Source of the DNA: Bacteroidota bacterium
Lineage (GTDB): Bacteria; Bacteroidota; Bacteroidia; Chitinophagales; JADIYW01
DNA length: 60,472 nucleotides
Direction: 5' to 3'
Assembly: GCA_039797705.1 (NCBI GenBank)
Contig: JBDKHK010000023.1
Coordinates: 1-60,472, forward strand
In this document: in pieces, positions 1 to 60,472 of the stretch
Position numbering within the stretch: the stretch's first letter is position 1
Layout of the letters: every line of letters begins with the position of its first letter
Position numbers and translations under genes: made by a program
Notes under the pieces: model-generated
Told to the model about the DNA's origin: nothing
Seen by the model: only the letters and a program-made list of their open reading frames with translations
Database searches by the model: none

Positions 1-138
1 AAATAGAGGATGAAATATAAATAGCTATTAATCAATTTGATTTGTATTTTTATCGATATTAAACAATATTAAATCATCACACATAATCTTAACCCGAAAT
101 TAATACAAAATAATTTTCCTCATTTGTGAATTAATTTG

Positions 139-146
139 TATCTTTG
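139..146 (+). promoter_or_regulatory. Bacteroidota sigma-A -7 element (TATCTTTG), distal promoter upstream of rpsL
   Basis: Exact TAnnTTTG match, followed by a GC-richer structured segment. Confidence 0.55.
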
Positions 147-278
147 CGCCCACTTCAGGAGGAAATTCCGGCTAAATTTGGAAAATTCTTCTTGTAGTAA
201 CTGCCTTCGTAGGGAGGGTAAGACTACATAAAATTAAATCTTTCTACAAGATTTCTTTGTGTTCTTACTTTTTATCAC

Positions 279-286
279 TACCTTTG
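279..286 (+). promoter_or_regulatory. Bacteroidota sigma-A -7 element (TACCTTTG), proximal promoter of the str/S10 superoperon
   Basis: Exact TAnnTTTG 28 nt before the rpsL ATG, with a TTTG at 256-259 as -33 candidate. Confidence 0.7.
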
Positions 287-314
287 CAGTCCCAAAAAAA
301 AATAAAAAGTAACA

Positions 315-725
315 ATGCCTACAATCCAACAATTAGTAAGAAAAGGAAGAGAGCAGTTTCAGTATCCTTCTAAATCAAGGGCTTTAGATGCATGTCCTCA
401 AAGAAGAGGAGTTTGTACTCGTGTATATACCACTACCCCAAAGAAACCAAATTCAGCATTGCGCAAGGTAGCAAAAGTACGTTTGACGAATAAATACGAG
501 GTAATTGCATACATTCCAGGCGAAGGACACAATCTTCAAGAGCACTCTATCGTAATGATTCGTGGAGGTCGTGTTAAGGATTTACCAGGGGTACGTTATC
601 ATATCGTTCGTGGTGCTTTAGATACAGCAGGGGTGAATAACCGTCAAAAAAGTCGTTCTAAATACGGAACTAAAAAAGGCAAAGCAGGACAAGCAGCACC
701 AGTAAAAGGAAAAGGTAAAAAATAG
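315..725 (+). CDS. rpsL: 30S ribosomal protein S12
   Basis: [30 protein letters not shown] motifs. Confidence 0.99.
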
Positions 726-767
726 AATAAAGGATGCAATAATAATGCACTTGAAAAAAATAAATAG

Positions 768-1235
768 ATGAGAAAGCAAAAAGCAAAGAGAAGATATTTA
801 GCACCAGATCCAATTTATGGAGATCCATTGGTGACTCGTTTTGTAAACAACTTGATGATAGGCGGTAAAAAAAGCACTGCATATACAGCGTTTTATGAAG
901 CGATGAATAAAATAAAAACCTCTGCAAATGAAGAAGGATACGAGATATGGAAAAAGGCAATGGATAATGTAATGCCTGCAGTGGAAGTAAAAAGCCGTAG
1001 AATTGGTGGAGCTACTTTCCAAATCCCAACACCTATCCGTGAAGATAGAAAAATATTTATGGCTATCCGTTGGTTGATTCAGTTTTCTCGCAAAAGAAAC
1101 GGAAGATCTATGGGCGATAAATTAGCAGCAGAATTTGTTGCAGCAGCAAAAGGAGAAGGAGCGGCAGTAAAAAGAAAAGAAGATACACACAAAATGGCAG
1201 AAGCAAATAAAGCATTCTCTCACTTTAAAGTATAA
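768..1235 (+). CDS. rpsG: 30S ribosomal protein S7
   Basis: EVKSRRIGGATFQIP, HKMAEANKAFSHF. Confidence 0.99.
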   Translation: MRKQKAKRRYLAPDPIYGDPLVTRFVNNLMIGGKKSTAYTAFYEAMNKIKTSANEEGYEIWKKAMDNVMPAVEVKSRRIGGATFQIPTPIREDRKIFMAIRWLIQFSRKRNGRSMGDKLAAEFVAAAKGEGAAVKRKEDTHKMAEANKAFSHFKV

Positions 1236-1264
1236 TTAATATAAAAGTCTATCAGAAGAAATAA

Positions 1265-3370
1265 ATGGCAAGAGATTTAAAATATACAAGAAATATAGGT
1301 ATTGCAGCTCACATTGATGCAGGTAAAACAACCACTACAGAGCGTATTTTATTCTATTCTGGTGTAAATCATAAGTTAGGTGAAGTACATGATGGTGCTT
1401 CTACTATGGACTGGATGGTACAAGAAGCAGAACGTGGAATTACCATTACCTCTGCAGCAACAACAGTTGGTTGGAAGTATCGCGGGAATGACTATCATGT
1501 AAATATTATCGATACCCCAGGTCACGTTGACTTTACGGTTGAAGTAAATCGCTCCTTGAGAGTATTAGACGGATTAGTATTCTTATTCTCTGCGGTGGAC
1601 GGTGTAGAACCTCAATCTGAAACAAACTGGCGTTTAGCAAATAATTATAACGTTGCACGTATAGGATTTGTCAATAAAATGGATAGACAAGGTGCTGACT
1701 TCCTAAATGTTGTCGGTCAAGTTAAATCAATGTTAGGAAGTAACGCTGTTCCACTTCAATTACCCATCGGTGCTGAAGATAACTTTACAGGAGTGGTAGA
1801 TTTAATCAACTTCCGAGGAATGGTGTGGAATTCACACGATCATGGAATGACGTATGAAGTAGTAGAAATTCCAGCAGATATGTTGGACGAAGCAAAAGAA
1901 TATAGAGAAAAACTATTAGAAGCAGTTTCTGAATACGATGATAAATTGATGGAGAAGTATTTTGAAGATCCTACTTCCATCACAGAAAGAGAAATTTTAG
2001 ACGCCCTTCGTGCTGCTACTATCGAAGGAACTATCATCCCAATGGTATGTGGTTCGTCTTTTAGAAATAAAGGTGTGCAAACAATGCTTGACTTAGTAAT
2101 GGAATTATTACCAAGCCCATTGGACAAAGAAAGCATCAAAGGTACAGATCCAAGAACAGAGCAACCTATCTCAAGAAAACCAAGTTATGATGAACCATTT
2201 GCTGGTTTAGCATTTAAAATCGCTACCGATCCTTACGTAGGAAGATTAGCATTTACAAGAGCATATTCTGGTGTTTTAGAAGCGGGTTCTTATGTCTTAA
2301 ATACAAGAAGCGGAAATAAAGAACGTATTTCTCGTATTTTTCAAATGCATGCCAACAAACAAAATCCAATCGAAAGATTAGGAGCAGGAGATATTGGTGC
2401 AGTAGTAGGATTTAAAGACATCAGAACTGGTGATACTTTATGTGCAGAAGGAAGTCCAATCGTATTAGAATCAATGGTATTCCCAGATCCGGTTATTGGA
2501 TTAGCAATTGAACCTAAAACACAAAAAGATGCTGATAAATTAGGGATGGCTCTGGCTAAATTAGCAGAAGAAGACCCTACATTTAAAGTAAAATACGACG
2601 AAGATACTGCTCAAACAGTAATCTCCGGAATGGGTGAGTTGCACTTAGAAATTATTGTTGACCGTTTATTACGCGAATTCAAAGTTGAATGTAATCAAGG
2701 TGCACCTCAGGTAAATTACAAAGAAACCATTACTCAGACGGTTCAACATAGAGAAAAATATGCAAAACAATCTGGTGGTCGTGGTAAATTTGCTGATATT
2801 CAAGTAGAAATTGGACCAGGTGCAGAAGATAAAGAAGGATTACAATTTACCAATGACATCTTTGGTGGTGCTATTCCAAAAGAATTTATCCCATCTGTAG
2901 AAAAAGGATTTAAAGAAGCACTTAAGACAGGTGTATTAGCAGGATATGAAGTTCCAAGTCTGAAAGTTCGTTTATACGACGGATCTTTCCACCAAGTGGA
3001 CTCTGATTCTTTCTCTTTCGAGCAAGCCGCAAAATTCGCTTTTAGAGAAGCTTGTAAAAAAGCAAATCCAATCTTGTTGGAACCAATTATGAAATTAGAA
3101 GTAATTACTCCAGAAGAAAATACAGGAGATGTAGTAGGAGACTTAAATCGTCGCCGTGGTATGATGGAAGGTATGGAGATGAAAAACAATGCAAATGTGA
3201 TTAAAGCAAAAGTTCCATTGTCTGAAATGTTTGGTTACGTAACAGATTTAAGAACAATCACATCAGGTAGAGCAACTTCAGTAATGGAATTCTCTCACTA
3301 TGCACCAACTCCTAATAACATTACTACGCAAGTAATTGAAAAGGTGAAATCAAAAGTAAAAGCTGATTAA
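1265..3370 (+). CDS. fusA: Elongation factor G
   Basis: [23 protein letters not shown] GTPase motifs; 701 aa. Confidence 0.99.
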
Positions 3371-3383
3371 TAGATAATATATT

Positions 3384-3689
3384 ATGGCACAAAAAATTAG
3401 AATAAAATTAAAATCATACGACCACAGCTTAGTAGATAAGTCTGCTGAGAAAATCGTAAAAACGGTTCGTAATGCCGGAGCAGTAGTAACAGGCCCAATT
3501 CCATTGCCTACCAATAAAAAGATTTTTACAGTATTAAAATCGCCACACGTAAACAAAGTAGCGCGTGAGCAATTTAAATTATGTACATATAAAAGATTGT
3601 TAGATATTTACAGTGCTACGCCAAAAACTGTAGATGCATTAATGAAATTAGAATTACCAAGTGGCGTTGATGTTGAAATTAAAGTGTAA
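3384..3689 (+). CDS. rpsJ: 30S ribosomal protein S10
   Basis: [23 protein letters not shown]. Confidence 0.99.
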
Positions 3690-3695
3690 TAAGTC

Positions 3696-4316
3696 ATGGC
3701 AGGATTAATAGGAACAAAATTAGGTATGACCAGTATTTTCGGTGTAGATGGAATAGTAATCCCATGTACCGTAATACAAGTAGGTCCATGTGTAGTAACA
3801 CAAAAAAAATCGAAAGACAAAGACGGTTACGATGCCGTACAATTAGGTTACGGTGATAAAAAAGAAAAAAATACCACCAAACCTATGTTGAAACATTTTG
3901 AAAAATCCGGAGCAGCTCCTAAAGCAAAATTAGTAGAGTTTAGAGGAATGGATAATTTAAATGTAGGTGATGTCGTAACTTCTGATATCTTATCCGAAGG
4001 TGAAAATGTAGCCATTATAGGAACATCTAAAGGAAAAGGATTCCAAGGAGTAGTTAAACGCCACGGATTCTCAGGAGTTGGTGGTCAAACACATGGTCAA
4101 CACAACAGATTACGTGCCCCAGGTTCATTAGGAGCTTGCTCTACACCATCTCGCGTTATGAAAGGCATGAGAATGGGCGGAAGAATGGGTAATGACCAAG
4201 TGAAAGAAATTAAATTGAAAATAGTTAAGTTAATTGCAGACGAAAACATAATCTTTGTAAAAGGTTCTGTACCAGGGCATAACGGCGCTTATGTAATTAT
4301 TGAAAAGAAAAAATAA
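3696..4316 (+). CDS. rplC: 50S ribosomal protein L3
   Basis: [25 protein letters not shown]. Confidence 0.99.
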
Positions 4317-4344
4317 TTAAACCTCTGTAAAGAGCATATATAAA

Positions 4345-4971
4345 ATGAAAGCAGAAGTATATAATATTAACGGACAAGCTACAGGACGCAGTATAGAATT
4401 GCCAGAAGCAGTATTTGGTATTGAGCCTAATGAGCATGTTATCTACTTAGCTGTTAAACAATATTTAGCAGGAAGAAGAAGTGGAACACATAAAACATTG
4501 GAAAAATCCGAATTATCAGGTTCTACCAGAAAATTACACAAACAAAAAGGTACCGGTGGTTCTCGAAAAGGGAGTATAAAAAATCCATTATTTAAAGGAG
4601 GAGCTCGTATTTTCGGTCCTCGTCCAAGAAGTTATGATTTTAAATTAAATAAGAAAGTAAAATCACTAGCAAAATATTCTGCTTTATCTTCTAAAACAGC
4701 AGATAATGCTATAAAAATAGTAGAAGACTTTTCTTTTGCAGGACCAAAGACAAAAGAATACTTGAAATTTTTACAAGCATTTGGATTAGAAAACAAAAAA
4801 TCTTTACTCATTTTACCTGAGTTGAATGAAAATGTGTACTTATCCAGTAGAAATATACAAGGTGCAGCGATTGCTACAGCTGACAGCTTAAACACATACG
4901 AAATTATGAACAACAACGTGATTTTTATCAGCGAAAAATCCGTTGAAGCAATTGCAAATTCACAAAATTAA
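4345..4971 (+). CDS. rplD: 50S ribosomal protein L4
   Basis: QKGTGGSRKGS..NPLFKGG..FGPRPR. Confidence 0.99.
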   Translation: MKAEVYNINGQATGRSIELPEAVFGIEPNEHVIYLAVKQYLAGRRSGTHKTLEKSELSGSTRKLHKQKGTGGSRKGSIKNPLFKGGARIFGPRPRSYDFKLNKKVKSLAKYSALSSKTADNAIKIVEDFSFAGPKTKEYLKFLQAFGLENKKSLLILPELNENVYLSSRNIQGAAIATADSLNTYEIMNNNVIFISEKSVEAIANSQN

Positions 4972-4977
4972 TATAGA

Positions 4978-5268
4978 ATGGAAATTCTGAAAAAACCTTT
5001 AATCACCGAAAAAGCATCTGCATTGTCAGAAAAAGCAGGCAAATACACTTTTTTAGTAGATAAAAAGGCCAACAAAGTAGAGATAAAAAAAGCAGTAGAA
5101 AAAATGTACGGCGTTAATGTGGAAGAAGTTAATACAGCAATTATTGCTTCTAAACCTAAAAATCGCAATACAAAAACTCAAATTATCTCCGGTAGAAAAC
5201 CGAGCTTCAAAAAAGCAATCGTAAAAGTAGCAGCAGGAGAAATTATCGACTTCTACAACGAAATTTAA
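4978..5268 (+). CDS. rplW: 50S ribosomal protein L23
   Basis: PLITEKA, ANKVEIKKAVE, KKAIV. Confidence 0.98.
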   Translation: MEILKKPLITEKASALSEKAGKYTFLVDKKANKVEIKKAVEKMYGVNVEEVNTAIIASKPKNRNTKTQIISGRKPSFKKAIVKVAAGEIIDFYNEI

Positions 5269-5286
5269 CTAATAAAGTTTTAAGCA

Positions 5287-6114
5287 ATGTCAACAAAAAA
5301 ATATAATCCGATAACGCCGAGTTTAAGGTATAGAATCACCAATTCTTATACTGAGATTACTACAAATATACCAGAAAAATCTTTAATAGCTCCTATTAAA
5401 CGTTCTGGTGGTCGTAACCAAAAAGGTGAAATGACAATGCGTTATATTGGTGGTGGTCACAAAAAACGATACCGTATTATCGATTTCAAAAGAAACAAAT
5501 TTGATATTACGGCTACCGTCAAAACAATCGAATACGATCCCAACCGCTCTGCATTTATAGCATTAGTAGTCTATAAAGATGGTGAAAAAAGATATATTAT
5601 CGCTCCTGAAGGACTAACAGTTGGACAAGAAATTATTTCCGGACAATCCGTTGCCCCAGAAGTAGGAAATACATTACCACTAGCAAATATGCCTTTAGGT
5701 TCTGTAATCCACAATATCGAACTACAACCAGGCAGAGGAGCAGCTATCTGCAGAAGCGCAGGAGCATTTGCTCAATTATCTGGTAAAGATGGCAAATATG
5801 TCAATATAAAATTACCTTCAGGTGAGTTTAGACAAATTTTAGGAACTTGTTTAGGAACAATTGGTACAGTTTCAAACTCTGACCATAGCCTAGAAGTACA
5901 AGGAAAAGCCGGAGCAAATAGATGGAAAGGAAGAAGACCAAGAACACGTCCGGTAGTGATGAACCCTGTAGATCACCCAATGGGCGGTGGAGAAGGTAGA
6001 GCGTCAGGTGGTCACCCACGTTCTAGAAAAGGTATTCCGGCTAAAGGATTAAAAACAAGAAGTAAAACAAAAGCTTCTAACAAACATATTATTTCAAGAG
6101 CTAAAAAAAGATAA
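5287..6114 (+). CDS. rplB: 50S ribosomal protein L2
   Basis: [22 protein letters not shown]. Confidence 0.99.
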
Positions 6115-6123
6115 TCTAGCATC

Positions 6124-6390
6124 ATGGCAAGAAGTTTAAAAAAAGGACCTTATATAGCATACCACTTACAAGCAAAAGTGGATACTATGAACGCCTCCAG
6201 CAAAAAAACAGTAATCAAAACTTGGTCAAGAGCCTCTATGATTACACCAGATTTTGTTGGTCATACATTTGCAGTACATAACGGAAATAAATTTATTCCT
6301 GTGTATATAACTGAAAATATGGTAGGTCACAAATTAGGAGAATTTTCTCCAACTAGACAATTTAAAGGACATTCAGGTAACAGAAAATAA
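6124..6390 (+). CDS. rpsS: 30S ribosomal protein S19
   Basis: [26 protein letters not shown]. Confidence 0.99.
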
Positions 6391-6399
6391 TACTAAACC

Positions 6400-6828
6400 A
6401 TGGGTCAAAGAAAAAGAATAGCAGCAGACGCTAGAAAAGAAGCAAATAAATCAATTTGCACCGCAAGAGCAACCAATGTACCTACATCTCCTCGAAAAAT
6501 GAGATTGATAGCTGATGTAGTTAGAGGTAAAGATATATTCGATGCATTGAACGTTTTGACATTTTCTACAAAACATGCTTCTATAACATTAGAAAAATTA
6601 GTTCGTACTGCAATTGCAAATTGGGAACAAAAATTCCAATCAAAAGCAGAAGACAGCGAGTTGTATATAAAATCCATAACAGTGGACAGCGCAAGAACTC
6701 TAAAACGCTTTCAACCAGCACCACAAGGTAGAGCATATAGAATTCGCAAACGTTCAAACCACATTACGGTTCAATTAGCAAGCAGAAGCGAAGCAAATGT
6801 ACTAACAGAAGAAAATAACGAAAACTAA
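6400..6828 (+). CDS. rplV: 50S ribosomal protein L22
   Basis: [25 protein letters not shown]. Confidence 0.98.
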
Positions 6829-6841
6829 AATAGAATAATTA

Positions 6842-7645
6842 ATGGGACAAAAGGCTAACCCGATAGTAAATAGATTAGGTATCATCCGAGGATGGGATTC
6901 TAATTGGTATGGCGGAAGAGATTTCAGTGATAAATTGATCGAAGATCAAAAAATTAGAAAATACTTAAACGCTCGTATTCAAAAAGGAGGTATCTCTAAA
7001 ATTGTTATCGAGAGAACATTAAATAGAATCACTATTTCAATCCATACTTCTCGTCCCGGTATTATTATCGGAAAAGGCGGAAATGAGGTAGATAAAATCA
7101 AAGAAGAAATTAAGAAATTAACGAAAAAAGATGTTCAAATCAATATCGTTGAAATCAGAAGACCTGAAATTGATGCAGCTATTGTTGGTGAAACTGTTTG
7201 CAAACAACTAGAAGCACGTGTAAATTTCCGTCGTGCCGTAAAAATGGCTATCGCATCAGCTATGCGCTTAGGAGTAGAAGGAATTAAAATAAAATGTTCT
7301 GGTCGTTTAGGTGGAGCAGAGATGGCAAGAAGTGAAGAATATAAAGAAGGACGCACCCCATTACATACCTTTAGAGCAGATATAGACTATGCTTGGAAAG
7401 AAGCAGAAACTATCTACGGAAAAATAGGCGTAAAAGTTTGGATTTGCAAAGGCGAAGTATTTACAAAACGTGATTTATCTCCAAATGTAACAAATGAAGA
7501 TGGTGGAAAACGCGGTGGAAACGATAGACGTGGTGATAGAAGAGACGACAGAAGAGACGACAGAAGAAGTGGAGGAGGAGATAATAAACGTGGTGGCAAG
7601 CCAAGAGGAGAAAGATCAGACAATAGAGGACCAAGAAAAAAATAA
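6842..7645 (+). CDS. rpsC: 30S ribosomal protein S3 with an R/D/G-rich C-terminal tail
   Basis: [29 protein letters not shown]. Confidence 0.99.
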
Positions 7646-7650
7646 TTGTA

Positions 7651-7700
7651 AAAGACAAAGACGTAAGAATATAAATCTGAAATCTGAAATCTAAAATCTA
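7651..7700. repeat. Intergenic heptamer tract (AAATCTG x2, AAATCTA x2) preceded by a purine-rich arm
   Basis: Four tandem 7-mers at 7673-7700 between rpsC and rplP. Confidence 0.6.
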
Positions 7701-7715
7701 AAATAATAAGGTGTT

Positions 7716-8138
7716 ATGTTACAACCGAAAAGAGTAAAATTTAGAAGAGTTCATAAAATGAAAATGAAAGGCATTGCGTACAGAGGTTCGCAATTGTCAT
7801 TCGGTTCATTCGGATTAAAATCCTTAGACGAAGGATGGATTACAGATCGTCAAATTGAAGCAGCTCGTATTGCACTGACTAGACACATGAAACGGGAAGG
7901 TAAAGTATGGATTAATATATTTCCAGATAAACCAATCACTAAAAAACCAGCAGAGGTGCGTATGGGTAAAGGTAAAGGTGCTTTAGACCATTGGGTAGCT
8001 GTAGTAAAACCAGGAAGAATCCTTTTTGAAATTGAAGGCGTATCCAAACAAGTAGCAGAAGAATCATTAAAACTTGCCGCTCAAAAATTACCAATCCTAA
8101 CAAAAGTTATAGTTAGAAGAGATTACGACGCAGCTTAA
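7716..8138 (+). CDS. rplP: 50S ribosomal protein L16
   Basis: [21 protein letters not shown]. Confidence 0.99.
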
Positions 8139-8156
8139 TTAATAAAAAATATAAAA

Positions 8157-8369
8157 ATGGCAGCAAAAGCAGCAAAAATAGAAGTAACAGCATGGAACGA
8201 TGAAGAGTTGAGCAATGAATTGTCAGCTACAAAAATGAAATTGACAAAATTGCGTTTCAACCACGCCATCACACCATTAGAAGATACCAATGTGTTGAAA
8301 GAAACAAAAAAACACATCGCTCGTATCAACACAGAAATAAGAAAAAGACAATTATCTAAACAAGCATAA
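8157..8369 (+). CDS. rpmC: 50S ribosomal protein L29
   Basis: LRFNHA...KKHIARINT; operon position. Confidence 0.96.
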
Positions 8370-8380
8370 ATACAGTGCAG

Positions 8381-8653
8381 ATGACAACCGAGTTAACAAC
8401 GGAAAGAAAATTAAGAAAAACAAGAGTTGGAGTGGTAACGTCCAATAAAATGGACAAAACCATAACAGTAGCTGTTGTTCGTAAATTAAAACATCCTAAG
8501 TATGGAAAGTTTTTGAAAAAAACTAAAAAATTCCATGCACACGATGAAAAAAATGAATGCAATATCGGCGATACTGTGAAAATCATGGAAACTCGCCCAT
8601 TAAGTGCAACAAAAAGATGGAGATTAGTAGAAATCGTTGAAAAGGCTAAATAA
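8381..8653 (+). CDS. rpsQ: 30S ribosomal protein S17
   Basis: [28 protein letters not shown]; ATG at 8381 preferred over GTG at 8375. Confidence 0.98.
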
Positions 8654-8655
8654 CA

Positions 8656-9024
8656 ATGGTACAACAAGAATCAAGATTAAAAGTAGCTGACAACAGCGGC
8701 GCCAAAGAAGTACTTTGCATCAGAGTATTGAAAGGAACAAAATCACGTTACGCATCAATTGGAGATAAAATAGTAGTATCTGTAAAAGATGCTATGCCAG
8801 GCGGTAACGTAAAGAAAAAACAAGTATCCAAAGCGGTAGTTGTTAGAACAAAAAAAGAAATCAAACGCAAAGATGGATCTTATATCCGCTTTGACGACAA
8901 TGCAGTAGTATTGTTGAATAACAACGACGAACCTCGTGGCACACGTATCTTCGGCCCCGTTGCTCGCGAGTTGAGAGATAGAGATTTCATGAAAATTATT
9001 TCATTAGCACCAGAAGTATTATAA
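8656..9024 (+). CDS. rplN: 50S ribosomal protein L14
   Basis: [27 protein letters not shown]. Confidence 0.99.
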
Positions 9025-9025
9025 T

Positions 9026-9364
9026 ATGAGTACATCAGCACAAAAGCGTTTTACGCCTAAGTTAAAAATTAAAAAAGGAGATACCGTTATCGTTATTGCC
9101 GGTGAAGACAAAGGCAAAAATGGTAAAGTATTAGAAGTATTTCCTAAAGAAAATACAGCATTAGTACAAGGAGTTAGAATCGTTTCTAAACACACTAAAC
9201 CAAATGCACAAAATCAACAAGGTGGTATTGTAAAACAAGAAGCACCTATCAATATCTCTAACTTAAAACTTACAATAGCTGGAAAAGCAACTAGAGTAGG
9301 AAGAAAAGTAGAAGATGGAAAAATAGTAAGAATAGCAAAATCAACAGGAGAAATTATTAAATAA
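9026..9364 (+). CDS. rplX: 50S ribosomal protein L24
   Basis: KOW motif [25 protein letters not shown]. Confidence 0.98.
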
Positions 9365-9915
9365 TGAGTTACATACCTTCATTAAAGAAAAAATATACTG
9401 AAGAAGTAGTACCTGCTTTAAAAACCAAGTACAACTATAAATCAGTAATGCAAGTACCTAAGTTATCTAAGATTGTAATCAGTCAAGGTGTAGGTGCTGC
9501 TGTAGGTGACAAGAAATTGATAGATACTTCTATCGACGAAATCACCAGAATTTCAGGTCAAAAAGCAGTATCTACAAAGTCTAAAAAAGCAATCTCTAAC
9601 TTTAAATTAAGAGAAAACTTACCTATCGGTGTTCGAGTAACTTTGCGCGCTGAAAGAATGTACGAGTTCTTAGAAAGACTAATGGCTGTTGCTTTACCAC
9701 AAGTTCGTGACTTCAAAGGCATCAACGACAAATCTTTTGATGGCCGTGGAAACTACACTTTAGGTATCACAGAACATATCATCTTCCCAGAAATTGATAT
9801 AGATAAAATATCAAAAATCAACGGTATGGACATCACTTTCGTGACTACAGCAAATACAGATGACGAAGCATATTCATTATTAAAAGAAATTGGTTTACCA
9901 TTTAAGAAAAAATAA
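9364..9915 (+). CDS. rplE: 50S ribosomal protein L5
   Basis: [23 protein letters not shown]. Confidence 0.99.
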
Positions 9916-9917
9916 GC

Positions 9918-10187
9918 ATGGCAAAAGAATCAATGAAAGCACGCGACGCAAAGCGTTTGAAGCTAATCAACAAATACAAAGCAAAGCGTGATCAACTAAA
10001 AAAAGAAGGAAATTACGAAGCCTTAGATAAACTTCCAAAAAATGCATCACCGGTACGATACCGAAATAGATGTAAATTAACAGGACGCCCACGTGGATAC
10101 ATAGGATTCTTTGGACTTTCTAGAATTCAATTCCGCGATTTGGCAAGCTACGGAAAAATTCCAGGTGTAACAAAAGCAAGTTGGTAA
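9918..10187 (+). CDS. rpsN: 30S ribosomal protein S14 (89-aa, zinc-independent type)
   Basis: [29 protein letters not shown]; single Cys. Confidence 0.98.
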
Positions 10188-10353
10188 AACGAGAAAGAGA
10201 ATAAATGAGAAAGTTCTAAAATTTATAGCACTAAATCTTATAATCTCCAATCTCAATATATAAATAAATTTTTAAAATAAAGTGAAGGTGGGAAACTGGG
10301 TTGTTCAACATCTTAAGTCTCACATCTAAGCGATCTAAAACAAAAAAATAGAA

Positions 10354-10752
10354 ATGGTTACAGATCCAATAGCAGATTATCTAACAAGAATAAGAAATGC
10401 ACAGCTCGCAGGACATACTATCGTTGACATTCCTGCTTCTAACATGAAAAAGAAACTAACTGAAATTCTACATGAAAACGGTTATATCTTAAAATTTAAA
10501 TTTGACGAAGACGGTCCACAAGGAATCATCAAGATTGCACTTAAATACAATCCTGAAACCAAAGAACCAGCTATCAGAGAATTAGTAAGAATATCTAAAC
10601 CAGGATTACGTCGTTACTCTCATGTAACTGGAATACCAAGAGTAAAAAATGGTTTAGGCTTAGCTATCTTGTCCACATCAAAAGGAATTTTGACAGACAA
10701 ACAAGCTAAAAACTTGAATGTAGGTGGTGAAATAATTTGCATAGTATCTTAA
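10354..10752 (+). CDS. rpsH: 30S ribosomal protein S8
   Basis: [27 protein letters not shown]. Confidence 0.99.
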
Positions 10753-10763
10753 AATTAACAGAC

Positions 10764-11321
10764 ATGTCACGCGTAGGAAAATTACCCATAACAATACCGG
10801 CAAAAACAGAAGTAAACGTTGCCGGAAATAACGTAGTCACTATAAAAGGACCTAAAGGAACTTTGTCTGAAAAAGTGGACAGAGAAATAGCAGTGAAAGT
10901 AGAAGATGGAAAAATCATCATCGAACGTCCAACAGAGCAAAAACGTCATAAAACATTACATGGATTATATAGAGCTTTGATTAACAATATGGTCGTAGGA
11001 GCAAGCCAAGGTTACACCAAAACATTAGATGTTATCGGGGTAGGTTTTCGTGCAAGCAACCAAGGTCAATTGTTAGAATTAGCAATCGGTTATTCACATC
11101 CAGTATATGTATTACTTCCAGATGAAATTAAAGTATCCACCGTTTCAGAAAAAGGTAAACCACCACGTATTATCTTGGAAAGTATCGACAAACAATTAAT
11201 TGGTCACGTAGCCGCAAAAATTAGAAGTTTAAGAAAACCAGAACCATATAAAGGTAAAGGTATAAAATATACAGAAGAAATATTACGTAAAAAAGCAGGT
11301 AAATCTGCAGGTAAAAAATAA
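10764..11321 (+). CDS. rplF: 50S ribosomal protein L6
   Basis: MSRVGK, KGPKG, RKPEPYKGKGIKY; start moved to ATG at 10764. Confidence 0.99.
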   Translation: MSRVGKLPITIPAKTEVNVAGNNVVTIKGPKGTLSEKVDREIAVKVEDGKIIIERPTEQKRHKTLHGLYRALINNMVVGASQGYTKTLDVIGVGFRASNQGQLLELAIGYSHPVYVLLPDEIKVSTVSEKGKPPRIILESIDKQLIGHVAAKIRSLRKPEPYKGKGIKYTEEILRKKAGKSAGKK

Positions 11322-11376
11322 ATCACATTGATATAGTAAGACCACTTATCTTGCATATCAACTAAAAATTATTGTC

Positions 11377-11721
11377 ATGGCAGTAACAAATAAATTATCT
11401 CGAAGAGAAAAAATAAAATTCAGAATCCGTAAGAAAATTGTCGGAACTACAGAACGCCCAAGACTATGTGTTTTCCGTAGTAATGCTGAAATCTACGCAC
11501 AGATTATTGATGATGAAACTCAAAAAACACTATTATCTGTTTCATCTGTAAAAGGAACTGGAAATAAAACAGAAAAAGCAAAAGCAGTAGGAACAGCCAT
11601 TGCAGATAAAGCAAAAGCCGCTAATATTACTTCTGTAGTTTTCGACAGAAATGGATTTTTGTACCACGGTAGAGTTAAAGCCTTAGCAGATGCCGCAAGA
11701 GAAAATGGTTTACAATTCTAA
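11377..11721 (+). CDS. rplR: 50S ribosomal protein L18
   Basis: [27 protein letters not shown]. Confidence 0.99.
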
Positions 11722-11762
11722 TGCACACATTAAAAGCGTAGAACAAAAAAAATAAATTAGAT

Positions 11763-12284
11763 ATGTCAAAAGTAAAAGAAAATAAAGTAAGAGCAGCAGC
11801 TGAAATAGAACTAAAAGAAAAAGTAGTTGGTATTCAACGCGTAGCTAAAGTTACTAAAGGTGGACGTACTTTCAGTTTCTCAGCATTAGTAGTTGTCGGA
11901 GACGGCAACGGAACCGTTGGTCATGGCTTAGGTAAAGCACGTGAGGTTCAAGAAGCTATTCAAAAAGGAATAGACGATGCAAAGAAAAATTTGATAAAAA
12001 TTCCAATTTTAAAAGGTACTATCCCACACGACCAAAACGCAGAATTTGACGGAGCAAAAGTTTTAATTAAACCCGCATCCCAAGGTACAGGTGTTATTGC
12101 TGGAGGTACAATGCGTGCTGTTTTGGAAAGCGTAGGAATACACGATATATTAGCAAAATCACTAGGTTCGGCTAATCCGCACAACGTGGTAAAAGCAACA
12201 TTCAAGGCACTAACTTTATTAAGAGATCCATATCGTGTATCTCGTGACAGAGGAATTAAATTAACGAAAGTATTTAATGGTTAA
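11763..12284 (+). CDS. rpsE: 30S ribosomal protein S5
   Basis: [28 protein letters not shown]. Confidence 0.99.
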
Positions 12285-12288
12285 AATT

Positions 12289-12468
12289 ATGGCGAAGATA
12301 AAAATTACACAAGTCAAAAGTACAATTGACAGAAGCAAAAGTCAAAAAGATACTATTAAAGCACTGGGTATCCAAAAAGTAAACAGAAGCGTTGAAAAAG
12401 AAGCTACTCCTCAAATCTTAGGAATGGTAGCAAAAATAAAACATTTAGTAACGGTAGAAAATATCTAA
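12289..12468 (+). CDS. rpmD: 50S ribosomal protein L30
   Basis: IKITQVKSTI...ALGI...GMVAKIKHLV; ATG at 12289. Confidence 0.97.
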   Translation: MAKIKITQVKSTIDRSKSQKDTIKALGIQKVNRSVEKEATPQILGMVAKIKHLVTVENI

Positions 12469-12470
12469 TA

Positions 12471-12926
12471 ATGAGCATAAGTTTAAATAATCTAAAACCG
12501 GCTAAAGGTGCTGTTAAAGGCAGAAAACGTATTGCACGTGGTCAAGGGTCCGGTTCTGGCGGTACAGCAGGCAGAGGTCATAAAGGAGCAAAATCTCGTT
12601 CTGGTTATAAACAAAAAAGAGGTTTTGAAGGCGGTCAAATGCCATTACAACGTCGTTTGCCAAAACGTGGATTTAAAAATCCAAATAGAATTGAATATAG
12701 AAAAATTAACTTGGCTGAATTACAAGAATTAGCTGAAAAAAATAATATTACCGAGTTTAACTTTGAAACTTACAGAACGTTGAAACTAATTAAAGCTTCA
12801 GATAAAATAAAAGTTTTAGCCAACGGAGAACTGAAAGGTAAATTAAATATAGCAGCACACGCATTTAGTGATAAAGCAAAAGAAGCCATTGAAAAAAACG
12901 GAGGAGCAACCACCATTATAGCATAA
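12471..12926 (+). CDS. rplO: 50S ribosomal protein L15
   Basis: GRGHKGAKSRSG, GFEGGQMPLQRRLPKRGF. Confidence 0.99.
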   Translation: MSISLNNLKPAKGAVKGRKRIARGQGSGSGGTAGRGHKGAKSRSGYKQKRGFEGGQMPLQRRLPKRGFKNPNRIEYRKINLAELQELAEKNNITEFNFETYRTLKLIKASDKIKVLANGELKGKLNIAAHAFSDKAKEAIEKNGGATTIIA

Positions 12927-12930
12927 GCTT

Positions 12931-14262
12931 ATGAAGCAATTTTTTGAAACATTAAAGAACATCTTTAGTATAGAAGACCTAAGAAAAAGAATACTCTTGA
13001 CTTTAGGGCTTCTTTTTATTTACAGACTTGGATGTTTTGTAGTATTACCAGGAGTAGATCCAACAAAAATAGCAACTGGTTCCGCATCAGGAATCCTGCA
13101 ATTATTTGATTTATTTGCAGGAGGCGCATTCTCTAAAGCATCCGTTTTCGCTTTAGGAATTATGCCATATATCTCCATGTCTATCGTGATGCAATTGGTA
13201 ACACTTGCTGTACCATACTTCCAAAAAATGCAAAAAGAAGGAGAAAGTGGTAGAAAGAAAATCAATCAATATACAAGATACGGAACAGTATTAGTAACAG
13301 CATTTCAAGGATTTGCCTATGTGAAATTCTTATACGCACAAAATATTGTTTCATCAGATATTCCAATCGCATTGTTTTCCTTTTCAACTATGATAATATT
13401 AGTAGCAGGAACCGTATTTGTAATGTGGTTAGGCGAACAAATTCAAGAAAGAGGATTAGGAAATGGAACATCTTTAATTATTATGGCAAATATTATTGCT
13501 CGACTACCGGCATCCTTTGTAGCAGAGGTAAAATCAAGAGCAATCACTGGAAGCGGAATTTTAATGTTAGTGATAGAATTAGCAATCTTAATGTTTGTAA
13601 TTGTATCTACAATCATGTTGATTCAAGCTACTCGTAAAGTACCATTGAGCTACGCAAAACAAATGTCAGGAGGAAACAATGCATATACACAACGCAGAGG
13701 ATTTTTACCTTTGAAAGTGAATATAGCAGGAGTAATGCCTATCATTTTTGCACAAGCATTTTTATTTATACCAGGAACAATTGCACAACTATTCCCAGAT
13801 ACAGCAGCAGCGAGAGTATTACATCAAATGAATGATTTCACCTCTGTTCCTTATAATGTAGTAATGTTTTTAATGGTCGTATTATTTACATACTTCTATA
13901 CTGCCTTAATTATGAACCCAGTTCAAATGGCAGACGATTTAAAAAGAAATAACGGATTTATACCAGGTGTAAAACCAGGATCCAATACAGCAGAATATAT
14001 AGACACTATTTTATCTAGAATTACTTTGCCTGGTTCTTTGTTCTTAGGATTTATTGCTATAATGCCATCCTTTGCAAAGATAATCGGAGTAAATACACAA
14101 TTTGCCTACTTCTTCGGTGGAACTTCTTTGTTGATTATGGTAGCAGTAGTACTGGATACAATGCAACAAATCAACTCACATTTATTAAGTCGTCACTATG
14201 ATGGACTAACTAAATCAGGAGCAAAAATTAGAGGAAGAAATGCAGTTTCTTCAGATTATTAA
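12931..14262 (+). CDS. secY: Preprotein translocase subunit SecY
   Basis: FALGIMPYI, GLGNGTSLII, AGVMPIIFA, FIPGVKPG, GGTSLLI. Confidence 0.99.
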   Translation: MKQFFETLKNIFSIEDLRKRILLTLGLLFIYRLGCFVVLPGVDPTKIATGSASGILQLFDLFAGGAFSKASVFALGIMPYISMSIVMQLVTLAVPYFQKMQKEGESGRKKINQYTRYGTVLVTAFQGFAYVKFLYAQNIVSSDIPIALFSFSTMIILVAGTVFVMWLGEQIQERGLGNGTSLIIMANIIARLPASFVAEVKSRAITGSGILMLVIELAILMFVIVSTIMLIQATRKVPLSYAKQMSGGNNAYTQRRGFLPLKVNIAGVMPIIFAQAFLFIPGTIAQLFPDTAAARVLHQMNDFTSVPYNVVMFLMVVLFTYFYTALIMNPVQMADDLKRNNGFIPGVKPGSNTAEYIDTILSRITLPGSLFLGFIAIMPSFAKIIGVNTQFAYFFGGTSLLIMVAVVLDTMQQINSHLLSRHYDGLTKSGAKIRGRNAVSSDY

Positions 14263-14278
14263 TTTTTTTTAGGAGGAA

Positions 14279-15079
14279 ATGATACATTTAAAATCTCCCG
14301 AACAAATTGAATATATAAGAAAGAGTTCTTTGTTAGTAAGCCAGACACATGCAATGCTGGTAGAATATATAAAGCCTGGTGTAAAAACAGCTCGCTTGGA
14401 TGAACTCGCAGAGCAATTTATACGCGACAACGGAGCAAAACCATCCTTTAAAGGATATGGCGGATTTCCAGCTACCTTGTGCATATCAATGAATGAACAA
14501 GTAGTACACGGCTTCCCTTCAGATAGAGAAATTAAAGAAGGAGATATTCTATCAGTGGACTGCGGCGTATATAAAAATGGTTATCACGGCGATTCAGCAT
14601 TCACTTTTCCAATAGGAGAAATATCAACAGAATCTAAAAAATTGCTACAAGTCACTTTCAATTCTTTGTTTTTAGGAATAGAACAAGCAGTAGCAGGAAA
14701 TAGAGTGGGGGATATTGGTCATGCCATCCAGTCTTATTGCGAGTTTACTCATAAATATGGAGTAGTACGAGATTTGGTAGGACATGGTGTAGGAAAAGAA
14801 TTGCACGAAGACCCACAAATACCTAATTACGGTAAACGCGGAAAAGGTCCAATGTTGCAAGAAGGAATGGTCATTGCTATTGAACCAATGATTAACATGG
14901 GAACTTATCAGGTAAGAACTTTACCCGATAAGTGGACTATTATTACCAAAGATGGCAAGCCGTCTGCTCATTTTGAGCACACCCTAGCCATCAAAAAAGG
15001 TAAGTCTGACATACTTAGTGACCATAATTTAATATTCGAAGCGATAAAAAAGTCAGAATATATTAAGGATTTCAGATAA
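14279..15079 (+). CDS. map: Methionine aminopeptidase type I
   Basis: VVHGFP, D-x10-D, GHGVG..LHEDP, AIEPM, HFEHT. Confidence 0.98.
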
Positions 15080-15119
15080 AAATTACGATATTTGCAACCC
15101 GAAAATAGAGGTTGACGAT

Positions 15120-15338
15120 ATGGGTAAAACAGATTTAATAAAATTAGATGGTACGATCACGGAAGCTCTTTCAAACGCAATGTTCCGCGTTAAGTTAGAA
15201 AACGGCCATGAAATTTTAGCTACAATATCCGGAAAAATGCGTATGCACTACATACGAATACTACCGGGCGACAAAGTCGCAGTTGAAATTTCTCCGTATG
15301 ATCTTTCCAGAGGAAGAATAACTTTCAGATATAAATAA
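15120..15338 (+). CDS. infA: Translation initiation factor IF-1
   Basis: [28 protein letters not shown]. Confidence 0.99.
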
Positions 15339-15357
15339 ATTAAAACGATTAACTACC

Positions 15358-15474
15358 ATGAAGGTAAAAGCATCAGTAAAAAAACGAAGCGAAGACTGCA
15401 TCATCGTGCGCAGAAAAGGCAGAGTGTATGTGATAAACAAAAAAAATCCAAAATTTAAACAAAGACAAGGATAA
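15358..15474 (+). CDS. rpmJ: 50S ribosomal protein L36 (zinc-independent type); not in ORF track
   Basis: Manual translation [38 protein letters not shown] (38 aa) between infA and rpsM. Confidence 0.97.
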
Positions 15475-15476
15475 TT

Positions 15477-15854
15477 ATGGCAAGAGTATCAGGTATTGAC
15501 CTTCCAAAAAATAAAAGAGGCTTTGTTGCTCTTACTTATATATATGGAATCGGCAGATCAGCAGCAAGTGCAATTTTAGAAGAAGCAGGCGTAGATCCAC
15601 AAAAAAAAGTACACGAGTGGAACGATGACGAAACAACTGCAATTCGTAATGTAATCAATGCAGCGCATAAAGTAGAAGGACAATTACGTTCCGAAACCCA
15701 ATTAAACATTAAACGTTTAATGGATATTGGATCTTATAGAGGTATCCGTCATCGTAAAGGATTACCCGTTCGTGGACAAAGCACTAAACGTAATGCTCGT
15801 ACACGTAAAGGTAAACGTAAAACTGTAGCAGGTAAAAAGAAAGTAACTAAATAA
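15477..15854 (+). CDS. rpsM: 30S ribosomal protein S13
   Basis: [23 protein letters not shown]. Confidence 0.99.
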
Positions 15855-15879
15855 TAGTAATAATTGAAGCTTTAACATA

Positions 15880-16272
15880 ATGGCACAAGCAACAAAAAAG
15901 ACAGTAAAAAAGAGAGTAGTGAAAGTAGAAGCCGAAGGCTATGCTTACGTTAGATCAACTTTTAACAACATCATTATCTCTTATACCAATAAAGCCGGAC
16001 AAGTAATCTCTTGGAGTAGTGCGGGTAAAAATGGTTTCAGAGGTTCTAAAAAAAGCACCCCCTATGCGGCTCAAATGGCAGCTCAAGACGCCGGACAAAA
16101 AGCATACGAAGCAGGATTGCGCAAAGTAGAAGTATTTGTAAAAGGACCTGGAGGTGGACGCGAATCAGCTATTCGTACCATCGGAAATGTTGGTATAGAA
16201 GTAACCATCATTCGGGATGTAACTCCATTACCACACAATGGTTGCAGACCTCCAAAAAGAAGAAGAGTATAA
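15880..16272 (+). CDS. rpsK: 30S ribosomal protein S11
   Basis: [30 protein letters not shown]. Confidence 0.99.
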
Positions 16273-16356
16273 TTTTATAAAGAAAAATAGAGACGAGAGT
16301 GTTATAAGAGGAATTAAATCCCATACAAAACACTCCAATCCAAAATCTAAAAAAAA

Positions 16357-16965
16357 ATGGCAAGATATACAGGACCACGTACTAAAAAATCAAGAACATT
16401 TGGTGAGCCAATATTCGGATACGACAAATATTTCGAAAAGAGAAAATACGCTCCGGGACAACACGGAAACTCTAGAAAACGCTCCACTAAATCTGAATAC
16501 GCAATTCAGTTAAAAGAAAAACAAAAAGCAAAATACACGTATGGTATTTTGGAAAGACAATTTTATAAAACTTTTGCTGAAGCAGCTCGTAAACACGGCG
16601 TAACAGGGGATAACTTAATGCGTTTATTAGAACAAAGATTAGATAATACAGTTTATCGTTTAGGTTTTGCACCAACCCGTAGCGCAGCACGCCAGTTTGT
16701 AAATCACAAACACATCACAGTTAATGGTAGAATCGTAAATATCCCATCTTATACACTAAAAGTAGGAGACGTAGTAAGTATTCGCGAAAAATCTAAAAAC
16801 TTGGATGTAGTACAAGATACTTTGAAATTAGCTGGGGTGAAAAAATACTCTTGGTTAGAATTAAACACTGCTAAATTAGAAGGAAAATATGTGGAATTGC
16901 CAACAAGAGATCAAATTCCTGAAACTATTAAAGAATTATTGATTGTTGAGTTATATAGTAAATAA
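16357..16965 (+). CDS. rpsD: 30S ribosomal protein S4
   Basis: MARYTGP, LEQRLDN.VYRLGF, ARQFVNH. Confidence 0.99.
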
Positions 16966-17060
16966 TATAGAATAGTTAGTGATGAATATTTAAACATACC
17001 TCACTATCTTTTCGTTTTTACTTTCATTTTCACTAAACATTAAAATTAAAAAAACAAAAT

Positions 17061-18056
17061 ATGGCTATTTTATCATTCCAAAAACCGGATAAGATTCTTT
17101 TACAAAAAGCAACTGACTTTGAAGGTACTTTTGAATTTGCACCTTTAGAACCAGGTTTTGGAAATACTATAGGTAATGCCCTTCGCAGAGTATTGCTATC
17201 TTCTTTAGAAGGCTATGCAATAACAAGTATCAAAATTGCCGGAGTTAATCATGAGTTTTCTACTATAAAAGGCGTAATTGAAGACGTTACAGAAATTGTT
17301 TTGAATATCAAACAAGTACGCTTAAAAAGAGTATTACAAGATACAGATGCAGGTTTTGAAAAAATCTACATCTCTCTTAAAAATAAAGAACAATTTACAG
17401 CAGGAGATATCGAAGCCCATACCAATGTATTTGCAGTAACCAATCCTGAATTGGTGATTTGTAATATGGAAAAAAATGTAGGTTTAGAAATGGAAATCAC
17501 TATCGGAAAAGGTAGAGGTTATGTAGCAGCAGAAGAACATTACGTGGATAGCTCCATCGTAGGCTTGATTCCTGTAGATTCTATTTATACTCCCATCAAA
17601 AATGTACGTTATAAAATAGAAAATACACGTGTAGAACAACGTACTGACTTTGAAAAATTAATCATTGACGTAAAAACAGACGGTACTATTCACCCTGAAG
17701 ATGCCGTTAAGGAAGCAGCTAAAATATTAATTCAACACTTGATGTTAGTTTCTGATGAAAATATCACTTTTGATTCAGAAGAAAAAGGACAAGAAGAAGT
17801 AGTGGACGAACATATTTTACACATGCGTAAAATACTAAAAACGCCTTTAGAAGATTTAGATTTATCAGTTCGTGCATACAACTGTTTGAAAGCAGCAAAA
17901 ATTAATTCATTGTCTGAATTAGTTCAATACGATACCAACGAATTATTGAAATTTAGAAACTTCGGACGTAAATCTTTAGTAGAAATTGAAGAGCTAATCA
18001 TTGAAAAAGGAATGCACTTCGGTATGGATTTATCTAAATTTAAATTAGAAGATTAA
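17061..18056 (+). CDS. rpoA: RNA polymerase subunit alpha
   Basis: [38 protein letters not shown]. Confidence 0.99.
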
Positions 18057-18067
18057 AATAAATTATA

Positions 18068-18120
18068 ATGAGTAGAATGAGTAATATGAAATTACTTAAT
18101 ACTAACTACTTAATCCTAAC
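18068..18120. repeat. Two-armed heptamer tract (TACTTAA TACTAAC TACTTAA TCCTAAC) ending 3 nt before the rplQ ATG
   Basis: ATGAGTA-type arm at 18068-18084, four 7-mers at 18093-18120. Confidence 0.6.
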
Positions 18121-18123
18121 AAA

Positions 18124-18645
18124 ATGAGACACGGAAATAAAATAAATCACTTAGGCAGAAAATACGGACACAGAGCAGCGTTGCTTAAAAATTTGTCTGC
18201 AGCACTATTTATGAATAAACGTATCGAAACTACGATTGCTAAAGCAAAAGAGTTGAGAGGATATGTGGAACCATTAATAACAAAAGCAAAAGACAATACA
18301 ACACACTCTCGCCGTCAAGCTTTTTCTTATTTGCAAGATAAAACAGCTACTAAAGAATTATTTGATGTAGTAGCACCAAAAGTAGGCGACCGCCCAGGTG
18401 GATATACTCGTATCGTTCGCTTAGGTTTTCGTTTAGGAGATGCTGCAGAAATGGCAATTATTGAGTTAGTAGATTTCAATGAAACCTACAAACCTAAAGC
18501 TACTGCTGCTGCTGAACCTAAGAAGAAAACTCGTCGTTCTGCTGTTGCTAAGAAGAAAACAGAAACGGCAGAAGTAGTTGAAGAATCTAATCCAACCCCT
18601 TCAGAACCTGAAATAACACCAACAGAAGAAAAGACAGAAGAATAA
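18124..18645 (+). CDS. rplQ: 50S ribosomal protein L17 with C-terminal extension
   Basis: [24 protein letters not shown]. Confidence 0.99.
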
Positions 18646-18669
18646 ACAATGATTTTTTCAACACATAAC

Positions 18670-18702
18670 AAAAGGATGGCTAAGAATTGCTATCCTTTTT
18701 TT
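18670..18702 (+). terminator. Intrinsic terminator of the ribosomal superoperon
   Basis: AAAAGGATGGC-loop-GCTATCCTTTT followed by a T run. Confidence 0.8.
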
Positions 18703-18758
18703 ATTTTTGCACTATTCAACTCTTATTAATTATAGTATTCAACTGAAATTTAAATACC

Positions 18759-19850
18759 ATGCCGAATAACACACCAGCCGTTTTATTGTTAGAAGATGGA
18801 ACCTCTTATCAAGGATTTGCTTGCGGAAAAATAGGAACTGCCACAGGAGAAATTTGTTTTAACACTTCTATGACTGGCTATCAAGAACTATTTACCGACC
18901 CAAGTTATTTCGGTCAGTTATTAATCTCTACCAATGTACATGTTGGTAATTACGGTGTAATAGAATCAGAAGCTCAATCTAATAACATACAAATTGCAGG
19001 CTTAATTTGCAGAGATTATGCTAATAATTATTCACGCAAACAAGCAAACAGCTCATTAGAGGATTATTTTATCCAACACAATTTGGTGGGCATTTCAGGT
19101 ATAGATACACGTGCGGTTGTGCGTTATGTACGAAAAAAAGGCGCCATGAACGCCATTATTTCTTCTGAAATTACAGATATAGAAATATTAAAACAGGAAT
19201 TACATAAAGTTCCCAATATGGAAGGATTGGAATTGGGTACTAAAGTAACCACCAAAGAAGCCTATACTGTTGGAAATCCGGATGCAACCTATAAAGTAGC
19301 AGCATTAGATTTAGGCATTAAAAAAAGTATTTTGAATAACTTGGCAAATAGAGATTGTTTTGTAAAAGTATTTCCTGCCACCACTTCTTTTGATGAAATG
19401 AAAGCATTTAATCCTAACGGCTATTTTATTTCAAATGGTCCAGGCGATCCTTCGGCAATGGATTATGCTTTAGAAACAGTAAAGCAAATTTTAGCAGCAG
19501 ACATGCCATTGTTTGGTATTTGCATGGGACATCAATTACTTGCCAGAGCCGCAGATATTCCTACCTATAAATTACACCATGGCCATCGTGGTGGCAACCA
19601 TCCAGTAAAAAATTTAAAAACGGGCAATTGCGAAATTACAGCTCAAAATCACGGTTTTGCAGTAGATATGGAAGCTTTGCAAAAATCAGATAAAGCAAGA
19701 TTGACACACATTAATTTAAATGACAACTCTGTTGAAGGATTAGAAATAATAGGTAAAAAAGCATTCTCTGTTCAATACCATCCAGAAGCAGCACCCGGCC
19801 CGCATGATTCGCATATTCTTTTCGAAGATTTTGTAAAAATGATGTCGTAA
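18759..19850 (+). CDS. carA: Carbamoyl-phosphate synthase small subunit
   Basis: GEICFNTSMTGYQE, SNGPGDP, GICMGHQ, QYHPEAAPGPHD. Confidence 0.98.
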   Translation: MPNNTPAVLLLEDGTSYQGFACGKIGTATGEICFNTSMTGYQELFTDPSYFGQLLISTNVHVGNYGVIESEAQSNNIQIAGLICRDYANNYSRKQANSSLEDYFIQHNLVGISGIDTRAVVRYVRKKGAMNAIISSEITDIEILKQELHKVPNMEGLELGTKVTTKEAYTVGNPDATYKVAALDLGIKKSILNNLANRDCFVKVFPATTSFDEMKAFNPNGYFISNGPGDPSAMDYALETVKQILAADMPLFGICMGHQLLARAADIPTYKLHHGHRGGNHPVKNLKTGNCEITAQNHGFAVDMEALQKSDKARLTHINLNDNSVEGLEIIGKKAFSVQYHPEAAPGPHDSHILFEDFVKMMS

Positions 19851-20065
19851 TTAATTTTTTTTAGACTATAGATTTTCCCCAGCTCTTGTTGGTATTATTG
19901 CTACACGGCGTTTGTAAAACACCCTTTTTTTTTAATATCTAAATTTGTATATTTATAGTTTCTGACTGTTTTAAAATAAAGGTATAACAAAAATACGGTA
20001 ATACATTTTAGATAAATTATTCATATCAATATAAGCATTGATACTTTTTAATAGAAGAATAAAAA

Positions 20066-20863
20066 ATGGACGAAGAAGAAACCATAAAAAAGGATTTATT
20101 AAACGAACTGAGTATTTTGAAAGAAGAATACATCAAACTTATTAATGATTTTGATGTATTAGAAAATTGGGGAAAACCACAATTAGAAGCTATTTATGCA
20201 ACACGAATAGGTCAATACAAATTAAAAGTATTGGAAGCACAAATTCGCATTAAAGGCATTAAGCTAAAAATGGAATTGATTCGTACTGCTATAAATACAA
20301 ATCAAAAAATTGATATGAATGGGATCGAATTAACGGTTGCTGAAAAATTAGCGGAAGCCTATGAACAAGTAATGCAACAAGCAGCACATATTGAAGGTGC
20401 AAAAAACATGTTGCGCCATTTAGAATCACCAGAAAAAAGTGCAGAATTACGCAAAATTTTCAGACAATTAGCAAAAGATTTACACCCTGATGTAAACCCT
20501 GACTTAACCCATGAACAACAACAGATTTGGCATTTGGTAAAAGATGCTTATCACCACGGCGATGTCGAAAAATTAAAAGCATTACAGTTGGTGTATAGCC
20601 ATGAAATTAAATCAAAACAGGAAAAAAATAATGAACTTACGGAAGAACAAATATTTCTGCACATTCAAACTATAAAAGCAGCAATAAAAGTATTGCACGA
20701 TGATATTAGAACTATCAAACAATCGTTTCCGTTCACCATCGAAAATGAATTAAAAACGGAAGATTGGATAAAAGAACAAGTGCAAATTACTGAAACAGAA
20801 TTAGTAAAATTAGAAGCTTACGAGCGTGAATTATTAGTAGAATTACAACAATTATTACAATGA
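20066..20863 (+). CDS. Coiled-coil protein with an internal J-like domain (HPD motif)
   Basis: ELRKIFRQLAKDLHPDVNP...WHLVKDAY matches J-domain helices II-III; long helical flanks. Confidence 0.75.
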   Translation: MDEEETIKKDLLNELSILKEEYIKLINDFDVLENWGKPQLEAIYATRIGQYKLKVLEAQIRIKGIKLKMELIRTAINTNQKIDMNGIELTVAEKLAEAYEQVMQQAAHIEGAKNMLRHLESPEKSAELRKIFRQLAKDLHPDVNPDLTHEQQQIWHLVKDAYHHGDVEKLKALQLVYSHEIKSKQEKNNELTEEQIFLHIQTIKAAIKVLHDDIRTIKQSFPFTIENELKTEDWIKEQVQITETELVKLEAYERELLVELQQLLQ

Positions 20864-21249
20864 ACAACGAAAATGGCATAATAAAACTGAATACTGGTTT
20901 GATGCAAGCCATGCAAAACGGTGCTATTAATATTGATGTGTTTTCCAAAGATATTACCGTGTTGGATTGCTTGGTTGCAGGCACTTCATTTTATAATGTA
21001 AAAAGTATTGAAACTGAATTAAATGAAAATGATAAATTAGATTTGCAACGTGAACCATCAAACGAATACGATGAATTTGCAATTGCTATTTATTATAAAG
21101 AACAAAAAATTGGGTTTATCCCTAAAATAAAAAATGAATCAGTGGCTCGCTTATTAGACGCTGGCAAGAAATTTCATGCTGTTATTAAAACTAAAAACTG
21201 GGAAGGTAATTGGCTAAAATTATCTATTGAAGTAGTGCTGAATGATTAA
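20860..21249 (+). CDS. HIRAN domain protein
   Basis: VAGTSFY...LQREPSNEYDEFAIAIY...KIGFIP is the HIRAN signature; ATGA overlap with the upstream gene. Confidence 0.88.
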   Translation: MNNENGIIKLNTGLMQAMQNGAINIDVFSKDITVLDCLVAGTSFYNVKSIETELNENDKLDLQREPSNEYDEFAIAIYYKEQKIGFIPKIKNESVARLLDAGKKFHAVIKTKNWEGNWLKLSIEVVLND

Positions 21250-21305
21250 ATAAAATCATTATTTCTAATTACAAAAATTAGAATGTACTTGTTTATTTTT
21301 AGCAC

Positions 21306-22061
21306 ATGATTTTGCAATTTACCTTAACGTGTTTTATCTATATTTGGATAGCCATTGCTGTTGTTTTGTTTCCCTTGCAAATTTTTGTTTCCGCTCCTTA
21401 TGGAAGGCATACTAAAACTACTTGGGGCCCGATGTTGCCCAATAGACTTGGTTGGATTTTGATGGAAGCATGGGCGATTATAGCATTTTGGTATTTCTAT
21501 GGAACTTCTTTTAATACCAATGTATATTCATTGTTTTTTGCTGTTTTATATACATTGCATTACTCTTATCGAAGTTTTATTTTTCCATGGAAAACAAAAA
21601 CAAAAGGCAAACAAATGCCTGTGTTTATTGCATCTTCAGCTTTAATTTTTAATTCTATTAATGCAGGGCTTTTAGGATATTATCTTGCAAAAATCAGTAA
21701 TTATCCTGTTGCTTATTTTATACATTGGAATTTTATAGTTGGATTTATATTGTTTTTTGCAGGATTTATTATCAATTATAAATCTGACGATATTTTGATA
21801 AACCTCCGAAAGCCTGGAGAAACAGACTATAAAATTCCCAATGGGTTTTTATTCAAATATATCTCTTGCCCAAATCATTTTGGTGAAATGATAGAATGGT
21901 GTGGATATATGTTAATGGTGTGGAATTTAGCAGGTGTTGCTTTTTTTGTTTGGACAGTATCTAATCTTTTACCAAGAGCTTTGCATCACCATAAATGGTA
22001 TTTACAACATTTTAAGGATTATCCAAAAGAAAGAAAAGCAGTAGTGCCTTTTGTTGCTTAA
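21306..22061 (+). CDS. 3-oxo-5-alpha-steroid 4-dehydrogenase (SRD5A-like) family membrane reductase
   Basis: APYGRH, GWILME, HYSYRS, LRKPGETDYKIPNG.LF.YISCPNHFGEMIEW, RA..HHKWY. Confidence 0.9.
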   Translation: MILQFTLTCFIYIWIAIAVVLFPLQIFVSAPYGRHTKTTWGPMLPNRLGWILMEAWAIIAFWYFYGTSFNTNVYSLFFAVLYTLHYSYRSFIFPWKTKTKGKQMPVFIASSALIFNSINAGLLGYYLAKISNYPVAYFIHWNFIVGFILFFAGFIINYKSDDILINLRKPGETDYKIPNGFLFKYISCPNHFGEMIEWCGYMLMVWNLAGVAFFVWTVSNLLPRALHHHKWYLQHFKDYPKERKAVVPFVA

Positions 22062-22071
22062 TAAGTAAATT

Positions 22072-23121
22072 TTATTTCAAACTCCAGTCAAATTTGTCTA
22101 AATTTTCTAAGCAGTGTTTTAATAAAAGCACCGATGCTTCTATGTCTGATTTATGAGCCATTTCAATCACTTGATGTAAATGACGAGTAGGTATTGAGAT
22201 AGCTCCGGCAATAGCTCCAGTTTTTCCCATGCGTTGTATGCCAGCAGTATCCGTGCCACCCATTGGCAATAATTCAGGCTGCCATTTTATTTTGAATTTA
22301 TCGGCAATTTCTTTTTGATAACGCACCATGCGGTAATCGCAAATGGTGGATGCGTCCATTAATTTGATGGCAACTCCTTCGCCTAATTTGGTAATTTGTT
22401 CGTCTTCTCTTGCTCCTGGTAAATCATAAGCAATGGTAGTGTCTAATCCAAATCCAAAAGTTGGATTGATATTATGTGCGGCTACATTGGCTCCGCGTAT
22501 GCCCACTTCTTCCTGAACAGAAAATACGCCATATACATCATACGGACAATCTTCCAATAATTTTAATGTTTCAATTAAAACATAAACAGAAACTCGATTG
22601 TCAATAGATTTACAATTTACACAATCGCCCATTTCTATTAGTTGGCGGTCTCTGGAAATGGTATCTCCAATAGTGATATATTTCTCTACTTCCTTCTTAG
22701 GCAAACCCATGTCTATAAAAAAATCACTGATTTGTACATTTTTATTGCGCTCCTCCGGTGTCATAATATGGATGGGCTTACTTCCCATTACTCCAATCAA
22801 ATCTTTTTTTCCATGCACCACCACACGTTGTGCCGTTAATGTTTTAGGATCAAAACCACCAAGTGTATGAAAACGAATAAAACCATTGCTATCAATATGC
22901 TTTACCATAAATCCAATCTCATCCATGTGAGCCGCAACCATCACTCGTTTGCTGCTGTCTTTCCCTTTTTTTATAGCATAAACATTTCCCAAATTGTCAG
23001 ATTCTATCGTATCGGCAATGTCTTTTATGTTTTTTAAAACTAATTCTCTTACACGTTGTTCGTGTCCGGGCACACCTGCTACTTCACAGATTTGTGCCAA
23101 TAATTTTACGTCAGTTTTCAT
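22072..23121 (-). CDS. M42 family aminopeptidase
   Basis: AAHMDEIG, KSIDNR, QEEVGIRGA, GGTD, IPTRHLH. Confidence 0.93.
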   Translation of the reverse strand: MKTDVKLLAQICEVAGVPGHEQRVRELVLKNIKDIADTIESDNLGNVYAIKKGKDSSKRVMVAAHMDEIGFMVKHIDSNGFIRFHTLGGFDPKTLTAQRVVVHGKKDLIGVMGSKPIHIMTPEERNKNVQISDFFIDMGLPKKEVEKYITIGDTISRDRQLIEMGDCVNCKSIDNRVSVYVLIETLKLLEDCPYDVYGVFSVQEEVGIRGANVAAHNINPTFGFGLDTTIAYDLPGAREDEQITKLGEGVAIKLMDASTICDYRMVRYQKEIADKFKIKWQPELLPMGGTDTAGIQRMGKTGAIAGAISIPTRHLHQVIEMAHKSDIEASVLLLKHCLENLDKFDWSLK

Positions 23122-23275
23122 ATTAAATAATAGTTTTGATAAAAGGGTTTTATTTAATTAAGATTCAAAAATAATGAATATTTTATTTATAAACGAAGCC
23201 TTTTCTATATAAAATTTGATAACATCCAAAAAATACCATTCGTTTTTTATACCTTTAAAAAGCTAAAAACAGTAT

Positions 23276-25642
23276 ATGTCAGTATTGAATAATATAGGAG
23301 GAGTCGTTTTAAAACCAATAATTAAAGAGTTAAGCCGAGCAAGACTTCCCAAATTAAATGGACAAATCAGTGTTGAAGGATTAAAGGAAGAAGTAGAAAT
23401 AATACGAGATGAGTGGGGCGTAGCACATATTTATGCAAAAAACATGAATGATTTATTGTTTGCACAAGGATTTACTCATGCACAAGATCGCTTATTTCAA
23501 ATGGAATTAAACCGAAAAGTAGCCCGTGGGAATTTGAGTGAAATCATAGGAATTAAAGCATTGGATACCGACAGGATTGCCCGAACCATGGGCTATGAGC
23601 GAGTGGCTAAAGAAGATTGGGAACTCTTAGGAGCAGAAGAACAACGATTAATTATTGATTATTGCAATGGAATTAACGCTTATATAAAATGTCCTGATTT
23701 TAAACTTCCAGTAGAGTTTACTTTGTTAAAACATCAACCCGACCCATGGACACCGATGGATGTAGCTTCTTTTAGCAGGTTGCTTATTTCATTACTAACC
23801 TGGGGATGGTATGATGAAATTATTCGTGCGAAATTAATTGAAGCAGTAGGAGCAGACGCTGCAGCAGAATTAGATAATACTTACCCAAAAGAGAACCCAG
23901 TTACCCTTCCAAAAGGCATTGAATTTAATATGCTGGATATTTCAGGAAAATTTGAATCAATGAGAGGACCTTACATGCCTCAAATTAGTGGGAGTAACGC
24001 ATGGACGGTGAGTGGCAATAAAACAAAAACAGGAAAGCCGTTTTTATGCAATGACCCTCATCTTACTTTAAAAAACCCGAATATATGGTATATGAATCAT
24101 TTGCACTGTCCGGAATTGCATACAAGTGGCGTTTCTGCGCCGGCATTGCCAATGGTGCTTATCGGGCATAATGATAAAATAGGCTGGGGAATTACACTGT
24201 CTTTTACAGATATTGAAGATGTGTTTGTAGAAAAATTTACAGATGATACCTGTACTGCTTATATACACGAAGGAAAATTGATGGATACGAATATCATCGA
24301 GGAAAAAATTTTTATCAAAGATGAAAAAATGCCACATATAGAAAAAGTATATGAAACCGTACATGGCACACTTATTTCCGATGTTGCCGGAAATTCTAAT
24401 ATGAAACTTACTTTGTGCTCCATGGCGTATAGACCAGGGCAGTCGCTCAAAGGGTGGTTTCTACTAAATAAAGCAAAAAATTGGAATGATTTTGTAGAAG
24501 GAGTAAAACATATTACTGCACCAGGGTTAAATATTGTATATGCAGATGTGAACAGCAATATTGGTTATTATAATTCAGGGAAAGTACCGATAAGAAATAA
24601 AGAAACTGCTTCGGTACCACAACCAGGTTGGTTGAGTGAAAATGATTGGAAAGATTTTGTTCCTTTTGAGGAAATGCCACATGTTTTAAATCCGGAAAAA
24701 GGATATGTAATTACGGCAAATCATAAAATTGAACCAGACGATTTTCCTTATTTTTTGGGAGATATTTATATGAATGGTTATCGTGCGCATCGCTTAGATG
24801 AAATGATTCGAAGAAAGGAAAAATTAGAACCAAAAGATTTTACCGATATGCAAATGGATTTTTATTGCACACCGGGGAAATTATTTGCTGCGCATTATAA
24901 AAACATAAAAATGGATACGGTGGAATTGCAACAGTATTTGGATAAATTGTTAGCGTGGGATGGCGTTTTGGATGCTGAGCGAATAGAAGGAAGTTTGTAT
25001 AAAGTAACCAAATTGATGGTGGTGAAAAAATTATTTTCGTCTTCTATTAAAGATTTAAAATTGGTAGATGAATTATTAGGGCATGGATTTCATGCAGTCT
25101 TTGGACCTGTAAATGCCTATCTTGGGCATAATACACCTATTTTATTGAGAATCTTGGACAATGAAGCATCTCTTTGGTTGCGTGCCGCTGGTGGAAAAGA
25201 AAAATTATTGAAAGACGGATTGAAAAGTGCGATTGATTGGCTGAAATTAAATTATGGAACAAAGCCTTCAAAATGGAAATGGGGAACTTTGCATGCCATT
25301 GTTTTCCCTCATGCACTGAGCGCACAACCACCATTGGACAAAGTATTTGATATTGGGCCTTATCCGATTGGAGGCGATACGGACACGCCTTTCCAAACAT
25401 TTATCATGTCGGCAGAAGGATATGGAGGTGAGCTTTCCGCACCGTCTTATCGTCAGATAATAGATTTTTCTGATTTTGATAAATCAACGGTGGTAATGCC
25501 TTTGGGAAATTCAGGAAATATGGCAAGTCCATATTATAAAAATCAATTAAACGATTGGTTTGAAGGAAAACATTTTCCAATGTGTTGGACACGTGAGAAA
25601 GTGGAGCAACATAAGAAACATCGACTTGTTTTGAGGAATTAG
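23276..25642 (+). CDS. Penicillin acylase family (S45) Ntn hydrolase
   Basis: IIRDEWGVAHI, AQDRLFQM, GSNAW nucleophile, NDPHL, TANH. Confidence 0.93.
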   Translation: MSVLNNIGGVVLKPIIKELSRARLPKLNGQISVEGLKEEVEIIRDEWGVAHIYAKNMNDLLFAQGFTHAQDRLFQMELNRKVARGNLSEIIGIKALDTDRIARTMGYERVAKEDWELLGAEEQRLIIDYCNGINAYIKCPDFKLPVEFTLLKHQPDPWTPMDVASFSRLLISLLTWGWYDEIIRAKLIEAVGADAAAELDNTYPKENPVTLPKGIEFNMLDISGKFESMRGPYMPQISGSNAWTVSGNKTKTGKPFLCNDPHLTLKNPNIWYMNHLHCPELHTSGVSAPALPMVLIGHNDKIGWGITLSFTDIEDVFVEKFTDDTCTAYIHEGKLMDTNIIEEKIFIKDEKMPHIEKVYETVHGTLISDVAGNSNMKLTLCSMAYRPGQSLKGWFLLNKAKNWNDFVEGVKHITAPGLNIVYADVNSNIGYYNSGKVPIRNKETASVPQPGWLSENDWKDFVPFEEMPHVLNPEKGYVITANHKIEPDDFPYFLGDIYMNGYRAHRLDEMIRRKEKLEPKDFTDMQMDFYCTPGKLFAAHYKNIKMDTVELQQYLDKLLAWDGVLDAERIEGSLYKVTKLMVVKKLFSSSIKDLKLVDELLGHGFHAVFGPVNAYLGHNTPILLRILDNEASLWLRAAGGKEKLLKDGLKSAIDWLKLNYGTKPSKWKWGTLHAIVFPHALSAQPPLDKVFDIGPYPIGGDTDTPFQTFIMSAEGYGGELSAPSYRQIIDFSDFDKSTVVMPLGNSGNMASPYYKNQLNDWFEGKHFPMCWTREKVEQHKKHRLVLRN

Positions 25643-25690
25643 TTATTAGTTATTAGTTATTTGGAAATTAATCCACAATGACTAATGACT
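25639..25690. repeat. Heptamer tract TTAGTTA x3 with counter-arm AATGACT x2
   Basis: Direct reading: 25639-25659 and 25677-25690. Confidence 0.55.
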
Positions 25691-25740
25691 TTCACTCTCA
25701 CTTTAATAAAACAAGCTGTATCTTTAATAATAAATACAAT

Positions 25741-26685
25741 ATGTCGTTTCATCTTTATAACCCATTAGATTTTAATGATCCGGTAGCGTATGCAGTACCG
25801 GGATTTGTTTTATTAATAGTTACAGAATTTTTTCTATATTATAAAAAAAAGCATATTATTGATGAAAAATATTATAAAGATGTTGCAGCAAGTCTTGGAT
25901 TGGGTATAGGTTCTACTGTTATTGATTTGGCGATGAAAGCCATTGCAATAGGGTATTTGTTGTGGTTTTATCAATTCAGAATTTTTAAAAATATCGGTCC
26001 TGAAAACATGCAGGAATTGGCTACTTGGCAATGGCATAAAACACATTGGTATGTTTGGCTGGTATTGTTTTTTGTCCAAGATTTTATGTTTTATTGGTAT
26101 CATCGGTTGGCGCATGAAATCAGGATTTTGTGGGCAGCGCATGTCAATCATCACTCTTCGGAGTATATGCATTTTTCTACGGCACTGCGCCAAAGTTGGC
26201 TCGAACTTTTATTTAAAGATGCTTTTTATATTCCATTGGCATTAATCGGTTTTCATCCCATTATGATTATCACCATGCATCAATTGAATTTGATTTATCA
26301 ATTTTTACCGCATACAGAAAGTATTAGGCGAATGCCCCGCTGGTTTGAATTTATTTTTAATACTCCTGCACATCATCGGGTACATCATTCGAGCGAAGTA
26401 CGTTATTTGGATAAAAATTATGCGGGCATTTTAATTATTTGGGATAGAATTTTTGGAACGTTTAAAGAAGAAGACAGCAGTGCATTTCCGGTGTATGGAA
26501 TTACCACTAATATTCACACGAATAATTTATTAAAGATTACTTTTCATGAAGTTGTCAATGTATTGAACGATGTGAAACGCGCACCAGATTTAAAATCAAA
26601 ACTCAATTATATTTTTCAATCGCCCGGCTGGAGCCATGATGGCGAAGACCAAAGAGCCAAGACCTTGCAGAAGGATTTGGAATAA
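25741..26685 (+). CDS. Sterol desaturase / fatty acid hydroxylase family di-iron membrane enzyme (alkylglycerol monooxygenase-like)
   Basis: His boxes YWYHRLAH, HVNHHSS, HHRVHH; NYAGILIIWDRIFGTF; ATG at 25741 preferred. Confidence 0.9.
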   Translation: MSFHLYNPLDFNDPVAYAVPGFVLLIVTEFFLYYKKKHIIDEKYYKDVAASLGLGIGSTVIDLAMKAIAIGYLLWFYQFRIFKNIGPENMQELATWQWHKTHWYVWLVLFFVQDFMFYWYHRLAHEIRILWAAHVNHHSSEYMHFSTALRQSWLELLFKDAFYIPLALIGFHPIMIITMHQLNLIYQFLPHTESIRRMPRWFEFIFNTPAHHRVHHSSEVRYLDKNYAGILIIWDRIFGTFKEEDSSAFPVYGITTNIHTNNLLKITFHEVVNVLNDVKRAPDLKSKLNYIFQSPGWSHDGEDQRAKTLQKDLE

Positions 26686-26780
26686 AAAATAGTCAATAAT
26701 TTTGTTGTCTTATTTCCATTTTTTTGATACTTAATATTGTCTCTAGTAGTAATTTCTTCGATATTTTAAAATGTTTTAAT

Positions 26781-26817
26781 TTATCGCAGAGTCCCTTGCA
26801 GGAGACTCTGCTGATAA
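26781..26817. repeat. REP-like GC-rich palindrome
   Basis: TTATC-GCAGAGTC...GACTCTGC-TGATAA inverted repeat inside a segment flanked by 19-bp direct repeats. Confidence 0.55.
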
Positions 26818-26829
26818 TTAAGGATTTGG

Positions 26830-26867
26830 AATAAAAAAGCCGAACAATTTTGTTCGGCTTTTTTATT
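26830..26867. terminator. Bidirectional intrinsic terminator between the desaturase gene and clpC
   Basis: AATAAAAAAGCCGAACA-ATTT-TGTTCGGCTTTTTTATT perfect inverted repeat. Confidence 0.9.
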
Positions 26868-26868
26868 A

Positions 26869-27085
26869 ATCGTTCATCGTTCATTGTCAATCGTTCGTCG
26901 TTCATCGTTAATTGTCAATCGTTCATCGTTCATCGTTAATTGTCAATCGTTCATCGTTCATCGTTAATTGTCAATCGTTCATCGTTCATCGTTCATCGTT
27001 CATCGTTCATCGTTCATCGTTAATTGTCAATCGTTCATCGTTCATCGTTAATTGTCAATCGTTCATCGTTCATCATTCATTGTCA
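26869..27085. repeat. Tandem array of 31 heptamers (ATCGTTC / ATCGTTA / ATTGTCA) with a 28-bp higher-order unit
   Basis: Counted directly: 217 bp in uninterrupted 7-nt phase. Confidence 0.97.
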
Positions 27086-27086
27086 A

Positions 27087-29678
27087 TCAATTCTGTTCTT
27101 CTTTTGCTTTTTTAGATTTAGATTTCTTTTTAATTTCAAATTTTAATTTGTCTTTTGCTTCTGTATCTAAATCGGCAACAATAGTATCTCCTTCGTTGAC
27201 ATTGGAATTAAGAATTTCTTCCGCTAACGGGTCTTCTACATATTTTTGAATAGCCCTGTGCAATGGACGTGCTCCAAATTGTGGATCGTATCCTTTTTCT
27301 GAAAGAAAATCTTTAGCAGCAGTGGTTAGTTCTATTGAATATCCCAATGTTTCTAATCTGCTGAAAACGCTGGATAGAACAATATCTATGATTTTATAAA
27401 TTTCTTCTTTTCCAAGGCTGTTGAATACAATCACATCATCAATACGATTTAAAAATTCGGGAGAGAATGTTTTTTGCAAAGCCTTTTGAATAACGCCTTT
27501 AGCCAAGTTATCGGCATTCTCTTTTATAGAAGAAGTGGAAAACCCAACTCCTGTTCCAAAATCTTTTAATTGACGCACGCCAATATTGGAAGTCATAATG
27601 ATAACAGAGTTTTTAAAATCTATTTTTCTGCCCAATCCATCTGTCAGAATTCCATCATCCAATACTTGCAATAAAATATTGTAAACATCGGGGTGTGCTT
27701 TTTCGATTTCATCTAATAAAATAACAGAGTATGGTTTTCTACGCACCTTTTCTGTTAATTGTCCGCCTTCTTCATATCCAACATATCCTGGAGGCGCTCC
27801 GATTAATCGAGAGATGGAAAATTTTTCCATGTATTCACTCATATCTATTCGAATCAACGCATCTTCTGTGTCAAACATGTATCTTGCCAAAGCTCGAGCT
27901 AACTCTGTTTTCCCAACACCCGTAGGTCCTAAGAAAATAAATGTACCGATTGGCTTTTTGGGGTCTTTTAATCCAACACGATTTCGTTGAATGGCTTTAG
28001 TGATTTTAGAAACGGCTTCATCTTGCCCGATAACTTGTTTTTTCAAATCATCCGACATAGAAACTAATTTCTTGCTTTCGCTTTGAGCCACTCGTTTTAC
28101 CGGAATACCGGTCATCATGGCTACCACTTCGGCGATGTCTTCATCGGTTACCGGAAAGCGTTTTGTTTTAGCATCTTCTTCCCAGTCTTTTTTTGCTTGT
28201 TCTAATTGCTCTTGCAATTTTTTCTCCGAATCGCGCAAGCGAGCTGCTTCTTCGTAGCGTTGGTTTTTTACTACTTGATTTTTTTCGTCTTTTACCTTCT
28301 CAATTTCTATTTCTAATTGAGTAATATTTTCTGGAACATGAATGTTTTTTAAATGCACTCGTGCGCCCACTTCATCTAAAACATCAATTGCCTTATCGGG
28401 TAAGAATCGATCGGTAATATATCGAGTACTCAATTGAACACATGCTTTTATGGCATCTTCGCTATACGTTACGCTGTGATAGTCTTCGTATTTGCTTTTT
28501 AAATTATTTAAAATAATTAATGTTTCTTCGGGTGTTGGTGGGTCAATAATTACTTTTTGAAAACGTCTGTCCAACGCACCATCTTTTTCAATGTATTGAC
28601 GGTATTCGTCTAAAGTAGATGCACCAATACATTGCAATTCGCCCCGTGCCAAAGCTGGTTTAAAGATATTAGAAGCATCCAAAGAACCCGTAGCACCGCC
28701 GGCGCCCACCATCGTATGGATTTCATCTATAAATAAAATAACATCTCTGTTTTTTTCTAATTCTGTCATGATGGCTTTCATGCGTTCCTCGAATTGACCA
28801 CGATATTTAGTGCCGGCTACCAAGGCGGCTAAATCTAAAGAAACGACTCGTTTGTCGAATAAAACACGAGACACTTTTCGTTGGATAATTCTTAGTGCCA
28901 ATCCTTCTACGATGGCTGTTTTTCCTACGCCAGGTTCACCAATTAAAATTGGATTATTTTTCTTTCTTCTGGATAAAATTTGAGACACCCGCTCAATTTC
29001 AGTTTCACGACCTACGATAGGGTCGAGTTTCCCTTCTTCTGCTAAACGTGTGATGTCTCTACCAAAATTATCTAATACTGGTGTGTTAGATTTTACAGCC
29101 GACTTTTTGGCAGTTGCTTGTCCGCTATTTCCGATATTTTGTCCTCCATATCCTTTGCGTTCGTCCTCCTCTCCATCGTCAAATGGTTCATTGGGCAATT
29201 CAGACGTTAAATCTTGAAATTCTTCTTTAGTAGTACTATCGTTTTGCATAAATTCTAATTCTGCTCTAAATACTTCGTATGTTACATCCCATTTACTCAA
29301 TAATTGAGTAACAATATTTTCTTTATTTTTAAGAATAGATAAAAGTAAATGTTCTGTGCCTACGGTGTCTTGTTTCATAGACTTTGCTTCCAATAATGCA
29401 ATTTTCAAAACTTTTTCTGCTTGCTTTGTTAATGGTAGGCTGTTTATGTTTCCTAAAATTGTAGTGACTCTATCTTTAATAGCATCTTCTACTTTTTTTC
29501 GGAATAATGCAATGTCAATATCTAATGAACGTAATACTTTTATTGCTAAGCCATCTCCTTCACGGATTAAGCCTAACAGTAAGTGTTCCACGCCTATTTG
29601 ATCGTGCTTTAAACGTATTGCTTCTTCTCGACTATACGAGATAACTTCTTTGACTTTTGGTGAAAATTTTGCTTCCAT
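27087..29678 (-). CDS. clpC: ATP-dependent Clp protease ATP-binding subunit ClpC
   Basis: Clp-N repeats, two AAA+ modules ([16 protein letters not shown]), UVR motif [12 protein letters not shown] loop. Confidence 0.95.
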
Positions 29679-29925
29679 ATATTGTAATTCACAAATTAGC
29701 TGCCAACTTCAAAAACCTGACAGAGTTACTTATTCTAAAAATAGAACGCTTTTTTTACTTTTTTATATTTTTTTTGCACAATTGGTATATATCCCGTTAA
29801 TATTAACAAAAATTGAGTAAAAAAGATTTTAATGCGATTTGAATTAGAATAATGTACTAATTTTAGATAATAAGTTCTATTTTTGACAATAGAAAATTTA
29901 GTAACACTGATAGAAATTTAGAAAT

Positions 29926-30279
29926 ATGAAATTTAGCGTTGATAAACAAGAAGGTGTAGTGATTTATGAATTACTGGAAGAGAAATTAACTTCGGTTAAT
30001 GCGCCGACTCTTAAGTCAGAATTAGTATTGGCAAATACAGAAGGATTTAAAAATATCGTAGTTGATTTAAGCAAAGTTAAGTTTGTAGATTCATCTGGAT
30101 TAAGTGCATTGCTAACGGGACACCGTTTGTGTAAAGAAGAAAAAGGGATTTTTGCTTTATGTGGCATTAACGATATGGTGAAAAGCCTTATTAAAATTTC
30201 TCAATTGGAAGATGTATTGCACGTGTATTCCACACAAACAGATGCTGTTGATGCGATAAATAATAAGAAAAAAAAGTAA
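29926..30279 (+). CDS. STAS domain protein (anti-sigma factor antagonist)
   Basis: VVDLSKVKFVDSSGLSAL. Confidence 0.9.
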   Translation: MKFSVDKQEGVVIYELLEEKLTSVNAPTLKSELVLANTEGFKNIVVDLSKVKFVDSSGLSALLTGHRLCKEEKGIFALCGINDMVKSLIKISQLEDVLHVYSTQTDAVDAINNKKKK

Positions 30280-30280
30280 A

Positions 30281-30358
30281 TAGTTATTAGTAAAAGTAAG
30301 TAGTTATTAGGCATTGATTTTTTTAATTATTAACTAATAACCAATATCGAATAACCTT
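30281..30358. repeat. Two-armed heptamer tract (TAGTTAT... / TAACTAA TAACCAA TATCGAA TAACCTT) just before rnz
   Basis: Complementary arms; second arm ends 4 nt before the TTG start. Confidence 0.55.
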
Positions 30359-30362
30359 ATTC

Positions 30363-31274
30363 TTGAGTTTTGAAATCACCATATTAGGCAGCAACTCTGC
30401 ACTCTTTAACCATGGAAGGCATCCAACAGCGCAGGTAGTAATTATTCGGAACAGACATTTTTTAATAGATTGTGGCGAAGGTACGCAAGAGCGTATGCGC
30501 GAACACGATGTAAAGTGGTTTAAAATAGAATATATTTTTATCTCACATCTTCACGGCGACCATTATTTTGGATTAATAGGATTAATTACAACTTTTAATT
30601 TATTGAAACGAACGGAAAAACTAACTATTTTCGGCCCGAAAGAATTAAAAAAAATAATAGACATTCAATTAAAAGCAAGTAATACTATTTTAAATTTTCC
30701 ATTTAAATTTATTGCAACTAAAGACGATTCCAAAAATCTGATTTTAGATATTCCTGAATGTACAGTATATTCATTTCCTTTGTTGCATAAAGTACCCACT
30801 ACCGGATTTTTATTGGTTGAAAAAATGGAACCAAGGCAGTTGGATTTAGAAAAAATAAAAAAATATTCTATTGCCAAAGAAGATTATAAATTATTGGTGC
30901 AAGGGCAGGATGTAACAGATGCCAACGGGAAGAAAATAAAGAACAGTGCCGTAACTATCAAAGGCAGACAGCCACATTCGTATGCTTTTTGCTCCGATAC
31001 GGCCTATCATTTGCCGATGGTTCCGTTTGTAAAAAATGTAGAATTGTTATACCACGAAGCCACCTTTTTGGAGCAAGATATTCAGCGTGCAAATGTAACC
31101 TTACACTCTACCGCTAAACAGGCGGCTTTGATAGCTAAAAAAGCAAAAGCCAAGCAATTATTACTCGGTCATTTTTCTTCGAGGTATATGGATTTGACTG
31201 TTTTTGAAAATGAAGCGAAAACAGTTTTTGAAAATGTTACATTAGCATTAGAGGGTACAACCTTCAAGGTGTAG
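30363..31274 (+). CDS. rnz: Ribonuclease Z
   Basis: DCGEGTQ, HLHGDH, SDT, HEAT, HST, HFSSRY; TTG start. Confidence 0.95.
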   Translation: MSFEITILGSNSALFNHGRHPTAQVVIIRNRHFLIDCGEGTQERMREHDVKWFKIEYIFISHLHGDHYFGLIGLITTFNLLKRTEKLTIFGPKELKKIIDIQLKASNTILNFPFKFIATKDDSKNLILDIPECTVYSFPLLHKVPTTGFLLVEKMEPRQLDLEKIKKYSIAKEDYKLLVQGQDVTDANGKKIKNSAVTIKGRQPHSYAFCSDTAYHLPMVPFVKNVELLYHEATFLEQDIQRANVTLHSTAKQAALIAKKAKAKQLLLGHFSSRYMDLTVFENEAKTVFENVTLALEGTTFKV

Positions 31275-31285
31275 TTGAATTCCTG

Positions 31286-32641
31286 CTATCGTTTTTTCAA
31301 CCCTAAACTTTCCATTTTTTCTTCTAATTGTTTTTTGGAAAGCCCAATATCATCGGCAGTTTTACTGATACTCCAGTTGTTTTTATCTAATTTGTTTTCA
31401 ATAAAACTACGCTCTACATAATCGTTCAATTGTTGTAGATTGGCAAATTTATCAAAGTCAATTCCTTTGTTTTCTGCTTTTGTACTCGGGCCTGAATAAT
31501 CAATTACATCTTGTTTGGTAATAGATTTATTACTCATGATAATTAAACGCTCCACCACATTGCGCAGCTCGCGAATATTCCCTGTCCAGTTTCTTGCTTG
31601 CAAAGTTTCTATTGCATCGTTGTCTATCTTTTTTACAGGAATTCCATATTCGCCGCAAATTTCATTCAAGAAGTGTTCTGCCAAAACAGGAATATCGTCT
31701 TTGCGTTCATTTAACGATGGTACATGAATTAAAATAACACTTAAGCGATGGTACAAATCCAGTCGAAAACGATTTTCTTCTACTTCCTTTAGTAAATCTT
31801 TATTGGTAGCAGCCACCACGCGTACATCTACTTTTTCTTCTTTGTCGCCTCCTACTTTTGTAATTTTATTTTCTTGTAAAGCACGCAATACTTTTGCTTG
31901 CGCCGACAAGCTCATGTCGCCAATTTCATCTAAAAATAATGTACCGCCATTGGCTTGTTCAAATTTCCCTACTCGTTGTTTTATGGCAGAAGTAAAAGCT
32001 CCTTTTTCATGCCCGAATAATTCACTTTCTATCAATTCGGAAGGAATAGCGGCGCAGTTCACTTCTACTAAAGGACCGTTGGCACGGTTGCTTTGTTCGT
32101 GTACCCAGCGAGCTACTAATTCTTTACCAGAACCATTGTCGCCAGTAATTAATACACGCGCTTCGGTTGGGGCAACTTTTGCAATGGTTTCTTTGATGCG
32201 AATAATGGGATTTGATTCTCCGACCATGTCGCGGGATTTTGCAATTTTCTTTTTGAGAATTTTAGTTTCCGTTACTAAGGAAACTTTATCCATGGCGTTG
32301 CGAACGGTAATCAATAATCGATTTAAATCCGGTGGTTTAGGAATGTAATCGAAAGCCCCTTTTTTTACGGCATCTACGGCTGTTTCTATATTCCCATGAC
32401 CTGATAAAACAATTACTGGCGTGTCAATGCCTTTTTGCTGCATATCGGTTAATACTTCTAAGCCATCTTTTTTGGGCATCTTCACATCAAGAATTACTAC
32501 ATCGTAATTATTCTTTTCAATTTTTTCTAAACCAATTTCGCCATCTTCTGCTTCATCGATGTCGTATTTTTCGTATTCTAAAATCTCTTTGAGGGTTCTG
32601 CGTATCGCTTTCTCGTCATCAACAATTAATATTTTTGGCAT
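31286..32641 (-). CDS. Sigma-54-type (NtrC/NtrX-like) response regulator
   Basis: Receiver domain (VDDE, DVKMP); AAA+ with GDNGSGKE, ESELFGHEKGAFTSA, GNIRELRN. Confidence 0.93.
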   Translation of the reverse strand: MPKILIVDDEKAIRRTLKEILEYEKYDIDEAEDGEIGLEKIEKNNYDVVILDVKMPKKDGLEVLTDMQQKGIDTPVIVLSGHGNIETAVDAVKKGAFDYIPKPPDLNRLLITVRNAMDKVSLVTETKILKKKIAKSRDMVGESNPIIRIKETIAKVAPTEARVLITGDNGSGKELVARWVHEQSNRANGPLVEVNCAAIPSELIESELFGHEKGAFTSAIKQRVGKFEQANGGTLFLDEIGDMSLSAQAKVLRALQENKITKVGGDKEEKVDVRVVAATNKDLLKEVEENRFRLDLYHRLSVILIHVPSLNERKDDIPVLAEHFLNEICGEYGIPVKKIDNDAIETLQARNWTGNIRELRNVVERLIIMSNKSITKQDVIDYSGPSTKAENKGIDFDKFANLQQLNDYVERSFIENKLDKNNWSISKTADDIGLSKKQLEEKMESLGLKKR

Positions 32642-32792
32642 GTATTTAAGTCTTAATTCGTAAAATAATAAATGATAAGTAGCAAAATTTATACCACTTT
32701 TCTAGCACGTAAAACTACTAAAATATTAATCAATAATTTTTTATACGACCAGAGCCTATTTTTAGAGTGAAAAAAAAGAGGTAGGTTTGTGT

Positions 32793-33524
32793 ATGAAACA
32801 ATATGGTTTAATTGGATATCCTTTATCTCATTCTTTCTCCAAAGGATATTTTTCTGAAAAATTTTCTAAAGAAAAAATTACTGACAGCAACTACGAAATA
32901 TATCCAATAGAAACTATTCAGCATTTTGAAGCTTTATGTCAATCACATCCTGATTTTATTGGATTAAATGTAACGATTCCTTACAAAGAACAAGTGATTC
33001 CGTTTTTAGATGCGTTGGATGAAGAAGCAAAATCTATTGGTGCTGTGAATACTATAAAATTTGAAAACGATAAAAAAATAGGCTATAATTCTGATTGCTA
33101 TGGTTTTGAAAGGAGTATAAAACCATTTTTGCAAACGCATCATAAAGAAGCATTAATTTTAGGCACAGGTGGTGCTTCTAAAGCAGTGGAATATGTTTTA
33201 AAAAAATTAGGTATTCAGTTTCAATATGTATCGCGTGCTAAATCAGAACGTGCCATTTCATATAATGATTTGAATGAAGAGATTATTCAGAAATCAACTA
33301 TAATTATTAATACTTCGCCTGTTGGAATGTATCCGAATGTTACGGCAGCACCGCCTATTCCTTATGAATTTATTGGTGAAAAACATTTGCTGTACGACTT
33401 AGTGTATAATCCTGAAGAAACCTTGTTTTTAAAAAATGGAAAAACAAAAGGTGCTCAGGTGAAAAATGGATTGGAAATGCTGTATTTACAAGCAGAGCGA
33501 AGTTGGGAGATATGGAATAGTTGA
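32793..33524 (+). CDS. aroE: Shikimate dehydrogenase
   Basis: HSFS, NVTIPYK, GAVNT, GTGGA, DLVYNP, GLEML..QA. Confidence 0.93.
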   Translation: MKQYGLIGYPLSHSFSKGYFSEKFSKEKITDSNYEIYPIETIQHFEALCQSHPDFIGLNVTIPYKEQVIPFLDALDEEAKSIGAVNTIKFENDKKIGYNSDCYGFERSIKPFLQTHHKEALILGTGGASKAVEYVLKKLGIQFQYVSRAKSERAISYNDLNEEIIQKSTIIINTSPVGMYPNVTAAPPIPYEFIGEKHLLYDLVYNPEETLFLKNGKTKGAQVKNGLEMLYLQAERSWEIWNS

Positions 33525-33542
33525 GGGCTGTTTTGAAATCAA

Positions 33543-33581
33543 ATAAAAAAATGTCGGTATTTAGCCGACATTTTTTTTATT
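33543..33581. terminator. Bidirectional terminator between aroE and lon
   Basis: AAAAAAATGTCGG-loop-CCGACATTTTTTT. Confidence 0.88.
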
Positions 33582-33591
33582 CAAAATATAA

Positions 33592-36024
33592 TTATTCAAA
33601 TTTTATGGCATCTTTTATTTTTTTCTTTTCTAAAGCAATTTCTAGCATTTCTTCCATTTCCTCTACATAATGAAATTTCAATCCTTTGATAAATTCAGCA
33701 GGTACTTCGTCCACGTCTTTTTCATTTTCCTTGCACAGGATAATTTCTTTAATTCCGGCACGTTTGGCGGCTAATATTTTTTCTTTAATTCCTCCTACCG
33801 GCAGCACTTTTCCTCTCAAAGTAATTTCACCTGTTAAGGCGGTAAACGGTTTTATTTTTCTTTGAGTAAATAAAGATGTTAATGCTGAAAGTATAGCAAT
33901 GCCGGCACTTGGGCCATCTTTTGGGATTGCACCTTCTGGAACGTGAATATGCAAATTCCAATCTGTAAAAGCTTGTTTGGGTATTTGCAATATTTCTGCT
34001 TTAGATTGTAAATAACTTAGTGCTGTATTAAAAGATTCTTTCATTACATTTCCTAAATTACCAGTAATGGATACTTGCCCTTTACCTCTGCTGGCAGAAG
34101 ATTCTATAAATAAAATATCGCCCCCCATAGGAGTCCAAGCTAAGCCGATAGCCACTCCACAAGGATTATTTTCAGAATATTTATCGTGGTTGTATTTTGG
34201 TTTTCCTAAGATGCGTGTGATATCATCGGTAGAAATCGTTGGATTATATTCTTCCTCAGTTGCTACGCTCTTGGCAACATTGCGCATGATGGATGCAATT
34301 ACTCTGTCCAATTCGCGCACGCCACTTTCATACGTGTAATTATGAATAAGATATTGAATTGTTTTATCATTTAATTTTACTTGGCTTGCCTTCAATCCAT
34401 GTGCTTCTCGTTGCTTAGCAACTAAATGTTTTTTGGCTATTTCAGTTTTTTCTTCTAATGAATAGCCGCTTAGTTGAATGATTTCCATTCTATCGCGCAA
34501 TGCAGGTTGTATTTCTCCCATGCTGTTGGCAGTAGCGATGAATAATACTTTAGATAAATCGTATTCTAATTCTAAATAATTATCATAAAATGTAGTGTTT
34601 TGTTCAGGGTCTAATACTTCTAATAAAGCAGAAGAAGGGTCGCCACGATGGTCTTTTCCTACTTTATCAATTTCATCTAAAATAAAAACAGGATTAGAAG
34701 ATTGTACTTTTTTTAATGATTGAATAATTCTGCCAGGCATGGCACCAATATATGTTTTGCGGTGTCCACGTATTTCACTCTCATCATGCAAGCCACCTAA
34801 TGACATGCGCACATATTTTCTGTCTAATGCCCGCGCGATGCTTCTGCCTAAAGATGTTTTTCCTACTCCCGGAGGGCCGATAAAACAAAGTATTGGCGAC
34901 TTCATATCACCTTTTAATTTCAATACGGCAAGGTATTCTAAAATTCTATCTTTTATTTTATCTAATCCAAAATGATCCTCATCTAATATTTTTTTACCAC
35001 GTTTTAAATCGAAATTATCTTGAGTGGTTTCATTCCATGGCAATTCAACCATGGTGTCTAAATAATTTAAGATGACAGAATATTCTGCAGCAGCCGGGTT
35101 TATGCGTTGTAATTTTCCTATTTCTTTGTCAAATGCTTTTGCAACCGTTTCACTCCATTTCTTTTCGGTCGCTTTTTCTTTCAATCTGTTGACTTCTTCT
35201 TGGTACATATCTCCACCCAATTCTTCTTGAATAGCGCGTAGTTGCTGGTTCAAGAAATAATCGCGTTGCTGTTTGTCTATATCCGTTTTTGTTTTGTTGT
35301 GAATGTTTGCTTTTAGTTCTTGTAATTGCAATTCCTGATGCAAGTATTTTAAAACCAATTGTATTCTTTCTGTTGCATCATTTATTTCCAATATTTGTTG
35401 CTTCTGTGTCGATTCAATATTCAAATTGGAAGTAATAAAATTGGCTAAAAATTTTACACTATTTATATTGGTCAATACAATTTTTGCTTCATTTGGAATA
35501 TTTGGAGAAAGGTCAATAATTTTGGAAGCCATATCTTTTAAATTTCCCATCATAGCTTTTTCTTGCTGGGGATCTAAAAGGGTAATATCATTTATATATT
35601 CAACTTCGGACTCTATAAAAGGTTCTGCGGAAACAGTTTGTTTTACAATAAAACGCCTTACGCCTTGCAGAATGATAGTACTGCCACCATCGGGCATGTT
35701 GAGTAGTTTTAAAATTCTCGCAGTAGTTCCCATTGCATATAAATCCGTAGATTCTGGGTCTTCTACTTTGGTGTCACGTTGTGCAATTACGCCTATAAAT
35801 TTGTCTGCTTTATATGCTTTTTTTATAGCTTTTATAGATTTTTCTCTACCAACAGAAATCGGTATAATAACTCCTGGAAAAAGAACATTATTCCTAAGAG
35901 GTAATATTGGAATTACTTTTGGCAGTTGTTCATTGTTTGTATTGTCATCTTCTTCGATAGATAACAAGGGTATCATTTCGACATCGTCGTCTTCAATATT
36001 GGATAATTCTATTTTTTGAAACAT
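33592..36024 (-). CDS. lon: ATP-dependent protease La
   Basis: [33 protein letters not shown]. Confidence 0.98.
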
Positions 36025-36296
36025 AAGTAAATTTAATTCAATTTAGACAATATGGCACTTTCCTTAGGCAAAGTAAGGACTTTTACTAAAAGCAAGATAT
36101 GTGCCGAACTGTTTTAAATATAAATAATGGAAGTTTTGACAGTTTTGTATCAAACTTAATAAAAATCTTTACATTACTAAATATTCTTTTGAGAAACACT
36201 ATCTAATTGTTAAAAAAAAATCAATTTATAGTGAGATAACATATTTTAATAAAAGCATTAAAGAAAGCTAACATAGCCTACTGTATTTTTGACACA

Positions 36297-36674
36297 ATGA
36301 AAATAAGGCTTGCAATCATATTTCTCTTTCTTTCTTCTTTGCTGCTGCATTCCTCCAATGGTTTTGCCATTCAAAAAATAACGAATACGGTAGAAACAAA
36401 TTTTGCCAGTAGCTTATTCACTTCAATCTCTACAATCAATTCCACACCAAAACTATTTACTGCCAAAAAAGTATGGAATGAAATTGCAACCAATTTTAAT
36501 CAGTTGTATGATGAAGATGAATTGCCGGATTCGATTGTTTCTTATCTATTAACACCCTTACTTCCATTTTGGAAAAATTTCATATTTGAAGGGTATGCCT
36601 GCAATCCACTTGCAAGGGTGACAAAATTCTTTCCTTCTAAAAAATACAAGCTATTTAACGTTTTCAGGATTTAA
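36297..36674 (+). CDS. Hypothetical signal-peptide-bearing leader protein of the RND operon
   Basis: N-terminal basic plus hydrophobic segment, acidic patch, C-terminus KKYKLFNVFRI; TATTTTTG element 5 nt before the ATG. Confidence 0.7.
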   Translation: MKIRLAIIFLFLSSLLLHSSNGFAIQKITNTVETNFASSLFTSISTINSTPKLFTAKKVWNEIATNFNQLYDEDELPDSIVSYLLTPLLPFWKNFIFEGYACNPLARVTKFFPSKKYKLFNVFRI

Positions 36675-36786
36675 ATCTATTCCTGTACATTTTTATCTTA
36701 TTGAAACCGATATTCATCGAGTTGAATAATAGTAGCTATTGTATTTAATCTAATTGATTCCTTTTTATTCCTTAATATATTTATCC

Positions 36787-37866
36787 ATGAAAAAATTATT
36801 GCCCATTGGTTTATTAGTAATTCCATTCTTTTTTGTAAGCTGTTCGTCCAATCAAGAAAAAGAGGATGAGAATATAAAGTATGAAGTAACCGTGCCACTG
36901 CAAACAGATACCTCTTTTACAAAAAAGTATTCTGCACAAATTCGATCTATAAAAAACATTGAAATAAGAACACAAGAGAGAGGTTTTCTTCAAAATATAT
37001 ATGTGGATGAAGGACAATATGTAAAAGAAGGTCAATTGATGTTTCGTATTATGCCAAAAATTTATGAAGCAGAATTAGCAAAAGAAGAAGCAGAAGTAAA
37101 AATGGCAGAAATAGAAGTACAAAATGCTAAAACATTAGTAGATAAAAACGTCATTTCAAAAAATGAATTATTAATGGCACAAGCTAAATTAGAACAGGCA
37201 AAAGCAGGAGCCTCCTTAGCAAGAACACATCTTTCATTTACAGAAATTAAAGCACCTTTTTCAGGGATTATTGATAGATTACCCAAAAGATTAGGAAGTT
37301 TATTAGACGAAGGAGAATTGCTGACCAGTCTTTCTGATAACAGCTCTATGTATGTTTATTTTAATGTTTCGGAGCCAGAATATTTAGATTATAAACAACA
37401 AGCAGAAAATAAAAATGTACAAGTAGGTTTGCTGTTAGCAAATAATACCATACTTCCATCAAAAGGCACTATTGAAACAATAGAAGGAGAGTTTGATAAT
37501 GAAACGGGAAATATTGCCTTTAGAGCAAAATTTCCAAATGGAAATGGATGGCTGAAACATGGAGAAACTGGGGATATTTTAATGACCATTCCATTCAAAA
37601 ATACAATTGTTATTCCTCAAAAAGCAACGTATGAAGTACAAGACAGAAAATATGTTTTTATAGTAGATAAAAATAATGTACTACACTCCAAGCAAATTAA
37701 AATAAGTGCTGAAATACCCGATTTGTATATTGTTACAGATGGCATAACTGTAAATGATAAAATATTATTAGAAGGACTACAAAGAGTGAAAAATGGTGAG
37801 AAAATTGAATACGATTTCAAAAAACCAGAAGAGGTAATTGCTAATTTGAGATTGAAAGCAGAATAA
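36787..37866 (+). CDS. RND efflux periplasmic adaptor (MFP) lipoprotein
   Basis: Lipobox FVSC, VDEGQYVKEGQ, IKAPFSG, IPQKA; ATG at 36787. Confidence 0.95.
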   Translation: MKKLLPIGLLVIPFFFVSCSSNQEKEDENIKYEVTVPLQTDTSFTKKYSAQIRSIKNIEIRTQERGFLQNIYVDEGQYVKEGQLMFRIMPKIYEAELAKEEAEVKMAEIEVQNAKTLVDKNVISKNELLMAQAKLEQAKAGASLARTHLSFTEIKAPFSGIIDRLPKRLGSLLDEGELLTSLSDNSSMYVYFNVSEPEYLDYKQQAENKNVQVGLLLANNTILPSKGTIETIEGEFDNETGNIAFRAKFPNGNGWLKHGETGDILMTIPFKNTIVIPQKATYEVQDRKYVFIVDKNNVLHSKQIKISAEIPDLYIVTDGITVNDKILLEGLQRVKNGEKIEYDFKKPEEVIANLRLKAE

Positions 37867-37887
37867 TCCAAAAACAAATTTAATAAT

Positions 37888-40800
37888 ATGTTTAGTAAAA
37901 TTATACAAAGACCAGTATTGGCAATTGTCATATCGTTGATAATCGTATTTTTGGGCGTGCTGGCAATTACCCAATTACCTGTCACCCAATTTCCGTCCAT
38001 TTCTCCACCCATGGTAAATGTAACAGCAGATTATCCTGGCGCAAACGGAGAACTAATGATTAAAGCAGTCGTAATTCCATTAGAGCAAGCATTAAATGGT
38101 GTTCAAGGAATGAAATACATTACTTCCGATGCAGGTAATGACGGAGAAGCCAGCATTCAAATCGTATTTAATTTAGGAACAGACCCCAATGTGGCAGCAT
38201 TGAATGTGCAAAATAGGGTTGCATCTGTTTTAAACAAACTGCCACCATTGGTAGTTCGCGAAGGGGTGAAGATTTCACAAGAACAACCTAACATGTTGAT
38301 GTATGTGAATCTTTATAGTAAAGACCCAAAAACAGACCAAAAATTCTTGTTTAACTATTCTGATATCAATCTTTTGCCAGAGTTGAAACGTATCAAAGGT
38401 GTAGGTTTCGCAGATATTTTAGGAAATAGAGAATACGCCATGCGTATCTGGTTGAAACCAGACAGAATGTTGGCCTATAAAATATCCGCAGACGAAGTCA
38501 TGGAGGCTCTGTCTAGTCAAAGCTTAGAAGCCTCGCCCGGAAAAACAGGCGAAAGCTCTGGAAAACGTTCTCAAACATTTGAATATGTTTTAAAATATTC
38601 AGGACGATATACCAACGAAGACCAATACAGAAATATAGTTGTTCGGGCAAATTCAGATGGCGAATTATTAAGACTTAAAGACATTGCAGAAGTAGAGTTT
38701 GGTAGTTCTATGTATGATATTTATTCCAGTATCGACGGAAAACCATCTGCAGCCATTGTCTTGAAGCAGTCGTACGGCAGTAATGCAACTCAAGTAATTA
38801 AAGACATCAAATCAAAATTAAATGAAATAAAGAAAAATTTTCCAGATGGAATGGATTATGAAATTAGTTATGATGTTTCTAATTTCTTAGATGCCTCCAT
38901 AGAAAAAGTTGTACATACTTTAATAGAGGCTTTTTTATTGGTAGGCTTAGTAGTGTTCTTGTTTTTGGGCGATTGGCGCTCTACGTTGATTCCAGCATTA
39001 GCCGTTCCGGTATCATTGGTAGGTACTTTTGCATTTATGAGTTTCTTCGGTATTTCCTTAAATTTAATTACCTTATTTGCATTAGTGTTAGCCATAGGTG
39101 TGGTAGTGGATGATGCAATTGTAGTGATTGAAGCCGTGCACGCAAAAATGGAAACCGAACATTTGTCACCGAGGCGAGCAACGATAGTTGCTATAAATGA
39201 AATTGCAGGAGCCATTATTGCCATTACATTACTCATGGCAGCTATTTTCATTCCTGTAACTTTTATGTCAGGGCCAGTAGGGATGTTCTATCGCCAATTT
39301 TCCATTACAATGGCAACAGCTATCGTATTATCTGGTATCGTTGCATTAACCTTAACGCCTGCATTATGTGCCATTATTTTAAAAAATAATCATGGTAAAG
39401 AAAGAAAAAAAGGCATCTTAACAAGGTTAATAGAAGGATTCAATAAAAGATTTGATAAATCAGCAGAAGGCTATGTGAAAATTTTAGAAAAAATAGTAAA
39501 CAGACGAAGCCTCACCTTTATTTTGTTGCTTTTATTTTGTGGTGGAATTTTCTTTATAAGCAGAACCGTGCCTTCTGGATTTATTCCCGGAGAAGATCAG
39601 GCAATGATTTATGCAATTATACAAACACCTCCTGGATCGTCCTTGGAAAGAACGTATGATGTGTCAGAAAGATTACAAAAAATTGCTGAAGGGATAGATG
39701 GTATCCAATCTGTTTCTGCATTAGCTGGATATGAAATTCTAACAGAAGGAACCAGCTCTAATACAGGTACCTGTTTAATAAATTTGAAAGAATGGAGTAA
39801 ACGGAAATTAAATGCACAACAAATTATTGAAGAATTAGAAAAAAAATCTAAAGATATTTCAGGCGCAAATATCGAATTCTTTCAACCGCCAGCAGTTCCC
39901 GGATATGGTGCCGCAGGTGGTTTTGAATTGCGCTTGTTAGACAAAGCAGGAACCGGGAATTATAAAAAATTAGAACAAGTAAATAAAGATTTTGTAAATG
40001 AATTGAAAAAAAGGAAAGAACTTACTTCTGTATTTAGTTTCTATAGTGCCAGTTTTCCTCAATACCTTCTTGAAGTGGATAATGATATAGCCCAGCAAAA
40101 AGGAGTAACTATTGAAAATGCAATGAATACCCTTTCTACATTGGTTGGAAGTAACTACGAAATAAGTTTTATAAAATTTGGAAAGATGTATAAAGTTATC
40201 GTCGAGGCAGCACCGGAATATCGTGCGTTGCCAGAAGATATTTTAAAATTATATGTCAAAAATAACCGAGACCAAATGGTACCATTTTCCGATTTTATTA
40301 AGATGAAAAAAGTATATGGTTTGTCGGAAATTACTCGACATAATTTGTATAATTCAACAGAGATTAGCGGATCGGCAGCACCGGGCTATAGCAGTGGTGA
40401 AGCCATAAAAATAGTTCAAGAAGTGGCAGAAAAAACACTTCCACATGGTTATGGAATTGACTGGGCGGGTATTTCTGCCGATGAAGTGGCACAGGGAAAT
40501 CAAGCAATCATTGTTTTTTTAATCAGTTTAATATTTGTTTATATGGTACTTGCTGGGCAGTATGAAAGTTTTATTTTACCACTTTCTGTCATCCTTTGCT
40601 TGCCTGCAGGTATTTTTGGGACCTTCTTATTTCTTAAATTATTTGGACTAGAAAATAATATTTATGCCCAAATTGCCATGGTGATGTTGATTGGGTTATT
40701 GGGGAAAAATGCTGTTTTGATTGTAGAATACGCTGCTTTGCGCCATAGTCAAGGACTGACTATTTTTCAGGCCACTTTGGAAGGAGCAAAAGTTCGTTTC

Positions 40801-41052
40801 CGTCCTATTTTAATGACTTCCTTTGCATTTATTGCGGGGTTGCTTCCATTGATGTTTGCAACTGGCCCTGGAAGAATAGGGAATAGAACAATAGGTACCG
40901 CAGCAGCGGGAGGGATGCTCTTCGGAACCGTATTCGGTGTGTTTATTATTCCCGGATTATATTTCGTTTTCGGTACCATCGCAGAAAAATATAGTTTTAT
41001 AAAAAATGAAAAAGATAATCCATTAACAGAAGAATTACAGAATCATGAATAA
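37888..41052 (+). CDS. RND efflux permease (HAE1/AcrB family)
   Basis: LPVTQFP, AMRIWL, VDDAIVVIE, KNAVLIVE, RFRPILMTS. Confidence 0.97.
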   Translation: MFSKIIQRPVLAIVISLIIVFLGVLAITQLPVTQFPSISPPMVNVTADYPGANGELMIKAVVIPLEQALNGVQGMKYITSDAGNDGEASIQIVFNLGTDPNVAALNVQNRVASVLNKLPPLVVREGVKISQEQPNMLMYVNLYSKDPKTDQKFLFNYSDINLLPELKRIKGVGFADILGNREYAMRIWLKPDRMLAYKISADEVMEALSSQSLEASPGKTGESSGKRSQTFEYVLKYSGRYTNEDQYRNIVVRANSDGELLRLKDIAEVEFGSSMYDIYSSIDGKPSAAIVLKQSYGSNATQVIKDIKSKLNEIKKNFPDGMDYEISYDVSNFLDASIEKVVHTLIEAFLLVGLVVFLFLGDWRSTLIPALAVPVSLVGTFAFMSFFGISLNLITLFALVLAIGVVVDDAIVVIEAVHAKMETEHLSPRRATIVAINEIAGAIIAITLLMAAIFIPVTFMSGPVGMFYRQFSITMATAIVLSGIVALTLTPALCAIILKNNHGKERKKGILTRLIEGFNKRFDKSAEGYVKILEKIVNRRSLTFILLLLFCGGIFFISRTVPSGFIPGEDQAMIYAIIQTPPGSSLERTYDVSERLQKIAEGIDGIQSVSALAGYEILTEGTSSNTGTCLINLKEWSKRKLNAQQIIEELEKKSKDISGANIEFFQPPAVPGYGAAGGFELRLLDKAGTGNYKKLEQVNKDFVNELKKRKELTSVFSFYSASFPQYLLEVDNDIAQQKGVTIENAMNTLSTLVGSNYEISFIKFGKMYKVIVEAAPEYRALPEDILKLYVKNNRDQMVPFSDFIKMKKVYGLSEITRHNLYNSTEISGSAAPGYSSGEAIKIVQEVAEKTLPHGYGIDWAGISADEVAQGNQAIIVFLISLIFVYMVLAGQYESFILPLSVILCLPAGIFGTFLFLKLFGLENNIYAQIAMVMLIGLLGKNAVLIVEYAALRHSQGLTIFQATLEGAKVRFRPILMTSFAFIAGLLPLMFATGPGRIGNRTIGTAAAGGMLFGTVFGVFIIPGLYFVFGTIAEKYSFIKNEKDNPLTEELQNHE

Positions 41053-42487
41053 GTATATCATAACAAGAATTAGCATATTATTCGCCGTTGTCATCCTTTT
41101 TAATGGATGTTCCATTCCTAAAGTAACGCAGCGTACAGAAAATAAAAATACGCCAAACACTTATGGAAACAACTCCAAGCCAACAGATACACTTAATAGT
41201 GCAAAAATAAGTTGGCGTACCTTTTTTACCGATTCCAATTTGGTACATTTAATAGACACAGCATTGGTGCATAATCAGGAGTTGATGATTACACTACAAG
41301 AAATTGAAATTGCCAAAAATGATATTCGAGTAAAAAAAGGAGAATTGCTACCCACTGTAAATTATGGATTGGAAGTAGGCGCCGATAAAGTGGGTAGGTA
41401 CACCAGCCAAGGAGCAGGGGATGAGGCCACCGAAATTAAACCAGGAAAAAAAGTACCACAAATATTAGGTGATTTCAAATTTGGAGTAGATATGGAATGG
41501 GAAATTGATATTTGGAAAAAATTGCGCAATGCCAAAAAAGCCGCTATCAAACGATATTTGGCCACCATTGAAGGTAAAAATTTTGTACTCACTAATCTTA
41601 TTGCAGAAGTAGCAAAATCCTATTATGAATTGGTTGCATTGGACAATCAATTAAATGTTGTTCGCCAAAATATTATTACCCAAAAGAACGCATTGGAGAT
41701 TGTGAAAATTCAAAAGGAAGCCAGTCGAGCAACGGAATTAGCCGTAAAAAAGTTTGAAGCAGAAGTACTGGGCACACAAAGCAAAGAATTTGAAATTTTG
41801 CAACAAATAAAAGAAACAGAAAACAAAATAAACTTCCTTTTAGGTCGCTTTCCACAAGAGATACCAAGAAACAGAGATAATTTTGAGCAAATGATACCAC
41901 CAATTGTATATGCTGGAATCCCAGCGCAATTGTTGCAAAACAGACCAGATATCAAACAGGCGGAATTTCAATTAGATGCTTCTAAGTTAGATGTAAAAGT
42001 GGCGAAAGCAGAATTTTATCCTTCTTTAAAAATATCTGCAAGCATAGGTTTGGATGCATTTAATCCTGCTTTTTGGATAAAAATTCCAGAATCTATTTTT
42101 AGTTCCTTAGCGGCAGGTTTATTAGGGCCACTAATAAATAAAAATGCTATCAAAGCTGAATATTTAAGCGCGAATGCCCGTCAAAAACAAGCGGTTTATA
42201 CATTTGAAAAAAATATCTTAAATGGATATTATGAAGTATATACACAGCTTTCTAAAGTAGATAATTTAGAAAGAAGTTATGATTTAAAATCCAAACAAAT
42301 GGATGCATTATACATGTCTGTTCAGGTGGCAAATGATTTATTTACATCTGCCAGAGCAGATTATTTTGAAGTGCTAATGACACAACGTGATGCATTAGAT
42401 TCAAAATTGGAATTGATTGATACTAAAAAAGATCAATTAAATGCAGTTGTTGATGTTTACAGAAGTTTAGGTGGAGGCTGGCAATAG
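41045..42487 (+). CDS. TolC/OprM family outer-membrane efflux lipoprotein
   Basis: Lipobox FNGC, WEIDIW, NRPDI, YRSLGGGW. Confidence 0.96.
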   Translation: MNKYIITRISILFAVVILFNGCSIPKVTQRTENKNTPNTYGNNSKPTDTLNSAKISWRTFFTDSNLVHLIDTALVHNQELMITLQEIEIAKNDIRVKKGELLPTVNYGLEVGADKVGRYTSQGAGDEATEIKPGKKVPQILGDFKFGVDMEWEIDIWKKLRNAKKAAIKRYLATIEGKNFVLTNLIAEVAKSYYELVALDNQLNVVRQNIITQKNALEIVKIQKEASRATELAVKKFEAEVLGTQSKEFEILQQIKETENKINFLLGRFPQEIPRNRDNFEQMIPPIVYAGIPAQLLQNRPDIKQAEFQLDASKLDVKVAKAEFYPSLKISASIGLDAFNPAFWIKIPESIFSSLAAGLLGPLINKNAIKAEYLSANARQKQAVYTFEKNILNGYYEVYTQLSKVDNLERSYDLKSKQMDALYMSVQVANDLFTSARADYFEVLMTQRDALDSKLELIDTKKDQLNAVVDVYRSLGGGWQ

Positions 42488-42502
42488 AAAATTGTAAAAT
42501 TG

Positions 42503-42546
42503 AAAAAGAGGAGGCTGTATCGAAAGATGCAGCCTCTCTTTTTTTT
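42503..42546. terminator. Bidirectional terminator (RND operon and original tRNA-Ser terminator)
   Basis: GAGGCTGTATC-GAAA-GATGCAGCCTC flanked by A and T runs; abuts the displaced tRNA 3' copy. Confidence 0.88.
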
Positions 42547-42547
42547 A

Positions 42548-42576
42548 TTACAACGTTTTTGCGGAGACGATGAGAT
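42548..42576 (-). repeat. att site: displaced copy of the tRNA-Ser 3' end plus trailer
   Basis: TTACAACGTTTTTGCGGAGACGATGAGAT vs TTATAACGTTTTTGCGGAGACGGTGAGAT at 44351-44379 (27/29 identical). Confidence 0.9.
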
Positions 42577-42577
42577 A

Positions 42578-42790
42578 AGTGTTTTTTCTAACGACAAATT
42601 AAAACAGACCTATAAAATACCTTATCAAACTATCTCTAAAACAACCGTTGAGGCAAACGATTATAGAGTAGAAGTAATAACCGCCGGACGGTTAATTATT
42701 TTCCGTGTTTTAGATGACAGAAACACAGAAATAGCCGTGCGCCCGGTATCATTAGACACTCCAACACCTTTTGTAATTTATTCAGAATAA
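42578..42790 (+). pseudogene. 5'-truncated gene fragment at the island left end
   Basis: Open frame ending ...RPVSLDTPTPFVIYSE with no in-frame ATG after the att site; the track start at 42500 runs through a terminator and att. Confidence 0.5.
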
Positions 42791-42800
42791 AAAATAAAAC

Positions 42801-43063
42801 ATGGCAACAACAACAAAAAAAACAGCACCCAAAAAACGCGCTACTACAGCTAAAAAAAAGCACCTAAAAAACGCAAGGTGAGTATAAAGAAAATAGCCAA
42901 CAGAGGTTTATTAAGAGCGAAAATAACCAAACAAGAAAAAGCTATAAAAGCCTTAAAAAAAGAAGTTTCAAAGATAGAGCGCAAGGATAAAGTATTAAAA
43001 CGCAAACTGTCTAAAGTGCGGCGCACGGCAAAAGTTACTCGCAAGCGTGTAGCAAAAAAGTAA
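42801..43063 (+). CDS. Highly basic H1-like/coiled-coil protein split by a -1 frameshift in an A8 tract
   Basis: MATTTKKTAPKKRATTAKKK in frame 0 joins APKKRKVSIKK...RKRVAKK in the -1 frame at 42852-42860; joined product 87 aa, 38 K+R. Confidence 0.7.
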
Positions 43064-43094
43064 AATTGACTATGATGAAAACATAATAGAAAAA

Positions 43095-43220
43095 ATGCAA
43101 AAAAAAGAAAAAGAAGCATTTTTAAAAAAGTTTGAATCAGAAATGAGAAAATTATTATCTACTGCATCGGGACGGCAACGCCTTAAAAAATCAGGTTTTA
43201 ACGTTCCTAAATTATCTTAG
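43095..43220 (+). CDS. Small hypothetical protein (41 aa)
   Basis: MQKKEKEAFLKKFESEMRKLLSTASGRQRLKKSGFNVPKLS*; A-rich initiation context, followed by a terminator. Confidence 0.45.
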   Translation: MQKKEKEAFLKKFESEMRKLLSTASGRQRLKKSGFNVPKLS

Positions 43221-43258
43221 ATATTTGTATGTTTTGGTAGAAATACAAATTATGAGGC

Positions 43259-43286
43259 AAAAAACACGTTTAAAAGCGTGTTTTTT
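43259..43286. terminator. Intrinsic terminator (bidirectional)
   Basis: AAAAAACACGTT...AGCGTGTTTTTT. Confidence 0.65.
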
Positions 43287-43355
43287 GGTTTAAATAAAAA
43301 ATAAATTCGTTCCAGTCGAATTGAAAAAAATCGAGTGGTTTCGGTTTCATAAATG

Positions 43356-43384
43356 AACGCACTTCTTAGGAGGTGCGTTTTTTA
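43356..43384 (+). terminator. Intrinsic terminator insulating the TA operon
   Basis: AACGCACTTC-TTAG-GAGGTGCGTT followed by a T run. Confidence 0.75.
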
Positions 43385-43424
43385 TGCCGGTTGCATTTTA
43401 CAACAATAAGTATTACATTTGAGT

Positions 43425-43655
43425 ATGTTTTTTCAATCACCAATAGTAAGTAAAATTACAGATTACATAGAGCAAATGCCTGAAACCAAGCAAAAGGCAC
43501 TGTTAAAAGTATTGGAAAAAGAAGCCATTATACAAAAAGCCCGAAAATTAGATAGTGGCGTTAAAAAAAATAATATTACAATGAATGAAATTGTAGCCAT
43601 TGTCAGAGATGTTCGAAAAAAACGATACAATGCAGGCAAACAAATACGTTCTTGA
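43425..43655 (+). CDS. Putative antitoxin
   Basis: Small ORF overlapping the downstream PIN gene; C-terminal ITMNEIVAIVRDVR helix; TACATTTG element just upstream. Confidence 0.7.
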   Translation: MFFQSPIVSKITDYIEQMPETKQKALLKVLEKEAIIQKARKLDSGVKKNNITMNEIVAIVRDVRKKRYNAGKQIRS

Positions 43656-44028
43656 TTGTAATGTATATATCAGCTATATTATTAATGGGAAATTAGCAGA
43701 TTTAACAGAATACATAGTTCTCAATGATATTGAAATAATCTTCTGCAGAGAACTGGAAGCCGAAATAATAGATGTATTACAAAGAAACCATATTAAAAAA
43801 TATCTGAAATACACCAGTAATGATTATTTAGAAGCAATTCACCTGTTTACCAAAAATGTAAAAAAAACACGACAATACAAAGGGAGCCCAGATATAAAAG
43901 ACGATTATCTATTTTCATTATGCCTTAGTACAAAATCTACCTTGGTAACAGGCGATAAAAAACTGTTGAATTTTAAAGAAACACCAATTCCGGTTATTTC
44001 TACTACGGCATTCAAAAAACTATTCTAA
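43630..44028 (+). CDS. PIN-domain toxin (VapC-like)
   Basis: VLDCNVYIS, E, D.KDD, LVTGDKKLL acidic PIN motifs; ATG at 43630. Confidence 0.88.
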   Translation: MQANKYVLDCNVYISYIINGKLADLTEYIVLNDIEIIFCRELEAEIIDVLQRNHIKKYLKYTSNDYLEAIHLFTKNVKKTRQYKGSPDIKDDYLFSLCLSTKSTLVTGDKKLLNFKETPIPVISTTAFKKLF

Positions 44029-44113
44029 TAATTTTTTTCTAAAAAAAAAATTGCACTTTGGTATTTCTTTTGCCGTATTTGAAGTGCGAAACAACATTAT
44101 GAAAATCAAATCA

Positions 44114-44210
44114 AAATTTATTAACAATAAGCCAGGCGAGCGTTTCAGAAACTTATCTCTACCTTATGGTACTGTGTTCGTAGCGCCTGGCGGTTTTTTG
44201 TTAAAAATTT
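44114..44210 (+). ncRNA. Candidate structured antisense RNA (c4/CI-like architecture)
   Basis: Stem GCCAGGCG (44131-44138) / CGCCTGGC (44184-44191) with AT-rich extension and internal hairpins; internal TACTGTGTTC is complementary to downstream GAACACAGTA. Confidence 0.5.
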
Positions 44211-44364
44211 ATGTGAACACAGTAAAAACCGGCAAAGAACGCGCCAAGCACAAATAATGCCACAGCAACCACCAGCAAAATCAGATTTAAGTTTATTGTA
44301 AGCGCAGAAATTGCGACACCAAATGCTACAGCTAATTGTAAATCAACAAGTTATAACGTTTTTG

Positions 44365-44451
44365 CGGAGACGGTGAGATTCGAACTCACGATACAGTTTC
44401 CCATATACACACTTTCCAGGCGTGCTCCTTCAACCACTCGGACACGTCTCC
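44365..44451 (-). tRNA. tRNA-Ser (anticodon GGA), CCA not encoded
   Basis: Acceptor GGAGACG/CGTCTCC, anticodon arm CACGC-CTGGAAA-GTGTG, long variable arm, GTTCGAATC T-loop, discriminator G. Confidence 0.97.
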
Positions 44452-44458
44452 TTTTTAG

Positions 44459-44525
44459 AAGTAAGTAGTGAGTATCAAGTACTAATCCTTTTATTCTTAC
44501 TACTTGCTACTTTTATCCTACTACT
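44459..44525. repeat. Two-armed heptamer tract (AGTAAGT AGTGAGT ATCAAGT / TTCTTAC TACTTGC TACT...)
   Basis: Complementary 7-periodic arms between the acyl-CoA dehydrogenase stop and the tRNA 5' end. Confidence 0.55.
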
Positions 44526-44528
44526 TTT

Positions 44529-45677
44529 TTATATTTTTCCTGTAAGAACTCCTCTCGAAATAACAATCCGTTGCACTTCGGATGTTCCTTCATAAATTTG
44601 AGTAATTTTTGCATCACGCATTAATCGCTCTACATGATACTCTTTTACATATCCATAGCCACCGTGCACTTGAACCGCTTCTGTTGTTACATGCATTGCC
44701 ACTTCTGATGCAAATAATTTTGCAGTAGCAGAAGCAATCGCATAATCCTGATGTTGGTCTTTCAACCAAGCTGCTTTATATACCAATAAACGTGCTGCTT
44801 CAATTTGTGTTGCCATGTCTGCCAACTTAAATTGAATAATCTGATGGTTTGCAATTTCAGTTCCAAATGCTTTGCGCACTTTTGCATATTCCACTGCTAA
44901 CTCATACGCACCGGCTGCGATGCCTAATGCTTGTGCTGCAATACCAATTCTCCCGCCTTCCAGTGTTTTCATTGCAAATTTGAATCCAAATCCATCTTCA
45001 CCAATTCTATTTTCTTTTGGCACTTTCACATCTGTAAATAATAAAGAATGTGTATCAGAAGCACGAATACCTAATTTGTCTTCTTTTGCACCAATTTCAA
45101 AACCCGGCATTCCCTTTTCTACTATCAATACATTAATTCCTCGATGTCCTTTTTCAGGATGTGTTTGAGCAATTACTAAATAGGTGTCGGCTTTCCCACC
45201 GTTAGTAATCCAGTTTTTTGTACCGTTTAATAAATAATAATCTCCTTTGTCTTCGGCAGTTGTTTTTTGAGAAGTGGCATCACTTCCGGCTTCCGGTTCG
45301 CTTAATGCAAACGCACCTAATTTTTTACCAGATGCTAAAGGAACTAAATATTTTTGTTTTTGCTCTTCCGTTCCATAAGCTTCTAATCCCCAACAAACCA
45401 ACGAATTATTTACCGACATGGCCACTGAACAAGAAGCATCTAATTTGGAAATTTCTTCCATAGCAATGCAGTACGAAACAGCATCCATGCCACCGCCACC
45501 GTATTTGGTGTCCACCATCATGCCCATAAAACCAAGCTCACCCATTTGTTTTAAAAATTCTGTTGGATGAATCATGTCTCTATCACGGTCAATAACGCCC
45601 GGTTTCAATACATTTTGCGTGAAATTGCGTGCCATTTCACGTATTTGCTGATGCTCTTCGGTAAGTTGAAAATTCAT
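44529..45677 (-). CDS. Acyl-CoA dehydrogenase (short-chain/butyryl-CoA type)
   Basis: FALSEPEAGSD, NGTKNWITNG, QVHGGYGY, QIYEGTSEVQ. Confidence 0.96.
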   Translation of the reverse strand: MNFQLTEEHQQIREMARNFTQNVLKPGVIDRDRDMIHPTEFLKQMGELGFMGMMVDTKYGGGGMDAVSYCIAMEEISKLDASCSVAMSVNNSLVCWGLEAYGTEEQKQKYLVPLASGKKLGAFALSEPEAGSDATSQKTTAEDKGDYYLLNGTKNWITNGGKADTYLVIAQTHPEKGHRGINVLIVEKGMPGFEIGAKEDKLGIRASDTHSLLFTDVKVPKENRIGEDGFGFKFAMKTLEGGRIGIAAQALGIAAGAYELAVEYAKVRKAFGTEIANHQIIQFKLADMATQIEAARLLVYKAAWLKDQHQDYAIASATAKLFASEVAMHVTTEAVQVHGGYGYVKEYHVERLMRDAKITQIYEGTSEVQRIVISRGVLTGKI

Positions 45678-45833
45678 TTTATTGAAATTTGAGATTGCGA
45701 AAATACGATTTTAATTTGAAAAGGAGATAATTTGAAAAGGAATTAAAGGAAGAGATTTCTTTAACAATAATCAACTATTTTTTTCCATAATTATTAATCT
45801 GAACTCCAGTTACAAAGTTCAATTAAGTTAAAA

Positions 45834-45898
45834 TGCACAACAGAATAATCATTTATCTATTATTTTGTTGATTTTGTTGTGCAATTTACGTAAGTTTG
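45834..45898 (+). promoter_or_regulatory. Promoter (-7 TAAGTTTG at 45891-45898) with upstream inverted-repeat operator candidate
   Basis: TGCACAACAGAAT (45834-45846) vs ATTTTGTTGTGCA (45871-45883), 12/13 inverted match. Confidence 0.55.
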
Positions 45899-45918
45899 TA
45901 GATGCTAAATTAAGAATT

Positions 45919-47088
45919 ATGCAAAAGCTTTATCAAAAATATGAAACATTATTACAGCATACAACAATGGATTTTAAGCGATATTTGTATGGTAAAGTTG
46001 TTTGGAATAGTCGAATGACAGGAGTTATCGGTAGTCGTGGCGTCGGAAAAACAACTATGATTTTGCAATATATCAAAGAAAATTTAGATACTAAGAAGGC
46101 TTTGTATGTATCGGCAGATGATATGTATTTTGGAGAAAATAGATTAATTGATTTAGCCGATAATTTTTATAAGTCAGCCGGCGAATATTTATTTATAGAC
46201 GAAATTCATAAATATGCTGACTGGTCTCAGGAATTAAAAAATATTTATGACTCATTTCCTGGATTAAGAATAATTTTTACAGGTTCTTCGGTTTTAGATA
46301 TTCTCAAAGGTTCCGCAGATTTGAGTCGCCGTGCAATTATATACCATCTGCAAGGGCTTTCGTTTAGAGAATATCTGAAATTATTTCATAATTATGATGT
46401 TGATATTTACCCATTAGAGCAAATTATTAAAAATGAGGTAAAACTTTCTGAAATTAAACATCCCTTACCTTTTTTTAAAGACTATCTGAAACGTGGTTAT
46501 TATCCATTTGGGCTGGAGGAAGCATTTGATTTACGTCTTGGACAAATTATTGTTCAAACTTTAGAAACAGATATTCCTCAATATGCCAACTTAAATATAG
46601 GGACCGGCAGAAAATTAAAACGTTTACTGTCTATTATTGCGGAAAGTGTACCATTTAAACCAAATTTTTCTAAAATTTCAGAGCTGATTGGTGTGAGCAG
46701 AAATTCATTAGACGATTATTTTCAATATATGGAGAAGGCAGGTCTTATTGGGCAACTCCGGGATGAAACAAGTGGTTTACGTGGATTAGGCAAGGTTGAT
46801 AAAGTGTATTTAGATAATACCAATCTGATTTACAATTTAGTTGGAGAGCAGTCTAATATTGGGAATATTAGAGAAACCGTTTTTTTTAATCAAATGAGCA
46901 ATCAGCATAATATTATTGCTTCCCAAAATGCTGATTTTATTATTGGCGATTACACATTTGAAATTGGCGGTAAAAACAAACAACAAAGACAAATTAAGCA
47001 AGATAATAAATCATTTATTGTAAAAGATGATATAGAATATGGCTATCAGAATGTGATACCTTTGTGGGCATTTGGATTAAACTACTAA
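45919..47088 (+). CDS. AAA_14 / DUF4143-type ATPase with a C-terminal restriction-endonuclease-like domain
   Basis: GSRGVGKTT, FIDEIH, FTGSS, LSFREY, GYYP, KVYLDN, ADF...FEIGGK; ATG at 45919. Confidence 0.85.
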   Translation: MQKLYQKYETLLQHTTMDFKRYLYGKVVWNSRMTGVIGSRGVGKTTMILQYIKENLDTKKALYVSADDMYFGENRLIDLADNFYKSAGEYLFIDEIHKYADWSQELKNIYDSFPGLRIIFTGSSVLDILKGSADLSRRAIIYHLQGLSFREYLKLFHNYDVDIYPLEQIIKNEVKLSEIKHPLPFFKDYLKRGYYPFGLEEAFDLRLGQIIVQTLETDIPQYANLNIGTGRKLKRLLSIIAESVPFKPNFSKISELIGVSRNSLDDYFQYMEKAGLIGQLRDETSGLRGLGKVDKVYLDNTNLIYNLVGEQSNIGNIRETVFFNQMSNQHNIIASQNADFIIGDYTFEIGGKNKQQRQIKQDNKSFIVKDDIEYGYQNVIPLWAFGLNY

Positions 47089-47157
47089 AGAAAATTCAAA
47101 TATCTAAATCAAGATACTCAGGAATTTTAGGATTTTCAGAAAACTCAAAATGTCCCG

Positions 47158-47224
47158 GTCGTTGAGAACGTAGTGAAGCAATCTAAAAAGAAGAGATAGC
47201 TTTGTCGTTCCTCCTCGCTATGAC
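47158..47224. repeat. Degenerate palindromic REP/RPE-like element
   Basis: GAAGCAATCT...AGATAGCTTT and CTCGCTATGAC end resemble the GTCATTGCGAG...GAAGCAATCT/AGATTGCTTC...CTCGCAATGAC palindrome type. Confidence 0.55.
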
Positions 47225-47284
47225 GCACTCATTTTATCTGTGTTTATTTTAATTCGAGAATTGTAAATTGTTTTTTATCTGAAC

Positions 47285-47716
47285 CTATAAATTTCTTTCT
47301 TCAATAATCTTAGTGGTAGAAAAACCCTCTAATAATGGAATAATCATCACTTGTTCTGCAATTGTATTTCCTACAATTTCTTCTTTTTTATAATCCCCTC
47401 CTTTTACAATAATTGAAGGTCTTATTTTTTCTGTAAGTTGCAGTGGAGTATCTTCTGAAAATGAAATTATAAAATCAGGAATTTTGGTGTCTTCTAAATG
47501 CTTTATTCTAACGGCTAAAGTCTCTATGGGACGTGTTTCGCCTTTCAACCTTTTTACAGAAGCATCATCGTTTATCCCAACAATTAAAATAGCTCCAAGT
47601 TTTTTGGCTTCCTTTAATAAATGTAAATGTCCCTCGTGTAATAAATCAAAACAACCATTCGTAAATACTACTTTTTGATGGCTTTGGATAGAATTTAAAA
47701 ATGACTGAATATCCAT
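47285..47716 (-). CDS. rfaE2: RfaE domain II-type nucleotidyltransferase (heptose-1-phosphate adenylyltransferase-like)
   Basis: VFTNGCFDLLHEGH, SVKRLKG.TRP, VKGGDY, STT.II. Confidence 0.88.
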   Translation of the reverse strand: MDIQSFLNSIQSHQKVVFTNGCFDLLHEGHLHLLKEAKKLGAILIVGINDDASVKRLKGETRPIETLAVRIKHLEDTKIPDFIISFSEDTPLQLTEKIRPSIIVKGGDYKKEEIVGNTIAEQVMIIPLLEGFSTTKIIEERNL

Positions 47717-47746
47717 TTGTATTTAATGTAAAAGAAAAATGGAAAA

Positions 47747-48745
47747 TTATTTTCTGTTGGTTAAATTTAATAAAATCAACGAAATAACACCGCCTACTAA
47801 AACACCCACTGTTTGCACCGCCCAAGCTATCATTCCTATAGCTAATGCAATGCTTGGATTAATAGTAAAAGCCACTAAAATAGCTTGGATTACAATTGGG
47901 AAAATTCCAATGCCTCCCGGCGTGAGTACAACAGATATTGAGCCAAAAAACAAACAGACCAATGCAGCTACAAAAGGTAAATTAAAGGTTTCGGGCAGTG
48001 CTTTAAAATTTACATAAAACATCACTAAATAAGCCAACCACATGCTGATAGTGAGCAATATAAATTGTGGTTTTTCTTTTATATCTTTTATAGATAAAAT
48101 AGAAAAAAATAAACTTTTAATTTTCGATAAAATAAGTTCTTTTAATTCTTGAAATCCGTTTTTTTGAATGTACCATACAGAAAAACCTCCGATGCCCACT
48201 ATTAATAAAACCGGAACTGCATATTTTAAAATGATAGACAATGTTCCACCTTTTATGCCTGCCGTAAGTTGCTGAAATTCGTTGTAAATAGAATTGAAAT
48301 TTTCTTGTCCTAAAAAAAGAAGAATACACAAGAAAACACCGCCTAAACAGATGACATCCAATAAGCGTTCTGTCACCATGGTTCCGATAGATTTTTCTAC
48401 TGGAACTTTTTCATATTCTGCCAGCATGGTACAGCGCGTAACTTCGCCTAATCTTGGAACAAAAAGATTGAAGAAATACATTACCATTACGGAGTGAAAG
48501 GTATTCCAATAATTTGGATTGTATCCAAGTGGTCTTAACATTAATCGCCAACGTTGTGTGCGGATAAAATTGGCTAAAAAACCAATTAGTGGTGCCAGTA
48601 GAACCCAGAAATAATTGGCACGTTTAAAAGCAAGAATCGTTTCTTCTTTGTCGGCTTCGGACATACTGTTCCAAAACCATATAATTAGTCCAATACCTAA
48701 GCCTAAAGAGATGATTATTTTGATAAAAGTTTTTGCATTCTTCAT
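47747..48745 (-). CDS. Lysylphosphatidylglycerol synthase TM-domain (flippase-like) protein
   Basis: R..RW, PRLGEVTRC, ERLLD, TPGGIG; multiple TM helices. Confidence 0.85.
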   Translation of the reverse strand: MKNAKTFIKIIISLGLGIGLIIWFWNSMSEADKEETILAFKRANYFWVLLAPLIGFLANFIRTQRWRLMLRPLGYNPNYWNTFHSVMVMYFFNLFVPRLGEVTRCTMLAEYEKVPVEKSIGTMVTERLLDVICLGGVFLCILLFLGQENFNSIYNEFQQLTAGIKGGTLSIILKYAVPVLLIVGIGGFSVWYIQKNGFQELKELILSKIKSLFFSILSIKDIKEKPQFILLTISMWLAYLVMFYVNFKALPETFNLPFVAALVCLFFGSISVVLTPGGIGIFPIVIQAILVAFTINPSIALAIGMIAWAVQTVGVLVGGVISLILLNLTNRK

Positions 48746-48764
48746 GGGAAACGAAGGTACAAAA

Positions 48765-49118
48765 TTAATGTGGCAATGCCTGATTGTTTTCGTCCACGTA
48801 AACAGAAACAGGGGTGTGGTTTTTAGCTTCTTCTAAAGAAAGCATACCATACGCAATTACGATGATTTTATCGCCGAGTTGCACTTTTCTGGCGGCTGGG
48901 CCATTTAAACAAATTTGTCCGGAACCACGCTCGCCTTTGATGACATACGTTTCAAAACGTTCGCCGTTATTTATATTAACAATTTGCACTTTCTCATTTG
49001 GAATAATACCAGAGACGTCCAATAGGTTTTCATCAATGGTAATGCTTCCCATGTAATTGAGGTTTGCTTCTGTAACAACAACACGGTGTAATTTTGCTCT
49101 AAAAACGGATACTAACAT
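48765..49118 (-). CDS. panD: Aspartate 1-decarboxylase
   Basis: [13 protein letters not shown] cleavage site, [15 protein letters not shown]. Confidence 0.98.
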
Positions 49119-49214
49119 TTCTTTATTTTCGATACAAAGTTATAGATATTTACGAAAAATCAAATTATATAAGGATTAAGAAAAAACGAAACTATTGATT
49201 AACAACGTAGTAAT

Positions 49215-50066
49215 TTATTGAAGAATGATGTTGTCTATCAATCTTACCTCGCCCACTTTTGCTGCAATTAATGCTGTCAAAGGCATTTCTTTTTGATAAG
49301 TATCCACAGGCTCTAAAGTTTTTCCGTTTACGATGGATAAATACTCCACTTTTATAGTAGAATCTTCGCTTAAATGATTGATTTGTTCTTGGATTAACTC
49401 AGTCATTGGAATTTGCTCCATATTTTCTTTTAAATAAAATAATGCTTGAGATAGTTTGATGGCTGTTTTTCTTTCTTCTGGATTTAATCTTGCATTTCTG
49501 CTGCTCATAGCCAGTCCGTCTTCCTCCCGTTTTGTTGCACCAATAATTAGTTGGGTAGGCAATTGGTAATGTTCAATCAGTTTTGAAATGACCATGCATT
49601 GCTGATAATCTTTTTGTCCTAAAAATAAAAAATCAGGTTGAACAATATCCAGCAGCCGCTTTACTACCTGCAAAACACCTTCAAAATGTCCGGGGCGGTG
49701 AGCTGCTTCTAAGGTTTTTCCGATAAATCCTAAATCAACCGATGTTTTATCGTGTGTCCCAACGGGATATATTTCTTCGACAGAAGGAACAAATACCACC
49801 TCACAGCCAACCGTCAAAAGCATTTCCAAATCTCTGTCTAAGTGAATAGGGTATTTTTCATAATCCTTTTTATCATTAAACTGAGTAGGATTTACAAAAA
49901 TACTGCAAACCGTTAAAGTAGTTTTCTCTTTGGATGCCCTGATTAGTGAAAGATGCCCTTCGTGTAAAGCTCCCATGGTGGGAACAAAACCAATAGTTTT
50001 TTCTTCTAATTTATTGATATTCAATAAGTAATTTTGGAGTTCGATGGCTGTTTGAAAAACTTGCAC
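49215..50066 (-). CDS. panC: Pantoate-beta-alanine ligase
   Basis: PTMGALHEGH, FVNPTQF, RPGHF, GQKDYQQ, GLAMSSRN, RLIDN; GTG start. Confidence 0.98.
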   Translation of the reverse strand: MQVFQTAIELQNYLLNINKLEEKTIGFVPTMGALHEGHLSLIRASKEKTTLTVCSIFVNPTQFNDKKDYEKYPIHLDRDLEMLLTVGCEVVFVPSVEEIYPVGTHDKTSVDLGFIGKTLEAAHRPGHFEGVLQVVKRLLDIVQPDFLFLGQKDYQQCMVISKLIEHYQLPTQLIIGATKREEDGLAMSSRNARLNPEERKTAIKLSQALFYLKENMEQIPMTELIQEQINHLSEDSTIKVEYLSIVNGKTLEPVDTYQKEMPLTALIAAKVGEVRLIDNIILQ

Positions 50067-50216
50067 AATGATGGAGTTTATAAGTTAGATTTCTGCGATT
50101 AAATCCTCAAAAACATTAGAAAACCTTGATATTTATTGTTTTAGCTATAAGTGTAAAGAATACTTAAAATATTCTTCGGTCGTATATTCTAAAGCAATTA
50201 TACCGCTTTAATTTCG

Positions 50217-50224
50217 TATCTTTG
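50217..50224 (+). promoter_or_regulatory. Sigma-A -7 element (TATCTTTG) for the GT5-DUF4270-glmS operon
   Basis: Exact TAnnTTTG 45 nt upstream of ATG 50270. Confidence 0.6.
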
Positions 50225-50269
50225 CACACTATTTTATCATAAAATTAAAATTTAACAGAAAAGCGGCGT

Positions 50270-51076
50270 ATGGAAAGGAAGAAATTATTGTATGTAACTC
50301 AAGAGTTAGATCCTTATTTGGTATTATCAGAAGCAGGAAATATAGTTAAAAAATTAGCCCCTTATGTTAATGATAACGGATTAGAAGTAAGAATTTTAAT
50401 GCCAAGATTTGGAATAATTAATGAACGCAGAAACCGATTACATGAAGTAGTTCGTTTATCAGGAATTAATATTATTATCAATGATGATGACTATCCATTG
50501 ATAATTAAAGTAGCATCCTTGCCAGGAGCAAGAATACAGGTTTATTTCTTAGATAATGAAGAATTTTTTAAACGTAAATCTGTCTTTAGAGAAGAAGATG
50601 AAACATTCTTTGAAGATAATGCAGAGCGAATGGTTTTTTTCTGCAAAGCAACTTTAGAAACGGTTAAGAAATTTGGATGGCACCCAAATATCATTCACTG
50701 CCACGGATGGATGACCAGCTTGATTCCAGTATATTTGAAAACACAATTTGCTAAAGATCCTGTATTTGCCAATACTAAAATGGTGTATAGTGTTTATGAA
50801 AATGATTTTTCAGAAAAATTAAACAAAAGTTTCTTAAAAACTGCTTTGATTGGGGATGAAATAAAAGAAAAAGACTTGGCGGCGTTTAAAGATTTAACTA
50901 ATGAGTCGTTGGTTTTGGGAGGCGTTCAATATGCTGATGCTGTAATCCAAGGCTCTGAAAGCATAGACTTAAAAAGCATAAAAAAATCTGTTGGCAAAAA
51001 ACCATTTTTAGAGTATCAGCCATTAGATAATATCTTAACCACCTACTCAGAGTTTTATCAATCATTATTACAATAA
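50270..51076 (+). CDS. Stand-alone glycogen/starch synthase N-terminal (GT5) domain protein
   Basis: VRILMPRFG, VYFLDN, DNAER..FF, IIHCHGWMT; lacks the KxGGL motif and the second Rossmann domain. Confidence 0.85.
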   Translation: MERKKLLYVTQELDPYLVLSEAGNIVKKLAPYVNDNGLEVRILMPRFGIINERRNRLHEVVRLSGINIIINDDDYPLIIKVASLPGARIQVYFLDNEEFFKRKSVFREEDETFFEDNAERMVFFCKATLETVKKFGWHPNIIHCHGWMTSLIPVYLKTQFAKDPVFANTKMVYSVYENDFSEKLNKSFLKTALIGDEIKEKDLAAFKDLTNESLVLGGVQYADAVIQGSESIDLKSIKKSVGKKPFLEYQPLDNILTTYSEFYQSLLQ

Positions 51077-51094
51077 TCGCTTCCAAACTTGTCA

Positions 51095-52495
51095 ATGAAA
51101 AATAAATATTTAATCTATTTCGTTACGCTATTAACAATTCTATCTTCCAGTTGTAAAAAAGAAAGTAGTATTGGCGCTGATATTTTACCTGGAGATGACC
51201 TATTAAATGTAAAATATACAGACACTTTTACTATTAACGGAAAAACAATAGCAGATACCTTTTTAAGAACAGATAAGCTCGCTATAAATTATTTAGGTGT
51301 TATTAATGATAGTAAATTTGGTATTCAAAAAGCCAGCATTGCAATTGAATTTGATAAACCAACCGGCGTGTATGACGACTCTTTAAATACCACTTACACC
51401 ATAGACTCGGTGGTGCTGTTTATGAATTACTCTTCTGTTTATGGAGATACAACAGTTCCTCAAAATTTTGAAGTAACTACTTTACCGAATAAAATCAATG
51501 AAACGCAAATTTATTATTCCAATGCAACTGGATTTACCGGAGGAAGTGTTTTAGGTACGGCAAATGATTATCTATTTACCCCAACAACCAATTGGGTACA
51601 CATGACCCGTACAGATTCAGTAGGATTGCCTGGGATTATGAGAATAAAACTAAACTCATCTTTTGGGAATAATATTATTGATTTAGGCCGAAATGTATTG
51701 AGAGATTCTTCTCTGTTTAAAAATGCATTTCCAGGTATTTTAGTAGCTAACTCAGATAATGCAGGAAAAGCAATGGCTGAAATAAATACAGGTTCAAATT
51801 TTACTTCAATAGTGATTTTTTATAAAGATAAATATAATGCTCCTAAAGAAATGAGGTTGTATTCTTCTATTGTGAAATATGTAAATGGCGTTGCAGGAAC
51901 TAGAGTGAATGGCGTTAATTTATTCTCCAACACATTGAACTCAACAGTAAATAATGTTATTAGTTCTGGTGAAAATTCAGACTCAATAAACTATGTGTTA
52001 GGACAAGGAGGTGCATTAATGAAATTATCCATGCCAACATTAACAAATCTGGGTAAGGTAGCAGTAAATAAAGCAATGATATCAGTTTCACAAATCATAC
52101 AAAATTCAAATATTGCATTTACTCAGCCATCCTATTTTATTATATTAAAAAGAAATACAGCGGGAAATTTAGATATTATATCAACAGGAGATGGTGCAGG
52201 AATTGCAGATACATCAGGAAGAGATGTATATGGTAATAAAATAGCAGTTTATAATTTTAATATATCAAAATATGTGCAAGCGATATCTTCGGGTTCCGAA
52301 AATAATACAGATTTATATTTAGCAACGTATAGGTTTGCAGGAACGGATCCTGCAATAAATATATTAAACAGTTCTGTTAATAATACTCTGTTAAATATTG
52401 GATATGTGCCTTCGAGAGTGATAGTAGCAGGACCAAATTACTCTGATCCAAAATACAAATTGAAATTAAATCTGACTTATACCTTAATAAAATAA
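51095..52495 (+). CDS. DUF4270-like lipoprotein
   Basis: Lipobox LSSC-KKE, IDSVVLF, FKNAFPGI, YNFNISKY, LKLNLTYT; position between the GT5 gene and glmS. Confidence 0.75.
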   Translation: MKNKYLIYFVTLLTILSSSCKKESSIGADILPGDDLLNVKYTDTFTINGKTIADTFLRTDKLAINYLGVINDSKFGIQKASIAIEFDKPTGVYDDSLNTTYTIDSVVLFMNYSSVYGDTTVPQNFEVTTLPNKINETQIYYSNATGFTGGSVLGTANDYLFTPTTNWVHMTRTDSVGLPGIMRIKLNSSFGNNIIDLGRNVLRDSSLFKNAFPGILVANSDNAGKAMAEINTGSNFTSIVIFYKDKYNAPKEMRLYSSIVKYVNGVAGTRVNGVNLFSNTLNSTVNNVISSGENSDSINYVLGQGGALMKLSMPTLTNLGKVAVNKAMISVSQIIQNSNIAFTQPSYFIILKRNTAGNLDIISTGDGAGIADTSGRDVYGNKIAVYNFNISKYVQAISSGSENNTDLYLATYRFAGTDPAINILNSSVNNTLLNIGYVPSRVIVAGPNYSDPKYKLKLNLTYTLIK

Positions 52496-52563
52496 AATTA
52501 GTTTATTAATTTCCCAGCAAAATCGGTATAATATTTGTTTCTCTTTACAAAAATTAAATTTAT

Positions 52564-54411
52564 ATGTGCGGAATTGTAGGTTATATTGGTAAAAAGCAGG
52601 CCTTCCCAATTATTATTAATGGATTAAAAAGACTAGAATACCGCGGGTACGATAGTGCTGGGATTGCTTTATTAAGCGATAGCAATAAATTAAATATTTA
52701 TAAGAAAAAAGGAAAGGTTGTCAACCTAGAGGAAGAAGCCAAGGGTAATGATATTTCAGGAAATGTAGGAATCGGACACACTCGTTGGGCTACACATGGC
52801 GAAGCCAACGATGTAAATGCGCATCCTCATTTTAATACCAATGGTGATATTGCCGTTATTCATAATGGAATCATCGAAAATTATTATTCTTTAAAAGCAG
52901 AGTTGCAACAACGAGGATATGTTTTCCGCTCAGAAACAGATACAGAGGTATTAGTACACTTAATAGATGATATTTATAAAAATGCAAAAGTTGAATTATC
53001 AGAAGCAGTTCGTTTGGCATTAAATGAAGTGATTGGTGCGTATGCCATTGTTGTAATTTCTAAAAGTAATCCTGATAAATTAATAACAGCTAAATTAAGC
53101 AGCCCAATGGTAATTGGGTTTGGAGATAATGAATTATTTGTAGCCTCAGATGGCTCACCACTGATAGAACATACTAAAAAAGTTTCTTATTTAGAAGATA
53201 ATGAAATGGCTATATTGAATGTAAACGGTAGTGTAGAAGTAAGATCTATAAAAGATAATTCTGTGCATGTTCCGTACATCAATGAACTTCAATTAAAATT
53301 AGAACAGATAGAAAAAGGTGGATTTGAACATTTTATGATGAAAGAAATCCACGAACAACCATCGGCAATAAAAAATAGCATCAGAGGTAGAATAGACAGT
53401 CAGCAATTTTGGGTGAATTTAGGCGGCGTTAGAGAGTATGAGCAACGTTTTAGAAATGCACAAAAAATTACTATTGTAGCCTGTGGTACCTCATGGCATT
53501 CGGGTTTAATTGGCGAATACCTTATCGAAGAATTAGCCCGTATAAATGTAGAAGTGGAATACGCCAGTGAATTCCGCTATCGAAATCCTATCATTACAGA
53601 AAATGATGTTGTAATTGCTATTTCTCAATCTGGTGAAACTGCTGATACGCGAGCTGCATTAGAATTAGCAAAATCTAAAGGCGCATTGACTTTTGGAATT
53701 TGCAATGTAGTAGGCTCCAGCATTTCCCGCATGACAGAAGCAGGTTCTTATACGCACGCAGGGCCCGAAATCGGAGTGGCTTCCACTAAAGCATTCACTA
53801 CACAAGTAAGTATTTTAGCTTTAATAGCCTTGCAATTGGCAGAGCTGAAAGGGACTTTATCGCAATCTCAATTTCACGAATATATTACAGAATTAGAAGC
53901 ATTACCAGAAAAGATTGAAAAAATTTTGGAAGCAGATGCTTATATCCAAAAAATTGCAGAAACGTTTCAACATGCCACTAATTTCTTGTATTTAGGAAGA
54001 GGATTTAATTTTCCAGTAGCCTTAGAAGGCGCACTTAAATTGAAAGAAATTTCTTATATACATGCAGAGGGATATCCCGCAGCAGAAATGAAACACGGCC
54101 CCATCGCATTGATAGATGAAAATATGCCGGTAGTCATTTTGGCCCCTCAAACACAGCATTACGAAAAAGTTTTATCCAATGTAGAAGAAGTAAAAACACG
54201 CAAAGGACGATTAATTACGGTTGTTACAGAAGGAGATACAGAAATAGGCAAATTGGCAGAATTTGAAATTCAAATACCTTATACCGTCGAACCATTTACT
54301 CCAATATTAACGGTAATTCCATTGCAATTATTAGCCTACCATATAGCAGTTTTAAGAGGCTGCGATGTTGATCAACCCCGTAATTTAGCCAAATCTGTAA
54401 CAGTAGAATAA
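52564..54411 (+). CDS. glmS: Glutamine-fructose-6-phosphate aminotransferase
   Basis: MCGIVG, LEYRGYDSAG, GHTRWATHG, SQSGETAD, PRNLAKSVTVE. Confidence 0.99.
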   Translation: MCGIVGYIGKKQAFPIIINGLKRLEYRGYDSAGIALLSDSNKLNIYKKKGKVVNLEEEAKGNDISGNVGIGHTRWATHGEANDVNAHPHFNTNGDIAVIHNGIIENYYSLKAELQQRGYVFRSETDTEVLVHLIDDIYKNAKVELSEAVRLALNEVIGAYAIVVISKSNPDKLITAKLSSPMVIGFGDNELFVASDGSPLIEHTKKVSYLEDNEMAILNVNGSVEVRSIKDNSVHVPYINELQLKLEQIEKGGFEHFMMKEIHEQPSAIKNSIRGRIDSQQFWVNLGGVREYEQRFRNAQKITIVACGTSWHSGLIGEYLIEELARINVEVEYASEFRYRNPIITENDVVIAISQSGETADTRAALELAKSKGALTFGICNVVGSSISRMTEAGSYTHAGPEIGVASTKAFTTQVSILALIALQLAELKGTLSQSQFHEYITELEALPEKIEKILEADAYIQKIAETFQHATNFLYLGRGFNFPVALEGALKLKEISYIHAEGYPAAEMKHGPIALIDENMPVVILAPQTQHYEKVLSNVEEVKTRKGRLITVVTEGDTEIGKLAEFEIQIPYTVEPFTPILTVIPLQLLAYHIAVLRGCDVDQPRNLAKSVTVE

Positions 54412-54878
54412 TGAAAAAAATACTTGCTATATTTTTTATATTTTTTAATGTCTTTGCATTTGCTCAATCTGTTCCCTACAACGTAAATAAAAAGAAATTT
54501 CCTTTAGGTGATGAATTTGATAAAATATTGCCACAAAAATTAGGAGAATGGGAGCGTTATGCATTTCACGATTTTGTGATAGGAAGAGAAATGGGAAAAG
54601 TATTTTATACCAATCGAAAAAACAGGGTGTTTATAACCTTTGGGAAAGCATATAGTCAATTAGAATTAAGTACCGCCTGGACAAATATTTATGATGATGC
54701 CATCAGTGGTAAAAAAAATGAAATAAAACAACAAAATACCAATAGTAGTAATAAATACTTATTAATGAATGGCGAATCCGGATTTCTATTTGCATGGACA
54801 CGCAATTTCTATTATTTTTCTATCGAAGCCAAAAGCAAACAATTGGCAGATGAGTTTATGAAAGTATTTCCATATTGA
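54411..54878 (+). CDS. Hypothetical exported protein
   Basis: Signal peptide ending AFA-Q; start overlaps the glmS stop. Confidence 0.75.
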   Translation: MKKILAIFFIFFNVFAFAQSVPYNVNKKKFPLGDEFDKILPQKLGEWERYAFHDFVIGREMGKVFYTNRKNRVFITFGKAYSQLELSTAWTNIYDDAISGKKNEIKQQNTNSSNKYLLMNGESGFLFAWTRNFYYFSIEAKSKQLADEFMKVFPY

Positions 54879-54885
54879 TTTCAAT

Positions 54886-55545
54886 TTATCTCAAAAATGG
54901 ATTACTTCTTTTTTCTACTCCAATAACGGTACTTGGGCCATGCCCATTATATACCTTAGTTTCTTCATCCAAAGGCAGAAGTTGAGTTTTAATAGATTTT
55001 ATAAGCGTATCGTAATCACCACCGGGCAAATCAGTGCGACCGATACCTCCCATAAATAATACATCCCCTACTACGACATATTTTTCATCTACATTAGAAA
55101 AACAAACACTTCCAGGAGAATGTCCCGGCGTAAATAATATTTCAAAAGCAGTATCATTTCCTAATATCAATAGTTCATTTTCCGAAATAAAATAACCCGG
55201 CTCTTGTTTTTCTGGAATTTTCATTCCATACATATTGGCAGCAACCGCAGCATTTTGTAAAATAAATAATTCTTTTTGATGAATGCCCAATTCGAGATTA
55301 TATTCTGTAGCAATAAACTTATTTCCATAAATATGATCCAAATGGCAATGTGTATTTAATAACTTAACTGGCTTTAATTGATGGAGTTCAATATAATTGG
55401 TTAATTTTTTTTGTTCTTGCAATGTATAGCACCCTGGGTCTATAATCCAGCAATCTTTATTAGCATGAGAGAGGATATAAGTGTTTTCTTGAAAAGGATT
55501 GAAACAAAATGATACAACATTTGTCTTTATCTTTGCGTTATCCAT
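54886..55545 (-). CDS. MBL-fold metallo-hydrolase (glyoxalase II-like)
   Basis: THCHLDH, TPGHSPG, GD.LF, GRTDLPGG, GHG. Confidence 0.93.
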   Translation of the reverse strand: MDNAKIKTNVVSFCFNPFQENTYILSHANKDCWIIDPGCYTLQEQKKLTNYIELHQLKPVKLLNTHCHLDHIYGNKFIATEYNLELGIHQKELFILQNAAVAANMYGMKIPEKQEPGYFISENELLILGNDTAFEILFTPGHSPGSVCFSNVDEKYVVVGDVLFMGGIGRTDLPGGDYDTLIKSIKTQLLPLDEETKVYNGHGPSTVIGVEKRSNPFLR

Positions 55546-55611
55546 AAGATTTATTTACTTTGTAATGTTCAGTTAGATTATTTTTGATACACTCCAAAAG
55601 GAGAAGAGATT

Positions 55612-58600
55612 ATGACCATACCTCAAAAGTATTTTGGTAAAAATAAGCAATCTTTATTTCAAAACATTTTGAAATTATCTTTCATTTTATTTTTTGGAAA
55701 TATAGTTGGAATTTATCAATTACAAGCACAAACCACCCAAGTTCAATTTGGTCAAAATAGAGTGCAATATCATCGCTTTGACTGGCAATATTATAACACC
55801 GATAATTTTACAATTTACTTTTACCCAGGTGGGCAAGAAATAGGAAAATTTGTTTGGACAGTGGCAGAAATGAAACTGAAAGAATTAGACAAGCAAATGG
55901 ATTTTCATTTTCGTTCGCAAGTAGATATTTTAGTATATAATGACATTTCAGATTTAGCACAAACTAATATCGGGTTAGGGCAAGAAGATTATAATATTGG
56001 AGGTACAGCAATCTTGCATGATAATAAATTATTCTTGCATTATGATGGCAATCATCGCCATTTACAAAGAGATTTGCTAAAAGGATTATCGGCTTTATAC
56101 ATCCGACAAATGATGTCGGGCAGCAGCTTTGGACAAAAAATTCAAAATGCAATTTTCTTAGTGTTGCCCGAATGGTATAAAAATGGATTAGCAGCATACA
56201 TGGGCGAAACATGGAATACAGAATTGGATGCACGTTTAAAGCATTATTTGCTAACCACCAAGAAAACAGATTTTAATCGATTAGTAAATATAGACGCTGA
56301 ATTTGCGGGACATTCCTTTTGGTATATGATAAATGCAATGTATGGTAAAGATGCTATTTCCAATATATTATATGTTACGCGCGTCAATCACAGTATCAGC
56401 AAAGGATTGGCGTATGCCGTTAACCGCTCGATAGATGATTTAATGCGAGATTGGAAAGATTTTTATTCGAGTAGATACGAATTAGATAATAAAGACAGAG
56501 ACAGTACTGCTGGATTAGCAAGCATCAGATTAAAGAAAAGAAATAACAGTGAAATTGGAGACATGAAAATATCCCCTGATGGAAAATATGCAGCTTATGC
56601 AGCCTTTGACGGTGGTTTTTATAAAATCTTTTTACAAAATTTACAAACTAAAAAATCAAAAAAAATTGCCAAAGGTGGTTTCCGTTCCGATCAATATCCA
56701 TTTGATAAGTCCTATCCAATTTTGACTTGGACAAAAACAGGGCATACCTTAGCCGTCATCTCAGAGAAAAAAGATATTATACGGTTGCGTCAAATGGATT
56801 TAGATAAAAAAACCACCACAAAGAAAAATATTATTAAATTTCAAAAAATCCATGGGGCAGATTATACCAACAATCCCAATGTTTTGATAGTATCCGGACA
56901 AAATAAAGGACAAACCGATTTGTATTTATATAACGTTTCTAACGCTACCACCACGCAATTAAATAATGATTTATACGACGATTTAAATCCTGTATATATA
57001 AATTGGAATGGAACGGATGGCGTATTGTTTTCTTCCAATCGGCAAGAAGATAAATTTTATCTTGAAAATATGGATGCTATTTTGCCAACACAAACCTTAG
57101 ATTTATTTTTCTATGATTTAAATAAAAAAGGAACAGATTTAGCAAGAATAACACAAACACCCTTTGCAAACGAAAAAGCAATAGGAAATTATTCTAATCA
57201 ATACTATACATTTTTAAGTGATGAAAACGGCATATCCAATCAATACGCAGGAACATTGGATAGCATATATGTAGGAAAAGATTCTATAGAAATAACTGTA
57301 AATGAATACACCGATTCTATGCAAAGCATTAAGCAAGAAGTGGAGGTGTATAAACTACAAGGAAAGACTTTTCCTCTTTCAAATTATTCTAGAGGAATCC
57401 AACGGCTTAATGTTGCACACCAAAATAGCTATCAGTATTTTGGAGATAATAAAAAACATAAATCTCTTTTATACATCCACCCAAAAGAACAAGATACCAT
57501 CCTAAATTACAAAACATTGGGAGCATTAACAGAAACCTCATTTAGAAGATTTCATACCGAAAATATTTTAACATCCACCCCTTTGGATGCTGCCAGTAAG
57601 CCCACCTCTACTTCTACAAAAAAAGGAAAAATTACCCCCATAATTACTCAGGAAAATACAATTACTTTAGATAGTTTATACACACAACCTTCTCGATATT
57701 TTTTTGAATCTAATTATAACAACACCCTTCAACCAGATGGCACTTATTCGGAAACAGTCTTGAAAGATTCTGTCCTTCTTTCGAAAAATCCATCGGATAG
57801 TGTGCCGTCAGCATCTACAGAGGAAGAACCGCCACCCTTTTTACAAAATACACCAGTACCCGTTAGTACTGTAAATGTTGACCAAACAACAGGTCGAAAA
57901 ATTCGCATTCTGCATTATCGAGCAAAATTTACTTCCGATTATGTGGTCACACAATTGGATAATAGCATAATGACACAAAACTATCAAAGTTTCAAACAAA
58001 ATTTAGGTAGTTATAATTTCCCATATTTAGGCGGAATGATAAATTTTGGCGTAAGTGATTTAATGGAGGATCATAAAATTATTGGGGGTTTTCGAATTCC
58101 TTTTGACTTCAAAGGTTTTGAAACGTATGTGAAATATATAAACCTAAAAAAACGTATAGACAAAAGTATTTTATATTATCGCAAATCGGACAAAATTAAC
58201 TTTAACGTAAGTGACATCAACGGAAATATATTGCCATTTGTTTATTCAGGAAAAACAAGAACGAATTTTTTTGAAACAGCTTTTAGTTATCCTTTTGATA
58301 TTACTAAAAGTTTGAAATGGTCTGTGTCTTACCGAAATGAACGCTTGGATATTTCTTATACAGATGAAATTAGCCGGCAATTAAAAGACGTTAAAGAAAA
58401 TTGGCTGTCGGGCAGGTTAGAGTTTGTACAGGATAACTCCAAAGAAATTCAATTTAATATTTTAAATGGATTTAGATATAAATTATATTCCGAATTTTTT
58501 TATAATATCAATGAAAAAAAATCAGCAATTTTTAATGTTGGTTTTGACATTCGTCATTATCAAAAAATTTATAGAAATATTATTTGGGCAAATCGTTTTG

Positions 58601-59139
58601 CCGGTGCATCTTCTTTTGGACAACAAAAAATACTGTATTTTCTCGGTGGAGTTGATACTTGGTTGAATCCCAAATATGCCAATGATATTCCGATAGCCAG
58701 CAATCAAAATTATGGGCTGCAAGCACCTGTAACCAATTTGCGTGGCTTGCCTCAAAATATTCGAAACGGCAATAATTATCTATTATGGAATTCCGAATTG
58801 CGCGTACCTGTTTTTTCACTATTTGCCAAAAAACCTTTAAAGTCTGCTTTCCTTCGTGATTTTCAATTAGTAGGATTTTTCGATGCAGGCATTGCCTACA
58901 ATTTGATGAATCCATTTAATGCAAAAAATGCCTTAAGCAATGAGGTAGTAACTTCTAACAAAAATCCAATAGTAGTTACTGTAAATTATTATAGAAATCC
59001 ATTTGTGTTTGGAACGGGTGGCGGCATTAGAACCAATATATTAGGTTATTTTATTCGCTTAGACACTGGATTTGGATACGATGGATTGAGTTTTAATAAA
59101 AAACCAATTTGGCATTTCTCCCTAAGTAAAGATTTTTAA
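55612..59139 (+). CDS. Large outer-membrane protein: peptidase-like N-domain, TolB/PD40 propeller and Omp85-like beta-barrel
   Basis: Signal peptide, QFGQNRVQY, LPEWY..GLA.Y, ISPDGKY, NLRG...RNG, SELRVP, FFDAG, terminal Phe. Confidence 0.75.
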   Translation: MTIPQKYFGKNKQSLFQNILKLSFILFFGNIVGIYQLQAQTTQVQFGQNRVQYHRFDWQYYNTDNFTIYFYPGGQEIGKFVWTVAEMKLKELDKQMDFHFRSQVDILVYNDISDLAQTNIGLGQEDYNIGGTAILHDNKLFLHYDGNHRHLQRDLLKGLSALYIRQMMSGSSFGQKIQNAIFLVLPEWYKNGLAAYMGETWNTELDARLKHYLLTTKKTDFNRLVNIDAEFAGHSFWYMINAMYGKDAISNILYVTRVNHSISKGLAYAVNRSIDDLMRDWKDFYSSRYELDNKDRDSTAGLASIRLKKRNNSEIGDMKISPDGKYAAYAAFDGGFYKIFLQNLQTKKSKKIAKGGFRSDQYPFDKSYPILTWTKTGHTLAVISEKKDIIRLRQMDLDKKTTTKKNIIKFQKIHGADYTNNPNVLIVSGQNKGQTDLYLYNVSNATTTQLNNDLYDDLNPVYINWNGTDGVLFSSNRQEDKFYLENMDAILPTQTLDLFFYDLNKKGTDLARITQTPFANEKAIGNYSNQYYTFLSDENGISNQYAGTLDSIYVGKDSIEITVNEYTDSMQSIKQEVEVYKLQGKTFPLSNYSRGIQRLNVAHQNSYQYFGDNKKHKSLLYIHPKEQDTILNYKTLGALTETSFRRFHTENILTSTPLDAASKPTSTSTKKGKITPIITQENTITLDSLYTQPSRYFFESNYNNTLQPDGTYSETVLKDSVLLSKNPSDSVPSASTEEEPPPFLQNTPVPVSTVNVDQTTGRKIRILHYRAKFTSDYVVTQLDNSIMTQNYQSFKQNLGSYNFPYLGGMINFGVSDLMEDHKIIGGFRIPFDFKGFETYVKYINLKKRIDKSILYYRKSDKINFNVSDINGNILPFVYSGKTRTNFFETAFSYPFDITKSLKWSVSYRNERLDISYTDEISRQLKDVKENWLSGRLEFVQDNSKEIQFNILNGFRYKLYSEFFYNINEKKSAIFNVGFDIRHYQKIYRNIIWANRFAGASSFGQQKILYFLGGVDTWLNPKYANDIPIASNQNYGLQAPVTNLRGLPQNIRNGNNYLLWNSELRVPVFSLFAKKPLKSAFLRDFQLVGFFDAGIAYNLMNPFNAKNALSNEVVTSNKNPIVVTVNYYRNPFVFGTGGGIRTNILGYFIRLDTGFGYDGLSFNKKPIWHFSLSKDF

Positions 59140-59169
59140 TTTTGTACAATATTGTGCATCTAGTACTTG

Positions 59170-59274
59170 TAAATTGTAAATCGTAATTCATAAATCGTAA
59201 TTCTTAATTCTTAAATCTTAATTCTTAATTCGTAATTCATAAATCATAAATCTTAATTCTTAAATCATAAATCA
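59170..59274 (+). repeat. Tandem array of 15 heptamers TAA(A/T)T(C/T)N ending 3 nt before the yicC ATG
   Basis: Counted directly: 105 bp in 7-nt phase. Confidence 0.93.
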
Positions 59275-59277
59275 ACT

Positions 59278-60150
59278 ATGTTCTACTCCATGACAGGTTA
59301 CGGAAAATCTTCCATCAAATTGGGAGAAAAATCCTATATCATCGAAATAAAATCACTGAATAGCAAATCCTTAGATTTGAACTTTAGAACAGTAGCCGAG
59401 TTAAGAGGCAAAGAAATTGAGTTGCGTAAATTAATTGCTGAAAAATTGATACGAGGAAAGGTAGATATTTATTTTCATGAAGATAAATCGACCAGTGGAA
59501 ATGGAGGATTAAATTTTAATTCGATAGAAAATTATTATACCCAACTTTCTGAATTTTCTAAACGTAAAAACATTCCGATAGGAGATATTTTACCTGCCAT
59601 TTTACGATTTCAAGACATTAATAAAACAGAATTATCAGAGTTAAACGATGATGATTTTGCTGCTCTGTTTCAAGCTATTACAAAGGCATTAGACAATGTA
59701 AATCATTTTAGGCAAACGGAAGGTGCTCGCCTAAAAGAAGATTTGTTGGAAAGGATATTTCTTATTCAACAACACAAAGAACAACTAATTCCTTTTGAGG
59801 TTGAAAGAGTTTCCAGAATAAAAGACAAATTAAATCAATTGATTTCCACACAGTTTCCGGATAAAGCGATCGATAAAACACGTTTGGAAGAAGAATTAAT
59901 TTACTACATGGAGAAGATGGATATCAACGAAGAGAAAGTGAGATTAGATTCTCATATCTTATATTTTAAAGAAATATTAGAAGTCGGCAATATAGAAAAA
60001 GGCAAAAAATTAGGATTTATTGCGCAAGAAATTGGCAGAGAAATTAATACGATAGGCTCCAAATCAAATGATGCCAATATGCAAAAATTGGTCGTGCAGA
60101 TGAAAGATGAATTAGAAAAAATAAAAGAGCAAGTGCTAAATGTTGTGTAA
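59278..60150 (+). CDS. yicC: YicC/YloC family endoribonuclease
   Basis: SMTGYG, EIKSLN, RGKVD, DINEE..RL, GKKLGFIAQEIGREINTIGSK. Confidence 0.93.
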   Translation: MFYSMTGYGKSSIKLGEKSYIIEIKSLNSKSLDLNFRTVAELRGKEIELRKLIAEKLIRGKVDIYFHEDKSTSGNGGLNFNSIENYYTQLSEFSKRKNIPIGDILPAILRFQDINKTELSELNDDDFAALFQAITKALDNVNHFRQTEGARLKEDLLERIFLIQQHKEQLIPFEVERVSRIKDKLNQLISTQFPDKAIDKTRLEEELIYYMEKMDINEEKVRLDSHILYFKEILEVGNIEKGKKLGFIAQEIGREINTIGSKSNDANMQKLVVQMKDELEKIKEQVLNVV

Positions 60151-60175
60151 TGTATCGGGTAGTGGCATAACTTTA

Positions 60176-60472
60176 TTATTCATCTCCCAATAATTTCAAA
60201 TCTATGTTTTCCATGCCGGCAATGCCTTCAATAGAGCCAGAAATATGCGAGGCATTTAGCAAGATTTTTTCTAATTGTTTTTCGCGTGCTTTCCATAGTT
60301 TTTCCATGGCATTGCGCTCCGTATCGATGGATTGTTTCATAGATAAAAAGCCTTCCCGTATAGCTTTCCATTGTTCATTAAATTCGTGGCTGGTCAAATA
60401 ATCATACAATAGATGCATTTTATCACCTTTGTTTTCCTGAGATTTTGTTACGGCAAAAACTCGCAATACCGA
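60176..60472 (-). CDS. C-terminal part of a DUF2130-like protein (runs off the window)
   Basis: KM..LYDYLTS.EF...ERNAMEKLWKAREKQLEK...GSIEGIAG. Confidence 0.7.
   Translation of the reverse strand, partial: SVLRVFAVTKSQENKGDKMHLLYDYLTSHEFNEQWKAIREGFLSMKQSIDTERNAMEKLWKAREKQLEKILLNASHISGSIEGIAGMENIDLKLLGDE

Follow-up and report, generated by a model that had tools for sequence, protein, structure and literature searches.

The window (the 60,472-nt stretch of Bacteroidota contig JBDKHK010000023.1 that was analysed) carries a small island between the end of a tolC-like gene, at position 42487, and a minus-strand tRNA-Ser(GGA) gene. The island holds a truncated reading frame (ORF1), a frameshifted gene for a strongly basic protein, a 41-aa ORF, two hairpins, an antitoxin–PIN toxin pair and a structured RNA element, all enclosed by the two copies of a direct repeat. 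The features are listed in Table 1.

Table 1 Features at the tRNA-Ser(GGA) locus, in order along the window.
Feature	Coordinates	Strand	Basis
Terminator hairpin with T/A runs	42505..42547	bidirectional	Energies on both strands; tRNA flanks of relatives
Displaced (attR-type) repeat copy	42548..42576		13 nt of former flank + 16 nt tRNA-like, GATGAG variant
Truncated ORF1, last 71 codons of a ~116-aa membrane-anchored family	42577..42790	+	Homologue alignment, profile
Basic protein gene (about 43% K+R), frameshifted	42801..43063	+	26-codon piece + 61-codon piece (42878-43063)
41-aa ORF	43095..43220	+	Open reading frame
Two terminator-type hairpins closing the left module	43258..43382		Folding energies
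Antitoxin, 76 aa, VapB15-like	43425..43655	+	Profile match below cut-off
PIN-domain toxin, 132 aa	43630..44028	+	PF13470, TIGR00305
Conserved RNA element: promoter-like boxes and ~121 nt (44084-44204)	44056..44204	+	Multi-copy comparison
Spacer	44205..44350		Position of small ORFs and integrase in related prophages
tRNA-proximal (attL-type) repeat copy	44351..44379		Repeat and genome core search
tRNA-Ser(GGA), intact, T-stem fully paired GGTGAG/CTCAC	44364..44451	-	ARAGORN, Rfam

The original prediction, made from the sequence letters, was that a 29-bp repeat with two mismatches duplicates the 3' end of tRNA-Ser(GGA). A repeat search confirmed this: the two 29-nt copies are identical at 27 of 29 positions (93%) with a spacing of 1803, and a 25-nt core, allowed up to three mismatches, occurs exactly twice in the 2.77-Mb assembly (reversed control, 0). 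ARAGORN placed the tRNA (Rfam tRNA score 54.6 bits) so that the right-hand copy comprises 16 nt of the tRNA 3' end and 13 nt of downstream sequence. The two copies share an 18-bp identical stretch, formed by the last 9 nt of the tRNA and the 9 nt downstream. As in an integrative element, a repeat of the tRNA 3' end bounds the segment and the tRNA itself is left intact. The T-stem of this tRNA covaries among species, with GATGAG/CTCAT, GGTGAG/CTCAC and GGCGAG/CTCGC pairings. The live gene in the window is fully paired, and the displaced copy has GATGAG, the variant whose partner in other species' tRNAs is CTCAT; this fits a foreign, phage-borne tRNA-like arm.

On the minus strand the displaced copy is followed directly by a terminator, also as predicted. 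Folding of its hairpin (42510-42537) gives -17.9 kcal/mol (z -5.9) on the minus strand and -24.0 kcal/mol (z -6.5) on the plus strand. Of 13 loci displayed from relatives, 8 have such a hairpin within about 15 nt behind the tRNA 3' end, and the arrangement in the window is in keeping with integration. The hairpin region represents what was once the 3' flank of the tRNA, and it now also terminates the tolC-like gene.

The open frame containing ORF1 extends from 42500 to 42790 and gave no family match. Extended backwards it crosses the repeat into the hairpin, and the native start is absent. Alignment with a homologue from the congener G007 (38% identity over 71 aa, E 2e-17) showed that homology starts at the exact end of the repeat. 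A profile search found 15 proteins at E ≤ 0.001, and the 13 short ones were aligned; an N-terminal hydrophobic segment, missing from the ORF1 of the window, is present in 11 of these. Measured against its family, ORF1 has lost about its first 45 codons and adjoins the displaced repeat, in agreement with its initial description as truncated.

The basic protein gene is frameshifted at an A8 tract (42852-42859). The 61-aa ORF downstream is present as described, with a measured K+R content of 42.6% in place of the 44% first given. The similarity of the basic protein to its syntenic homologue in G007 (54.3 bits) exceeded that of all 100 composition-preserving shuffles (25.0 ± 2.7; 0/100 as high); an Atlas search with the basic protein returned only matches below 0.9, which were set aside. 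Three length alleles of the A tract occur in natural strains, one of which leaves the gene intact: X2 has one additional A, which gives a single 87-aa frame, X11 has two additional As and two substitutions, which give another frame, and X17 is the same as the window. The 41-aa ORF and the two terminators of the left module were likewise present as predicted. The ORF has no family match in Pfam, PHROGs, NCBIfam or PADLOC, and the hairpins at 43258-43288 and 43355-43382 fold at -14.6 kcal/mol (z -4.75) and -16.1 kcal/mol (z -4.44).

Profile comparison upheld the proposed antitoxin–PIN pair. The toxin scored 46.1 bits against TIGR00305 (cut-off 29.15) and 32 bits against PF13470 (E 2.4e-7, cut-off 27), and the overlapping antitoxin matched VapB15 (E 1.2e-7), though its 31.8 bits fall short of the cut-off of 80. 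The pair resembles VapBC type II TA modules in that the toxin lies above a curated cut-off (PIN_3 / TIGR00305), a small antitoxin is encoded upstream, the frames overlap (by 26 nt) and acidic residues are conserved. D9, E45, D88/D91 and D109 are invariant in the toxin and three homologues (four sequences aligned); we take these to be the conserved acidic active-site residues of the PIN family, with a putative catalytic role. The pair differs from VapBC in the below-cut-off match of its antitoxin and in a toxin for which a PDB sequence search returned 0 matches to solved structures. The 5' region of the antitoxin gene shares 75-79% DNA identity with chromosomal PIN pairs of congeners, and a TAcaTTTG box (43408-43415), recognised by eye, lies directly upstream of the gene. 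The pair is intact and of VapBC type, with toxin and neutralisation activities predicted from sequence. A PADLOC-DB 2.0 search with the five island proteins gave 0 matches, which leaves the suggestion of a defence or immunity cassette unsupported.

Downstream of the TA genes lies the RNA element, preceded by promoter-like boxes (TTTG...TAtTTG) identified by eye. It is ordered as GUGCGAAA, a conserved AUG, an invariant AU-rich block, a long hairpin closed by an 8-bp stem (44131-44138/44184-44191) and a U-run. Six phage-linked copies show covariation in the hairpin, and the strand, as fixed by G-U pairs, is that of the TA genes. The structured module of the original prediction was therefore recovered at 44084-44204, but not its antisense character, because the RNA is encoded in the sense direction, faces no gene on the other strand and so does not count as antisense RNA as the term is commonly used. 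In a search of Rfam 15 only the tRNA reached gathering score, and nothing matched over 44084-44204 at E ≤ 1. Nor does it fit a type I or type III TA RNA, encoded opposite a toxin gene or as repeats beside one: it shares the strand of the TA genes, and a repeat search gave no tandem repeats. Genome matches complementary to the invariant block numbered 17, against 23 in the control, and thus gave no target signal. A further candidate copy, in G250 (E 0.0086), was rejected as a bare short hairpin in which 45 model positions are replaced by 3 nt.

Every copy of the RNA contains the AUG and an open frame of 47-63 codons that runs through the hairpin. A small protein as the main constraint, instead of an RNA, was rejected because the frame over the invariant block differs between copies (INNKPxERF in the window and L096; LLTISR / YLKSSH in G007, G010 and G021) and because stem-arm residues change while pairing is kept. 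A translated leader is possible. The element would be made as a sense-strand small RNA or leader of ~120 nt, ending at its own hairpin terminator. It is absent from Rfam; of all the parts of the island it alone looks undescribed, and it is the one element that is mildly novel.

The cargo of the island is collinear with the integrase-proximal end of a larger prophage in G007. The order at G007:C3 is endolysin (phrog_90, E 1.7e-48), full-length ORF1 homologue, basic protein, BrnT-, Doc- and RelE-like morons, RNA motif, integrase (with an internal stop) and tRNA-Ser(TGA). The synteny of ORF1 with the basic protein comes from this one genome, and the TA type of the island differs from those in G007. 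The first ~95 nt of the spacer still align with G007, and no att duplicate of the G007 prophage was found within 40 kb. The RNA motif also occurs beside integrases in two further phage-type loci, so that in all three loci bearing integrase or tail genes contain it. In G021 an intact 360-aa integrase is located at tRNA-Ser(TGA), with the motif about 840 nt past its stop and with tail-type and lysis genes in the same element; G010:C62 contains a primase, a tape-measure protein, a 430-aa integrase and the motif. The island cargo is thus homologous to phage genes, in that ORF1 and the basic protein have their homologues beside the G007 endolysin. This synteny, and the RNA motif beside integrases, support the phage remnant first proposed.

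Relatives of the parent phage were sought more widely. Viral contigs searched with the ORF1 profile, the RNA-motif pattern, a right-end pattern and the PIN toxin gave 0 relatives, as did genome contigs searched with the RNA-motif pattern and an ORF1 profile, which for this search was built from a 4-row alignment (the 13-row alignment has no conserved stretch). A word-indexed protein search with the G007 ORF1 homologue returned only itself. The viral and genome contigs yielded no intact parent phage with specificity for tRNA-Ser(GGA), and structural genes of the parent family had no PHROG or Pfam match.

No integrase lies between the repeat copies, as the original prediction had stated. None was found in a Pfam search of the island ORFs, tblastn with two phage integrases gave no match in the window, and PF00589, searched over the whole assembly, matched on contigs C55, C102 and C3 only. 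An integrase adjoining the tRNA-proximal att copy, usual in an integrative element, is therefore absent both between the repeats and from the contig. The PF00589-type genes of the assembly are one 301-aa gene judged to be Xer-like, a 131-aa remnant and a fragment located at the end of a contig; the genome-wide search proposed for a tyrosine integrase thus yielded none of phage type in an assembly that is 93.6% complete. The lost integrase is hypothetical, because both related prophages sit at tRNA-Ser(TGA). Packaging or hijacking genes were not found in the island either, which removes support from the idea of a satellite.

Among the 32 other species of the genus, 29 give no match to the interior of the island, and the remaining three have only pieces of 75-207 nt at other places. 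The segment itself is absent from every one of these species. An RND efflux operon lies between lon and the tRNA in this species only; the tRNA 3' end is 128 nt from lon in G008 and 183 nt in G014. Because the window has the efflux operon there, an exact empty junction, with the tolC terminator joined to the tRNA, was found in no genome. The tolC 3' flank differs in all seven relatives examined, so an empty site is not obtainable from them. The island is fixed in natural populations: 18 runs, taken from 10 studies, contain ≥0.91 of the words of its stretch (the two runs marked 'RNA?' are probably DNA, and contigs of one of them, X19, give no cover over 43624-44307), and contigs from three metagenome studies show it in place with both junctions bridged.

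The segment 42548-44363 is, with a probability of about 0.8, an immobile and decayed remnant of a temperate phage that lost its integrase and kept the PIN pair and the small RNA. The phage would have integrated into the 3' end of tRNA-Ser(GGA) by site-specific recombination of the tyrosine-integrase type, with the crossover most likely within the 18-bp identical stretch. Integration would have rebuilt a working tRNA and displaced the former 3' end, together with its terminator, by 1.8 kb. At least two deletions would then have removed nearly everything. One would have run from the distal att copy into ORF1, and the other would have taken the integrase and the small ORFs between the RNA element and the tRNA, leaving as survivor the moron region around the intact VapBC-type pair. 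Trimming by two deletions, neither of which took the TA pair, is thus the probable course. It is plausible that the island is kept through TA addiction: loss of the pair would free a stable RNase toxin from its labile antitoxin, and the pair may for this reason have biased which deletions survived. The left deletion ends exactly at the repeat edge and could alternatively be a site-specific event. A history of two deletions requires both to have spared an att copy.

The remnant is formally CIME-like. In the definition given in the available text of PMC5704250, a CIME has lost the genes for integration and transfer and kept attL and attR, and the island fits this. That it is still mobile, having lost its own integrase but kept usable att sites through which it is excised, or carried in tandem, on the arrival of a related phage or element whose integrase is specific for tRNA-Ser(GGA), is nevertheless improbable. 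Both att copies survive (27/29) with their 18-bp identical core, and the 3' end of tRNA-Ser is a much-used site across the genus, with a 1.57-kb Fic-gene islet that has a 10-nt repeat in G019 and extra partial tRNA copies in G013 and G023. Against this, no phage-type integrase was found in the assembly, and the loci fetched from relatives have no integrase within 1.5 kb of their tRNA-Ser(GGA). The island has no further copy in the same genome and occupies the same place in all strains seen; a joint skipping it, or a circle junction, was not seen among the loose ends listed for the contigs of four runs, contigs being blind to rare events. The absence of such an integrase, of a second copy and of these joints also leaves the proposed mobilisation in trans unsupported. 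The streptococcal CIMEs of PMC5704250 originate from ICEs or IMEs, and their movement in cis with an incoming element has been demonstrated; the island, by contrast, is of phage origin, and no partner element or movement was seen.

Stepwise assembly, in which a trans-acting recombinase inserted the left module, the TA pair and the RNA element one by one behind the tRNA, is less probable again. Terminators do separate the modules, the TA type is unlike those in G007 and small unrelated insertions occur at the same tRNA in relatives. The module order is however that of the G007 prophage, internal att-like copies are absent (the core occurs only twice) and ORF1 has the form of a truncated gene and is no cassette with ends of its own. 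The absence of any insertion, with ordinary chromosomal genes beside a chance match or local duplication, has nothing in its favour beyond small size and AT-rich sequence and is hardly credible given a 27/29 repeat unique in 2.77 Mb, a segment missing from congeners, phage homologues, and a GC content of 30-33% against 35-39% in the flanks.

P4 CI and P1 c4 are small immunity RNAs borne by phages, with an intrinsic terminator. The RNA of the island is similar in being short, structured and promoter-proximal within a temperate-phage accessory region, and differs in having no sequence or Rfam relation to them and no signal in the target search. A bolder reading, which we hold to be doubtful, is that the RNA represents a new temperate-phage regulatory family, of immunity or attenuator type, placed between late or moron genes and the integrase; that RNA and PIN pair were kept as joint interference with incoming relatives of the lost phage; and that the tRNA-Ser 3' end is a genus-wide landing pad for minimal modules. 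If this were true, the stump would be more than debris. The motif is in any case a testable candidate for a new phage regulatory RNA.

As a decayed temperate phage, the island resembles the cryptic prophages at tRNA genes, of which those of E. coli K-12 are an example (PMC3105296). It shares with such prophages site-specific insertion that duplicates a core at the 3' end of a tRNA gene, deletion of most phage genes and retention of moron genes, including TA pairs. It is unlike them in being far smaller (1.8 kb), in having lost the integrase as well and in deriving from an uncharacterised phage family. The island is an ordinary kind of genomic fossil that leaves current concepts unchanged. It also offers a clean, small example of prophage decay that leaves a stump with a toxin-antitoxin pair at its centre, and a first anchor, in the ORF1 family, the basic protein and the integrase-adjoining RNA, for the uncharacterised phage family of an abundant activated-sludge bacterium. 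Such decay is in keeping with the view that addiction modules influence which deletions persist. Among natural strains the left module has five substitution sites in addition to the three A-tract length alleles, and the TA genes show no difference, with zero base differences over 43400-44028 in contigs of three metagenomes.

The 29-nt direct repeat flanking the island (27 of 29 bases identical, spacing 1803 nt) is built like an integration scar. Its right copy consists of the final 16 nt of tRNA-Ser(GGA), the sole tRNA identified by ARAGORN in the window (Rfam, 54.6 bits), and the 13 nt past the tRNA end. A strong hairpin lies directly behind the left, displaced copy, and two more terminator hairpins lie inside the island. 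In the source assembly (2.77 Mb, 206 contigs, 93.6% complete; the window is its contig C23), the 25-nt repeat core was found at exactly two sites when up to three mismatches were allowed (reversed control, 0), and the island DNA is single-copy. A terminator hairpin follows the tRNA 3' end by at most about 15 nt in 8 of the 13 displayed tRNA-Ser(GGA) loci of relatives; in the window it is the displaced copy, and not the live tRNA, that has such a hairpin behind it. The T-stem covaries across species (GATGAG/CTCAT, GGTGAG/CTCAC and GGCGAG/CTCGC), the live tRNA of the window carrying a completely paired GGTGAG/CTCAC and the displaced copy GATGAG. On the simplest reading, the crossover would have fallen within the 18-bp stretch shared unchanged by both copies, and the GATGAG arm may have arrived within the attP of the element. 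Pfam analysis of the island ORFs showed no integrase, a PF00589 scan of the assembly gave matches on three other contigs only and none on the window contig, and tblastn with two phage integrases gave no match in the window. With the repeat search and the genome-wide core count, these searches confirm as written the original observation of a repeat and terminator with no integrase between the copies.

Of the 32 other species of the genus, 29 lack the island interior. The remaining three match only in short pieces (75 to 207 nt) at other places, and one of these pieces led to a larger element at tRNA-Ser(TGA) in a relative (G007, contig C3). This prophage carries, in order, an endolysin (phrog_90, E 1.7e-48), small membrane proteins, a 117-aa protein with a hydrophobic N-terminal segment, a 120-aa basic protein, toxin genes (BrnT-like, Doc-like and RelE-like), a non-coding stretch of about 120 nt with 73% identity to the window, a tyrosine integrase with one internal stop, and tRNA-Ser(TGA). 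The island is collinear with the final 4 kb or so of this prophage, from which it differs in its toxin-antitoxin (TA) pair and in lacking the integrase. The first guess, a phage remnant, was right. We consider it about 80% probable that the island is an immobile prophage stump with no sign of movement, which falls within the formal definition of a cis-mobilizable element (CIME) as given in PMC5704250. Such a stump is itself a known kind of element and offers little that is new. The internal stop splits the G007 integrase (L030, G007:C3 4735-5820) into two ORFs; in a one-frame alignment it matches the intact integrase of another relative, G021, over 358 residues at 55% identity.

Positions of features in and around the island
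Feature	Position	Strand	Remark
RND efflux operon	36297-42487		125-aa ORF, membrane-fusion protein, 1054-aa pump, tolC-like gene
Hairpin	42510-42537		bidirectional
Displaced (left) repeat copy	42548-42576
ORF1	42577-42790	+	truncated
Basic-protein gene	from ATG 42801		KKxAPKKR repeats
A8 tract	42852-42859		frame broken
PIN toxin gene	43630-44028
Match to G007 non-coding stretch	44057-44263
RNA element	44084-44204	+
Right repeat copy	44351-44379
tRNA-Ser(GGA)	44364-44451	-
AAA_14/DUF4143 ATPase gene	45865-47088		two genes past the tRNA

Mobilisation in trans, which had been raised as a possibility, found no support because none of the assembly's recombinases lies near a core copy. These are a 301-aa Xer-like protein (so labelled by our judgement), an integrase remnant of 131 aa next to a Fic gene, and a contig-end fragment, and the genome-wide core search placed no copy near any of the three. 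The alternative of a defence cassette found no support, the island proteins having matched none of the PADLOC defence-system models. The 131-aa C-terminal integrase remnant adjoins a 248-aa Fic-domain gene beside purD (L034, G000:C102 192-1370 of the source assembly), and the two look like a second decayed element in the same genome.

The segment 42200-44700 was present at at least 0.91 of sampled words in 18 metagenome runs; the 10 studies behind them sampled activated sludge, wastewater, bioreactors and freshwater. Single contigs spanned tolC, the displaced copy and the island (41800-44153 in run X2, 41800-44050 in X11 and 41800-43582 in X17), and further contigs in the four runs examined spanned the junction from the RNA element to the tRNA. 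No joint skipping the island occurred in the contigs of the four runs, nor an empty site among the loose ends shown; all four are stored as contigs, which lose rare variants, so that rare excision could escape. For the truncated ORF1 call, as for the toxin and for the antitoxin, dozens of contigs are on record, with two or three sequence variants apiece.

ORF1 aligned with the 117-aa G007 protein over 71 residues (38% identity, E 2e-17). The homology starts precisely at the end of the repeat, and an N-terminal segment missing from ORF1 is present in 11 of 13 short family members aligned; ORF1 is therefore a truncated gene. Its open frame extends back through the repeat into the hairpin by accident. 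A profile search of 1.84 billion representatives returned 15 family proteins at E ≤ 0.001. One variant of the truncated ORF1 on record (P0003, compared with window 42527-42790) comes from a single 1946-nt contig and carries six amino-acid changes in 17 residues, some in the conserved ND(Y/F) motif, reflecting either dead-gene drift or a poor contig.

In a comparison with the G007 basic protein, the 61-aa basic ORF matched its C-terminal half with 54.3 bits, a score reached by none of 100 composition-preserving shuffles (25.0 ± 2.7 bits). This 61-codon piece continues in the next frame after the A8 tract. Three alleles of the tract were found in contigs of independent metagenomes: the window form, also in X17; a form with one additional A in X2, giving one 87-aa frame; and a form with two additional bases and two substitutions in X11, giving the third frame. 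The gene is either decaying or switching.

The toxin scored above the curated cut-off for TIGR00305 and matched Pfam PIN_3; when it is aligned with three homologues, the acidic positions D9, E45, D88/D91 and D109 do not vary. The upstream 76-aa ORF shares 26 nt with the toxin gene and is VapB15-like, below cut-off. Comparable antitoxin-PIN pairs occupy ordinary chromosomal sites in two relatives (G009 and G011). Across contigs of three studies, 43400-44028 showed no base differences, and the same contigs showed five substitution sites plus indel alleles in the left module (ORF1, the basic-protein gene and a 41-aa ORF) and three sites in the tolC part; with numbers this small, the invariance is only a hint of constraint. 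Two deletions around an intact PIN pair would be the outcome favoured by post-segregational killing.

Throughout the genus, tRNA-Ser(GGA) lies between lon and an acyl-CoA dehydrogenase gene, the distance from the tRNA 3' end to lon being 128 nt in G008 and 183 nt in G014. In G019 a 1572-nt insert occupies this gap (L051, G019:C13, approximately 14072-15643); it is bounded by a repeat of 10 nt from the end of the tRNA, GTCTCCGCAA. The gene it carries is of Fic type (by eye, from a reverse-strand HPFxDGNG motif), and no integrase is present. The gap of 8.3 kb in the window consists of the RND efflux operon and then the island. The operon is found between lon and tRNA-Ser in this species only; in the seven relatives examined, the tolC homologue lies on another contig or in another place, and its 3' flank differs from one relative to the next. 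No att copy was found on the lon side of the operon, which was therefore probably in place ahead of the phage. This probable order would explain why the empty site sought in close relatives was not recovered as an exact junction among the species representatives.

The orientation of the tRNA flips within the genus. Its 5' end faces lon at eight loci (L014, L018, L012, L020, L022, L015, L039 and L038) and its 3' end at L050, L052, L051 and in the window (33592-45677). This resembles the inversion of a single gene at a hotspot of integration. Additional tRNA-Ser-like copies, without the 5' acceptor strand and with a hairpin insert in the anticodon loop, occur in L040 (G023:C113 312-805) and L018 (G013:C23 1197-1438); in G023 a small ORF, GIY-YIG-type by eye, separates the tRNA-like copy from the live tRNA. 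The ATPase two genes past the tRNA in the window matches PADLOC candidate PDC-S01 (E 2.6e-25).

The RNA motif may be the sole new piece of the island, and it is cheap to test. It aligned with G007 and G010:C62, and was found by a covariance model in G021 of the same genus (E 1.3e-5 per genome), by a refined model in G101 of another genus of the family (E 2.6e-4) and by a pattern scan in one metagenome contig (90.9 bits); no Rfam family matches it. All six copies share the start GUGCGAAA (or AUGCAAA), an AUG about 20 nt past it, an AU-rich block (invariant in four), a long hairpin closed by an 8-bp stem and a U-rich tail. The 5' arm of the closing stem is GCCAGGCG, GCCGTGCG, GUCGGACG, GCCACACG, GGCGCACG or GCCAGACG, and in each case the 3' arm matches. 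In a four-row alignment, helix 1 is 100% paired, with three of eight pairs changed on both sides. The covariation score, from few rows (n = 4) and an alignment fitted to the model, was 0.556 versus 0.326 ± 0.049 for shuffles (none of 500 reached it) and no more than 0.21 with partners slid. G-U pairs fix the RNA on the plus strand, which also carries the TA genes. No annotated feature thus has it as an antisense RNA, and the antisense role first suggested for it was not borne out. Protein conservation as the constraint on the hairpin was rejected, since the copies read the open frame in differing frames.

All copies lie in phage-type surroundings. In G021 an intact 360-aa integrase at tRNA-Ser(TGA) is about 840 nt from the motif, with a lysozyme-like gene; G010:C62 carries a primase, a tape-measure protein, a 430-aa integrase and the motif; and in G101 a PIN pair adjoins it. 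As a best guess, of low confidence, the motif would be a leader or small RNA that carries a terminator of its own and marks the boundary between late or moron genes and integrase-proximal genes. Strain differences at 44154, 44181 and 44190 cluster in the hairpin: T>C at 44181 replaces a G-U pair by G-C, and G>A at 44190 disrupts pair two of the closing stem. The X2 contigs fragment at this hairpin, which suggests mixed strains.
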